Part shown: in pieces, positions 1 to 64,000 of the stretch
Numbering within the stretch: the stretch's first letter is position 1
How the letters are laid out: each line of letters starts with the position of its first letter
Source: Chiloscyllium plagiosum
Taxonomy: Eukaryota
Assembly (NCBI RefSeq): GCF_004010195.1
Contig: NC_057719.1
Coordinates: forward strand, 1,438,787 to 1,502,786
DNA: 64,000 nt
Direction: 5' to 3'
Notes under the pieces: model-generated
Database searches by the model: none
What the model saw: the letters and a program-made list of their open reading frames with translations, nothing else
What the model was told of the DNA's origin: nothing
Position numbers and translations under genes: made by a program

Positions 1-256
1 AAAAGAGCCCTAAGGGGCAACTTTTTCATGTAGAGGGTGATACGTGTATGGAGTGAGCTGCCAAAGGATGTGGTGGAGGCTGGTACAATTGCAATATTTA
101 AGAGGCATTTGGATGGGTATGTGAATAGGAAGGGTTTGGAGGGATATGGGCCGGGTGCTGGCAGGTGGGACTAGATTGGGTTGGGATATCTGGTCGACAT
201 GGACGGGCTGGACCGAAGGGTCTGTTACCATGCTGTACATTTCTATGACTGTATGA
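1..256 (+). mobile_element. CR1 LINE 3' end fragment
   Basis: Carries the RGNFF..RVIRVWSELP C-terminal motif and a 3' UTR ending tctatgactgtatgac; the same tail recurs many times in the window. Confidence 0.8.
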
Positions 257-1189
257 CTTGTGAGATGGTTCACGAGTATTTGCAGTTCTCCTCCCCTTCC
301 CGAACCCCCATGCTGCAGTCATCTTTCTCCAGGGATCGGTTTCTGTGCAAACACTGGATCTTAGATTGTGAAGGATTAGTGTAATGGTATCTGATTTCTG
401 CCTCACCCAATTCCTTCTGTGGGTTGGTTACTGTTTGGATCACTGGATGACAATCAGGAGTGACATTACACTGATTTACTGCATAGAAACAGACCAGTCA
501 GCCCAAATGTTTCATGTAAATCTGACTCGAATCCCACATTATCCAAGTAACCCAGTTATCCCTCGCTTGCATTGCAGCTTCTCCTTAAAAGCAGATATTT
601 AATTTCCTTTAATTCCTTCTTGTGACAGCGAATTTCATCAAATATCTTGGCTATTCTGTCTGTATGCTTTTGCCAATGGCAAGAAAAAAAATGTGTGCAA
701 GGTGAAAAGGGCATTGCTGTTTAGCACTGAGAGCACCCTAACCATGACTAAATATTCCCCAGCTCCCAAAACCCAGGAACTGTGTTTGTATTTGGCAGTG
801 AATGAAACAACTTTAAATAGCAGATTTCTCACCTCTGGAGAAGTATTCTTAAAACCTGTGAGTACCATTCTCTACAAGGACATTAATCATTGAACAAGAT
901 GCACCAGCGTCATACTGGTGATTTAGTCAATTGATTCTTTGTTCTCTTCAAAACAACAATTTGTTTAGTAATCTATCCCCAAACAGTGAGGGTTTCAATG
1001 TGTCAGTGATTTTATTCAGAAAATTTTGAATGGAATGTTCCATCAGAAATAAAATTTAGTAAATTTAATGCCCTCACCATCCCAAAAAAAAAGGTACAGT
1101 CATGAAGTAATGAAAATATGTAATACATTGGTCGGTTTGTGGGCCTACATACAAAACTGACACATTGATGGGGAAAGGCACTTTTCAAC

Positions 1190-1775
1190 GAGAACTGACA
1201 GTTTTTACAGCACAGAAAGAGCTCTTTGGCCCATTGCTATGTATACTATGGCATTTCAGATATTCACGTGACTATTCTTTGACTATTTTGAGGGTTCCTC
1301 CTTTACTATTCTTTTGGATACCTCCTTAGACCCTCCCTTCGAGATATCTGCAACCCTCTCAGTGAAAGAAGATTTCCTCAAATCCCTTTCAAGCCTCTTA
1401 CTCCTTAGCTTAAAACTGTCCCCCTCTCTCGCCACCGTTGTTGACCCCTCTACTAAGGGGAAAAGTATTTTTCTCAAGAAATCCTGTCTAATCCCCTCAG
1501 CTTTGTGTAGCTCAATCAGATGCTGAGTCCTCCCTACAGCCTACTCCACTCATGAGGAATGGAACCCCTGGCTGTTTTGGCACGAATTGTTGCAAGCCAA
1601 GGAACTTCCTTATGGATCTCCTCTGCACCCTCTCTTTTGCAGTCCCATCCTTCCTCGTGCGGTGACCAGAACTATACACAGTACTCTAGCTGTGGCCTAA
1701 CTGATGTCTCACACAGTCCCATCATAACTTCCTATTCTTGTCTTCAGTATCTTGATTGATAAAGGCAAATATCCT
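1190..1775 (-). mobile_element. Degenerate CR1 LINE 3' fragment
   Basis: Minus ORF ILFPLVEGSTT...FKLRSKRLERDLRKSSFTERV resembles the CR1 ORF2 C-terminus. Confidence 0.65.
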
Positions 1776-1779
1776 ACAT

Positions 1780-3315
1780 GCCTTCCGAGACAGTTGACTG
1801 CATTGGTGCTGCTCCCTGAAGCAGTTACTTTGCCCCCAACTTCCTCCCTGCCCTTAAGTTCACTTGGTCGATCTCGAACACCTCCCTCCCCTTCCTTGAC
1901 CCCTTTGTTTCCATCTCTGGCGACAGTCTACAGATGGCCATTTACTATAAACCCACAGACTCCCATAACTACCTGGATTACACCTCCTCTCACCCAGTAT
2001 CATGCAAGAATTCCATCCTGTTTTCCCGATTCCTCTGCCATTTCTGCTCTGATGAGGAGACATTCCACTCCCAAGCATCCCAGATGTCCACCATTTTGAA
2101 CAACATCCTTCCCCATCTCTGTCATCCAGACAGCTCTCCACCACACCACCTCCATTCTCCGCTCCACCATTCCAAACCTCCTGCCCCCAAAAGCAATAAA
2201 GACAGAGTTCCTCTTGTCCTCACCTACCACCCCACCAGTCTCTGCATCCGATGTAACATCCTTGAATACTTCCAACTCCAACTGGACCCCGCCACCTAAA
2301 ACATCTTTCCCTCCCCAGCCCTCCCTGCCTTCCACAAGCACAGTTCACTTTGATAATCCTTGATTTGCGTCACTCTCCCCACCAATCCCCCTGAGCCCCA
2401 GGTGCCTTCCCCTGCAAACATAAAAGATGCAAAACCTACTGGTACGGCACCCTTCTCACCCTCATCCAGACCCCAAACAGTCCTTCTAGGTGAGACAGAG
2501 GTTCACCTGCCTCTACTCCAACCTGGTTGACTGCATCAGATGCTTTTGATGTGGTCTTCTCTACATCAGGGAGACTGAATGTAAACTCAGGGCACGTTTC
2601 ACCGAGCATCTCAGCCAGGTCTGCAGGGGCCCACCGGACCTCCCAGTCACCACCCATTTCAATTCCCCTTCCCATTCCCTTTCCGACATGACCAGCCTTG
2701 GCCTCCTCCATTGCCACAAGAGCTTTTGCCCGAAACGTTAATTTTCCTGCCACACTCAGACAGTGCCACACTCAGACAGTGCCACACTCAGACAGTGCCA
2801 CACTCAGACCGTGCCACACTCAGACCGTGCCACACTCAGACCGTGCCACACTCAGACCGTGCCACACTCAGACCCACACCCAGATAGTGCCACAGTCAGA
2901 CAGTGGCCACACTCGGATAGTGCCACATTCAGACAGTGGCACACACTGACAGTGCCACACACTGACAGTGCCACACACTGACAGTGCCACACACTGACAG
3001 TGCCACACACAAACCGTGCCACACACAAACCGTGCCACACACAAACCGTGCCACACTCAGACAGTGCCTGACCTGCTGTGCTTTTCCAGCACCACTCTAA
3101 TCTAGACACAGTGAATCATACCGCAAGTTCGAGGAACAATACCTCATCTTCTGCCTGGGCAGCCTACAGCCCAGAGGGCTCATCACTGAGTTCTCCAATT
3201 TCAAATAACCCCTCCCAACCCCCGACTCCCTTTCCAGCCAAACCACCACACCTCCACTACTCTGATCGACTCTTCCTTCCTGTCACCAACCGGATTCATT
3301 TCTCCCATCGTTCAG
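1780..3315 (+). mobile_element. Degenerate Penelope-like element (RT C-terminus and GIY-YIG endonuclease), interrupted at about 2718-3105 by a PLE tail with a minisatellite
   Basis: IYYKPTDSHNYLDYTSSHP, DRVPLVLTYHPT and a Cys-rich YIGET-like region; homologous to the PLE at 58557-60282. Confidence 0.85.
2747..3067 (+). repeat. Minisatellite, 16-bp unit CACACTCAGACAGTGC and variants, about 20 copies
   Basis: Tandem repeat read directly; units drift to CACACTCAGACCGTGC, CACACACTGACAGTGC and CACACACAAACCGTGC. Confidence 0.95.
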
Positions 3316-3319
3316 CTTA

Positions 3320-4050
3320 TTGACCGTACCTCCTACATTCATGTCTAGATCATTAATGTATGCAGCAAACAACAAAGGACCCTGCACCGAATCCTCTGGT
3401 ACTCCCTTGAATACAAGCTTATGGTCACAAAAACACCCTTCAACCATCTCTGTCTGCTTCCTGCTACCAAACCAATTTGGATCCAGTTTTCCAACTTGGC
3501 CTGGATCCCATGGTTTCTTAGCTTTTTAACCAGCCTGCCATGTAGACTTTGTCAGAAGCCTTACTGAAGGCCATGTAGACTACATCAACTGCACCACTCT
3601 CATCGAAACGTTTAGTCACCTCTTCAAAAAATTCAATCAAATTTGTTAAACATGATCTTTCCTTTACAAAGCCACGCTGACTTTACTTGATCATTCTTTG
3701 CCACTCCAATGGAGATTAATTCTGTTTCTCAGAATATTTTCCAATAGTTTCCCTACTGTTCTTGTTCAGTTCGTTGGCCTGTGGTTTCCTAGTTAATTTC
3801 TACTACCCTTTATGAACAATAGTAGAACCATAGCTGTTTTTGCCACATTATGCGAGATTGGAGAGGCTTTAAAAATTAATGTTGGAGCCCCTGCACTCAA
3901 AGCAGCCTTAGATAAATCTCATCTTAGCCTGGGGATTTCTCCCACTTTACAAGCCTGCTAAACCTGTTAATACCTCCTTTCTCTCTCATTTGTTTACTGA
4001 CTGTCCCCTTTCCCTACATCGAACACTTATTCAATGTGAATACTGATGAT
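3320..4050 (-). mobile_element. Old CR1 ORF2 (RT) fragment
   Basis: The reverse complement contains AVDVVYMAFSKASDKV and GVPEDSVQGPLLF-like RT motifs. Confidence 0.7.
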
Positions 4051-4898
4051 CACTGCGCATGATTAGCCTTCTCCTCAGACAGCACCTTTCATTTAATTAG
4101 TAGATGAAACCTTCTAGCCTGTATTGTTTCTGATAGGTTGACCCTGCTTGTAGTTGGTAAACTCATTTGTGCCTCTTTAATCCACAGAGAGAAAAAAAAT
4201 TGCATCTTTCACCTTTCAAGAGCGTCCCTAAGGATTTCATAGCCAGTGAAGTACTTTTGAAATGTAGTCACTGTTGTAATGAAGGAAAGAAAGCTGCCAA
4301 TTTGTTCACAGCAAACTCCTTGAGATGGTTACCAAACAGGTTGATATGGTGTATATGGATTTCAGTAAGGCGTTTGATAAGGTTCCCCACGGTAGGCTGT
4401 TGCACATAATACGGAGGCATGGGATTGTGGGTGATTTAGCGGTTTGGATCAGAAATTGGTGAGCTGAAAGAAGACAGAGGATGGTGGTTGATGGGAAATG
4501 TTCATCCTGGAGTTCAGTTACTAGTGGTGAACCACAAGGATCTGTTTTGGGGCCACTACTGTTTCTCATTTTTATAAATGACTTAGATGAGGGTGTAGAA
4601 GGATGACACTAAGGTCGGTTGAGTTGTAGATAGTGTTGCAGGATGTTGAATGGAATTGAATTGAATTGAATTTATTGTCACGTGTCCCGAGGCATAGTGA
4701 AAAGCTTTGTCTTGCGAGCAATACAGGCAGATCAGAGTTAAATTGCATAGATAAGTCATTGAGTCATAGAGATGTACAGCATGGATACAGACCTTTCGGT
4801 CCAACCCGTCCATGCCGACCAGATATCCCAATCCAATCTAGTCCCACCTGCCAGCACCCGGCCCATGTCCTTCCAAACCCTTCCTATTCATATACCCA

Positions 4899-5090
4899 GG
4901 AGAACGTGAGGACTGCAGATGCTGGAGATCAGAGCTGAAAATGTGTTGCTGGAAAAGCGCAGCAGGTCAGGCAACATCCAAGGGAGCAGGGGAATTGACG
5001 TTTCGGGCATGAGTCTGAAGAAGGGCTCATGCCCGAAACGTCGATTCTCCTGCTCCTTGGATGCTGCCTGACCTGCTGCGCTTTTCCAGC
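4899..5090. mobile_element. Inverted pair of PLE terminal repeats (family A) with a hammerhead motif
   Basis: An antisense tail copy is followed by a sense copy starting at CTGAAGA (5015); ctattcatat is repeated at 4884-4893 and 5090-5099. Confidence 0.85.
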
Positions 5091-6091
5091 TATTCATATG
5101 CCTCTTAAATGTTGCAATTGTACCAGCATTTCCACCACTTCCTCTGGCAACTCATTCCATGCATGTACCACCCTCTACGTGAAAAAGCTGCCCCTTAAGT
5201 CTCTTTTATATCTTTCCCCCCTCACCCTAAACCTATTCCCTCTAGTTCTGGACTCTCCGACACCAGGGAAAAGACTTTGCCTATTTACCCTATCCATGCT
5301 CCTCATAATTTTCTAAACCTCTATAAGGTCATCCCTCAGCCTCCGACGCTCCAGGGAAAACAGTCCCAGCCTATTCAGCCTCTCCCTATAGCTCAAATCC
5401 TTCAATGCTGGTAACATCCTTGTAAATCTCTTCGGAACCCTTTCAAGTTTCACAACGTCTTTCCGATAGGAAGGAGATCGGAATTGCATGCAGTATTCCA
5501 ACAGTGGCCTAACCAATGTCCTGTACAGCCGCAACATGACCTCCCAACTCCTGTACTCAATANNNNNNNNNNNNNNNNNNNNNNNNNNNNNNNNNNNNNN
5601 NNNNNNNNNNNNNNNNNNNNNNNNNNNNNNNNNNNNNNNNNNNNNNNNNNNNNNNNNNNNNNNNNNNNNNNNNNNNNNNNNNNNNNNNNNNNNNNNNNNN
5701 NNNNNNNNNNNNNNNNNNNNNNNNNNNNNNNNNNNNNNNNNNNNNNNNNNNNNNNNNNNNNNNNNNNNNNNNNNNNNNNNNNNNNNNNNNNNNNNNNNNN
5801 NNNNNNNNNNNNNNNNNNNNNNNNNNNNNNNNNNNNNNNNNNNNNNNNNNNNNNNNNNNNNNNNNNNNNNNNNNNNNNNNNNNNNNNNNNNNNNNNNNNN
5901 NNNNNNNNNNNNNNNNNNNNNNNNNNNNNNNNNNNNNNNNNNNNNNNNNNNNNNNNNNNNNNNNNNNNNNNNNNNNNNNNNNNNCTGCTCTGCCCTCATC
6001 AATCTTCTTTGTTACTTTATCAAAAAACTCAATCAAGTTTGTGAGACATGATTTCCCACGCACAAAGCCATGTTGACTATCCCGAATCAGT

Positions 6092-6173
6092 GCTGAAAAT
6101 GTGTTGCTGGAAAAGCGCTGCAGGTCAGGCAGCATCCATGGAACAGGAGAATCGACGTTGCGGGCATAAGCCC
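6092..6173 (-). mobile_element. Short PLE tail insertion (family A)
   Basis: Matches the tail of the 58557-60282 PLE; TSD atccc(g/t)aatcagt at 6079-6091 and 6174-6186. Confidence 0.85.
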
Positions 6174-9100
6174 ATCCCTAATCAGTCCTGCCTTTCCAAA
6201 TACTTGTACATCCTGTCCCTCAGGATTCCCTCCAACAACTTGCGCACCACTGAGGTCAGGCTCACCGGTCTATAGTTCCCTGGCTTGTCTTTATCGCCCT
6301 TCTTAAACGGTGGCACCGTGTTTGCCAACCTCCTGTCTTCCGGCCCCTCACCTGTGACTATCGATGATACAAATATTTCAGCAAGAGGCCCAGCAATCAC
6401 TTCTTTAGCTTCTCACTGAATTCTCGGGTACACCTGATCAGGTCCTGGGGATTTATCCACTTTTAACCGTTTCAAGACATCCAGCACTTCCTCCTCCGTA
6501 ATCTGGACATTTTGCAAGATGTCACCATCTATTTCCCTCCAGTCTATATCTTCCATATCCTTTTCCACAGTAGATAATTATGTAAAATATTCATTTAGTA
6601 TCTCCCCCATTTTCTGTGGCTCCACACAAAGGCTGCCTTGCTGATCTTTGAGGGGCCCTATTCTCTCCCTAGTTACCCTTTTGCCCTTAATATATTTATA
6701 AATATCCTTTGGATTCTCCTTAATTCTCTTTGCCAATGCTATCTCATGTCCCCTTTTTGCCCTCCTGATTTCCCTCTTAAGTAAATAATAGGTAACAGCA
6801 GCAAAAACAAAAACACAGGTTTGCTAAGAGTTTGTGAGTCCATTCAGTATTCTAACAACAGTGGGGTAGAAACTGTTTCGAAACTGGCTGTTGTGTGTTC
6901 AGGCTTCTGTACCTTCTCCTCCATGGTTGAGGTTGTGGAAAAACATTACCAGGGTGGGATGGATCTTTGAGAATGCTGGCGGCCTTTCCTTCACAGCGGG
7001 GCCTGATAGATGGATTCTATAGATGGGAGGTTGGCCTTCGTGATTGCCCGGGCCGAGTTCATCGCTCTCTGTAAATGTCTCCAATCTTGAATGATACAGT
7101 TGCCATACCAGGTAGTGATACATTCAGACAGAATGCTCTCAATGGCGCACCTATAAAAGTTGGCATCGTCATGCCAAATTTCCTCAGCTGCCTGACGAAG
7201 AAGAGACGTTGTTGGGCGTTTGTAACCAGTGTGTCCACATGAAGAGTCCAAGAAAGCTTGTTGTGGATGACCACTCCCAGGGGTTTGACACTCTCCACTT
7301 GTTCCACCTCTGTGCTGGGGGGCATGAGTAACATCCCGCCGAAAGTCAATAATGAGTCCCTTGGTTTTGCTGGCATTGAGAGCTAGGTTGTTCTCAGTGC
7401 ACCATTTTTCCAGGTCTTCCTCCTCCTGTCTGTAGTCTGTTTTGTCGCCATCTGAGTTTCGACTGACTATGGTGGTGTCATCAGCGAACTTGTAAATGGC
7501 ATTAAACTGGTATTTGGAGATGCAGTCATGGATATACAGTGAGTACAGTAGGGGGCTGAGTATGCATCCCGGGGGTTTCCAGTGTTGAGGGTTAGTGAAG
7601 ATGAAATATTGTCCCCAATCTTCACTGATTGTGGCCTGTGGGTCTGGAAACTGAGGGTCCAGTTGCTTAGTCCGAGATCACCATTCTAATTTTCACTCTG
7701 ATCTCCAGCATCTGAAGTCCTCACTTTTGCCAAATTGGAGTGGATCAAGAAGAGTGGGGAGGCTGGAGTTGATTAATGCCATGACCAGCCTTTCAAAGCA
7801 CTTCCTGACCACCGAAGTTAGGGTCACTGGGCGGTAGTCATTGAGACATGCTGCATGAGCCTTCTTAGGCACAGGGATGATGTTGACCCTCTTGAAACAG
7901 GCAGGGACAGTGGCATGCTGCAGGGAGAGGTTGAAGATGTCCAAGAAGACCTCTGCCAGTTGACCTGCACATGCTCTGAGTGCACGGCTGGTACTCCATC
8001 TGGTCCTATCACTTTCCTTGGATTCACAGAAAGAAAACTGATCTGACCTCTGATGCAATGACTGTTGGGTTCGGTTCGTCAGGACTTGTCAGAATAGGTG
8101 TTAGCTCTCCGCCACAATTCTGCTCAAAGTGAGTATAGAAGGCTTTGAGATGATCTGGGACGGATATATCATCATCTACTATCTTGCACGGTCTTTTTTT
8201 AATAACCTGTGATGTCATTCAGTCCTTGTCATAGTTGCCGGGTGTCTGGGTTTCTAGTTTGGATTGGTATTGGTCCTTGGCTGTCTTAATGGCTCTGCAA
8301 AGGTCACACTTGGATTGCTGATATTTGAGTGGGTCTCCTGATCTGAAGGCCTCATGCCTGGTTTTTAGCAGGTTCTGTGTGTCCTGGTTTATCCAGGGTT
8401 TCCTGTTGGGGAACACCTGGATTGACTTCCTCGATATACAGTCCTCCACACACTTGCTGATAAAGTCTGTGACGGTGGTGGTATACCCGTCCAAGGTACC
8501 TGCCGATTCCAGACAGCACCGGAGTTGATCCTCTGCCTCCTCCGACCAGCACTGAACCTGTATTTGCGAGGGGGAATCTCCTGCTTGAGCTTTTAACTGC
8601 AAGTGGGAGAAGAAACACTGCATTATGGTCAGAGTTTCCAAAATGAGGGTGGGGGGATGGAGCGGTAGACATCTTTCACAGTGGTGTCGCAGTGGTCTAA
8701 AATGTTTGGGCCCCTAGTGGGGCAGGTAATGTTCTGGTGGTACTTGGGCAACACCTTCCCTAGATTGGCTTGATTGAAGTCACCAGTTATAATTAACAGG
8801 GCCTTGGGGTGTTCCATCTCCAGGGTGTTAGTAGGGGAGTACAGCACATCCAGAGCTGCTTCAACCTTTTGCTTGTGGCGGTATGTACACAGCAGTTAGT
8901 ATTGCAGCAGGAAATTTCTGTGATAGATAGAATGGGCGGCATGTGATTGTGAGGAGAATTCAAAGTTTGGGGAGCAATGGCTACCCAGGGTTGGAATGTC
9001 CGTGCACCACAAAAAGCAAACCCCTCCACCCTTTGTCTTACCCGAGGATGCTATGCGGTCCATATGATGGGATTGAAAAACCACCAGCATGAAGTGCACA

Positions 9101-10682
9101 GTCGGGAATGGATGGGCTGAGCCAGGTTTCTGTGAAGCAGAGTGCGCAGCAGTCCCACAGTTCACGCTGGAAGCTAAGCCATGATTTGAGTTTGTCCATC
9201 CTACAGAGGGACCTGGATAAGCTGCAGAGCTGGGCTGAGAGGTGGCAAATGGAGTGTCGTACAGAAAAGTGTGAGGTGATTCAATTCAGAGGAAGCAGAG
9301 AAAACTGGGCTAACTTTAGGATTCTTGGTAGTGTAGATGAGTAGAGAGATCGCTGTGTCCATATACATAGATCCCTGAAAGTTGCCACCCAGGTTACAAC
9401 ATAGACCATAGGATATAGTAGCGCAGTACAGGTCCTTCAGGCCTCGATGTTGCGCCGACCTGTGAAACTAATCTGAAGCCCATCTAACCTGCGCTATTCC
9501 ATTTTCATCCATATGCCTATCCAATGACCATTTAAATGCCCTCAAAGTTGGCGAGTCTACTACTTTTGCAGGCAGTGCTTTCCACGCTTCTGCTACTCTC
9601 TGAGTAAAGATACTATCTCTGATATCTGTCCTATGTCTATCACCTCTCAGTTTAAAGCTACGTCCCATCATGCTAGCCATCACCATCCGAGGGAAAAGCG
9701 CGGCTGCATTTGGACTATTGCTTACAGTTCTGGTCACTGCATTATGGGAAGGCTGTGGAAGCTTTGGAAAGGGTTGAGGAGATTTACTGGGATGTTACCT
9801 GTTATGGAGGGAAGGTCTTACGAGGAAAGGCTGGGGGACCTGAGACTGTTTTCGTTAGAGAGAAGAAAGTTGAGAGGTGACTTAATTGAGACATAAGTGG
9901 GTTAGATAGGGTGGATAGTGAGAGCCTTTTCCCTCTGATGGTGATGGCTAGCACGATGGGACGTAGCTTTAAATTGAGGGGTGATAGACATTGGACAAAT
10001 GTCAGAGGTAGTATCTTTACTCAGAGAGTAGTAGAAGCGTGGAAAGCACTGCCTGCAACAGTAGTAGACTCACCAACTTTGAGGGCATTTAAGTGGTCAT
10101 TGGATAGGCATATGGATGAAAATGGAATAGTGTCGGATAAATGGGCTTCAGGTCGGTGCAACATCAAGGGCCGAAGGGCCTGTACTGCACTGTAATGTGC
10201 TCTTTTCTATGTCCTTCAACAGCTATGTGACGATGTTTGGGTAATTTGTTTCCTTCCTCTTTTTGAGGGATAAGTATTGGTCAGAGTACTGGGAAGTTTA
10301 CCCCTTCTACAAAATAGTGTTGTGAGAAGTTTAACATTTACCAAAGAGTGTAGGCAGAGCTTTGGTTTAATATTTTGCCTGAGAAATGTTTCGTTAAGAA
10401 GAGTCAGTTATGTGTGTTTATTTTTAAATTTATTTATTATACAGTTTACTCCATTTCATTATTTGAAACAACAGCAGACTCACTGTTGTCAGCACATATT
10501 GTCTGGAAGCTTCCATGTGCATTATTTGGATAGGAGGTATCGGGAGGCAGCTCTAATGGCACCGTCCTCAGCTCGGGAGTCGCCCAAGTGGGTTCCTAAT
10601 GAGTGGAGACTGTAGCACATTCTATAAAGAAAGGGACAGCTAGGAAAAGCATGCATTTATATCATCTTTGGCACCCTAAATT

Positions 10683-11355
10683 AGAGTCCTAGAGATGTAC
10701 AGCACAGAAACAGACCCTTTGGTCCAACTCGTCCATGCCAACCAGATATCCTAAGTTGATCTAGCCCCATTTGCCAGCATTTAGCCCATATCCCTCTAAA
10801 CCCTTCCTATTCATGCACCTTTCCAGGTGCCTTTTAAAGGTTGTAATTGTACCAGCCTCCACCACTTCCTCTGGCAGCTCATTCCATACATGTTCCACCA
10901 TCTGCGTGAAAACGTTGCTCCTTAGGCTACTTTTAAATCTTTTCTCCTCTCACCTTAAACCCATGCCCTCTAGTTCTGGACGCCCTCAGCCTCTGACGCT
11001 CTAGGGAAAACAGCCCTAGCCTGTTCAACCTCTTCCTAAAGCTCCAACCGTGGCAACATCCTTGTAAATCTTTTCTGAACCCTTTCAAGTTTCACAACAC
11101 CCTTCTGGTAGGAAGACGACCAGAATTGCATGCAATATTCCATAAGTGGCCAACCAATGTCTTGTACAGCCGCAACATGACCTCCCAACTCCTGTACTCG
11201 GTTCTCTGATCAATAAAGGAAAGCATACCAAATGCCTCCTTCACTATCTACCTCTGTGACTCACTTTCAAGGAGTTATGAACCTGCACTCGAAGGTCTCT
11301 TTGTACAGCAACACTCCCTAGGACCTTACCATTAAGTGCATAAGTCCTGTTCTGA
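10683..11355 (-). mobile_element. CR1 LINE 3' fragment
   Basis: CR1 tail (agagtcctagagatgtacagc) and antisense ORF2 C-terminal sequence. Confidence 0.8.
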
Positions 11356-11724
11356 ATTCTTGCCCTGAATTCTTCCAAATTTTTTAAACAAAATTTGATA
11401 TTGAACCATATTGAGATATTAAGCTGAAATAATGCTTGGCCAAAGAGGTAGGTTTTTGAGGACTATCTTAAAAGCAAAGAGATTTAGGACTGAGGTTTCT
11501 GAGATCTGGCTAGCTGAAGACACCTCTGTAATTGATGTGACGACAGGAATGGGGTCTATGATAGAGGCCAGACTTGGAGGAACTTGTGATCTTGCAAGAG
11601 GTTGGCAGCAGTTGGGATAAAATGAGGCCTTGTGGGGGGGGGTGCTTTTTGAGTGTTTGTTAGCCTCTGGAGTTCTCTACCCAGTGAGTAGCAGAGACTG
11701 TGTCGATTAAATGTTTTTAAGCAG

Positions 11725-14242
11725 TGTGATGATAAGTGTATTATACTTTTGAATTTGAATTGTAAAATTGTGGCAGATTGGTGTAGGTTAGTTCTTTGAA
11801 TGTTGTTATAATAGTTCAATTTTGTTCTGAGACAGTGACCTGAGTGCATCTGTTCCAAGAAGAGAAATGACTGTGGACAAATGTTTGTAAGGCTCCTGCA
11901 CTGTTAATGGAGAAGATATTTAGAATTTTGAGTTTATGACAGACAGTGTAAACAGAACAATGGTATTAGCTTGGTTTTGACTTCAGTTCAGAAAAAAAGA
12001 GTTTAGTTCAAAAGGAAAAAGGGTTTTCTTTTGGAGTGTTTTCAGTTCAGGGAACCTAGTCACTTCAGAAGTGGTTTCCTGCCTGTGGAGCTTCCAAGTC
12101 TGGAGAGTTTAGATAGAAATCTTCAAGATGTTAGAACAGAAAAAAAGTTAGGCCATAGCATTCTGAAAGATTAAAAAAATACAATACAGCACATGCACAG
12201 GTTCTTTGGCCCACCAGACCTGTGCCAAATCCTAATCCTATTTAGACCTGTTACTTATTACCCATACGTGGTTTATTTCGCTCTATTCACCTCCCATTCT
12301 TCTGTCTATCAAGAAATCCCTTCAATGTCACTAAGTGCCTGCTTCCAGCATCTCTAGTGGCAGGCAGTGCATTCCAAGCACCGTCCATCCTTTGTGTGAA
12401 AAATTCTGGCTGCACTTCTCCCCTAAACCTTTCCCCTCTCACCTTGAAACCGTGCCCCTTGTGGTTGACCTTTCCATCCTGGGGAAAAGCCTCTCACTAT
12501 CTACCCTATAGACGCGCCTCATAATTGTGTAGACCTCAATCAGGTCGCCTCCGTCTCTCCAGTGAAAACAATCCAAGTTTATCCAACTTCTCCCCATAGC
12601 TAAAATCCTCAGACCAGGCAACATCCTGGTAAACCTTTTCTGCACTGTCTCCAAAGCATCCATATCTTTCTGGTAGATCAGGTGAATAGCAAAGGTCATT
12701 TTCCTAAGGTGAAGAACTTCAAGGCGGCCAGAGAAAGTGACAGATGCAGGTTTAGTTACAATGTTCAAAAGACATTTCGACAACTACATGAATAGGAAAA
12801 GTTTGGAGTGATATGGGACAAGTACACGCAGGTGGAACTAGTTTAGCTTGGGAACATGGTCAACGTGGACTGTTTGGACCAAGGGACTGTTTCTGTGCTG
12901 TGTGACTCTATGGTCTTTAAAAGACTTTTAGATGTAGGATGTGAATTTACCCTCAAACAGCCCCTCCGAGTCTACATTCTTCAATTCTTGCCTAATTCAG
13001 TTATAGTTGGTCTTCCCCAATTTAACACCTTCATCCAAGGTTCACTCTTGTTCTTATCCGTACGTATTTGAAACCTTAGGGAATTATGGTCACTATTCCC
13101 AAAATGCTCCCACTGAGGATCACCTGGCCCGGCTCATTTCCAAATACCAGATCCATTATGACTCTCTCCCTCATTGGACTATCCACATATTGTTTTAAAA
13201 AATCCTCCTGGACACACCTAACTAATTGCTCCCCATCCAAATTCCCAGGAGTCCCAGTCGATAGGCGAAGGAAGTTAAAATCTCCCTCAACAACAACCTG
13301 TTTTTGTTTCTGATATCCTTCCAGAATCTGACTCCATATCTCTTCCTCCATCTCCCACTGGTAGCTAGAAGGTCTGTCGTACAATCCCAGCATTGTGATT
13401 GCACCCTTCCTATTCCTGAATTTTACTCATAATCCCTTGTTTAAGATCTTTCCAGTGTGTCCTCCCTCAACACAGCTGTGATATGCTGCTTAACCAGTAA
13501 TGCAATTCCTCCACCTCTTTTGCTTCCTCGTCTGTCTTGTCTAAAGCATTGATATCCTTGAACAACAACCTGCGAATCCTATCCTTCTTTCAAACGTGTC
13601 TCCGTGATAGCAACAGCATCATAATTACATGCATTAAACCAGGCTCTAAGTTCATCCGTCTTTAGCTGTTAGACTTGCATTGAAGCAAATACATTCCAAA
13701 CCTCCATTCTGTTGAGCTCAGCAACTTCTCCCTAACTACTTTTCCTCTTGGCTATATTTGCCTTCGTCACAAGCTCTTCCCCAGTCTCTATGCTTACTGA
13801 CCTGCTGCTCTGGTTCCCACTCCCCTGCCGCACTAGTTTAAACCATGCCATCAGATTTGAAAAAGAATCTTAAATGTTATCAGCAGTTCTGGAGAAATAA
13901 ACTGTAAAGCCACCCAAATTAAAAGCTGAGCTAGAAATGATGTTTCTTTGGGGTTGGGTCTTTGGGATGGATGATATTAGGAAGCAGGTTGAAACTTTGT
14001 TTTGGTGTTTGTTTTGAGATCTTTATAACCATAGTCTTTTTATAGCTTTGTTTTTCTTTCCTTTGTGTAATAGATTGTATGTTTTGTTGTTGAAGAACAT
14101 TTGCAGCCTTGTAAGTATCAGTGTGAGTTTGTGACTAGCCACCACTGTAACAAACTGGAGCCATTAAAAATTTGACCTATCAAGCTGGAGTTTGTTCTGG
14201 AAACTGACTGGTTCAGTATTACTATCAACTGAGATTGTCACA
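11725..14242 (+). mobile_element. Probable solo LTR (TG...CA), interrupted by CR1 fragments at about 12175-13845
   Basis: Begins TGTGATGA and ends TTGTCACA (imperfect terminal inverted repeat), flanked by GCAG and GTAG (4-bp TSD with one mismatch); the body is non-coding. Confidence 0.35.
12175..13845 (-). mobile_element. Cluster of CR1 fragments: minus 3' end, a plus-strand tail at about 12680-12915, and a minus endonuclease region at about 12935-13845
   Basis: DMDALETVQKRFTRMLPGL and GDFNF...VQEDFLKQYVDSP.RE...DLVFGNEPGQV. Confidence 0.75.
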
Positions 14243-15656
14243 GTAGGACTCTTGCTGTGGAACCAAGAACAAATTTAAAGCAAATGCAAACACCTTGAGA
14301 GATCAAGGGGTTAAGTTTTACAGAGCTGGTGTGGGAGCTTGCTCTTATCAATTTGCATGTGTTGTAAAGTTTATGATCAGACACAGAGCTGCAGCAATGT
14401 TTGTGAGAAGTTTTTATAACTTGTCATTTGATTCCTAAGGTTTTATTAACTTTTGGAGTGGTTAGGTGCATGCAATTTGCATGTTCATAAGCCAATCTTT
14501 TGTTTTGTTTCTGGAGCTTTTCCTTACAGTTTTCCTGATTCCTCTCCAGAAGGCACTGACCTTTTGGGGTATGTTATAACAGGTAGTGCTGTTAGCTGCG
14601 GCAGCAGTTATCTTAGACTAGGTTTATCTGACAGTGAATATGTGGTGTTGGAGGAGGGGTGATGAGCAGTTGTAGTGTTCCTACTGTCCTTCTGATTCAG
14701 CCCAATTATCTTGACATGAACCAGCGATTAATTAGGAGACCCCATTGCACAGTGTGCTTGATGGCTGGTCTGTCCGTGGGTGCATCCTCCCATCCAGCAC
14801 CATGTGGCACTTCTAATGAAGCAGATGGTGTCCAAGATTGCTCCTGAGCATCTGCCAATGGATAGCCATTGTGTGATGTTATGAAGCTCTTGCGAATAGA
14901 ATGAATAATCATAGTGCTGTACAGGTAATGGCCTCACACTTGGGTTATTTATTCCAACTGTGTCCTTACTCTTTCCCATTTAATATTTAATAGATTTCTG
15001 TAGCATTAATATTTAGTTTTAAGAGCCACTTTGCTGTGTGCATGATACAATAGGCCACTTAACCCATCTGATCTGTGATGGAGTTTGCACTGCAAAAGGA
15101 ACCTTCCCCTTCGCCTAATTAACTCTTTCTGCACTTCTCCCCTCTTTATTCCATATCCATCTGCTTCCTTTATCCTCATCTTTGCATTAAGCTTTTCCTT
15201 AAATGTGCCATGACACACTTGCTTCAAATACTGTGTGGCTTTGATGGATATTGTCTCACTGTGTAAAGAAAATGCTTCAAATTATTCTATTGATCTATTC
15301 ATCATGATTTTGTATTTATGTTATCTTATTCTGGATTTGCCTAGAATTGGAAACAGTTTCTCTACGTATATTCTGTGTGCAATGTTGTGTCTCATGAAAT
15401 AAGAGACAGCAGTGACCGGAAGCAGACGAGTAATAAATGGGTGTTTTAAGGTGGGGAAAGTTTAAAGTGGAGTTCCCAGGGTTAATATTGGGACTGTCGT
15501 TCTTCTGCATATAAATGAATGATTTAGATCTTGGTGTCTGGTTTTAAAATTTGTAGATGATACGAAACTAGAAACGGAGGTCATAGAGTCATAGAAATGT
15601 ACAGCACAGAAACGGACCCTTCGGTCCAACTCGTCCATGCTGACCAGATATCCTAA

Positions 15657-15785
15657 GGAGAAAGTGAGGACTGCAGATGCTGGAGATCAGAGCTTAAAAA
15701 TGTGTTGCTGGAAAAGCGCAGCAGGTCAGGCAGCATCAAAGGAGCAGGAGAATTGACGATTCGGGCATAAACCCTTCTTCAGGAA
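15657..15785 (-). mobile_element. Short PLE tail insertion (family A) inside a CR1 tail
   Basis: Perfect 16-bp TSD tgaccagatatcctaa at 15641-15656 and 15786-15801. Confidence 0.9.
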
Positions 15786-15959
15786 TGACCAGATATCCTA
15801 ACCCAATCTAGTCCTACCTACCAGCTCCTGGCCCATATGTGAATAGTTTAGAGTGTAAAAAGGATGCAAACAAGTTAGTGGAGTGGGCAGGTGACATATC
15901 AAGCTTTAAGGTGGAGAAATGTGATGTGATTATTTTGGTAAGAAGATCATGGACCTCAG

Positions 15960-18560
15960 AAACAGAGCAACAGGACTAGTCCATTTAGTGCCACAAGCTT
16001 CACTCTCATTTTAGATTATGGCTGGTCTACTCCTCAGTGTCATTTTGCCCTACATTACCTTTACCTTTCCCTTCAAAACATTACTCTTCAGAAACCTATT
16101 AGTTTCTGCTTTGAAGCTGATCAGTGATTGACCTTTCATGACCCTCTGGGATAGAAAATGCCAAAGATTCACTATACTGAGTGAAGAAATATCTCCTCAT
16201 TTGTCTTAAAACGTTTGCCCCTTATCCTGAGATTATATTTCCTGGTTCTAAAGTTACCAGCCAGAAGAAATATCCTATCTATATCCTGTTAATGTGCTGG
16301 AACTATTTTATACATCACCCAGTTTCTTGAATCTAGTGATTGTCCATTGAACTCCCTCTATAGCAAGTGCATCCTTCCTTAGATGAGGAGGCCAAAACTG
16401 TACATAGTCCTGCAAGTGAAGTCTCACTAAGATTCCTTGCAACTGCAGAAGGACATCTTTACTTCTGTATTTAAATCCCCTTACTGTTTGCTTTCCTAAT
16501 TGCTTGCTGCACTTAGATACTAACTTTAAGCGATTCATGAACAAGGGAACTGAGATTGCTATGGGCGCTCACACTTCACAATCTCTTGCTATCCAAGAAA
16601 CATTCTGCCTTTGTGCTTTCTCCCAAAGTAAATAACTTCAGACACTTAGTTACATTATATTTACTCCATTCGCCATATTCTAGCCCAATCACTTATCTGT
16701 CAAAATCCTTTTAAAACTTCAACACACCGTCCTCACATCCATTTTATAGAACCAACGAACCCACTCTGGTGGGATTTAGACTGGGGTCCCCAGTATATTA
16801 CCTGAGTCACTGGATGAATATTCTAGCGATAGTACACCTGGGCCATGGCTTCCTGCTGCCTGTTGCATCCAAATCATTTCTATCGACCTATGAATAGCTG
16901 TAATCCTGGATCACCTGTCATCCTGAGAATGTTCTGTTTTTCCTAGTCTCTATTTTCTGTTTATTAGCTAACTGTCAATCCATACCTAGCATATTTTGAC
17001 CAATCTCTTGCACTATAATTTTATTTACTATCCTCCTATATGGGACTTTATCCAAAGCCTTCTGAAATTCCAAATACAGAATGGCCAATGGTTCATCTTT
17101 ATCAGTTCTGCAAGTAGCATCCTCCGAGAACTCCCAACAAGTTTATCAAACGTGATTCCCTTTCGTAAATCCAAGGTAACTCTGATCAGTTTAACCATTC
17201 TTTCCTTGATACCTAGTTATAGATAGTACAGTGTCGAAAAACTAACAGCTCTGTAATTTTCTGTTCTCCCTCTTCCTCCTCCCTAAATTGAGAAATTACG
17301 TTTGTTACTTTCCACTCTGAAACCTTTCCAGAATGTTTAGAATTTTGAATGATGGTAAGTGATGCATCCACTATCTCTTTAGTGACTCTTTCAACACCCT
17401 GTGGTGAAACTCATTTGATCGAGGGAATCCAGTTAACTATTCAGTATGACTTCTCTATTCTTTCAGTGTCACTGAATCAAGAATCTGGAACTCTCTCCCT
17501 AATGGCAAATAGACAGCAGCACGTCAGCTTAAGGACAACAGAGGATGGACAATAAATGTTGGCTCGGCCAGCGCAACCATGTTCCATTAACGTTTGTTTT
17601 TGAAAAATAAGAGACCTCTTTACTGGTGTATTTTCTTTAGCACCTCGGTTTCACAGGTCCCAAGCTTCCTAGTTATTTCTGGAAGATTTTTTTTGTGGAG
17701 GTAGATGCAAAATAACTGTTTAGTTTCTCTGTCATCTGTAATGGGCTCCTGTTTATCCTTGCTAATCTTTCTTCTTTAATGTTTTGACAGAAGCTTTTTT
17801 TCCAATCTGCCTTTATGTTCCTCGCTACCTTGTATTCATATTCTGCTTTTCTTTTCCATGTCTCTTTCTTGGCTGTCCTTTGAGTCCTAAATTGTTCTTG
17901 ATCCTTAGGCTTACCTAAATTTCTGGCATCCTTATAAGCCCCTTCCTTTGATCTAAAGCAATCTTTACCTTCTTTCATTAACTATGGTTTATTCACTTTT
18001 CCGTTTGGATGTTTGTGCCTTAGAGAAATGTACATCTGTTGTAGACCTTGTCATGTTTCTTTAAATACTAGCTATTGCCTGTGTAGTGTCATATCTTTGT
18101 GTATTTTCCCATTCAACCCACGCTAACTTTTCCTCATATGCCTTTAGTTTCCTTTCTTTAGATTCAGGAGCTTAGTTTCAGAATTAATTATATTGCATTA
18201 AATGTAATATAAGATTTTATCGTATTATAGCCATAATTTCCTGATAGCAAGGTTACCAACTAGCCGGTTATTATTACACAACACCAAATCCAAAATGCAT
18301 TGATTCCAAGTTGACTTCCGAATATGCTGTTTGAGAAACCTACCTTGCATGTATTACAGGAATCATCCTTCACAATATTGTGACAGCTTGGTTAACTAAT
18401 TCCTGAAGAAGGGCTCATGCCCGAAACGTTGATTCTCCTGCTCCTTGGATGCTGCCTGACCTACGCTTTTCCAGCAACACATTTTCAGCTCGTAACTAAT
18501 TCAATGCCTAAGTTGAAGTTGTCTGTTATTACTGTGTTGCCCATGTTATGTAAATCCCTA
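15960..18560 (-). mobile_element. Old, heavily decayed CR1 ORF2
   Basis: GFKYRSKDVLLQL..ILVRLHLQDYVQFWPPHLRKD and EYEYKVARNIK...LNSYFAS. Confidence 0.65.
18403..18492 (+). mobile_element. Short PLE tail insertion (family A) starting at the hammerhead CTGAAGA box
   Basis: TSD taactaattc at 18393-18402 and 18493-18502. Confidence 0.85.
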
Positions 18561-19199
18561 AATTTCTAACTTCCGTAACTATAGAGAAGTTGTAGACTAG
18601 AAGGTGGCCAGACAACCCATCTGCGCTGGCAGAGTAAATCATTACCCATCTTAAGCTCACTTACCAACACCTGGTCGGTAACCTTGTAGATCCAGATTTC
18701 TTTTTAAATGAGATGAGGGTTTCTGTCTCGATCACCGTACCGAGCAGTGAATTCAAGGCAACCACCACCCTCTTGGTGAAAATGATTTTCCCACGTCGCC
18801 TATAACTATTTTACTAGTAACCTTAAAACTGTGTCTCCCGGTAATTGACTGCTCTGCTCGAGGCAGCGGGTTTTTCCTGTCCACTTCAAGCAAGGCCCTC
18901 AATATTTTGTGCACCTCAATTAAGTGACTCCTGAGCCTCTTCTAAGGAAAACAAAGCTGTTCCAATCTTTCCTCCGAGGTTGCAATTTTCAAGCCCTAAC
19001 AACATTCTTGTAAATGTTCTGTGTACTCTCTAGAGCTATTATATCCTTCCTGTAATGTGGTGACTAGACATTTACACAAAACACCAGCTGTGACCCAACT
19101 TGTGTCATATTGTTCCAGCTTTATGTCCCTGCTCTTGTATTCAATGCCTCACCCAATGAAGGAAAGAATCAAATGCCTTCTTTGACACCTTATCTACCT

Positions 19200-19912
19200 G
19201 GTAAAAAAAATGACAGCAGATGCTGGAAACCAGATTCTGGATTAGTGGTGCTGGAAGAGCACAGCGGTTCAGGCAGCATCCAAGGAGCTTCGAAATCGAC
19301 GTTTCGGGCAAAAGCCCTTCATCAGGAATAAAGGCAGTGAGCCTGAGCGCGGAGGGGTGGGGAGAAAGTAGCAGAGTACAATGGGTGAGTGGGGTAGGGG
19401 ATGAAGGTGATAGGTCAGGGAGGAGAGGGTGGAGTGATAGGTGGAAAAGGAGATAGACAGGTAGGACAAGTCATGGGGACAGTGCTGAGCTGGAAGTTTG
19501 GAACTAGGGTGAGGTGGGGGAAGGGGAAATGAGGAAACTGTTGAAGTCCACATTGATTCCCTGGGGTTGAAGTCTTCCGAGGCAGAAGATGAGGCGTTCT
19601 TCCTCGAGGCGGAAGAGGCGTTCTTCCTCCAGGTGTCTGGTGGTGAGGGAGCGGCGGTGAAGGAGGCCCAGGACCTCCATGTCCTCGGCAGAGTGGGAGG
19701 GGGAGTTGAAATGTTGGGCCACGGGGCGGTGTGGTTGATTTGTGCGGGTGTCTCGGAGATGTTCCCTAAAGCGCTCTGCTAGGAGGCGCCCAGTCTCCCC
19801 AATGTAGAGGAGACCGCACCGGGAGCAACGGATACAATAAAAGGTATTAGTGGATGTGCAAGCAAAACTTTGGATGTGGAAGGCTCCTTTAGGGCCTTGG
19901 ATAGAGGTGAGG
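19200..19912 (-). mobile_element. PLE 3' part (GIY-YIG C-terminus and terminal repeat, family B)
   Basis: AQHFNSPSHS..DMEVLGL...RLEEERLIFCLGRLQPQGINVDF; hammerhead motif at 19296-19327. Confidence 0.88.
19296..19327 (-). ncRNA. Minimal hammerhead motif (family B); other copies at 53131-53162 (-) and 54651-54682 (+, mutated stem II)
   Basis: The reverse complement reads TC-CTGATGA-A-GGGC-tttt-GCCC-GAAA-CG-TC-GA. Confidence 0.75.
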
Positions 19913-20429
19913 GCTGGGTGCTGGCAGGTGGGACTAGATTGGGTTGGGAAATCTGGTCGGCATGGATGAATTGAACCAAAGGGTCTGTTTCCATGCTGTA
20001 CATCTCTGTGACTCTATGACTCTAATAATTTTGCACTTCGCTGGTATGAACTCCATTCATCACTTCCCCTCTCACTCAATCAAAACATTAATATGATCCT
20101 GCAATTGACAGCCATCCTCTTTACTACATGACCAGTTTTTGTCTCTGCAAATTCACAAACACAGCTCCCATATTTTAATCTAAATATTCATGCATGACAC
20201 AAGCAGCAAGGGGCCTAAACCTAAGCACAGTGGAACAGCACTAGAAAGCACTTTCCAGTTGCAAAAACAGCCATCCACCACTACCCTTTATTTCCTGACA
20301 CAGTGTTAATTTTGAATCCAACTCGACGCAATCCCCTGTATCCCGTAGACTTTAATTTTCCCTGACAGTCTGTCATGTGAGACATTGAGTTACTAAAATG
20401 TTGACATCATCAATTGAGGGGCCTTGTCA

Positions 20430-21485
20430 AAGGCTTTAAAGGAACCAGAAAAAGACCTCATGGCAGACTGGTGCAAAAAGTGAAGACACATTGTATCAGG
20501 GATAAGCTGGCCGATGGATACAAAACTAGCTTAGTCATAGGATGTAGTGGGTAGAGGTGGAAGGATGTTTTTTGGAATGGAGGGCTATCACTAGTGGTGT
20601 CCCACAGGGCTCAGTGCTGGGACCTCTGCTGTTGGTGAGCTACGTAAATTATTTGGAGGAAAATGTAGCTGGTCTAATTATTAAGTTTGTGGATTATACA
20701 AAAATTGAAGGAGTTGTGGGTAGTGAGGAGGATTGCCAGAGGATGCAGATGGATATAGATCAGTTGGAGGCATGGGCAGAAAAATGGCAGATGGAGGATA
20801 ATCCAGTCAAATGTGAGGGGATGCATTTTGGAAGGTCAAGTACAGGTGGAAATTATACAGTGAATGGCAGTACCCTTAGGAGTATTGATGTGCAGAGGGA
20901 TCTGGGTTTGCAAGTCCACAGATCACTGAAGGTGGCAGTGCCAGGAGATAAGGGAGTAAAAATGGTCGATGGGAAGCTTGCCTTCATTGGAAGGGGCATT
21001 GAGTATCAGGATAGACAAGTCATGCTGCAGCTCTGTAGAACTTTAGTCAGGCCACATTTGGAATACTGCATCCAGTTCTGGTCACCACACTACCAGAAGG
21101 ATGTGGATGCTTTGGGGAGGGTACAGAGAAGGTTTACCAGGATGTTGCCTGGTCTGGGGGATTCTAGTGATGAAGAAAGGTTGGATAGACTGGGTTTGTT
21201 TTCACTGGAATGCAGGAGGTTGAGGGGTGACCTGTTAAAAGTTTATAAGGTTGATAAAAGAAATGTGCGAGGCAAGTTTTTCACACAAAGTGTGGAATGT
21301 GCCCCCTGAGGTGGTGGTGGAAGCAGACACAATCGCTGCATTCAAGAAGCACCTGAATGAATACATGAATAAGAAGGGAATGGAGGGATACGAAGACAGT
21401 TTTAATGGTGGAAAGGCGTCATGTGTTGGTGCAGGCTTGGAGGGCCGAAGGGCCTGTTCCTGTGCTGTATGGTTCTCTGTTCTTT
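20430..21485 (+). mobile_element. CR1 LINE RT and 3' end
   Basis: ORF 20557-21309 contains [21 protein letters not shown] and LVRPHLEYCIQFWSPHY. Confidence 0.9.
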
Positions 21486-23114
21486 ATAATTGCACTACCC
21501 TCAGAAATATTCCTGCTGACAAATTCAATCATGTTACAGCATACTCAATATTAGTGCTAGAGTTTAGGGTTCAACAACAACACCACTAACAACAGCATTC
21601 AGAACACCCTTTGTGTGAAGGCTTTATGACATTTTGATAGAGTGCCTTTCATCAGTATTTTAACATTATTCTCCATTTTCATCCTATTTGATGTTTGCTA
21701 TTCTTTTGCCTGGCTTCTGTTTTTCCTCTGTGCTTTTCTACTTTAACTCGTTCTTTTTCTAGTTTTATTTTCCTTGAATTTGAACTCCTTCTTAAGTTCC
21801 CATCTTCCTACCAATCAAGTTTATACCCTTTTCAATAGCATTAGCAAATTTCCCTGCGAAGATATTAGCCCCAGTTCTGCTTAGGTACAGTGCGTCCATC
21901 TTGTACAGGTCTCATCTGCCCCGGAACTGTCTCAATCCCTCAGATGTCTGATGCCCTCCCTCCTATACACAGCCACTTGTTCAATTGCTCAATTCTCCTG
22001 TTTCTATGCTCACTGGCTAGTGTCATTGAGAGTAATCCTGAAATTTCATTTTAGGATCTCCTCCCCTTCCTATCTAAGTCATTGATACTAAAATCGATCA
22101 CGATGACTGGGTGTTCAGCCATGCATCCAAAAATATGCTGTAGCAATTTTGTGCAATCCTTGACCCTGGCAAAGGAAGGTAACAAACCATACTGGAGTCA
22201 TGTTCATAGCCGCATCTGTCGCCCAACTAAAGATTCCCCTATCACTATTTTTCCTCCCCTCTTGCACAGCTAGGTCACTGATGCCACACCATGATTCTGA
22301 CTGTGCTCCTCTCAGGAATCATTGTCCTTATCAGTATCCAAAGGAGAAAAGCAATTTGCTAGCAAGATTGTCTCTGGGGTCTCATCCCCTGGCTGCCTGC
22401 CTTAATTCTCTTGCACGGCCCCATAGTCGCTATTATTTATCTGCCTGCATAATCCTATGTTGCAGTGTGACCACCTTTCTAAATATGCCATCCATGTCAT
22501 CTTCTGCCTCCAACTGCTGTTTGATTTCTGAAGAATTCATCTAGAACACATGCATGATTTTGTGCAGTTTTCAGTTGAACTGTCCTGCCATATTTTAACT
22601 GAACTGACTTTGTTTGTTTGTTATTGATAGAATATTTTATCAGTTACTCGACAACATCTCATTTTTCTCCAACTGCTTGGAGAAAAGAACTTAAAAGCCA
22701 AGAACTAAATTGTGAAGAATGTAAATTTGAATAACCACTTCAGCCAATTGACCATTAACCAAATGCTCAGCTATTCTCCATTACTGTTTGTTTACCCTTT
22801 CTAAGACTAGAAGAATGTTAGTTTACTTTCTAACCTTGCTTTAATGATTAGCCCAGTGAAATCCATTTAAGTGCTAGGTGCAGGCCATGCTTACTAACTC
22901 AGCGCTTGCAAACCCCGTAGTTTGAAAGCTGCACAGACAATATCAAGTCAAGTGTCCAATTCTGTAGAAGTTAGGGGAGAAGAGCGATCTGGGTGTATAT
23001 GTGCAGAAGTCACTGAAGGTGGCAGGACAGGTTGAGTGAGTGATTAATGAACAAAATTTCCTAAGCATGTTGAACCTATATGAGACACAAGTTATGCCTC
23101 ATCTGGAGTATTGA

Positions 23115-23414
23115 GGGGAGGCATTGGCCTTGTGGGCTGTTAACCCAGAGACCAGGTAATGATCTGAGGACCCCAGGCTTGAATTCTGCCACAGCAGATG
23201 GCAGAGTCCAGTGATGACCATGACTCCATTGTCGATTGTCAGAAAAACCCATCTGGTTTACTAATGCTCTTTAGGGAGGGAGACTGCCATCCTTACGTGA
23301 CCTGGTTTACAAGTGACTCCAATGTGTTTGACTCTTAACTGCCTTCTGGGTAACTAGGGATGGGCAATAAATGCTGACCTTGCCAGTAACCCCACATCCT
23401 GTGAATGAATAAAA
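23115..23414 (+). mobile_element. tRNA-derived SINE; related decayed copies at about 26820-27120, 38650-38880 and 50460-50600
   Basis: B-box-like ggcttgaattc / ggttcaaatc, a shared body aaaaacccatctggtt(c/t)actaatg and a tail gggcaataaatgctg...cacatcc..tgaatgaataaaa. Confidence 0.6.
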
Positions 23415-23910
23415 GCAAAGTGCTGGTCTCATGCTATCTAGTCTTGTGCTGGTCACCACTCGTTAGGATGGATATGAAGATATTTGACAGAGGGCAGAAA
23501 ACACTGAAAATGATTCCATGGATGAGGAGTCTCAATAATGAAGATTGATGAGAGAAGTTTGGACTGTGACTTCCTTTGAGAAGAAAAGGCTGAGGATGTT
23601 TGATGAAGGTATTCCAAACCACAAAGTGTCTGGGCAGAGTAAACATGAAAAAATGTTCCTGTTTGTGAACAATGTCCATATGCATTACTTCAGCAGTGGT
23701 CTAAATGAGCATATCATTATCATTAACATTATCTTCCTGCTTTGATATTCTATTGAAGAGTGCAGGAAGGCATGCCAGGAACACCACCAGGCCTTTCTAA
23801 AAATGAAATGTCAACCTAGTGAAACTACAACACAGGACTACATTCATGCCAAGCAATAGAAGCAGCATTGCAATAGACCGGATTGGGCGGTCTCATGACC
23901 AACTGACCGT

Positions 23911-24220
23911 GGGCGGCACGGTGGCACAGTGGTTAGCACTGCTGCCTCACAGCGCCAGAGACCCGGGTTCAATTCCCGCCTCAGGCGACTGACTGTGTGG
24001 AGTTTGCACATTCTCCCCATGTCTGCGTGGGTTTCTTCCGGGTGCTCCGGTTTCCTCCCACAGTCCAAAGATGTGCAGGTCAGGTGAATTGGCCATGCTA
24101 AATTGCCCGTAGTGTTAGGTAAGGGGTATGGGGTATGGGTGGGTTGCGCTTCGGTGGGTCGGTGTGGTCTTGTTGGGCCGAAGGGCCTGTTTCCACACTG
24201 TAATGTAATCTAATATCTAA
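23911..24220 (+). mobile_element. HE1-type V-SINE (tRNA-derived elasmobranch SINE)
   Basis: A box tggcacagtgg, B box ggttcaattcc, V-domain gtgtggagtttgcacattctcccc...tccggtttcctcccacagtccaaagatgtgc and a CR1-like tail with (aatct)n. Confidence 0.9.
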
Positions 24221-25132
24221 GGTCTGCAGTCCTGCCACATTCAGTGGTAATGCACAATTAAAAACCAAAAACCAAAACCCAAAGACATCCCCACTGTCAA
24301 TGATGAGGGAATCTAACATATCAGTGTTAAAGACATGGCTGAAGAATTTGCAACCTCCTTCAGCCACGGATGATCCATTTCAGCCACTTCCAGAGGTTCT
24401 AAGCATCACTAGTGCCAGTGTTTAACCATTTGATTCACTCCATATGGTATCAAACAGCAAGCATGGAGAGAAGGAGACTGTGATTGAAGGAACCTCACCA
24501 TTTCCTTCTGTTCCTCTTATCAAGGCAACTTTTATCTGATCAGTCACCACAATGAGCTGATTTTTCCTGGGTGATATGGGGAGTTTCAAGGCTGGATTCA
24601 CTTGGCCACGCCATGTATCTTGACTGTTGGGGGCAGTGACACTGAACTAGATATTCAAAGGCCTGACCTGGATTTTGGATTTTGAATGGTTTTATTGTCA
24701 TGTATAACTAAGAAGATACAGTGAAAAGCGCTTTGTCGTCTCAATCTGGTGCCAATTAAGTTAACAAAGAAAAATGAAATTACTGAAATAGAGTTCAACT
24801 TCTGTTCAAATTGTGTCTCAAACATGGTTCCTTGGCTTCTGCAAGGTGTTCCGGGTCACAAGGAGTCCCCACTATGGATACAGCAACAATGACACCAGTG
24901 CGCGAGGAGACTGCCACCGTCAAGAGTCCAAGCTCTAGGCCTAAAGCGGCCTGGAGTCCCCGCTCCGAGCACTGCCGTTGCTGCTAGGAATCCTGATCCA
25001 CATCATTGATGCTGTAGCTGTCATCCTGCTGACACCACTCCAGCTCGAAGGTGAAGAAAGACAAGAAAAAATAAAGAAGACAAAAAGGAGAGAGAAAAGG
25101 ATTTTTCTTATTTCAAAAAGATATTTTATTCA

Positions 25133-26370
25133 CTGTCTATATGGATTTCAGTAAGGCATTTGACAAGGTTTTGCATGGTAGACTGGTTAGTAAGGTTGGT
25201 CTAATGGAATCCAGGGAGAGCTAATCATTTGAATACAAAATTGGTTTGAAGGCAGGAGACAGAGGGTGGTGGTAGATGATGATTTTTCAAACTGGAGGCC
25301 TGTGACCAGCAGTGTGCTGCAAGGATTGGTGCTGGGTCCACTGCTTTTTGTCATATATATAATTGATTTGGATGTGAATATAGGACGCATGGTTAGTAAG
25401 TTTGCAGATGACATCAAAATTGGAGGTTTAGTGGACAGTGAAGAAAGTTACTCTGGATCAGTGGCGCTTCTGGTTTCCAGCATCTGCAGTCATTGTTTTT
25501 ACCCCAGTGAAGAAAGTTACCTCAGAGTACAATGGGACCTTGATCAGATGGGCCAGTGGGCAGAGAAGTGACAAATGGAGTTTAATTTAAATAAATGTAA
25601 GGTATTGCATTTTTGGTAAGGCAAAACAGGGCAGGATGTATACTGTCACTGCACAGAGCGACCTAGAGGTTCAAGTCCTTAGTTCCTTGAAAGTGGAGTC
25701 GCAGGTAAACAGGGTGAAGAAGAAGGTGTATGGTATGCTTGCCTTTATTGGTCCGTGCATTGAGTGTAGGAGTTGGGGCGTCAAGTTCCTGCTGTATAGG
25801 AGATTGGTGAGGCCACTTATAGAATACTGCATTCAGTTCTGATCTCCCTGCTGTAGGAAGGATGTTGTTAAATTTGAAAGGTTCAGAAAAGAATTACGAG
25901 GATGTTGTCGGAGCTGGAGGGTTTGAGCTATGAGGAGAGGCTGAGTAGGCTGGGGCTGTTTTCCCTGGAGCTGAGGCTGAGGGGTGACCTTATGGAGGTT
26001 TATTAAATCACAAGGGGCATGGATAGGATGAATAGCAAAGGTCATTTTCCTAGGGTAAGGGAGTCCAAAACCAGAGGGAATGGGTTTAGTGTGAATGGGG
26101 CAAGATATAAAAGGGACCTGAGGGACAACTTATTTCACACAGAGGGTGGTGTGTATATGGAACAAGCTGCCAGAGAAAGTGGTGGAGGTGAGTACAGTTA
26201 AAACATTTAAAAGGCATCTGGATGGGTACGTGAATAGGACGGGTTTAGAGGGATATGGGCCAAATGCTGCAAATGCAGCTTGATTAATTGGATTGATTAA
26301 TCTGGTCACCGTGGATGAGTGGGACCAAAAGGTCTGTTTCTGTGCTGTATAATTCTATGGTTTTATGTCC
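25133..26370 (+). mobile_element. CR1 LINE RT and 3' end, with a small PLE-tail insert at 25452-25504
   Basis: YMDFSKAFDKV and SKFADDIKIGG; insert TSD cagtgaagaaagttac at 25436-25451 and 25505-25520. Confidence 0.88.
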
Positions 26371-27402
26371 TGATTAAACCCACCTGAATAAATGGGCACC
26401 TTGCCGCGTGACCCTCTCTAGCCACTGTACCTCTCTTCCCAGGGCTGGGAGACCTTGTCACCATCTCACCCATATTCCAGGGATACAGGATCAGCCAGGC
26501 CTGGCCTTTTAACCCATCCAAGAGCAGCACAGCGGCTGGAGAGGGCTTGAAGACAGTTGAATGTTGCAGCTGAGGATATAGTGTAAGGGAGGGGAAGCAA
26601 TATCTTCAGACCAAGCCAGATATCCACAAGGGCAGACTTTTCTGCAGCCCGTTGTTGCCGCTGCATACATGCAGACATAAGCTATTTTGTATTCTTGGCA
26701 ATCATTCCTCCAATTTTAACCTGTGAGGTCACTCTGAATATTAACCAGAACATGCATTTATATAGCTCAGTAGCTCAAGGAGCTGTGGGGCTTCCTCCTA
26801 TTTCATATATACGTAGACATTAGGCTATCAATCCAGAGACTCGAGTGATGTCTTGGGCACCTGGGTTCAAATCTCACCGTGGAAAATGGTAAAACTTGAA
26901 TTTACCAAATATCTGGAATTATGGATCTCATGATGACCATGTAACCAATTCACAGTTGTCAGAAAAATCCCATCTCATTCATCAATGTACTTTACAGAAG
27001 GAAATTTGTCTTTACTGGTCTGGCCTATATGTCACTTCAGATCCTCTCTAAACTGCTACCTCGGCAGTTGGGAATAGGCAATAAATGCCAGTAGCACCCA
27101 TATCCCATGAATAGAAAAAAATTAGTTTCACAGTTAGCCTGTTTTCAGAAGTCAACTAACTATTTGAGGGGGACAGAGAGCCACTAATGATGGAGCAATT
27201 AAAACTGAGAATGTGCAAGGGGCCAGAATCTGAGGAATGCAGAGATTCTGGAGGGAGAGTTGTTGAGTTGGAGGCAATTACTAAAATAAGTCATGCTAAG
27301 TTTATGAAGGGATTTGACCACGATAAAAATTTTACTATCAAATCTATAGTAGACTGGAAATTAATGAAACCCAGGGAGCCTGGGATGAAAGGTGAAGGGA
27401 GC

Positions 27403-27542
27403 TGAAAATGAGCCTGAAGAAGGGCTCATGCCCGAAACGTCGATTCTCCTGCTCCTTGGATGCTGCCTGACCTGCTGCGCTTTTCCAGCAACACATTTTC
27501 AGCTCTGATCTCCAGCATCTGCAGTCCTCACTTTTTCCTCCC
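27403..27542 (+). mobile_element. Short PLE tail insertion (family A) with an intact hammerhead motif
   Basis: 17-bp TSD tgaaaggtgaagggagc at 27386-27402 and 27543-27559; CTGAAGA at 27414. Confidence 0.9.
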
Positions 27543-28649
27543 TGAAAGGTGAAGGGAGCCAATATAATTAATTGTTTTCACAACAGGTGGTGGAAGCTCT
27601 GAGAGGAAGGTTTAGGCATCAATAAATAGATCTCTGGGTTCACAGTTGCTCAGAAATGATGATATGCAGTTGGAGAAACAGCCAAACCCAATTAATAGTG
27701 AAAGCTATCATGACAATATTAGTGTTGCAACAGAGCTTTGTCTGACATCAATTTTGCAACCAAAAGCTGCAGACTGGCTCCAGCCCTAGCGCCGCATGCA
27801 TGTATAATTAAAAGAAAAGAGATTGCCCTGTGGGCTTCAGAGTCTAGAGCAGGATGAGTCAGTGATGAGGGGGAAGGGGCCAGATGAACTAAAAGTAAAA
27901 CAAAAGACATTACTGTCCTTCAAATACCAGACACAAAAAAATTGCAAAATAAATAAATAATGCACCCACTGTGTGGGCGTGGAGGTAAGACAGGGTGAAC
28001 ACATGCGAATATCCTGTGGGTATGTAAACACAGACATACTTGTGTTTTGGGACTCAGGGATGAGTGAGGTGGGGGAAGAACTGGTAACACAGCCTTAAAT
28101 GCGAATTACCCTCACTTCACTGACGTCAAAACTCCTGCAAACTATGAAAATGCCATAAACTCCTACTTCACTCCGTTCCGGTCCCACCTCTTCTGAAAAC
28201 TTATCAGGCAGCACCGACATAAGTGACTGCCCATTCTGCCTATGAAATGATTCATCGAATGACTCATATATTCTACTAGAGCTACAGGGGATACTGGAAA
28301 GCTTTCATCCATTGTTAGCCGTATGATTGAACAATCCCTGGGTGGGAGTAGGAACAGAAACACAAAGCTGAAACAAGATGAACTATGCACAATATTTCCT
28401 CATTTCAGAAGTATCAATAGGAGTGCATCCATTCCCCAAACATGACATACACCGACTCACTATCTCCAGTAACACAGGAAGCACAGTCTGCTGCTCCCCC
28501 TCTCCCCAAACAGACCAAACCTGAATGACTTCTGGTCTGGTGACAAATTAGTCTCAAACGGCAGTACTCCATTATGTGGGATGAGTGGTGAGGCAAAGAT
28601 CTCTCCCTCGGAAGGTTCTCATTGCAGGGCTGGAAAACCTATCACTCAA

Positions 28650-29545
28650 TGGTGCCTCATTTCTGACAATGCCCAGCCTCTAGGCACACGCTTGAAGCAA
28701 GGGAAATAATTTTAAAGGAGAAAGTCAGACAGTGCTCACTGGAATGAAGAGCATAGTGGGATATGTAAACAAATGTTTGCTATGATCAGAATTTAAGGGT
28801 TAACAGTTTAGGCTGTTTTTATCAGGTAGTGAATTAACAACAAGGAGCAATAAACAATAAAAGTGAACAAGCAGGTTGCGAAGGAACTCTGATATAAAGG
28901 GTGTTAAGATACAAATTACTGCTCCTTGGATAGGTATTGTAGTGGTGAAGGTGCTGAAGGCCCAAGCACAAAGTCAGAAATCAAAGTGAACCATCTATAA
29001 ATGTGAAAGTAACAAACTAATTAGAAAAAAATGAAATTAATGAAGAGGAGATCTGGGAATCATAACACTCAAATCCCACAGTGATCAGATAATGAAGATT
29101 GAGAACAAATACTAAGGTTTATTTCTACAGAAGCTGTTCTAATGATGGCTACCAGTTGTTACACTTAAATGTGAGATTAAGTTCTGAGATCCAGGAAAAG
29201 ATAGTTTTATCAAAACTGCCTTAGCAAAATGTTCCAGTTCTGTGACATATGTTTCCAACTCAAATTTCTCTTAAATTCACTGAACTCATGTAATGGAACA
29301 TTGGCTATGACCTCACCGATCTGAAACATATGCTTTGAGGTTGTGTGGAAGTACTTCAGTTTTTCTTTGGGGAAAAGCTTTGTTGCTAACTTACGCCTTT
29401 TGTTTTGTATCAGTTTAAATATTAAGGAAGTAAGTAATTCATTTTCTGTGTCTGTGCCTTTGAATTTAATTGAGGGGTGATAATTATTGAAGATATTGAT
29501 GAATTCTTCTAATTCTGAGTTACAATTTCCCATATGCCAACACAA
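28650..29545 (-). mobile_element. Ancient AT-rich PLE remnant (RT C-terminus and degenerate GIY-YIG)
   Basis: ELEEFINIFNNYHPSIKF..T..E is typical of PLE RT; a TCLFTFIVYC...HY..KT remnant lies near 28820-28880. Confidence 0.6.
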
Positions 29546-30086
29546 GTGCGGAATGGAATGTAATTATGTGACTGTACCACCTCATGATTGAGTTAAAGCG
29601 AATGACAAAGCAGCTCTTGAAAGCAAAGCGTGCTCCCTGAAATCTTAAAAAGTAGACTTTGGAAAAATCTTGAAACTGCAAAGCAGATTGATTTTGTGCC
29701 TTAATTACTACTTTGCCTTATTTAATACATTTCTTTAAAAATGTGATGGCATTTGTATGAACCTTAGGGAGCAGGATTCCATTATTCCTGTCAGTCTGAA
29801 CAGTCCCTCTTTTTCATTCCTTGGACAATTCTGCATTCTCATAGCTTTTAATCCCATTTGAATCACTTTTGTTGAGTGTATTCCTGTGGAGCACCTTTGG
29901 GATATGTCAATATTTAAAGACTAGCTATGATGTTGTTTACATAGAAGCAAAAATAGTAGCAGGAGTAGGCCATTTCATCCATTCAGTCTGCTTCACTGTT
30001 AGAACCATAGAAGTGTCACAGCACAAAAGAGGCAATATGGTCCATCTTGTCCATGCCAATCAAAGGACAGTTGGATGCCCTTTCTA

Positions 30087-30283
30087 ATAGCCATGGGCAC
30101 ACGTATGGGCCCCAGCTATGCCTGTCTCTTTGTTGGCTACGTAGAGCAGTTGATCTTCCGTAATTACACCGGCACCACTCCCCACCTCTTCCTCCGCTAC
30201 ATTGATGACTGCATTGGCCCCACCTTGTGCTCCCGCGAGGAGGTTGAGCAATTAATCAACTTCAGCAACACATTCCACCCTGA
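30087..30283 (+). mobile_element. Internal PLE RT fragment
   Basis: AMGTRMGPSYACLFVGYVEQ...HLFLRYIDDCIG, containing the YIDD catalytic motif. Confidence 0.9.
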
Positions 30284-31535
30284 CGATGTAATTCCCTATC
30301 AGATGGTACCTGATTTAGAGGAGAACTTTCAGGTGGTGGAGTTCTTATGTATCTGCTTTCCCTACACTTAAAATGGTAGATGCTAAGAATTTGAAAAGCG
30401 CTATAAATGCTGTTTCACATTGACTCCAGTTTTGCTTAGAGCCGTCAATTCTACACTTGATCTAATGCTGCCTTTGGGTCACCTCCGGAGTTCAGCTCTT
30501 ACATTAATTGTTTGAACTAATGCTGTAACGTAGTCAGGAGCTTGGTGCAGAGCAAGTGCTTTTTTAATGACGAACAGTAGACTGACATGGCAATATTTGA
30601 CCAATTTCAACTTGGCCTGCTTTTTCTTTTGTGCACAGGACATAATGGACAACTTTCCAGATTGTCAGGTAGACATCAATGTTGTGGTGGACTAGGAACA
30701 GTTTTATGATGGTGTGGCAGGTTCTGGATCACAAGTCTGCCATACAGTTGGTGGACCGATAAGTGTGGGAGCAAGGCCACCTGTGATTGGAGGAGCAATG
30801 AATAGCTGGTTATGAGTGAGGAAGTCACTGGAAAAGTGAATGTTGGGAGAATGGAGGCAGGTCCAAGAGAAGTAAATTCAGGAGATGGAGGTTGTAAGGA
30901 GTTTGTGAATGGGGGGGGGGGGGGGTGCAGTTTGTTGGTGGGGAAGGAGACTAGAAGGCTGCAAGAGGATAGTAGGGGAGATGGGCTGCAAGGGGAATGG
31001 GAGACTGCAAAATGGAGTGAAAACTTCTAAACCTGTCAGTAAAGGAACATTTAATTGACTGGGAGCCACGAACACTTAAATCTCTGAACTAAGGAATACT
31101 TGTCATTGAATGCAAGATCTCCAGCTTCAGGCTTTGAATCTTAAACAATAGAAACAAGGTACAGAAGTAGTCCATTTGGCCCTTTGAACCTGGTTCACTA
31201 TTTAATATGATCATGGTTGCTCCTTTATCTAATGCCACATTTCTGCCTTTTTCCTATATCTGTTGAGGCCTTTAAAATTTAAAAAAAAAGTCTGTCTCTT
31301 CCTTGATCCTTGATTAACTGATTAGCTTCCACAGCCTTCTGTGGTAGAGAATTCCACAGGTTCCCTACCCTTTGGGTGAAGAAAACTTTCCCCATGTCCT
31401 GAATCTGTCCTGTCTGATTCTATACACCCCAAACATGGAAACCATCCTCCTTTTATCTAGTCTGTCCAGACCTGTTAGAATTGTATGCATTTCAAATAGT
31501 TTAAGAGCTGCTTTATAGGGAGCAATGTAGTGGAT

Positions 31536-31844
31536 GCTGTTCTAATGATGGCTACCAGTTGTTACACTTAAATGTGAGATTAAGTTCTGAGATCCAGGAA
31601 AAGATAGTTTTATCAAAACTGCCTTATCAAAATGTTCCAGTTCTGTGACATATGTTTCCAAGGTGCTGAAGGCCCAAGCACAAAGTCAGAAATCAAAGTG
31701 AACCATCTATAAATGTGAAAGTAACAAACTAATTAGAAAAAAATGAAATTAATGAAGAGGAGATCTGGGAATCATAACACTCAAATCCCACAGTGATCAG
31801 ATAATGAAGATTGAGAACAAATACTAAGGTTTATTTCTACAGAA
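31536..31844 (+). repeat. 309-bp circularly permuted copy of 28948-29258
   Basis: 31536-31661 matches 29133-29258 and 31660-31844 matches 28948-29132; one mismatch seen. Confidence 0.95.
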
Positions 31845-31909
31845 AAATCTTCCAGCACCACTGATCCAGAATCTGGTTTCCAGCATCTGCAGTCATTGTT
31901 TTTACCTAA

Positions 31910-33100
31910 TCATTCACTATGACTGTGCATGATCATCCAATTCAGTACCGTGTTGCCGCTTTCTCCCCATATCCTTTTGACCCTTTTAGTCCTAAGAACT
32001 ATGTCCACACCTTTCTTAAAAGCCTTCTTTGTTTTGGCCTAAACAGTTTCCTGTGACAGAGAATTCCATAGGCTGACCAGTCTCTGGGTGAAAAAATGTC
32101 TCCTCATCTCAGTCCTAAAAGCCCACCTAGTATCCTTAGACTGGGACTCTGGCTCTAGAACTCCCAGTGATTGAGAACATCCTTCCTTCATTGACCCTGT
32201 CTAATCTTCTTTGAGTTTTATTGATCTCTGAGATCTGTAGCACCCCCCAATCCCCACCCCAATTTGAGTGAATGTAGTTCTAGCCAGTCCAGTTTCTCTC
32301 AGCAGGTTAGTCCTGCCATCCCACGAATCAGTCTGGCAAATCTGCTGCGCGATCCTTCAGTACCCAGAACATCCTTCCCCAGATAAGGAAATCAAAACTC
32401 CACACAATACACCACTTATGGTCTTTCCAGTGCCCTGTACAGTTGCAGCGAATCTTCCTTGCTCCTGTATTTGAATCCTCTCTCTGTGAAAGCCAACATA
32501 TCCTTTGCTTGCTTCACTGCTTGCTGCACCTCTGTGCTTGCTTTCAGCAACTGGTATACAAGGACACCCAATGCCTTTCCCAGGCTATTGCCATTCATAT
32601 AATCTGTCTTCCTGTTTTTTCAGCCAATTTTTTCACATTTTACTGCATCTGCCATGTATATGCCCACTGTCCTAGCTTGTCCAAGTTACTCTGAAACAAT
32701 TCTGGATCCTCCTCACAGCTCACCTTCCCTGCCAGCTTTGTGTCATCTGCAAACTTGGAGCTATGGTACATAATTTTTTTTCATCTGAGTTATTAATGTA
32801 TATTGGGAGTAGCTGGGGTCCAAGCACTGATCCATATAGTACCCCATTAGTCACCGTCTATTTATTCCTATTCTTTGTTTCCAGTTTGACAGCTAGTTCT
32901 TGATTTATTTTAGTGCTTGGCCACTAATCCCTTGTGCTTTATATGCCAATTTTATATGCTAATCCCTCTTCAGAGGACATTATAGAAATCCTTCTGAAAA
33001 TCCATGTAAACCGCATCCAATGGCTCCCCCTAATAATCCACTCTATGATTTACATCTCAAAAGTTTTGGGAGATTTATCAAGCATGACCTCCCCATCATC
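31910..33100 (-). mobile_element. Old CR1 RT and 3' fragment
   Basis: QVQQAVKQA-like and GFKYRSKE..LQLYRALERP motifs; antisense KFADDTKL. Confidence 0.7.
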
Positions 33101-33194
33101 AATTCATTGGAGGTGGTTTGTGTGGAGCAGAGACACTGGAATGGACCAATTTGGCTGAATGGTCTATTCCAATGTTGTAGACCCAATGTATTGA

Positions 33195-36100
33195 GATTTG
33201 GGGAGCATCAGCTCTTGACCTTGTCCAACAGGTATGAGATTTTTGCTCTCTGTGTGGATGAGGAAAAAGGCTGTGGACAGGATGAGCCAGCTGACTACGG
33301 CACCATGGTGCAGAAGGCCATTCAAGAGTGGGGGAGCATAAAGACAAGTAGTTGTTATAGGGAATTCTATTATTGGGGCACAGATAGTATCCTTAGCGAG
33401 CTGGATCGGGATTCCTGCATGGCTCCCACATGGTGTATTGCTTGCCTGATGCCAGGGTGCAGGACACCTCTGACCGGCTTGAAAGGATATTGGAGCGGGA
33501 GGGAGAAGATCTAGTTGTTGTGGTCCATGTTGGCACTAACAACATAGGCAAGGCTAGAAAGGAGGACCTGTTTGGGGATTAACCAGCACGGGGAAGGAAA
33601 TTGAAGAACAGGGTCATAATCTCCGGATTACCGCCCGAGCCACGTACTAATTGGCACAGGGATAAGAAAATTAGAGTAGTAAGCACATGGCTAAGAGATT
33701 GGTGTGGGAAAGAGGGATCCCATTTCATGGGACATTGGCATCAGTTTTGGAGCCGGGGGAGGTCTCTCCCGGTGGGATGGTCTCCACCTGAACCGATCTG
33801 GAACCAGTGTTCTAGTGAAAAGGACAAATAGCGTGGTCAGTAGGACTTCAAACTTGTGGAGGAATGGGAAAGGGAAAGCGACAGGAAATATAGTGTCAAG
33901 TAGAAAGATAAGCAGCAGGTTAGCATGTGTGCAGGGTTTAAGTTCAAGATAGACTAGGAATGAAGCAAAAAGGAAGGATAACTTAGGACATATTACTAGA
34001 GATGTTGGAAATCATGAAGATAAGAAAATTAGCATTAAGGTGCTTTACCTGAATACTCGTAGTATTTGGAACAAAGCAGATGCATTAATGGCACAAATCA
34101 TTGTGAATGATTATGATGTGGTAGGCATCATAGAGACGTGGTTGCAGGGGATTCAGGACTGGCAATAAAACATCCAAGGATTTACAACTTATCGAAAAAA
34201 AACAGGAAATGGACAGAGGGGCCGGAGTTGCTTTGTTAGTTAATTGGGATTGGGTTAGAAAGCCATGGCTGACAAAGGAAGTCAGGAAATATATCAAAGA
34301 AAGAGAGAGCCTACAAAGTTGCCAACAGCTCTTGAAAATCAGTAAAATTGGGAAGACCAAAAAACAGAGGATAACAAAGAGAGAAATAAGGAAGGAGAGG
34401 ATCAAATATGAAGATAGGCGAGCCAGTAATATTAGAAATGATAGTAAAAGTTTCTTTCAAAACGTAAGAAACAAACGAGAGGCAAAAGTAGACATTGGTC
34501 CACTCCAAATTGATGCAGGAAGGCTAGTGATGGGAGATAAGGAAATAGCTGAAAAACTTAATAAATACTATGCATCAGTCTTCACATTGAAAGACATGAG
34601 TAATATCCCAACAATTAAGGAGAGTCAAGGGGCAGAGTTGAGTATGGTAGCTATTACTAAAGAGAAAATGCTAGAAAAGCTAAAAGGTCTAAAAATTGAT
34701 AAATCTCCTGGCTCCAGTGGGCTACCTCCTAGAATTCTGAGGGAAGTGGCTGAGGAAATAGCGGAGGTGTTGATTGTGATCTTTCAAAAGTCACTGGAGT
34801 CCGGGAAAGTCCCGGATGATTGGAAGATCGCTGTTGTAATCCCATTGTTCAAGAGAAGATCAAGACAAAAGATGAAAAATTCTCGGCCAATTAGTCTAAC
34901 CGCGGTTATTAGTAAAATTCTAGAGTTCATCGTTAAGGATGAGATTTCTAAATTCTTGGAAGTTTAAGGTTGGATTAGAACAAGTCAGCATGGATTTAGT
35001 AAGGGGAGGTCGTGCCTGACAAACCTGTTAGAATTCTTTGAAGAGGTGACAAGTAGGTTCTAGACCAGGGAAACCCAGTGGATATTATCTACCTAGACTT
35101 CGAAAGGCCTTTGATAAGGTGCCTCACGAGAGGCTGCTGAGTAAGGTGAGGGCCCATGGTGTTCAAGGTGAACTACTGACGTAAATTGAGGGTTGGCTGT
35201 CTGACAGAAGGCAGAGAGTTGGGGTAAAAGGTTCTTTTTTGGAATGGCAGCTGGTGACAAATGGTGTCTCGCAGGGTTCTGTGTTGGGGCCGCAGCTGTT
35301 CACTTTATATAGTAATGATCTGGATGAAGGGACTGGGGGCATTCTGGCAAAGTTTGTCAATGATACAAAGTTAGGTGGACAGGCGGGTAGTTCTGAGGAG
35401 GTGGGGAGGCTGCAGGAAGGTTTAGACAGTTTAGGAGAGGGGTCCAGGAAATGGCGGATGAAATTCAACCTGAGCAAATGTGAGGTCTTGCACTTTGGAA
35501 AAAAGAATACAGGCATGGACTATTTTCTGAACAGTGAGAAAATTCATAAAACCAAAGTACAAAGGGATCCGAGAGTGCTAGTCCAGGTTTCTCTGAAGGT
35601 TAACTTGCAGGTTAAGTCCGTGATTAAGAAAACGAATGCAATGTTGTCATTTATCGCAAGAGGGTTGGAATATTAAAACAGCAATGTGCTTCTGAGACTT
35701 TATAAAGCTCCAGTTAGGTCGCATTTAGAATACTGTGTCTAATTTTGGGCCACACACCTCAGGAAGGGCATACTGGCATTGGAGCGTGATCAGCAGAGAT
35801 TCACACAGATGATCCCTGGAATAGCAGGCCTAACATACGATGGATGGCTGAGGATCCTGGGATTGTATTCATTAAAGTTTAGAAGGTTGAGGGGAAATCT
35901 CATAGAAACTTACAAGATAATGCATGGTTTAGAAATGGTGGACGCTGGGAAGTTTTTGTTTCCGTTAAGTGGGGAGATTAGGACCCGTGGGCACAGCCTT
36001 AGAATTAGACGAGGGTCAATTTAGAACGGAAATGAGGAGACATTTCTTCAGCCAGAGAGTGCTGGGCCCGTGGAATTCATTGCCACGGAACACAGTCGAG

Positions 36101-36280
36101 GCTGGGACGTTAAATGTCTTCAAGGCAAAGATTGATAATTCCTTGCAAGATCAAGAATTTAAGGGCTATGGGAAGAGTGGGTAAGTGGAGTTGAAATGCC
36201 CGTCAGCTATGATTAAATGGCAAAGTGGTCTTGATGGGCCGAATGGCCTTACTTCCACTCTTATGTCTTATGGTCTTATG
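33195..36280 (+). mobile_element. Near full-length decayed CR1 LINE: ORF1 SGNH-esterase remnant, ORF2 APE (internally deleted) and RT, 3' tail
   Basis: ORF1 VVVHVGTNNIG...VIISGLPP...WLRDWC...WDGLHLN; ORF2 YLNTRSI.NK...GIIETWL, DKSPGS, RPISLT, QHGF..GRSCLTNLLEFFEE and QGSVLGPQLF; tail tcttatggtcttatg. Multiple stops and frameshifts. Confidence 0.92.
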
Positions 36281-36321
36281 ATGATGTATTTTCTAAACAT
36301 ATGTAGTATTTTGTTTGTAAG

Positions 36322-36351
36322 TTCTGTTTTGTGTTTGCTTTTACCCCTCAG
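36322..36351 (+). promoter_or_regulatory. Polypyrimidine tract and AG acceptor (U2-type) of the BRF1 exon
   Basis: ttctgttttgtgtttgcttttacccctcAG directly precedes the coding match. Confidence 0.85.
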
Positions 36352-36525
36352 GTCGTCGTCAGATTCACCATCTGGGTAACCAGCTCCAATTAAACCAGCA
36401 CTGCCTTGATACTGCCTTTAACTTCTTCAAAATGGCAGTTAGCAAGCACCTCACCAGAGGTCGGAAAATGAGCCACGTGGTCGCTGCCTGTCTATATCTG
36501 GTCTGTCGAACAGAGGGGACTCCTC
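36352..36525 (+). CDS. BRF1: Internal coding exon of BRF1 (RNA polymerase III transcription factor IIIB 90 kDa subunit), first cyclin-fold repeat; phase 1 to phase 1, 174 bp
   Basis: Translates as (G)[57 protein letters not shown](H), nearly identical to vertebrate BRF1 as I recall it. Preceded by a pyrimidine tract and AG (tttgcttttacccctcag, AG at 36350-36351) and followed by a GT donor at 36526. It is absent from the ORF track. Confidence 0.96.
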
Positions 36526-36535
36526 GTATCCTTTT
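36526..36535 (+). promoter_or_regulatory. U12-type (minor spliceosome) 5' splice site
   Basis: GTATCCTTTT directly after the BRF1 exon matches the RTATCCTTT U12 consensus and not the U2 GTRAGT consensus. Confidence 0.9.
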
Positions 36536-37506
36536 GACTCCACAGAAATTACACAAAATCTAAAAGCTTAATTAATGGAGATTTAAAGTATGTTAGACTT
36601 CAGTTTTTTTAAAGAAATGTAGATTAACTGTTACTTTATTCTGAAGGTTATCTGTGTAGTGAATGTCTCCAGTTACTGTATGCCAGCTCAGCTCTTTGTG
36701 ACTGAAATGCCTGGTTAATGAAGAGTAAAGCTTTCAGCACGTGTAAGTGCGTCTTCATACTGTTGCCTTTGGTGGATGTGCATGCTGGTCAGTTTCCATA
36801 CCCAAGAGTGGTGTGTGAAACCCTGTCAGGGCATTGGGATGTGTTGAATCTGGGAAAGTTTCAATTGCAAAACTTTGAAGATAATGGCCTTTTGCATGAG
36901 TGTAGTACTGAAAATAGAGATGGGGCAAAGCAGAGCTGGGTATTTTTCTCACTGGACCAGAATCACATTTCAATATCCCTTTGCAAACCCTATTGCAGGC
37001 TCTTTCAGTCCTCAGTTTAGTTTCCCTCCTGTGTTTGTATCATCAGGAATCTGTGCATGTTTAAGAAAATAGAACCTTCCCTCAAATGCAGCACAGAATT
37101 CCAGCTTCTGAGCCATTGAGTCAGGTTTGCCCTTGCGAATGAAGAATGATGCAGTCAGCCCTTGGAAGTCCTTGATATAGGTCAGTCTGATGAAACAATA
37201 TATTTCTTATAAAATAGATCTTGATATCTTGCCCAAATGCAGGAGCCAAATTGTGTCATGCACATAGTGAGTTGGAATAGGTGGTTTATAAAGATTAACT
37301 TGACCTCAGGGTGATCTTGCATTGTGCGTCATTTGCTCCACATGAAGGCTCATAGGTGGATGTAGTTGCTTCCCATTTCACTTCACAGAACTGAAACACA
37401 CAAATGAAGGGTCAAGGTTTTACGAAGTTACTATTCTCACAGCGTTATCTAACCCCTCCACAAATTTGACAAACAAGCTTTTGACATTGAATACTTTTAT
37501 ATTCCT

Positions 37507-37841
37507 AGTTAAAAATCACACAACACCAGGTTATAGTCCAACAGGTTTATTTGGAAGCACACTAGCTTTCGGAGCGATGCTCCTTCATCAGGTGATAGTG
37601 GAGGGCTCAATCCTAACAGAATTTATAGCAAAGATTTACAGTGTGATGTAACTGAAATTATACATCACACTGTAAATTTTTGCTATAAACTCTGTTAGGA
37701 TTGAGCCCTCCACTATCACCTGATGAAGGAGTGGTGCTCCGAAAGCTAGTGTGCTTCCAATTAAACCTGTTGGACTATAACCTGGTGTTGTGTGATTTTT
37801 AACTTTGTACACCCCAGTCCAACACCGGCATCTCCAAATCA
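37507..37841. mobile_element. Foldback PLE terminal-repeat element (family D); arms about 144 bp (37507-37650 and 37661-37804), each with a hammerhead motif
   Basis: The arms are reverse complements by direct reading; probable TSD ttt(a/g)tattcc at 37496-37505 and 37842-37851. Confidence 0.85.
37717..37751 (+). ncRNA. Minimal hammerhead motif (family D); reverse-strand twin at 37560-37594
   Basis: CAC-CTGATGA-A-GGAG-tggtg-CTCC-GAAA-GC-TA-GTG with palindromic AGCT; the twin has stem II GGAGC-atc-GCTCC. Confidence 0.72.
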
Positions 37842-38899
37842 TTTGTATTCCCATGCACCTACGTTGCTTTTGTAGTGAATTCACTGATGCAGGTCACCAC
37901 TCTACAAGTCTTACTAGTCACTGCTTAGTTCCCTTAGTGCAGATACCAACATGATGTGATCATGATGTATTGCATTGATTTATGAAGCTGTTAAACAACT
38001 GAAGAATCATTGCTGCTATTCTGGTAGGCAGCAACTGGAACAACAAAATGTCATTCTATGTAAATATACCGCATGTACAACAGAAGTTGTGTTTAGTTTA
38101 CCACTTCTGAGGATTTAGCCAGAGTAAACTAGAAGCAAATAATCACAGTGCTTACTAACTGAATTAGAATGTAATTAATTATGTCACTCATGCAACATTT
38201 TGCTGTTGTTTGATAGTGGGACTAACTGAATTAATGTTTAGGGCCTACCCTCCATAACTAGTGTTTATCATATCTGCTGCCATAGTTGATGTGGAGTGAA
38301 CTTTTCCACCCCTTGAAATCCCTGACTCCTTAGATATGAGGTTTCAAGTGACTAAATATTGCCACCAGTAGCATCGACTGCTAAAGTGTCTTAATCACTC
38401 GTGGCTGTACTGGTGACTGCTTGAAAAGGTTTGTCATTTTGTTCTGTCTGGTTTGTTTAAAGGTGTCTGTAAGGAAGAAATAGTTTTAATTGTTATTCAA
38501 CTGCAGCTCATCATGTATGTTATGGTTTAAGCTATTGACAAGATCCAGTCCAAATACAAGCCTTTTTGATTTACTTGTCATGGTTAAAAATTTTGGATGT
38601 AGATCCTGTTGGGGTTGCAGGCAGAAATTTGCAAGTTCAGTCAGTAGTCATCCTATTGCTAATGCCCTCGGCACAAGGGGTCAAATCCCATATTGACAGA
38701 TGGTGACATTTGAGTTCAATAAATTCTGGAACTTAATAAAGCTAGTCTAATGCATTAATTTAACCATCTGGTTCACTCAGGATTTGCTTAGGGAAGGAAA
38801 TCTTCTGTCCTTACCTGATCTGGCCTACACGAGACTCCAGATCCACAGCAGTGTGTTTGACTTGAAACTGCCCTTAGACTTGGCACTCAATTCCTGTGA

Positions 38900-41440
38900 A
38901 ACAATACCATATAGTACAGATGAGACACTTTGGTCCATCAAGACTGTACTGCCTAAAGTATGCAACAATCTACATTAGTCCCAGTTTCCCGCACAAGTCT
39001 CGAAACTTGAATGTTGTGACACTTCAAGTTCTCATTCAAATACTTTTTCAACGTTGTGAGGTTTCCTGCCTAAAGTTACCTCCCAGACAGTGCATTCCAG
39101 ACCCTCACATCCTCTGGATGAAAAAGATTTTACTGAAATCCCCTCTAAATCTCCTGTCTTTCACTTGAAAATCATTGACCCTTCAACTAAGAGGAACAGC
39201 TGCTTTCTATCACCCTGTCCATGTCCTTCATAATTTTGTACCCCTTTTATCAGGTGTCCCTTCAGCCTTCTTTGCTCCAAAGAAAACAACCTGAGCTTAT
39301 CCTGCTTTTTGTTTTCAACATCCTAGTGAATCTCCTCTGCACCTCCTCCAGTGCATTGCATCCTTCCTCTTGTGGGGTGACCAGAACTGTTGTAGCCAAC
39401 CAAAGACTTGTACAGCTCCAACATAATCTCTGTGCCCATATGATCTCTGCCTCGACTGATATAGGGAGTGTCCCGTATAGTTTCATTACTACCCTAGTAA
39501 TTTGTCTTGCCATCTTTCGGGATCTGTGGACAAGAACCCCAGATCCCTCTGTTAATGAACTTCTTATCGTTCTGTAATTCATTGAATTCTCCCTTGTTTT
39601 TTTCCCTTATTGAATGGCAGAGCAGGCTTGAAGGGCCAGATTGCCTACTCCTGCTCCTAGTTCGAATGTTCTTCTTCCAAAGTGCATTACCTCATACTTG
39701 CCAGGATCAAACTCCATATACCACTGATCTTGCCCATCTGACCAATTCATTTATATCTTCCTGTAATCTAACACCTTTCTACTCAGTATCAACCAGCCGG
39801 CCAATCTTTGTGTCATCCACAAACTTAGTTAACACCCCCCATCATTTATGGATATCACAAGCGATAAGGGACCCAGCGCTGGTAGTTCTGGTATGCCACT
39901 GCACACCGAACTGCAGTCACACAAACAGTCTCTATCTCCTGTCACTTAGCCAATTTTGGATCCAACTTGCCAAGTTACCCTGGATCCCATGAGCTTTTAC
40001 CTTCTTTATTGCTTTCCCATGTGGGTCCTTATCAAAGGCCTTGCTGAAATCTATAAACTTCATTAACTGCCCTACCCTCATCTAAATGTTTAGGCAGAGC
40101 CTCAAAAACTTCCATTAGATTTGTGAGGCATGACCTTCCTCTGACAAAGCGGACTATCCCTGATCAAACCTATCTAAATGGAGGTTAATTTTCTCCTGCA
40201 CTACTTCCCAACCACTGATCTTAGATTCACAGGTCTATAGTTCCCTGGTCTATGTGTGCCATCCTTCTTGTAAAGTGGAAGTGTACTAACTACCCTGCAG
40301 TCCTCTGACACCTTCCCTGTGTCTGGAAAGAATTTGAAAATTTAGCCAGGACCTCGTCTCATATGCAGCCGGAGATGTGATTCATCTGGACCTGTTTACA
40401 TCTGCCAAAACCTTCAATACATCCTCGTTTTTTGTATCAGACTGCTTCAGATCTTCACTGTCCATCTTGTGGAATTCCTTACTTGATCCTCCTCTTGAGT
40501 GAAGACAGATGTGAAGTGCTCATTTAACACTCTACTAATGTCCTCTGGTTTCTCTCACACGTTGCTTCTTGGTTCTAAATGGTCTCTACTCCTTTTCCTT
40601 GGTTATTTTCTTTCCCTTAATATTATTCTAGAATATTCTGGGATTCTCCCTAACCTTGTCTACCAGTGTTTTGTCATGCACCATCTTTAGTCAGCTAATT
40701 GCTTTTTTGAATTCACACCCCTTGCACTTCCTGTGGTCTCTGGGATCTCTGTTGTTTTGCTCCCTGTGTACCTGTTGGATGTCTCGATTTTTCTTTTTAT
40801 CCAGTCCAGAGTATTCTTGACCATCCAGAATTCTCTGCTTGTTGCTCCTCCATTTCACCCTAAAGGCGGGCATGTTTTGCCTGTAATCTCCCGAGTGCCT
40901 TTTTGAATGTCTGCCATTGTTTTGCTGCACTTAACCTTAAGTAGCTGTTCCCATTCTATTATGGCCAAATTCTGCCTTATTTTACTAAAATCTGCCTTCC
41001 TACAATCCAAAAACCCTTTTTGTGGACCATCGTTTTCCTTTTCCCTCACAAACTTGAAACTATGGTGTCGGAGTTGTTACCACGAAAATACTCTCCTGCT
41101 CTCGCCTCAATACCTGTCCGGCTTCATTCCCCAAAATTAGGTACAGTACTGCACTGTCCCTGTTGGGCCATCAGCATGTTGACATAAAAAGCTCTCCTAT
41201 ATACATTTCAAGACATGTACCTGTCTAAAGCCTTTATATGTCTTATCCTAATTAATATTGAGGTCATTGAAATCCTCTAATATAATGACCATATTATTAT
41301 GTTTACACACCTCCGTTAATCTTCTACACATCTACTCCTTGATTTGCCTGCTGCCTGTTTGCGGCCCCAATAATACTCCTAACAGTGTGACTGCCCCTTC
41401 TTTATTCCTAAATTCTACCCTTTTGATGATCATTCCAAGA
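38900..41440 (-). mobile_element. Decayed CR1 ORF2 (endonuclease to 3' end)
   Basis: NALEEVQRRFTRML, LDCRKADFSKIRQNLAIIEWEQLL and antisense NYRPVNL / KAFDK motifs. Confidence 0.75.
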
Positions 41441-44400
41441 TATTATCCCTCGATTTGGGATGAGAAGCAAATCTTGCCAGCATCATGTCCCATGGAAGAT
41501 TAGCGATGGTAGTGTTGAGAAGGACATGCAAAGCATTAGTAATGAAAAGTGGGGTCATAAAATGCCTTCATTCAACAACCCACTCCAGTTTTATTAAATA
41601 TAAATCTCTCAGCCGGAGGGATTTGAGCCCCTCTGGTCAGCATTTCTTGTGTCAACTTGAACCCATCCGCACCTGATTCAGTGTGATGATAACTGAGCTA
41701 AGCTGGCACATGCATCCTCTTGGGTGAGTTTCAATCAAACCTATACCAGAGGGATGAACAAAATTATTAAATCTCAAGTTATTATTAACACATTTATACC
41801 TAGTAATCTCAGTTAAACTTTACAGAATACTGGAGCATCTTGGTCAGTTAATGACGTAGCATGCAAAATCTTTTACATCTTTCCTGCCAATGATTTTTAG
41901 AATGTTTACAGATTTAATACGTTCCTTTTAGGAGAACTGATGTACTGCCAAAGTACTCGGAACCATCGATAATAGATGATCACAGAGACTACCTCATTCA
42001 CCTTGTCTTGCTTTGTTTTTCTTGGAAATTGATGTGGACATCTTGTTTCAGGTTAGCCATGTGTGTTTGGCAGGAACAATACCCACGTTTACTGAAATTG
42101 TTTTACACAAACTACTGCAGTTCATACTTGCCCTGTCATAATTCCAAATCGAACGATTGACAAGTGTAATGGATTCTGCACCATGGCTCATCTCTATCAT
42201 TCACCAATTTTTCTGCTCTCTGGTATCCTTGGACAATGCTTTTAACTTTAAAGTCAGGTAATTGAAGCCCCCATTGTCTTTGAGCAGTATTTGAATCAAG
42301 CATTTTCCAAGTATCTTGCAAACTGTTGACATTGTGAAGTTCAGAAGTGAAAGAACACAAGATAAACTGGTGCCATTACTTCTAATGAAAGAGCAAACAT
42401 ACTGTGGACTGACTTGGAGGCAATTGGAAAAACCTATGGGATGGAAACTCTGTGAATTTTGACATAATTGAGAACAGTAGTCCGATAGAAGCTGCTAAAG
42501 TTGTTCATATTCATCATAACTTGCCCACACCATATGTCCAATGACACAATTCGTGTGAAGTGCAGGGGAGTTCTCTCTAGTGTCCAGGATAATATTTATT
42601 TTGCAGTAAGCGTCACTGATAAAACTACACAAGACACTTGTCAGACCACAGCTGGAATACTGTGAACAGTTTTGGGTCCTAATCTAAGGAAAAATATTCT
42701 GGCACCGGAGACAGAGAAGGTTCACATGGCTGATCCCGGGTATGGAGGGACCGTCTTATGAAAAGAGGTTGAGTAGATTGGGCTTGTACTTGTTGGAGTT
42801 TAGCAGAATGAGAGGTGATCTTATTGAAACATACACGATTATTAGGGAGCGTGACAGGGAATTGTACATTGCAGAAGAGGCCCTTCAGCCCATCGGGTCT
42901 ATACTGACAAAAATATACTAATGTCTTCATTAATCCCACTGTTCCGCAGTAGCCCATAGCCTTGAATGTTATGATATTTTCAGTGTTCAACCATGTACTT
43001 TTTAAAGATTGTGAGATTTCTCACATCAACTACCCTCCAAGGCAGAACATTCCTGACCCATCCACCAACCTCACCATGAAAAAGCTTTACTACAAATCCT
43101 CTCTAAACCTCCTACCTTTCACTTTAAAATTATGTCCCCTTGTTACTGACCCTTAAAATAAGGAGAACAACTGCTTTCTATTCTGTGCCTCTTTCAATCT
43201 CGAAGGTTCTTTCTTCTTGTGGGAGTCAGAGATGAGGAGGAATTTCTTCTGAGGATAGTGATTCTGTGGAGCTCTTTATCACAGAGGGCTGTTGAGGCTG
43301 GGTCATTACAATATTCAAGGCTGAGGTAGATATTTTAATAAGTAAGCGAATTGAGGGTTAATTGTAAAAGGCAAGAAAGTGGAGTTGAGGGTTATCAGAT
43401 CAGCCATAACCTCAGTAAGTAGGTAGAGCAGACTCAGGCTGAAAGACCGCCTTTTGCTCCTACATTTTAGATCTTGTGCATCTTTTCAGTTGTTATTTCA
43501 TTGACAGATTTGCTGTGTCCAAATTTCTTGACCATGTTTTCCTGCATTGCAATATTGACTGTAATCATGAACGTTGATATGTAAATGCAATTTTTCTCTT
43601 TATAAAATAGAAACACAAGCTATAAAACCCAAAACTGTCAGTTGATTTTTGTCTGTTTGTCTGGTTCCAGAGCTGAGAAAGTTCCATTAGATAGATTGAA
43701 GACAAAAGACAGCTTGGAGAAGTTGAGTTTGTTTTCCTTGGAGGGAAGTCCAAGAGGATATTAATAGAGAGGGAGATACTATTCTTTCTCACCAAAGGAT
43801 GGAGAATGTGAAGGCAGATTATAAAATAATTTGCAAACTACTCCAATCTGATGTAGGATAAAAAAAATTGTTGACATGGCGTATAGCCTGGAATGCAGTG
43901 CTTGGAAATATGGTGGAGGCAATTTCAGTCAGAGGAGGTAAGTAGGCCATTTGACCCATTGATTCAATTCTGCCTCTCAAAGGGATCGTGACCGATGTGA
44001 TAATCCTCAATTCCACTTTCCTGCCTTTTATCAACTATCTTTAGTGTGCTCACTGATTTAAAATATCAGCCTTGAACATAATTGATGATCCAGCCTCAGC
44101 ATCCTTCTGCAGTAACAAAATATTCAACTGATTCACTACCCTCAGGAAAAAAATAGACCACCTCCTCCCTTTGTCTCATATAGACACCCCTTGCTCTGAG
44201 GTGATGCCATATGATTCATTATTCCCTGTACAGGTATTTTTGTTTCTGCTCTGCAGACCTCTAAGGTACATGCGTCCGGCAGTGGAAGCTGCTGTGTTGG
44301 CACGTGCACAGAACCTCCCAGCTTAGTAGAAATGTTGCTTTGGTCTTAGGCTGTCCCATGAAGTAAGCCTTCTACCCTGTCAAGGCTCCTTAGAATCTTG

Positions 44401-46964
44401 TATGTTTCAATAATGTCATTTCTCGTACTTGTAAACTCCAATGACAACAGGCTCAGCTTCTCCTTATAAGGCGGTCCATTTATACCCAATGTCGACCCAG
44501 TGAACCTTCTTTCTCCTGCCTCCACTGTCAGTATATCTTTCCTTGGATGAGGGGACCAAAACTATCCACAGTATTCTAGCTGTGGTCTGACTAGTGCTTG
44601 CTACAGTATTTTTATACCTCACTTCCTTCGAAATTCCATTTACCTTTCCTATTTGCTGCTGAACCTGGGTGCTAGACTTTTGTGATTCTTGCATGCCTTA
44701 TGACCCCAACACCATTGGTTCTTATCTTAATAAGTAGTCGAGAGTGTGGGTCTTATGAAAAATCCACTGTATTACATCCAATCTTTCCCCCTTACCCTAC
44801 TTATTACCTCCTTAAGGAATTCTAATAAATTTGTCAGGCAACATTTTTCCCTTAATGAAGCTATGTTGAAACATTCAAGAAGGCATTAGAAGATTATTTG
44901 AATAGAAGCAACATTCATCCCTATATAGGCAAAAGCAGGAGAATAATTGATTGATTTTATTACTATTTTAAAGAACTGATCTAGACACAATGGGCTGAAT
45001 GGTGACCTTCTGTACCATAACGATTCTCTGATAATTAAATAAACAGTGAAGTATGCTCTACACCTGAAATTCAGCCTACCATTTGTCTGCCTTTTCCACT
45101 GACTTATGTTCTGCTGAAGCCTCTTACAGTATCCAGTGTTTGCCAAATAGACAATTATGTTGCAGCAATCATTTTAAGATTGTGTCTGAGTCCAAAAAAT
45201 CTATAGGTTTTTGCCCACACATCTCTCATTTTGAGTGACTGAGGCCAGTTGCAGCAGTTCTCCATTTGCCGAGATTAGCTAGCTAAAGTGCAGAATGGGG
45301 ATTAAACAAGGGTCCTTGGTGGACTGTGTGGTTCTGCATTCCACTAATTGGCCACTTAAACGATTGGCGAGCTCTTTTGTTGTTGCTTTCACCGTTTCTC
45401 TTTCAATGCTGAGTTTTAAGCAAAACAAAAGGTCTATTTTCATGTAAGTCTGTGATTTAAATCTGTCTTCCCAGTTGAACATGTTATGTAATGCTGAAGT
45501 GATGGTGGCGGAGGGTGACTTCATAGCTGTTTTGTGTGGTACCACACTGTGCATTGAGCTGTCCATATTGGTCATTCTTTCAGTGATGCTTCTGACAAAG
45601 GAACTTTTTTTGGGTTACAGTGGGATGATGTCACTATGTCACGGTGACTAAACTGATTAAGTGATTTATCAGCTCAGTAGTTGTGGGAACTACATAATTT
45701 GGTTGAGGGAGGGAGGGAAGCCAGGAGCAGGGTGTTGCTGTATAATGTAGTGAGCAGCTTGCACATATTTAATGACAGTGAAATCCTAACAACTGCAGAA
45801 CAAATTTTATCATGGGATTGGGGGTGGGGTGGGGAATATTCTGCAACATCTGCAGACATTGTAAATGTTTTCATGTCCACTTTATCAATGTTTCACAGCT
45901 CTGATTGTTTAGTTGGATGTGGGTGGGGGAGGTGGGGAATGGATGATTGGCCACACAGTAGGGAAGACAGATTCTGATCTTGCAGGACCAGGAATAACAC
46001 CAGCAGACTTGCCAGGAACACTGTGTACAATAGTCCTTTATTTAGACCTCTTATTAAACTTTCACAGAACTAAACAGAAGCAGGAATCACAATGCCCTGT
46101 ATGGGTCCATCTGCAGCATGTCAGATTCAGTCAATAAAAGATTTATATCTGGCAGAGCCCATTTGTGCTTCTGACAGAAGGCTGAAGGGGAAGGATGTAC
46201 AAGAGTTTCTGTGCAGTTTGAGAGGAAAAGGGCAGGCTACGAAGATGTTGAACCACTGTGAACATCAAACTTCCTCAGCCCTGGAGCAACAATGATGTTG
46301 ATTAGAAATTGTTTATATTCTGCTTTCAGGGAAGGTGCTTGGGGGTAGGAAAGGAGGAGGCAGAAAGAAGATTGAATATATATGAGTTACCGATTGCTGT
46401 AAAAACCCATTTGAACACGTACCCTTAACACCCAGATTTGCTATACCCCTTAGCCTGAGGGACCTTCTGTACTGAGTAATTGATACCAATTTTCACAGAT
46501 CTGTTCCTGTTTTTCAGTGAATGTGTGGGACTGCAGATTATCTTAGGGGGAATCGTTGTTCCGAGAGTTTGTGCAGAGGTGTAATCTACATTTGGATGCT
46601 TAACAATTTTCTTTGTTCTCCTTCCTCCATGATTCGCCTGCCCCTCCCTTGAACAAAATGGTACTTTTTTTTGTGTAACGTGATGAATGCAAAAATGATG
46701 AATGCTGGAAACCCAAACGGGAAATGCTGGAAATACACAGGTCATTACTGAGACCAAAGGAGGAAATGAGCTGGCATGCTTCCAGTTCTGACCCAGTTGT
46801 TGTCTTCCACTTATGTTACCAAATGCAGAACTGAAATGAATTCAGGAGTTACTTGCTGAACTGCCAATATTGTACCAAATACAAATTTTATTCAGTGTCC
46901 ATCAATTTGGTTCAACTGATCAGGTAAAGAGCCCAGCTTTAGTCCTTAGTCTGTACTAAGTTAT

Positions 46965-48290
46965 TTGCAAGGTTTGTGAAGGTTTGTAGCTCAGGTTGAG
47001 GTTTAGGGTGTAGGTTTGCTCGCTGAGCTGTAGGTTTGATATCCAGACGTTTCATTACCTGGCTAGGTAACATCATCAGTGGCAACCTCCAAGTGAAGCG
47101 AAGCTGTTGTCTCCTGTTTTCTATTTATATCGTTCTCCTGGATGGGATTCCTGGGGTTTGTGGTGATGTCATTTCCTGTTCGTTTTCTGAGGGGTTGATA
47201 GATGGTATCTAGATCTATGTGTTTGTTTATGGCGTTGTGGTTGGAGTGCCAGGCCTCTAGGAATTCTTTGGCATGTCTTTGCTTAGCCTGTCCCAGGATA
47301 GATGTGTTGTCCCAGTCGAAATGGTGGTTTTTTTCATCCATGTGTAGGGCTACGACGGAGAGAGCGTCGTGTCTTTTTGTGGCTAGCTGGTGTTCGTGTA
47401 GCCTGGTGGCTAACTTTCTTCCTGTTTGTCCTGCATAGTGTTTGTGGCAGTCCTTGCATAGAATTTTGTAGACGACGTTGGTTTTGTCCATGGGTTGTAC
47501 TGGGTCTTTTAAGTTTGTTAGTTTTTGTTTGAGTGTGTTGGTGGGTTTGTGTGCTACTAGGATTCCGAGGGGTCTTAGTAGTCTGGCTGTCATTTCTGAA
47601 ACTTCTTTGATGTATGGTAAGGTGGTTAGGGATTCTGGCTGTGTTTGGTCTGCTTGTCATGGTTTGTTCTTGAGGAATCTGCGTACTGTATTTTTTTGAG
47701 TATCCGTTCTTCTTGAATACGTTGTATAGGTGGTTCTCCTCTGTTTTCCGAAGTTTGTCTGTGCTGCAGTGTGTAGTGGCTCGTTGGAATAGTGTTCTGA
47801 TACAGCTTTGTTTGTGTGTATTGGGATGGTTGCTGGTGTAGTTAAGTATTTGGTCAGCGTTTGTCGGTTTTCTGTATACGCAGGTTTGTAGCTCTCCGTT
47901 GTCCTTTTTTTCGACTGTGACGTCCAGGAATGCGAGTTTGTTGTCGGTTTCTTCCTCCTTGGTGAACTTTATGCCTGTGAGGGTGTTGTTGATGATGTTA
48001 AATGTCTCTTCTATCTTGTTTGGTTGTGTGATGGCAAAAGTGTCATCTATGTAGCGGACCCAGATTTTTGGTTTGGCACTCCAACCACGACGCCATAAAC
48101 AAAACACATAGATCTAGATGCCATCTATCAACCCCTCAGAAAACAAACAGGAAATGACATCACCACAAACCCCAGGAACCCCATCCAGGAGAAAGATATA
48201 AATAGAAAGCAGGAGACAACAGCTTCGCTTCACTTGGATGTCACCACTGATGATGTTACCTAACCAGGTAATGAAACGTCTGGATATCAA
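46965..48290 (-). mobile_element. 5'-truncated PLE (family C, Poseidon-like RT and GIY-YIG) with an inverted terminal-repeat copy at about 48075-48290
   Basis: KIWVRYIDDTF...IKFTKEEE...LAFLDV...VYRKPT and NVVYKILCKDCHKHYAGQTGRKL..RLHEH; TSD actaagttat at 46955-46964 and 48291-48300. Confidence 0.92.
48244..48283 (+). ncRNA. Minimal type I hammerhead ribozyme motif (PLE family C); reverse-strand twin at 47043-47082
   Basis: CCA-CTGATGA-T-GTTACCT-aacc-AGGTAAT-GAAA-CG-TC-TGG: stem I CCA/TGG, stem II, GAAA box and palindromic ACGT; predicted cleavage after C48280. Confidence 0.8.
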
Positions 48291-51200
48291 ACTAAGTTAT
48301 CTTGGTTGGGGCATGACGTGGGATAGAACGAGGGGTTGGTTGTGGGCATATAGAATATGTGGGTGTCTTATAATGATTGAAGGACTTCTCACTGGAAATG
48401 TATATTGGCTATAGTTTCTGATGTATATGCTTCCTGTTGTTCAATAAGCATGTCAACAGCTTGTAAACTGTCATCCTATACTACTAAATTTTAGATTTAG
48501 GTTTCATTGTCATGTGTACTCAGGTATGGGGTACAAGAGTACAGTGAAAAGTGTACAATCTTGCCACACACGGTGCCATCTTAGGTACAAAGTCTTAGTT
48601 ACAGAAATAGAAAAATAAAGAAATGAGTTAGAAAGTTCACCACTTCAGTTTTCTTACTATAAAAGTAGGAAAATAAAGAGATAAAGTTTAAAAAGGCAAA
48701 CGTTTCAGTCCTTTTTTAAGCAGATGCCCCAAGCTGGGCTTTCCCCAAGTGGGCTCACACTCCCCTGCATTGGGCACACTTTCACCCACACTGGCCCAAG
48801 TTCTGCCAGTGCTCACCAGCTGCCTGTGCTGCTGCTGATCTCCAGGCTTTGCTCCTGATTGCAAGGCTTCGGCCCCGACTGCAGCTGCCTTCGCCATCGC
48901 CGCTTCATTGCTGACTACTGTTATCCGGGCTCACACTGGGCCCCAGCTGCTGCCACACCCCATTGCCATGTTAGCCCCCTTGCTGCAGAGTTCCACTTTG
49001 GTACCATTCCGGATATTAATGAAGCCGTGATGCTGCTGACTGCAACCAGCTGCCTCATGGCCAACGTCAAAGACCCCAGCCACTGCCATCATCACCATTG
49101 CTTCATAACCTAGCTCGAAAGACTAAAGAACTAAAAGGAAGAAAGGAGAAAAAGCGAGGAATAAAGAAGAAAAAAGCTGTCAGAGTGAATTTGTGACTCT
49201 TACTAAAGTCACCTATTTTCACCTTCAACATTGCCAAAACCCTCGTCCATGCTTTTGCCAGCTCCAGATGTGAGTTTTTCTAGTAGGAACTTGTTCAGGC
49301 TCATCCTCCACACTGTAAGCTTCAGCTGATTTGAGCTGTATTAGTACCAACCCTGTCTTTTCTAAATAATATTCTCTTTGTTCTCCGATTCTTCCTATTT
49401 ATAATTCAGAGCTTCCTGTTTAATTCCTTTGACCACCAAGGTTTTTCTGGGAGAGGGGAGAAAGAGGGGCACAGAGAGAGATTGGAAGCAGTGAATGATG
49501 GGTAACATATTTTTGGACACTCATGAAATCAATGGAATAAGGCAGGAGTATTGAGTTGAGATAGCTGATAGCTATGTTGTTATTGAGTCACTTCACAAGC
49601 TAGAAAGTCCAAATTGCTGATCCTGTTTATGGACCTGTACAGTCTGATTCAATCTTACTGACCGATGGAAGTTGGCAGCACTAAGATCTTCATTTGACAG
49701 TCAAGGTTTGAAAGCAGTAATTGCTGAACGGAATCAGCATCCTTCCAATTCTGTGGTATGGATGGATTATTACACACTGTGATTAGAGATTCACTTTATA
49801 CCAAACTTAAGTGATTCAAAGCTGGCTTTGGCATATGTTTCACAGGGTACTGGTTGTACACATGACCTTCCGTATAAAACAAATTAGCCTGTGAAAAAAT
49901 GAGAGATCATTTTCTTCTCTCGTATGTTTTCTTCTTCCCACCCCTCCCCCAAAACCCACCAAAGGTACTTGCTGCCTTATTTGGGTGCAGTCTCACAGTT
50001 GGGTGGTTCTGGGGTTTGATTGGTCTGCTGATGAACTTGGTTAAGGAGTATTGAAGAAAAATAGCTCCAAGAGCTGCCAGAGCTGGCTTCTGTGTCTAGC
50101 AAATAATGGATGGTCACTATCTTCCTCAAATCTTTTACATAAAACTGTGTTATAGCCAAACCGGGTTGGCTTTCTGTGTGGCTAGTCTTGTCTGCTTTCT
50201 TTCCCCCAAGGATTATAAGACCATATGAAATAGGAAGAAAAGTAGGTTGTTTGGCCCCTTGAGCCTGCACTGCTATTCAGTAGGATCATGGCTACTCTAA
50301 GACCACCACCACCACCACCACCACCAACTCAAGGGCAGCTAGGGAATGGCTATAAATGGTCAGTAGTGCCCATGTGCCACAAAGTGAATGAAAAACAGAT
50401 GGTGATTACCTGGTATTCCTAAGGTATGAATGTTAGTTGCCACTTGGTAGTGGAGTGGTGATCCAAAACCGAGGCCAGTGGGTTGGTGACATGATTCAAT
50501 ACTGTCATGGCATATGGTGAAATTTGAATTTGATTGAAAAAGAACCTTGGAAGCATTTCATTGTTGTAAAACCCATTTACAAACTGGTTTACTAAGGCCT
50601 CTCTATCCCTCATTGCTAATTCCCCTGACTCATTTTCTGTTGAACCTATGCTTTCTTTGTTAACTTTTTTTTAAATAGCTGAAGAAACATCTATCTGATT
50701 TTATATTTTTGGCGAGCTTTGTCTCATATTCTAATTTTTCCCTGTACTCTTTTTGGAGCTCTTTGCTGTTATTTATGTTCTGTCTGCTCTTCTGACCTGC
50801 CACTTATCTTTGCAAAATTACATCTTTGAGTTTGATAATATTTTTGACATTTTTACTTAACCGTGGATGGTGGGTCTGTCCCTTAGTTTCTTTTTATTTG
50901 TTGGAATGTATCTACTCTGTTTATTTTGGAATATCCCCTTAAATAATATTACAATTCAGTTGACCTAGCCCTTAACCTAAATTGCCAGTTTGCTTGCACT
51001 AGCCCTGCTTTCGTACCCTCATAATTTCCCTAGTTTAAATTCAAAATATTTGTCTTTGACTCAAACTTCTCTCTCATAAACTCTACCTAAAGTTTAATCA
51101 TGTTATGCTCACTGCTACCCACTACAGTATTACTGACTGATATAAGATCAATAATTAATCCTATCTTATTGGTCAAATCCAGCCTGCTCGCTGGTGCCAT

Positions 51201-53068
51201 AACATGCTGGTCTAAGACATTGTCTCAAAAACATTCAATGAATTCCTTCTTTAGACTACTACTTCCTCATTTGGTTTGTCCAGCCTATATGTTCCAGCCC
51301 ATGATAATTGCTGTATCCTTCTGATAAACTTTCCATTATTTATTTCTTGATAACCTGTCCTATAGGCCTGTACGCAACTCCCCTATGTCACCATTTGCCT
51401 TTATCATTCTTCATCTTGACCCAGACTGCTCTGAATTAAGGTCATCCTCCTCAATTCTGTTAATATCATCTTTAATTGACAGAGCCACTCCTCCAGCCTT
51501 TCTTAGCTTCCTGTCCATCCTAAATGACACACGCCCTCCAATATTCAGATCCCAATCTGAGTCATAAATTCATACAGCACAGAAGAGGCCCTACAGCTCA
51601 TTAAGTTTCCAGCACTTGGCCTAAAGCCTTGGATATTTTGACATTTTAAATGCTCCTCCACGTAGTTGGTAAAAGTTGTGAGATTTCCAGGCTCTCCTAC
51701 CCTCCCAGGCAGTGCAGTTTCCAGATTCCCAACACCCTCCGGGTGAAAAGTTTCCCTTGAAATGTTAACTCTGTTTCTCTCTCTTCAAAGGTGCTGCTAG
51801 ACCTGCTGAATTTTTCCACCACTTTGATTTTTGTTTCAGGTCTCCAGCTTCTCCAGGTTTTTTTGTATTATTTTGATGAATCCATCTCCCTTGTAGCAGC
51901 AATACTGTTCCATCATTTGAAACAAAAATAGGCAATGCTAGGACACTCTGCAAATCAGGCAGCATCCGTGCAGAGAAAGGGTTAGCATTCCATGTCAATG
52001 ACCTTTCAGAACTGAAAATTTGAATTTATTTAGTTTATACAGAAATTGAGTTATGCATTAATTTCACTTGAATAATATTAAATTAAGATCTGTAGAAAAT
52101 GTTACTGTTTTCTTTTTACTCAGCTCAAATCTTTGTAATATGAGCCTATGATTAAAAAAAAACACTCTGCCAGTTCATTATAGACACATAATAAAGAAGG
52201 TTAGACTACATAGCTCGGATTAAAGGTTGGCAAACACCAGGTTTTTATGGATTAAGGCAAACTGATAGAAAATGTAAGCCAAGGCACTGAAAAGTTGGTC
52301 AGACCTTCAAAAGGAGTTTTGAGTTCTGTTCTGTCATGTCTTATATTTTGGTAATATTTTGAATTAGTTTTTGAATGTCTACGGTTTCACTGCAGCTCTT
52401 AATGCTATTCCAGTTGAGATGTGTAGAATTTGCAGTTTCTGATTCTCAGGGTTTATTGTGGCAATCAAAAGGAAGTAGATCTGCAGTTCCATTTAGAACT
52501 GGTCAAATAAACAGAAGCATACTGATGAATATTGACAGCGTCCCACTCTTTTGTGTATCCCCCTTAGTACTGCCAGTGACAACTGGACATTGAGGTGCCT
52601 TGGCCTTAACCTCATAATCAATGGTGGTGCTAGCACAAAGGGCTGAATGGCCTACTCATGCGCCTATTGTCTAGACTGCCTTCCCTAACCATGCCTGTCT
52701 TTTAACCTCTGCTTTGTTCCATTAAATGTATTTCTTTTGACCAAGCTTCACTCAACTGCCCTGGTATGACCTTGTATGTCGGAAAATGGCTGATATTGCA
52801 CCTGTGAAGAATGCTGAGATGTGACAAATTAAAATGTGCTGCGTTTGTCTCAGGGTTTTTTCCACTGCTCTGCAGATGGCGTCTGTTATTAGGAGACAAA
52901 TAGCCCCATACATGCTATTGGCCATGGGAAGCTGCTCCAAGGTGTTAATTCTTCATGTAGTGCTTCAAGTAGTATTGCTGATGGTCTGTTTATCTGAGGA
53001 GAGGAATAAAATCTGTCTCTTACTGTTGATGATTATTTGAGCAAGAGTCACTGGATAGAGTCAGAGAG

Positions 53069-54780
53069 ATTCTGGATTAGTGGTGCTGGAAGAGCACAGC
53101 AGTTCAGGCAGCATCCGAGGAGCAGTAAAATTGACGTTTCGGGCAAAAGCCCTTCATCAGGAATAAAGGCAGAGANNNNNNNNNNNNNNNNNNNNNNNNN
53201 NNNNNNNNNNNNNNNNNNNNNNNNNNNNNNNNNNNNNNNNNNNNNNNNNNNNNNNNNNNNNNNNNNNNNNNNNNNNNNNNNNNNNNNNNNNNNNNNNNNN
53301 NNNNNNNNNNNNNNNNNNNNNNNNNNNNNNNNNNNNNNNNNNNNNNNNNNNNNNNNNNNNNNNNNNNNGGGGAGTTGAAATGTTGGGGCACGGGGCGGTT
53401 TGGTTGATTGGTGCGGGTGTCTCGGAGATGTTCCCTAAAGCGCTGTGCTAGGAGGCGCCCAGTCTCCCCAATGTAGAGGTGACCGCATCGGGAGCAACGG
53501 ATACAATAGATGATATTAGTGGATGTGCAGGTAAAAGTTTGATGGATGTGGAAGGCTCCTTTAGGGCCTTGGATAGAGGTGAGGGAGGAGGTGTGGGCGC
53601 AGGTTTTACAGTTCCTGCGGTGGCAGGGGAAAGTGCCAGGATGGGAGGGTGGGTTGTTGGGGGGGCGTGGACCTGACCAGGTAGTCACAGAGGGACTGGT
53701 CTTTGTGGAAAGCGGAAAGGGGTGGCGAGGGAAATATATCCCTGGTGGTGCGGTCCGTCTGGAGGTGGCGGAAATGTCAGCGGATGATTTGGTTTAGAAC
53801 ATAGAACAATACAGCACAGAACAGGCCCTTCGGCCCACGATGTTGTGCCGAACATTTGTCCTAGCTTAAGCACCCATCCATGTACCTATCCAATTGCCAC
53901 TTAAAGGTCACCAAAGATTCTGACTCTACCACTCCCACAGGCAGCGCATTCCATGCCCCCACCACTCTCTGGGTAAAGAACCCACCCCTGACGTCTCCCC
54001 TCTACCTTTATGTGAAGGTTGGTAGGGTGGAAGGTGAGCACCAGGGGCATTCTGACCTTGTTACGGTTGGAGGGGTGGGGTCTGAGGGCGGAGGTGCGGG
54101 ATGTGGACGAGATGCGTTGGAGAGCATCTTTAACCACGTGGGAAGGGAAATTGCGGTCTCTAAAGAAGGAGGCCATCTGGTGTGTTCTGTGGTGGAACCG
54201 CTCCTCCTGGGAGTAGATACGGCGGAAGCGGAGGAATTGGGAATACAGGATGGCATTTTTGCAAAGGTAGCTGCAGGACGAGGTGTAATCCAGGTAGCTG
54301 TGGGAGTTGGTGGGTTTGTAAAAAATGTCAGTGTCAAGTCGGTCGTCATTAATGGAGATGGAGAGGTCCAGGAAGGGGAGGGAGGTGTCAGAGATGGTCC
54401 AGGTAAATTTAAGGACAGGGTGGAATGTGTTGGTGAAGTTGATGAATTGCTCAACCCCCTCGCGGGAGCACGAGGTGGCGCCAATGCAGTCATCAATGTA
54501 GCGGAGGAAGAGGTGGGGAGTGGTGCCGGTGTAATTACGGAAGATTGACTGTTCCCTCCCCCACTCACCTATTGTACTCTATGCTACTTCCTCCCCACTG
54601 TCACCCTCCTCTAGCCTTATCTCTCCATGCTTCAGGCTCTCTGCCTTTATTCCTGATGAAGAGTTTTTGCCCGAAACGTCGATTTTACTGCTCCTCGGAT
54701 GCTGCCTGAACTGCTGTGCTCTTCTAGCACCACTAATCCAGAATCTGGTTTCAAGCATCTGCAGTCGTTGTTTTTACCTG
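53069..54780 (-). mobile_element. 5'-truncated PLE (family B, Neptune-like) with an inverted terminal repeat at about 54555-54780; inserted in a CR1 tail and itself interrupted by a CR1 tail at about 53796-54006
   Basis: FPCHRRNCKTC...CTSTNIIYCIRCSRCGHLYIGETGR and antisense RYIDD; TSD ga(g/a)tcagagag at 53058-53068 and 54781-54791. Confidence 0.88.
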
Positions 54781-54781
54781 G

Positions 54782-56010
54782 AATCAGAGAGGTGTACAGA
54801 ACAGAAACAGACTCTTTGGTCCAACTCGTCCACGCCGACCAGATATCCCAACCTAATCTAGTTCCATTTACCAGCACTTGACCCATATCCCTCTAAACCC
54901 TTCCTATTCATATACCCATCCAGATGCCTTTTAAATGTTACAATTGTACCAGCCTCCACCACTTCCTCTGGTAGCTCATTCCATACACATACTACCCTCT
55001 GAGTGAAAAGGTTGCCCCTTAGATGTGTCTTATAATTTTCCCCTCTCACCTTAAACCTCTGCCCTCTCGTTCTGGACTCCCCCACCTCTGTCTATTTATC
55101 CTATCCATGCCCCTCATGATTTTATAAACCTCTATAGGGTCACCCCTCAGCCTCTGACGCTCCAGGAAAAACAACCCCAGCCTGTTCAGCCTCTCCCTAT
55201 AGCTCAAGTCTTCCAATCCTGGCAACATCCTTGTAAATCTTTTCTGAACCCTTTCAAGTTACACAATATCCTTCCGATAGGAAGGAGATCAGAATTGCAC
55301 GCAATATTCTAAAAGTGGTCTAACCAATGTCCTGTACAGCCACAGCATGACCTCCCAACTCCTGTACTCAATACTCTGACCAATAAAGGAAAGCATACTA
55401 AATGCCTTCTTCGCTATCCTTGGCCCATCTGATCAAGATCCCATTGTATTTTGGGGTGACTTTCTTCACTGTCCACTACACCTCCAATTTTGGTGTCATC
55501 TGCAAACATACTAACTATATCTCCTATGTTAATATCCAAATCATTTATATAAATGATTTGGATAAATAATTAAAAGTAGTGGATCCAGCACTGATCCTTG
55601 TGGCACTCCACTGGTCACAGGCCTCCAGTCTGAAAAACAACCCTCCACCACCACCCTTTGAGCCAGTTTTGTATCCAAATGGCTAGTTCTCCCTGTATTC
55701 CTTGCTAATTAGTCTCTCATGGGGAACCTTGTCGAATGCCTTACTGAAGTCCATGTAGATCACATCTACCGCTCTGCCCTCATCAATCCTCTTTGCTGCA
55801 TCTTCAAAAAACTCAATCAGGTTCCTGAGACATGATTTCTCATGCTCAAAGCCATGTTGACTATCCCTAATCAGTCCTTGCTTTTCCAAATTTGTGTATA
55901 TCCTGTCCCTCAGGATTCCCTCCAACAACATGCCCACCACTGACGTCAGGCTCACTAGTCTATAGTTCCCTGGCTTGTTACCGCCTTTCTGAAACAGTGG
56001 CACCACCTTA
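54782..56010 (-). mobile_element. CR1 LINE RT and 3' end
   Basis: PGNYRLVSLTSVVG...DSQHGF...AVDVIYMDFSKAFDKVPH and GNLFTQRVVCVWNELPE. Confidence 0.9.
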
Positions 56011-56039
56011 CTGTTGAGGAAGGCAAACATCTGGTTTTG

Positions 56040-56460
56040 TTGCTGTGCTTGCTCAGTAATGCACACCCCGAAGTCGAAGGGTGTGGCTTCGAGTTCATTT
56101 TCAGAGACTTGAGCTCATAATCAAGTCTTATCCTCACAAGTGATACTGGTGGAGTATTGTACTGTTGGAACTGTATCTTTTAGATGAAATGTTAAGTAGA
56201 AGCTGCATCTGTCCTGGAAGATGGGTGTACAATGTCCAGCAAAAGCATATCAAAGCAGCAGAGGAGAAATCACCACCCACCCATGTCCTGACCAATATTT
56301 ATCTCTTCCACTGATGCAACAGAGATCATCTAGCCTTCACCAATTTGCTGTTTGTGTATACTTACTGTGCACAGTCTGAAACCTGTATTTCATAAGTTGT
56401 GTCTTGGCTGTGAAGTTTGGGGCAGCTTTAGGTCATGAAAGTTGCTATATAAATGAAAGT
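56040..56460 (+). mobile_element. Deu-domain SINE (SacSINE1/AmnSINE1-like), decayed
   Basis: tRNA-like head, gatgaaatgttaa...tgtcctgaccaatatttatc...ttgctgtttgtg and tail gtcatgaaagttgctatataaatg. Confidence 0.65.
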
Positions 56461-58197
56461 TTTTTTTCCCTCTGGAAGTTTGTGTCTGCAGTCAGTGAAC
56501 TTGAGTATGAGACCTTTGTCTAATGATCAAAAGATATGTTTTTCAAGACATTGTTTTCTCTTATAGAGTCTGAGGTGTACAGCATGGAAACAGACACTTG
56601 TGTCCAACACATTCACGATATCCTAAATTAATCCGTTCCCCATTTGCCAGCGCTTGGCCCATATCCCTCTAAATCTTTCCTCTTCATATACCCATTCAGA
56701 TGCCTTTTAAATGTTTTAATAGTACAACCTCTACCATCTCCTCTGGCAGCTCATTCCATAAGTGCACCATCCTCTATCTGTGAAAATGTTGCCCCCTAGG
56801 TCCGTTTTAAATCTTTCCCCTCTCACCTTAAACCTGTGCCCTCTAATTTTCTACTTCCCTGTCCTTGCCAGCTGTCCTGTCATCCTTTGTTGTGCACCTT
56901 TATCTCCAGCTGCCACTCATTCACATAACACTGCTGTCACCGTTATCTCTCATTTTTGGCAATATGTTACTAACCAATAAGTAATGTGAACACTGGAGGC
57001 ATTAAGCTTTCTGAGAACAGGAAGGGTCAGCCTTTGTGATCAGTGTTAACTCTTTATGGCTTTCAATAATCCAGTTGGTAAGTACAAGCACTTCTGTTAT
57101 CTTTATGATTGCTTACTGTTTACAGGAAATGGGAGTGAGAGAAACTTGTTAAATATTGTCTGTCATATCTCCCATGCCTGCATTTGTCTAAACACCAGAG
57201 AAGCAATAGGACTGAGCCTCTCCGCTATTGTTTTGGTGCCTCAGTTAGTTCAGATGGTGAAAGACTGAGGTTGTGTAATACTGAAAGCCTAGCTGTTTTG
57301 TTCAGTAACTTAGCCACTTTATGTCCTGAAGGGGAGAGACAAAATTTCAGTGTTTGTAGCGCTGTCTTTTGGAACATGGGTGAAGGAATATGTTCAGTTT
57401 TGCTCCGTGGCCTTATGGGTGCAAGCAGTGGTTGATGTGCTGAGCTTTACAGATTAGGAAATTCCGAGTTTGATTCCAAGCATGTGCTGAGTCAGCTGAT
57501 CTTAATGACATCTGACTTAGGGAGAAGAAAACTCATTTGCTAGTTCATGCTGTTGGAACATGTATTACTTGGAATTGCTTTGAATTTGCAGCACAGAAAC
57601 AAGGGCATTTGCCTGACAGCTCAGTGAACTGCATGTTGCGATAGATACTTTGGTGATGAGGAAAAGCAGTGCAATCTTTGTAGAAAGATACTGAGGCTTA
57701 AAGAATGAAAAATGATTTTCTTTTCCTTTCTTGCTAATGTTTTGTGAGCACCTACTGCACAGAGATTTGGAACATCAATTTCAGTTCAAAGATTGCTCAC
57801 GAGCTGTGTGAGGATGTCCTGGTTTTTTTTTCTGTATTAGTGTCATGTTGCAGGTTGATATTCAATAATAGAGGCTGTACTGTAGGATTCCACCTGCACT
57901 TTGAATTCATAAGTCCTCCTCTGGACTGAATGGTGGGAAGCTGATTCTGTGCAGCTCATGAAGCCTCTTGAGTACATCCAGGCTTGATGAGGTTGGCAAT
58001 ATGGATGGTAGTGAGCATGAATGGCAAACCTTTATTGAGTTTGCTTGTTCAAAGAATGAAGTACTCCAGATTCAGCCTCGCAAACCCTCTCCATTAATAT
58101 CATCATTGCACGTTGTTTCCTAATGGAAGAATGAACAATCTAGCCCAATCCAGAGAAGCTGGACAAGGCAAGTGCTGTATGGCTGTCTGTATAACAT

Positions 58198-58326
58198 GAT
58201 ACCTGAAGAAGGGCTTATGCCCGAAACGTCGATTCGCCTGTTCCCTGGATGCTGCCTGACCAGCTGCGCTTTTCCAGCAACACATTTTCAGCTCTGATCT
58301 CCAGCATCTGCAGACCTCACTTTCTC
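58198..58326 (+). mobile_element. Short PLE tail insertion (family A)
   Basis: TSD ctgtataacat at 58187-58197 and 58327-58337; CTGAAGA at 58203. Confidence 0.9.
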
Positions 58327-58556
58327 CTGTATAACATTAAAGTCAGCATCTTCTTTTACCTCCTCTTTCCTGAGTACTCCCAAAGGAACCAAGCATCTGG
58401 AATCCTACCTTACAAAGTATTTACATCAGTATTTGGCCCCACAGTTCTACGTTGCATTTTTGATCGAAACCTCTCTCCCATTTGTCTTCTCACTCCGTCA
58501 ACAACTACTCTTGCTTGTAAGAGTTTAAACAGAGGTTGTCTGGCTGTTTGACTGTA

Positions 58557-60282
58557 ACCTCATCACCTCAGGGGATCTCCCATCCACCGCCTCCAACCTC
58601 ATAGTCCCACAACCCCGCACCGCCCGTTTCTACCTCCTGCCCAAAATCCACAAACCTGACTGCCTCGGCCGACCCATTGTCTCAGCCTGCTCCTGCCCCA
58701 CCAAACTCATCGCTGCATACCTCGACACGGTCCTGTCCCCCTTAGTCCAAGAACTCCCCACCTACGTTTGGGACACCACCCACGCCCTCCACCTCCTCCA
58801 TGATTTTCACTTCCCCGGCCCCCAACGCCTTATCTTCACCATGGATATCCAGTCCCTGTACACCTCCATCTCCCATCACGAAGGCTTCAAGGCCCTCCGC
58901 TTCTTCCTTTCCCGCTGACCCAACCAATACCGTTCCACTGACACCCTCCTTAGACTGACTGAACTGGTCCTCACTCTGAACAACTTCTCTTTCCAATCCT
59001 CCCACTTCCTCCAAACCAAAGGAGTAGCCATGGGCACCTGCATGAGCCCCAGCTATGCCTGCCTCTTTGTCGGATATGTGGAACAGTCCATCTTCCGCAG
59101 CTACACTGGCACCACCCCCTACCTTTTCCTCCGCTACATCGATGACTGTATTGGCACTACCTTGTGCTCCCACGAGGAGGTTGAACAGTTCATCCACTTT
59201 ACTAACACCTTCTACCCGACCTCAAATTTACCTGGACCGTCTCAGACTCCTCCCTCCCCTTCCTAGACCTCTCCATTTCGATCTCGGGCGACCGACTCAA
59301 CATGGACATTTACTATAAACCGACCGACTCCCACAGCTACCTAGTCTACACCACCTCCCACCCTGCCCCCTGTAAAAATGCCATCCCGTGTTCCCAATTC
59401 CTTCGCCTCCGCCGAATCTGCTCCCAGGAGGACCAGTTCCAATACCGAACAACCCAGATGGCCTTCTTCTTCAAAGATCGTAATTTCCCCTCAGACGTGG
59501 TTGACGAAGCTCTCCACCGCATCTCCTCCACTTCCCGCTCCTCTGCCCTTGAGCCCCGTCTCTCCAATCGGCACCAGGACAGGACCCCACTGGTCCTCAC
59601 CTACCACCCCACCAACTTCCAGATACACCGTATCATTCTTCGTCATTTCTGCCAGCTCCAAGTAGACCCCATCACCAGGGATATATTTCCCTCCCCTCCC
59701 CTATCAGTGTTCCGGAAAGACCACTCCCTCCGCGACTCCGTCGTCAGGTCCACAACCCCCACCAACCCAACCTCCACTCCTGGCACCTTCCCCTGCAACC
59801 GCAAGAAATGCAAAACTTGTGCCCACACCTCCCCCCTCACTTCCCTCCAAGGCCCCAAGGGATCCTTCCATATCCGTCATAAATTCACCTGCACCTCCAC
59901 ACACATCATTTACTGTATCCGCTGCACCCAATGTGGTCTCCTCTANNNNNNNNNNNNNNNNNNNNNNNNNNNNNNNNNNNNNNNNNNNNNNNNNNNNNNN
60001 NNNNNNNNNNNNNNNNNNNNNNNNNNNNNNNNNNNNNNNNNNNNNNNNNNNNNNNNNNNNNNNNNNNNCCTTCCACCTATCGCATTCCCAACGCTCCTCC
60101 CCCAAGTCCCTCCTCCCTACCTTTTATCTTAGCCTGCTTGGCACACCCTCCTCATTCCTGAAGAAGGGCTCATGCCCGAAACGTCAATTCTCTTGCTCCT
60201 TGGATGCTGCCTGACCTGCTGCGCTTTTCCAGCAACACATTTTTCAGCTCTGATCTCCAGCATTTGCAGTCCTCACTTTCTC
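58557..60282 (+). mobile_element. 5'-truncated Penelope-like retrotransposon (family A, Neptune-like): RT, Cys-rich linker, GIY-YIG and hammerhead-bearing terminal repeat
   Basis: FYLLPKIHK...RPIVS, MDIQSLYTSI, GVAMGT.MSPSYA, RYIDD, YYKPTDSH and FPCNRKKCKTC...IIYCIRCTQC; TSD ctgtttgactgta at 58544-58556 and 60283-60295. Confidence 0.95.
60155..60188 (+). ncRNA. Minimal hammerhead motif (family A) in the 3' terminal repeat of the long PLE
   Basis: CTGAAGA(60158)-A-GGGC-tcat-GCCC-GAAA-CG-TC; related copies at 5015, 18403, 27414 and 58203. Confidence 0.75.
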
Positions 60283-60301
60283 CTGTTTGACTGTAGAGGC
60301 T

Positions 60302-60388
60302 ATCAGAGCTGAAAATGTGTTGCTGGAAAAGCGCAGCAGGTCAGGCAGCATCCAGGGAACAGGAGAATCGACGTTTCGGGCATAAGCC
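60302..60388 (-). mobile_element. Short PLE tail copy (family A), inverted relative to the adjacent long PLE
   Basis: Reverse complement of about 60165-60255; ctatca at both ends. Confidence 0.8.
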
Positions 60389-61006
60389 TATCACACCAGT
60401 TGAACCCTCATCAACGTCTACATGTGTTCAGTTTCTAAGAAAACTTGCTGTATGGTGATTAGAAACAAGGACTCTACTCAAAAATCCCTCTTCCTGTCAT
60501 CCACCTTGTAGGCAATAAAGCCAAATATTATCATCATCTTAGCTACCTCATGGAGAAATCAATTCACGGTCACACCTAAGGATCTCGGTGAGTATGCTCA
60601 GCAACGTAACTACTGAGGCACTTAAACAGTGAAGGTGGACAGTAATTATCTCTACTTTTATCACTGCTCAGTGAATTTCCTCTATGAAAATGTCTTAGTT
60701 CAGACGCTGTTGGCTTTGAGATATGGTGTTGTGATTGTGCTATTTCAAAAACCAGTACCAAAAGCAAATTCTCAACGTTCATGAAATGTAGGACTTTAAC
60801 TCTTTTAGGTGGGTACAGGAGACTGGAAAACGAGGGAAGAAATGATGCTTCAGTTGTATGGAGCCTTAGCTGATTGCTGCTTTCAATTCTGAGCATTATA
60901 GTCGAGCAAGCTATTGGAGATGTGCATGAGTTGAAAAGGAGGAATCATGAGCAAAGATTCCTTAAGCTTGGCTTTCACTCCTTTGAATTTAGAAGGAATT
61001 GAGACA

Positions 61007-62380
61007 TCATAGAGTCATTGAAATGTACAGTACGGAAACAGACCCTTCAGTCCAACTTGTCCATGCCGACCAGATATCCCAACCTATTACTTGGCCATAT
61101 TCCTCTAAACCCTTCCTATTCGTATTCCCATCTAGATGCCTTTTAAATATTGTAATTGTACCAGCCTCCATCACATTCTCTGGCAGCTCATTCCATACAC
61201 GCACACACTCTGTGTGAAAAAGCTACCTCTGCAGCACGGTGGCACAGTGGTTAGCACTGCTGCCTCGCAGCGCCAGAGACCCGGGTTCAATTCCCGCCTC
61301 AGGCGACTGACTGTGTGGAGTTTGCACGTNNNNNNNNNNNNNNNNNNNNNNNNNNNNNNNNNNNNNNNNNNNNNNNNNNNNNNNNNNNNNNNNNNNNNNN
61401 NNNNNNNNNNNNNNNNNNNNNNNNNNNNNNNNNNNNNNNNNNNNNNNNNNNNNNNNNNNNNNNNNNNNNNNNNNNNNNNNNNNNNNNNNNNNNNNNNNNN
61501 NNNNNNNNNNNNNNNNNNNNNNNNNNNNNNNNNNNGTGGACTTGTTGGGCCGAAGGGCCTGTTTCCACACTGTAAGTAATCTAATCTAATCTAATCTCTT
61601 GGGTCTTTTTTATATCTTTCTCCTCTCACCCTAAACCTATACCCTCTGGTTCTGGACTCTCCCACTCCAGGGAAAGGACCTTGTCTAATTATCCTATCAA
61701 TTCCCCTCAGGATTTTATAAACTTCTGTAAGGTCATCCCTCAACCTCCGATGCTCCAAGGAAAACAGTCCCAGCCTGTTCAGCTTCTCCCGAGCAACATC
61801 CTTGTAAATCTTGTCTGAACCCTTTCAGGTTTCACAGCATCCATCTGATGGGAAGAAGACCAAAATTGCACGCAATATTACAAAAGTGGCTTAACCAATG
61901 TCCTGTTCAGCTACGATATGACCTCCCAACTCCTGTACTCAATACACTGACCAATAAAGGAAAGCATACCAAATGCCTTTTTCACTCACTCATCTACCTG
62001 CGACTCCACTTTCAAGGAACTATGAAACTGCACTCCCAAGTTCAGCAACACTCCCCATGATCTTGCCATTAAGTGTATAAGTCCTATTCGGATTTGTTTT
62101 TCCAAAATGCAGCACCTCTCATTTATCTAAATTAAACTCCATCTGCGGCTTCACAGCCCATTGGCCCATCTGATCAAGATCCCGTTGTAATCTGAGGTAA
62201 CCTTTGCTGTCCACTACACTTCCAAGTTTGGTGTCATCTGCAAACTTACTAATTGTACCTCCTATGTTCACATCCAAATCATTTATATAATAGATGAGAA
62301 ATAGTGGACTCAGCACGAATCCTTGTGGTACACCATTGGTCACAGGCCTCCAGTCTGAAAAACAACCCTCCACAACCAAT
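61007..62380 (-). mobile_element. CR1 LINE RT and 3' end, interrupted by an HE1 SINE
   Basis: WRPVTNGVPQG...SKFADDTKLG and RVWNELPE. Confidence 0.88.
61231..61597 (+). mobile_element. HE1-type V-SINE (middle lies in an assembly gap)
   Basis: Head nearly identical to the 23911 copy; (aatct)n tail. Confidence 0.85.
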
Positions 62381-62857
62381 CACTGATCAAATTTAAAATT
62401 CTAAAATGAGTTTGGAAAACTGGAGCTCTCCCTCTCCTGCTCGCTCGCTGTCCCCCTCTTGCTCGCTCGTGCTCTCTTTTGCTCTCTCTAGCGTGCTCTC
62501 TCTCTCAAAAAAAGGCAATAGATGTTGAATGTCAGTTACATTTCAAGACAGAGATTAGGTTTTTCATTCGGGAAACTAACTCTGTACTCGATGGACCTGA
62601 GAGGGATAAGGGTGGTGGGGGTGGGGTGAAATCTGATTGAAAGTACTCAATACTGAGAGGCCTGGCTAATGTGGACATGGAGAAGATATTTCCTCTAGTA
62701 GGAGAGACTAGGACTCAAGGGCACAGCCTCAGAGTGAAGAGACAACCTTTAGAACTGAGATGAGGAGGAATTTCTTCAGCCAGTGGATGGTGAATCATAG
62801 AGGGCAATGGAGGCCAAGTCATTGAGTGTATTTTGACAGGTGTAGGTTCTTGATTTA

Positions 62858-63045
62858 GGGTCAAGAATGTGGTGTTGGAAAAGCACAGCATGTCAGGCAG
62901 CATCCGAGGAGCAGGAGAATCGATGTTTCAGGCATAAGCCATGATGAAGGGTTGCCTTCAGGATGCTGCCTGACTTGCTGTGCTTTTCCAGCACCACACT
63001 CTTGGCTCTGATCTCCAGCATTTGCAGTCCTCACCTGCTCCTGGA
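62858..63045. mobile_element. Inverted PLE tail pair inserted in an old CR1 3' end
   Basis: Antisense then sense tail around a degenerate hammerhead; TSD ttcttgattta at 62847-62857 and 63046-63056. Confidence 0.75.
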
Positions 63046-63489
63046 TTCTTGATTTATGCAGGGGAGAAGCAAGGGTTACAGGGAGAAGACAGGAGAATGG
63101 GGTGGAGCAGACTTAATGGGCAGAATAGCCTAATTCTGCTCCTATGTCTATGGTCTTACAAAGGCTAGTAAATGGAGTCATGGAACGGGTAAAGCTTGAT
63201 CTAATTGAATGGTGGAACAAGCTGGAAGGTTGCATGTCCTGCTCCTGTTCAATAAAAATGAAGATTACAGTATGTTGTGTCCTAGAATTGGAATGCAGTG
63301 CATACTGACAACTTGTTCTTATTTTTGAGAGAACGTGGCAAATATTGAGAAAGAAAGGACAGTTGGTTACTGATTACCAAGCTTTATGTAGCCACATCAT
63401 AATATTCACTGAATGTGCAACGATCACAGAATCCTTTCATCACTCTGTTTTCCTCGTCTCGTTTGTTGGCTTTCAAAAAATATGAAATA

Positions 63490-63880
63490 ATGAGTTAATT
63501 TCTATCAAACAACCTTTTCACATCAGACTGAGTGGGATGCCTTCATTCCATGATAGAGTGCAAAGATTTTAGCGTGTAATCTGTGTACTGAGAGAACACT
63601 GCAGTGTTGAACATACCCCTTTTCAGGTGAAACATTAAACCAACACCTCATCTTTCTTCTCAGTTGATGTTGAAGACTTGACATGGCTATTTAAAGAAAA
63701 TGAGATGGAAATTTGCACATCCTGACCAATAATTATCCATCTACTGAACAGACTATCTGATCATTATCACGTTACTGTCTGTGATGCATTACAGTACATA
63801 AATTACTATGAGCTAGTTATGTTGCACTAAATTACAACTGTGCCGACTAAAGGAGTTATAAGTCTTCATTGCACCATACA
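63490..63880 (+). mobile_element. Deu-domain SINE, decayed
   Basis: ggtgaaacattaaacc...tcctgaccaataattatcc...tatctgatcattatcac...attacaac matches the 56040 copy. Confidence 0.6.
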
Positions 63881-64000
63881 ACAGTCATCAAAAAACAACC
63901 TTTTGCTGGATTCTGATAGTAATCTGTACATTGTGATATGGCAGTGCTACATGCAGCATATAGTTGGGAATGCAGTGCAGCACAGGGTAATACATAAGAT

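What the first reader, a model, noticed from the sequence alone, without database searches (positions are those of the whole stretch)
47043..48283. Hammerhead ribozyme motifs in four unrelated Penelope terminal-repeat families
Seen: four otherwise dissimilar tails keep CTGA(T/A)GA, a base-paired stem II, GAAA, 2 nt and TH. Family A is GGGC-tcat-GCCC/GAAACGTC, B is GGGC-tttt-GCCC/GAAACGTC, C is GTTACCT-n4-AGGTAAT/GAAACGTC with stem I CCA/TGG (the coordinates given here), and D is GGAGC-atc-GCTCC/GAAAGCTA with stem I CAC/GTG. Stem III is reduced to a palindrome (ACGT or AGCT), and the CG-to-GC swap preserves it. Established: PLE pseudo-LTRs carry minimal type I hammerheads thought to cleave as dimers through such palindromes. 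More than a dozen intact or decayed copies occur in 64 kb.
Basis: partly seen in the sequence, partly recalled or inferred. Interest (0 to 1): 0.7.

Follow-up and report, generated by a model that had tools for sequence, protein, structure and literature searches.

The report
Penelope hammerheads at capped RNA starts
The motifs are real but belong to a known kind of tiny, weakly self-cutting RNA fold carried by Penelope-like jumping genes, and the ends of the genomic copies suggest that the fold sits at the capped front of the element's RNA, is usually copied uncut, and is probably cut only occasionally.

Summary
Observation confirmed: 11 intact minimal type I hammerhead (min-HHR) motifs in 64 kb against 0.075 by chance, plus 7 damaged ones. 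They are pseudo-LTR ends of Penelope-like elements (PLEs), as described in PMC4209133. Two corrections: A and B are one lineage (81% DNA, 70-75% protein identity), so there are three lineages, not four; and the two motifs at 47043-48283 lie on opposite strands of one dead, 5'-inverted Poseidon-type insertion, so they cannot dimerise in cis. The genome holds at least 76,069 exact cores, and helices I and II covary between Poseidon subfamilies. Beyond print: many copies start 0-12 nt before the core, and the base in front is an extra G in 92 of 100 (D) and 65 of 100 (A) listed junctions, but not in B (33 of 100). This suggests reverse transcription running off a capped, uncut RNA. Two of 30 U6 loci join a B tail exactly at the cleavage bond, hinting at occasional cleavage in vivo. 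Cleavage itself was not tested. This scan noted both patterns before on other DNA of this genome.

The parts
46965..48290 (.). One 5'-truncated Poseidon-type PLE insertion (family C): body on the minus strand, with an inverted copy of its 3' end at the 5' side
46955..46964 (+). Left copy of a 10-bp AT-rich target-site duplication
   Evidence: flanks printed
48291..48300 (+). Right copy of the 10-bp target-site duplication (its first two bases could also belong to the element)
   Evidence: flanks printed
47043..47082 (-). min-HHR of family C with helix I (3 bp) and helix II (7 bp); predicted cut after 47046; the ATG that likely starts the ORF in tandem copies lies at the start of helix II
48244..48283 (+). 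Second min-HHR of family C, in the inverted piece; predicted cut after 48280
46965..47045 (-). AC-rich long 'tail' behind the hammerhead; in tandem copies it is the start of the ORF
48074..48290 (+). Inverted 3'-end copy (about 217 bp, 95-97% complementary to 47034-47251)
47337..48073 (-). Remnant of the RT catalytic (YIDD) and thumb region; in another frame than the endonuclease part
47066..47656 (-). GIY-YIG endonuclease remnant (Pfam E 0.0033, below the curated cut-off); no cysteine linker before it
37507..37840 (.). Family D (Neptune-like lineage): head-to-head pair with cores at 37591-37563 (-) and 37720-37748 (+); AGCT palindrome, predicted cut after CUA
5015..5042 (+). Family A core, short fold-back copy (inverted partial copy at 4898-5013)
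18403..18430 (+). Family A core, short copy
27414..27441 (+). Family A core, short copy with long tail to about 27539
58203..58230 (+). Family A core
60158..60185 (+). Family A core at the end of a Neptune-type ORF remnant (59206-59943); helix I broken
19298..19325 (-). Family B core behind a GIY-YIG remnant (19507-20013)
53133..53160 (-). Family B core behind an RT and GIY-YIG remnant (53371-54578); inverted partner with damaged helix II at 54653-54680 (+)

Best explanation
These are minimal type I hammerhead motifs in the pseudo-LTR ends of three lineages of endonuclease-bearing Penelope-like retrotransposons; the window's copies are likely inert relics, and in active elements the motif likely sits at the capped front of the RNA, is usually copied uncut, and is predicted to cut only now and then, as a protein-assisted dimer. 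Shown: the motifs, their place behind GIY-YIG ORF ends, covariation of helices I and II between subfamilies, two fixed tail ends per family, the pile-up of 5' ends just before the core in A, B and D, an extra G there in A and D, and two U6 copies joined at the cleavage bond. Inferred: (1) a promoter in the pseudo-LTR starts RNA 4-9 nt before the core in the A and D lineages; (2) the RT starts at one of two sites in the tail, as shown in vitro for the anole element PAc; (3) when it starts in the front copy of the tail it runs off the 5' end after 90-130 nt, copies the cap as G and often folds back, giving the short and head-to-head copies; (4) cleavage would remove the cap and leave a 5'-OH end, which RtcB could join to U6.
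For: Chance control. GIY-YIG hits and motif-to-ORF spacing. Exact cores genome-wide: C 2,129, D 12,186, A/B 61,754, reversed-pattern controls 0. Covariation in 12 Poseidon-lineage copies: 91.7% of cells paired, 3 of 10 pairs changed on both sides, 1 of 500 shuffles reached the covariation score, slid controls 30-42% paired. In L188 the frame runs open for about 148 codons from the start of helix II into the N-terminal region, the layout reported for PAc (PMC11167929). 5' starts 28-35 nt before the cut site: 51 of 144 A and 30 of 85 B copies in 974 kb; at the cut site 3 and 0. Clean junctions genome-wide in A: 2,412 at -32, 2,307 at -31, 381 at the cut site, 124 at +4. Base before the junction, first 100 listed, counted by eye: G in 92 (D; 698 junctions in all), G in 65 (A at -32) against 18 one base further in (binomial tests). 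Extra G is the accepted cap signature in L1 and SVA insertions (PMC3287187, passages). U6: 2 of 30 fetched loci (of 48 matches) continue directly into a B tail at position 0.
Against: No cleavage was measured. The extra G did not replicate in family B (33 G to 67 A), where palindromic fold-back junctions dominate. Family C, the subject of the coordinates, shows little pile-up (7 short of 30) and its start site was not tested genome-wide. No neighbouring-position control was run for D. Many G junctions abut an inverted copy that also has G there, so microhomology could contribute. The active dimer fold lies 9-21 kcal/mol above the best co-fold for intact B, C and D pairs. RNA reads (one single-cell poly(A) run, about 2% read, species identity not established) show no pile-up of ends at the cut site or at the proposed start. 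The U6 evidence is two loci, both family B.
Confidence: 0.72

Rival explanations
1. Same motifs, but the 5' boundary is cut by the element's own endonuclease, or set by fold-back microhomology, and does not mark a capped RNA start.
For: PAc endonuclease prefers an ATT motif near the ORF-pLTR junction (PMC11167929), and the A/B boundary begins with ATT. Many junctions are fold-backs with short microhomology. B lacks the extra G.
Against: Neither predicts a non-template G in 92 of 100 D junctions with varied upstream bases, or G at -32 but not at -31 in A. The D boundary does not begin with ATT.
Confidence: 0.15
2. The hammerhead cleaves efficiently as a dimer and the cleaved, possibly circularised RNA is the normal transposition template (the model proposed in PMC4209133).
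For: Palindromic helix III and family-specific helix I allow homodimers on paper. U6 joined at the cut bond in 2 of 30 loci implies that cleaved ends exist.
Against: Nearly all copies keep the core intact across the cut site. Junctions at the cut site are 381 against 2,412 at -32, and by eye most of the first 100 are inversions, internal deletions or 1-nt indels. HHR mutants did not affect PAc insertion in vitro (PMC11167929).
Confidence: 0.08
3. The motif no longer cleaves in this genome and is kept only as a promoter, start-codon or protein-binding structure.
For: Active fold not favoured by nearest-neighbour energies. Helix I is only 2 bp in most A/B copies. No RNA end pile-up. Naiad PLEs thrive without HHRs (PMC8557442).
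Against: All catalytic core positions are kept across lineages whose proteins are 26-38% identical; U6 junctions fall on the scissile bond.
Confidence: 0.05

Closest known systems
Minimal hammerheads (min-HHR) in pLTRs of metazoan PLEs, including fish Xena, Poseidon and Neptune (Cervera and de la Pena 2014, PMC4209133; parts 1-2 of 4 read, supplements not seen)
   Same: [quoted passage not shown]
   Different: At least 76,069 exact cores here against about 4,000 (coelacanth) and 9,000 (Xenopus tropicalis) reported there; no cartilaginous fish is named in the parts read; their supplementary alignments could hold such motifs.
Poseidon of Anolis carolinensis, PAc (Frangieh et al. 2024, PMC11167929; parts 1-2 of 4 read)
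   Same: Family C has the ORF start at the beginning of helix II (cut 28 nt after the ATG; 26 in PAc), an AC-rich tail inside the ORF start and two tail ends, the long one about 108 nt into the ORF (PAc RT start 111-118).
   Different: PAc was assayed (HHR cleaves only with protein, is not needed for insertion); nothing was assayed here. A cap footprint is not mentioned in the parts read.
Neptune-clade PLEs (Craig et al. 2021, PMC8557442; passages read)
   Same: A/B carry a CX4CxxC linker before the GIY-YIG domain; a D-like fragment has CX2CxxC; inverted 5'-truncated copies and optional 30-40 bp tails.
   Different: No tree was built, so clade placement rests on the linker motif; in B the likely ORF start lies about 136 nt behind the cut site (one junction).
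U6/LINE-1 chimeras made by RtcB ligation (Moldovan et al. 2019, PMC6789731; abstract and outline read)
   Same: Full or near-full U6 ending in its U tract, joined to a retroelement RNA and retrotransposed.
   Different: The partner is a PLE tail and the joint falls on the predicted ribozyme cut, which would supply the 5'-OH.
Non-LTR retrozymes of animals (bioRxiv 10.64898/2026.07.22.740005; part 1 of 5 and passages read)
   Same: Short non-coding type I HHR units related to PLE pLTRs.
   Different: Defined there as tandem arrays; the copies here are dispersed single or head-to-head units with varied junctions.

Membership tests
Metazoan PLE min-HHR | CUGANGA ... GAAA NN UH core with helix II | tested here: met
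Metazoan PLE min-HHR | Unpaired nucleotide 9/10.1 and G10.1 pair | tested here: met
   69 of 72 hits fit the bulged register; G10.1 pairs with C in A, B, D and with U or C in the C lineage
Metazoan PLE min-HHR | Palindromic 15.2-16.2 | tested here: met
   of 97 hits in unselected DNA, 50 CG, 16 GC, 24 CpG-decay forms (TG, CA), 7 other
Metazoan PLE min-HHR | Helix I closing the type I fold | tested here: met
   3 bp in C and D with a compensated third pair in the C lineage; only 2 bp in most A/B copies, 4 bp in one A subfamily
Metazoan PLE min-HHR | Location in the pseudo-LTR of a PLE | tested here: met
Metazoan PLE min-HHR | Self-cleavage as a dimer or with protein help | not testable with these tools
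   only indirect: U6 junctions at the cut bond; folding energies do not favour the active dimer
Rfam hammerhead models (Hammerhead_1 and others) | Score at or near the gathering threshold | tested here: not met
   no hammerhead family listed
EN+ PLE, Penelope/Poseidon clade (family C) | RT followed by C-terminal GIY-YIG without a cysteine linker | tested here: met
EN+ PLE, Penelope/Poseidon clade (family C) | pLTR overlaps the ORF start; optional tail; inverted 5' copy; target-site duplication | tested here: met
EN+ PLE, Penelope/Poseidon clade (family C) | RT phylogeny with named references | not tested
   no named reference proteins were held; no tree built
EN+ PLE, Neptune clade (A/B, D) | CX2-5CxxC linker between RT and EN | tested here: met
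   clear in A/B; for D seen only in a D-like fragment (L208) without a linked core
Non-LTR retrozyme | Tandem arrays of HHR-bearing units | tested here: not met
   among 39 intact cores in unselected DNA, 5 same-family neighbour pairs within 4 kb, 3 inverted and 2 on one strand; no arrays seen

The most novel reading that the evidence does not exclude
The genome is a fossil record of the PLE RNA cycle: the hammerhead sits within about 10 nt of the cap in Neptune-type lineages, the abundant 90-130 bp copies are run-off cDNAs of the capped, uncut leader, and the ribozyme works as an occasional self-decapping switch whose 5'-OH product is caught by RtcB (U6 chimeras). Helix I and the ACGT/AGCT palindrome would keep the three lineages from cutting each other.
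Probability: 0.5. Interest if true: 0.65.

Novelty: new member of a known kind. Interest (0 to 1): 0.36.

Why it matters
The motif class was described in 2014, so the finding as written is ordinary. What remains open in print is what the hammerhead does in endonuclease-bearing PLEs (stated as unclear in PMC8557442; dispensable in vitro in PMC11167929). The junction patterns give single-base predictions for the RNA start and the cut, so the question becomes directly testable in a genome with tens of thousands of copies.

Tried and rejected
Rfam scans found no hammerhead. The weak U6 hit at 55178-55286 is a chance match inside LINE-like DNA. Three same-strand pairs or long copies of family C in the genome proved to be separate truncated or gapped insertions; no intact full-length tandem element was found. 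A search of solved structures with the C RT fragment gave nothing relevant. A genome-wide excess of 5' ends at the cut site was looked for and not found once inversions and indels were set aside by eye. No RNA holder on record was listed for the C junction; run X22 laid no reads and is no test. Poly(A) loose ends behind the C tail were not counted, because the genomic sequence there is A-rich and oligo-dT priming explains them. Slower decay of core positions in individual A/B copies was not seen beyond filter bias (0.082 against 0.112 mismatch, 121 copies), consistent with neutral relics. Lunse et al. 2017 could not be read; I know it only from its title and the summary in PMC6765202. Searches for sharks with PLE hammerheads, for a cap or untemplated G in Penelope and for U6-Penelope chimeras listed no paper on these points; subscription papers and supplements were not seen.

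Full report
Observation. The four motifs are in the sequence as written. A descriptor of core, helix II of at least 3 bp, GAAA, a self-complementary dinucleotide and TH finds 11 hits in the window; 200 order-3 Markov controls give 0.075 on average and never more than 1. One more copy has a damaged helix II (54653) and six decayed or cut copies show by BLAST, 18 in all. Rfam lists no hammerhead at gathering score or at E up to 10; its models evidently need a helix III.

The locus. 46965-48290 is one insertion between two copies of a 10-bp AT-rich target-site duplication. Its body lies on the minus strand: an RT remnant with YIDD, a GIY-YIG remnant in another frame (Pfam E 0.0033, below cut-off), the hammerhead and an 81-nt tail. 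At its 5' side is an inverted copy of the last 217 bp. This is the standard inverted, 5'-truncated PLE architecture (PMC8557442 and PMC3846280, passages read). The two hammerheads are therefore on opposite strands, and a transcript of the insertion folds the motif into the long inverted-repeat hairpin. This copy cannot form a cis dimer.

Three lineages, not four. The A and B tails are 80.7% identical over 114 nt and their proteins 70-75% identical; A/B, C and D proteins are 26-38% identical to one another. C lacks a cysteine linker before the endonuclease (Poseidon type); A/B carry CX4CxxC (Neptune type); D has its own GIY-YIG ORF 700-800 nt upstream of its core. No tree was built. Relatives of the C protein carry RT domains, two of the 120 listed also GIY-YIG; the best named hits are from a shark and from trematodes, which together with the 3.56-Gb genome suggests a cartilaginous fish (inference).

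Abundance and covariation. Exact cores number 2,129 (C), 12,186 (D) and 61,754 (A/B), with zero reversed-pattern controls. In 12 copies of four Poseidon subfamilies, 91.7% of cells pair, 3 of 10 pairs change on both sides, and 1 of 500 shuffles reaches the covariation score; slid controls pair 30-42% (the copies are related and were picked with a helix II filter, so this is support, not a probability). Of 97 hits in unselected DNA, 66 keep CG or GC and 24 are CpG-decay forms. Individual copies decay in the core about as fast as in the tail, so selection acts on the source elements, not on the relics.

Layout of the active element. Among 20 loci holding the 5' part of the C ORF, seven have the hammerhead 216-233 nt upstream with no gap; in one (L188) the frame stays open for about 148 codons from the start of helix II, the others are frameshifted. 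This matches PAc, where the ORF begins at helix II (PMC11167929, parts 1-2 read). Each family has a short and a long tail end about 35 nt apart (read by eye; histograms), as expected from the two internal RT start sites of PAc. One B junction among 35 long-tail copies places a likely ORF start about 136 nt behind the cut site.

Where copies begin. In 974 kb of unselected DNA, 51 of 144 A copies and 30 of 85 B copies start 28-35 nt before the cut site, at the 5' edge of helix I; 3 and 0 start at the cut site. Of 166 A/B cores in all held DNA, 120 lack upstream element sequence, with varied flanks or fold-backs (a few belong to other subfamilies). D has 34 short of 79, C only 7 of 30. Genome-wide clean junctions in A number 2,412 at -32, 2,307 at -31, 381 at the cut site and 124 at +4; most of the first 100 at the cut site are inversions, internal deletions or 1-nt indels. 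The base before the junction, counted by eye in the first 100 listed, is G in 92 for D, 65 for A at -32 against 18 at -31 (P about 1e-15 against background), and 33 G to 67 A for B (no excess). In A and D the first base is an A in an initiator-like context (consensus recalled, not from a call). An extra 5' G is attributed to cap copying in L1 and SVA (PMC3287187, passages), and Drosophila Penelope has an internal promoter in its pLTR (PMC2377424, passages). I read this as RT running off a capped, uncut RNA. The rival is endonuclease cutting at ATT or fold-back microhomology. The start site of C remains open.

Does it cut? Not tested. On paper each lineage forms a 4-bp helix III and its own helix I as a homodimer, while A/B with C lacks helix I and D with the others lacks a full helix III; the active fold is well above the minimum-energy co-fold. 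This agrees with the low in vitro activity in PMC4209133 and the protein dependence in PMC11167929. This fits RtcB ligation of U6 to a 5'-OH end (PMC6789731, abstract) and is indirect evidence of occasional cleavage. One single-cell RNA run gave 330 reads on a C junction, mostly in the orientation expected for sense RNA, and 2,358 on an A copy, on both strands, with no pile-up of ends; these probably come from copies inside host transcripts.

Comparison and verdict. It works like, and by every sequence feature tested is, a metazoan PLE min-HHR (PMC4209133). It is not a tandem retrozyme array. The host lineage, the copy number, the cap footprint and the U6 joints were not found in print; Lunse et al. 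2017 and all supplements were not seen. New member of a known kind; interest 0.36.

Noticed in passing
L151, L152, L156, L158, L159, L161, L164, L165: The same A-type ORF piece, 99.9-100% identical between loci, sits inside family D elements at eight places with different left junctions; likely an assembly gap-filling artefact, possibly a young chimera.
   Followed up: no
L033:2036-2662 (family C RT region): Best named relatives are a bamboo shark protein (55%) and trematode proteins (47-53%), almost equally close; horizontal transfer was not tested.
   Followed up: no
L206:8051, L228:2761, L114:4966, L210:7043, L111:6222, L150:6356: At least three more Poseidon-type subfamilies and three further min-HHR variants, one with a 4-bp helix I opening on U-A.
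   Followed up: partly
window 37582-37729 and 60217-60338: Head-to-head or tail-to-tail PLE copies form long perfect hairpins that score as microRNA precursors in Rfam below gathering score; false positives for miRNA annotation.
   Followed up: no
L236, L239, L244, L250; L243, L247, L252, L255-L260: Many U6 copies are followed by other repeats (tRNA-like SINE heads or a shared unit), so U6 chimeras with several retroelement types exist in this genome.
   Followed up: no
window 6994-7677, 20548-21306, 34134-35676: LINE-type RT fragments (Pfam RVT_1 for the first two); no host exon was looked for in the window.
   Followed up: no
window 1796-2750: An older, more diverged Neptune-type PLE remnant (44-54% protein identity to A/B) ending in a decayed core near 2718.
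   Followed up: partly
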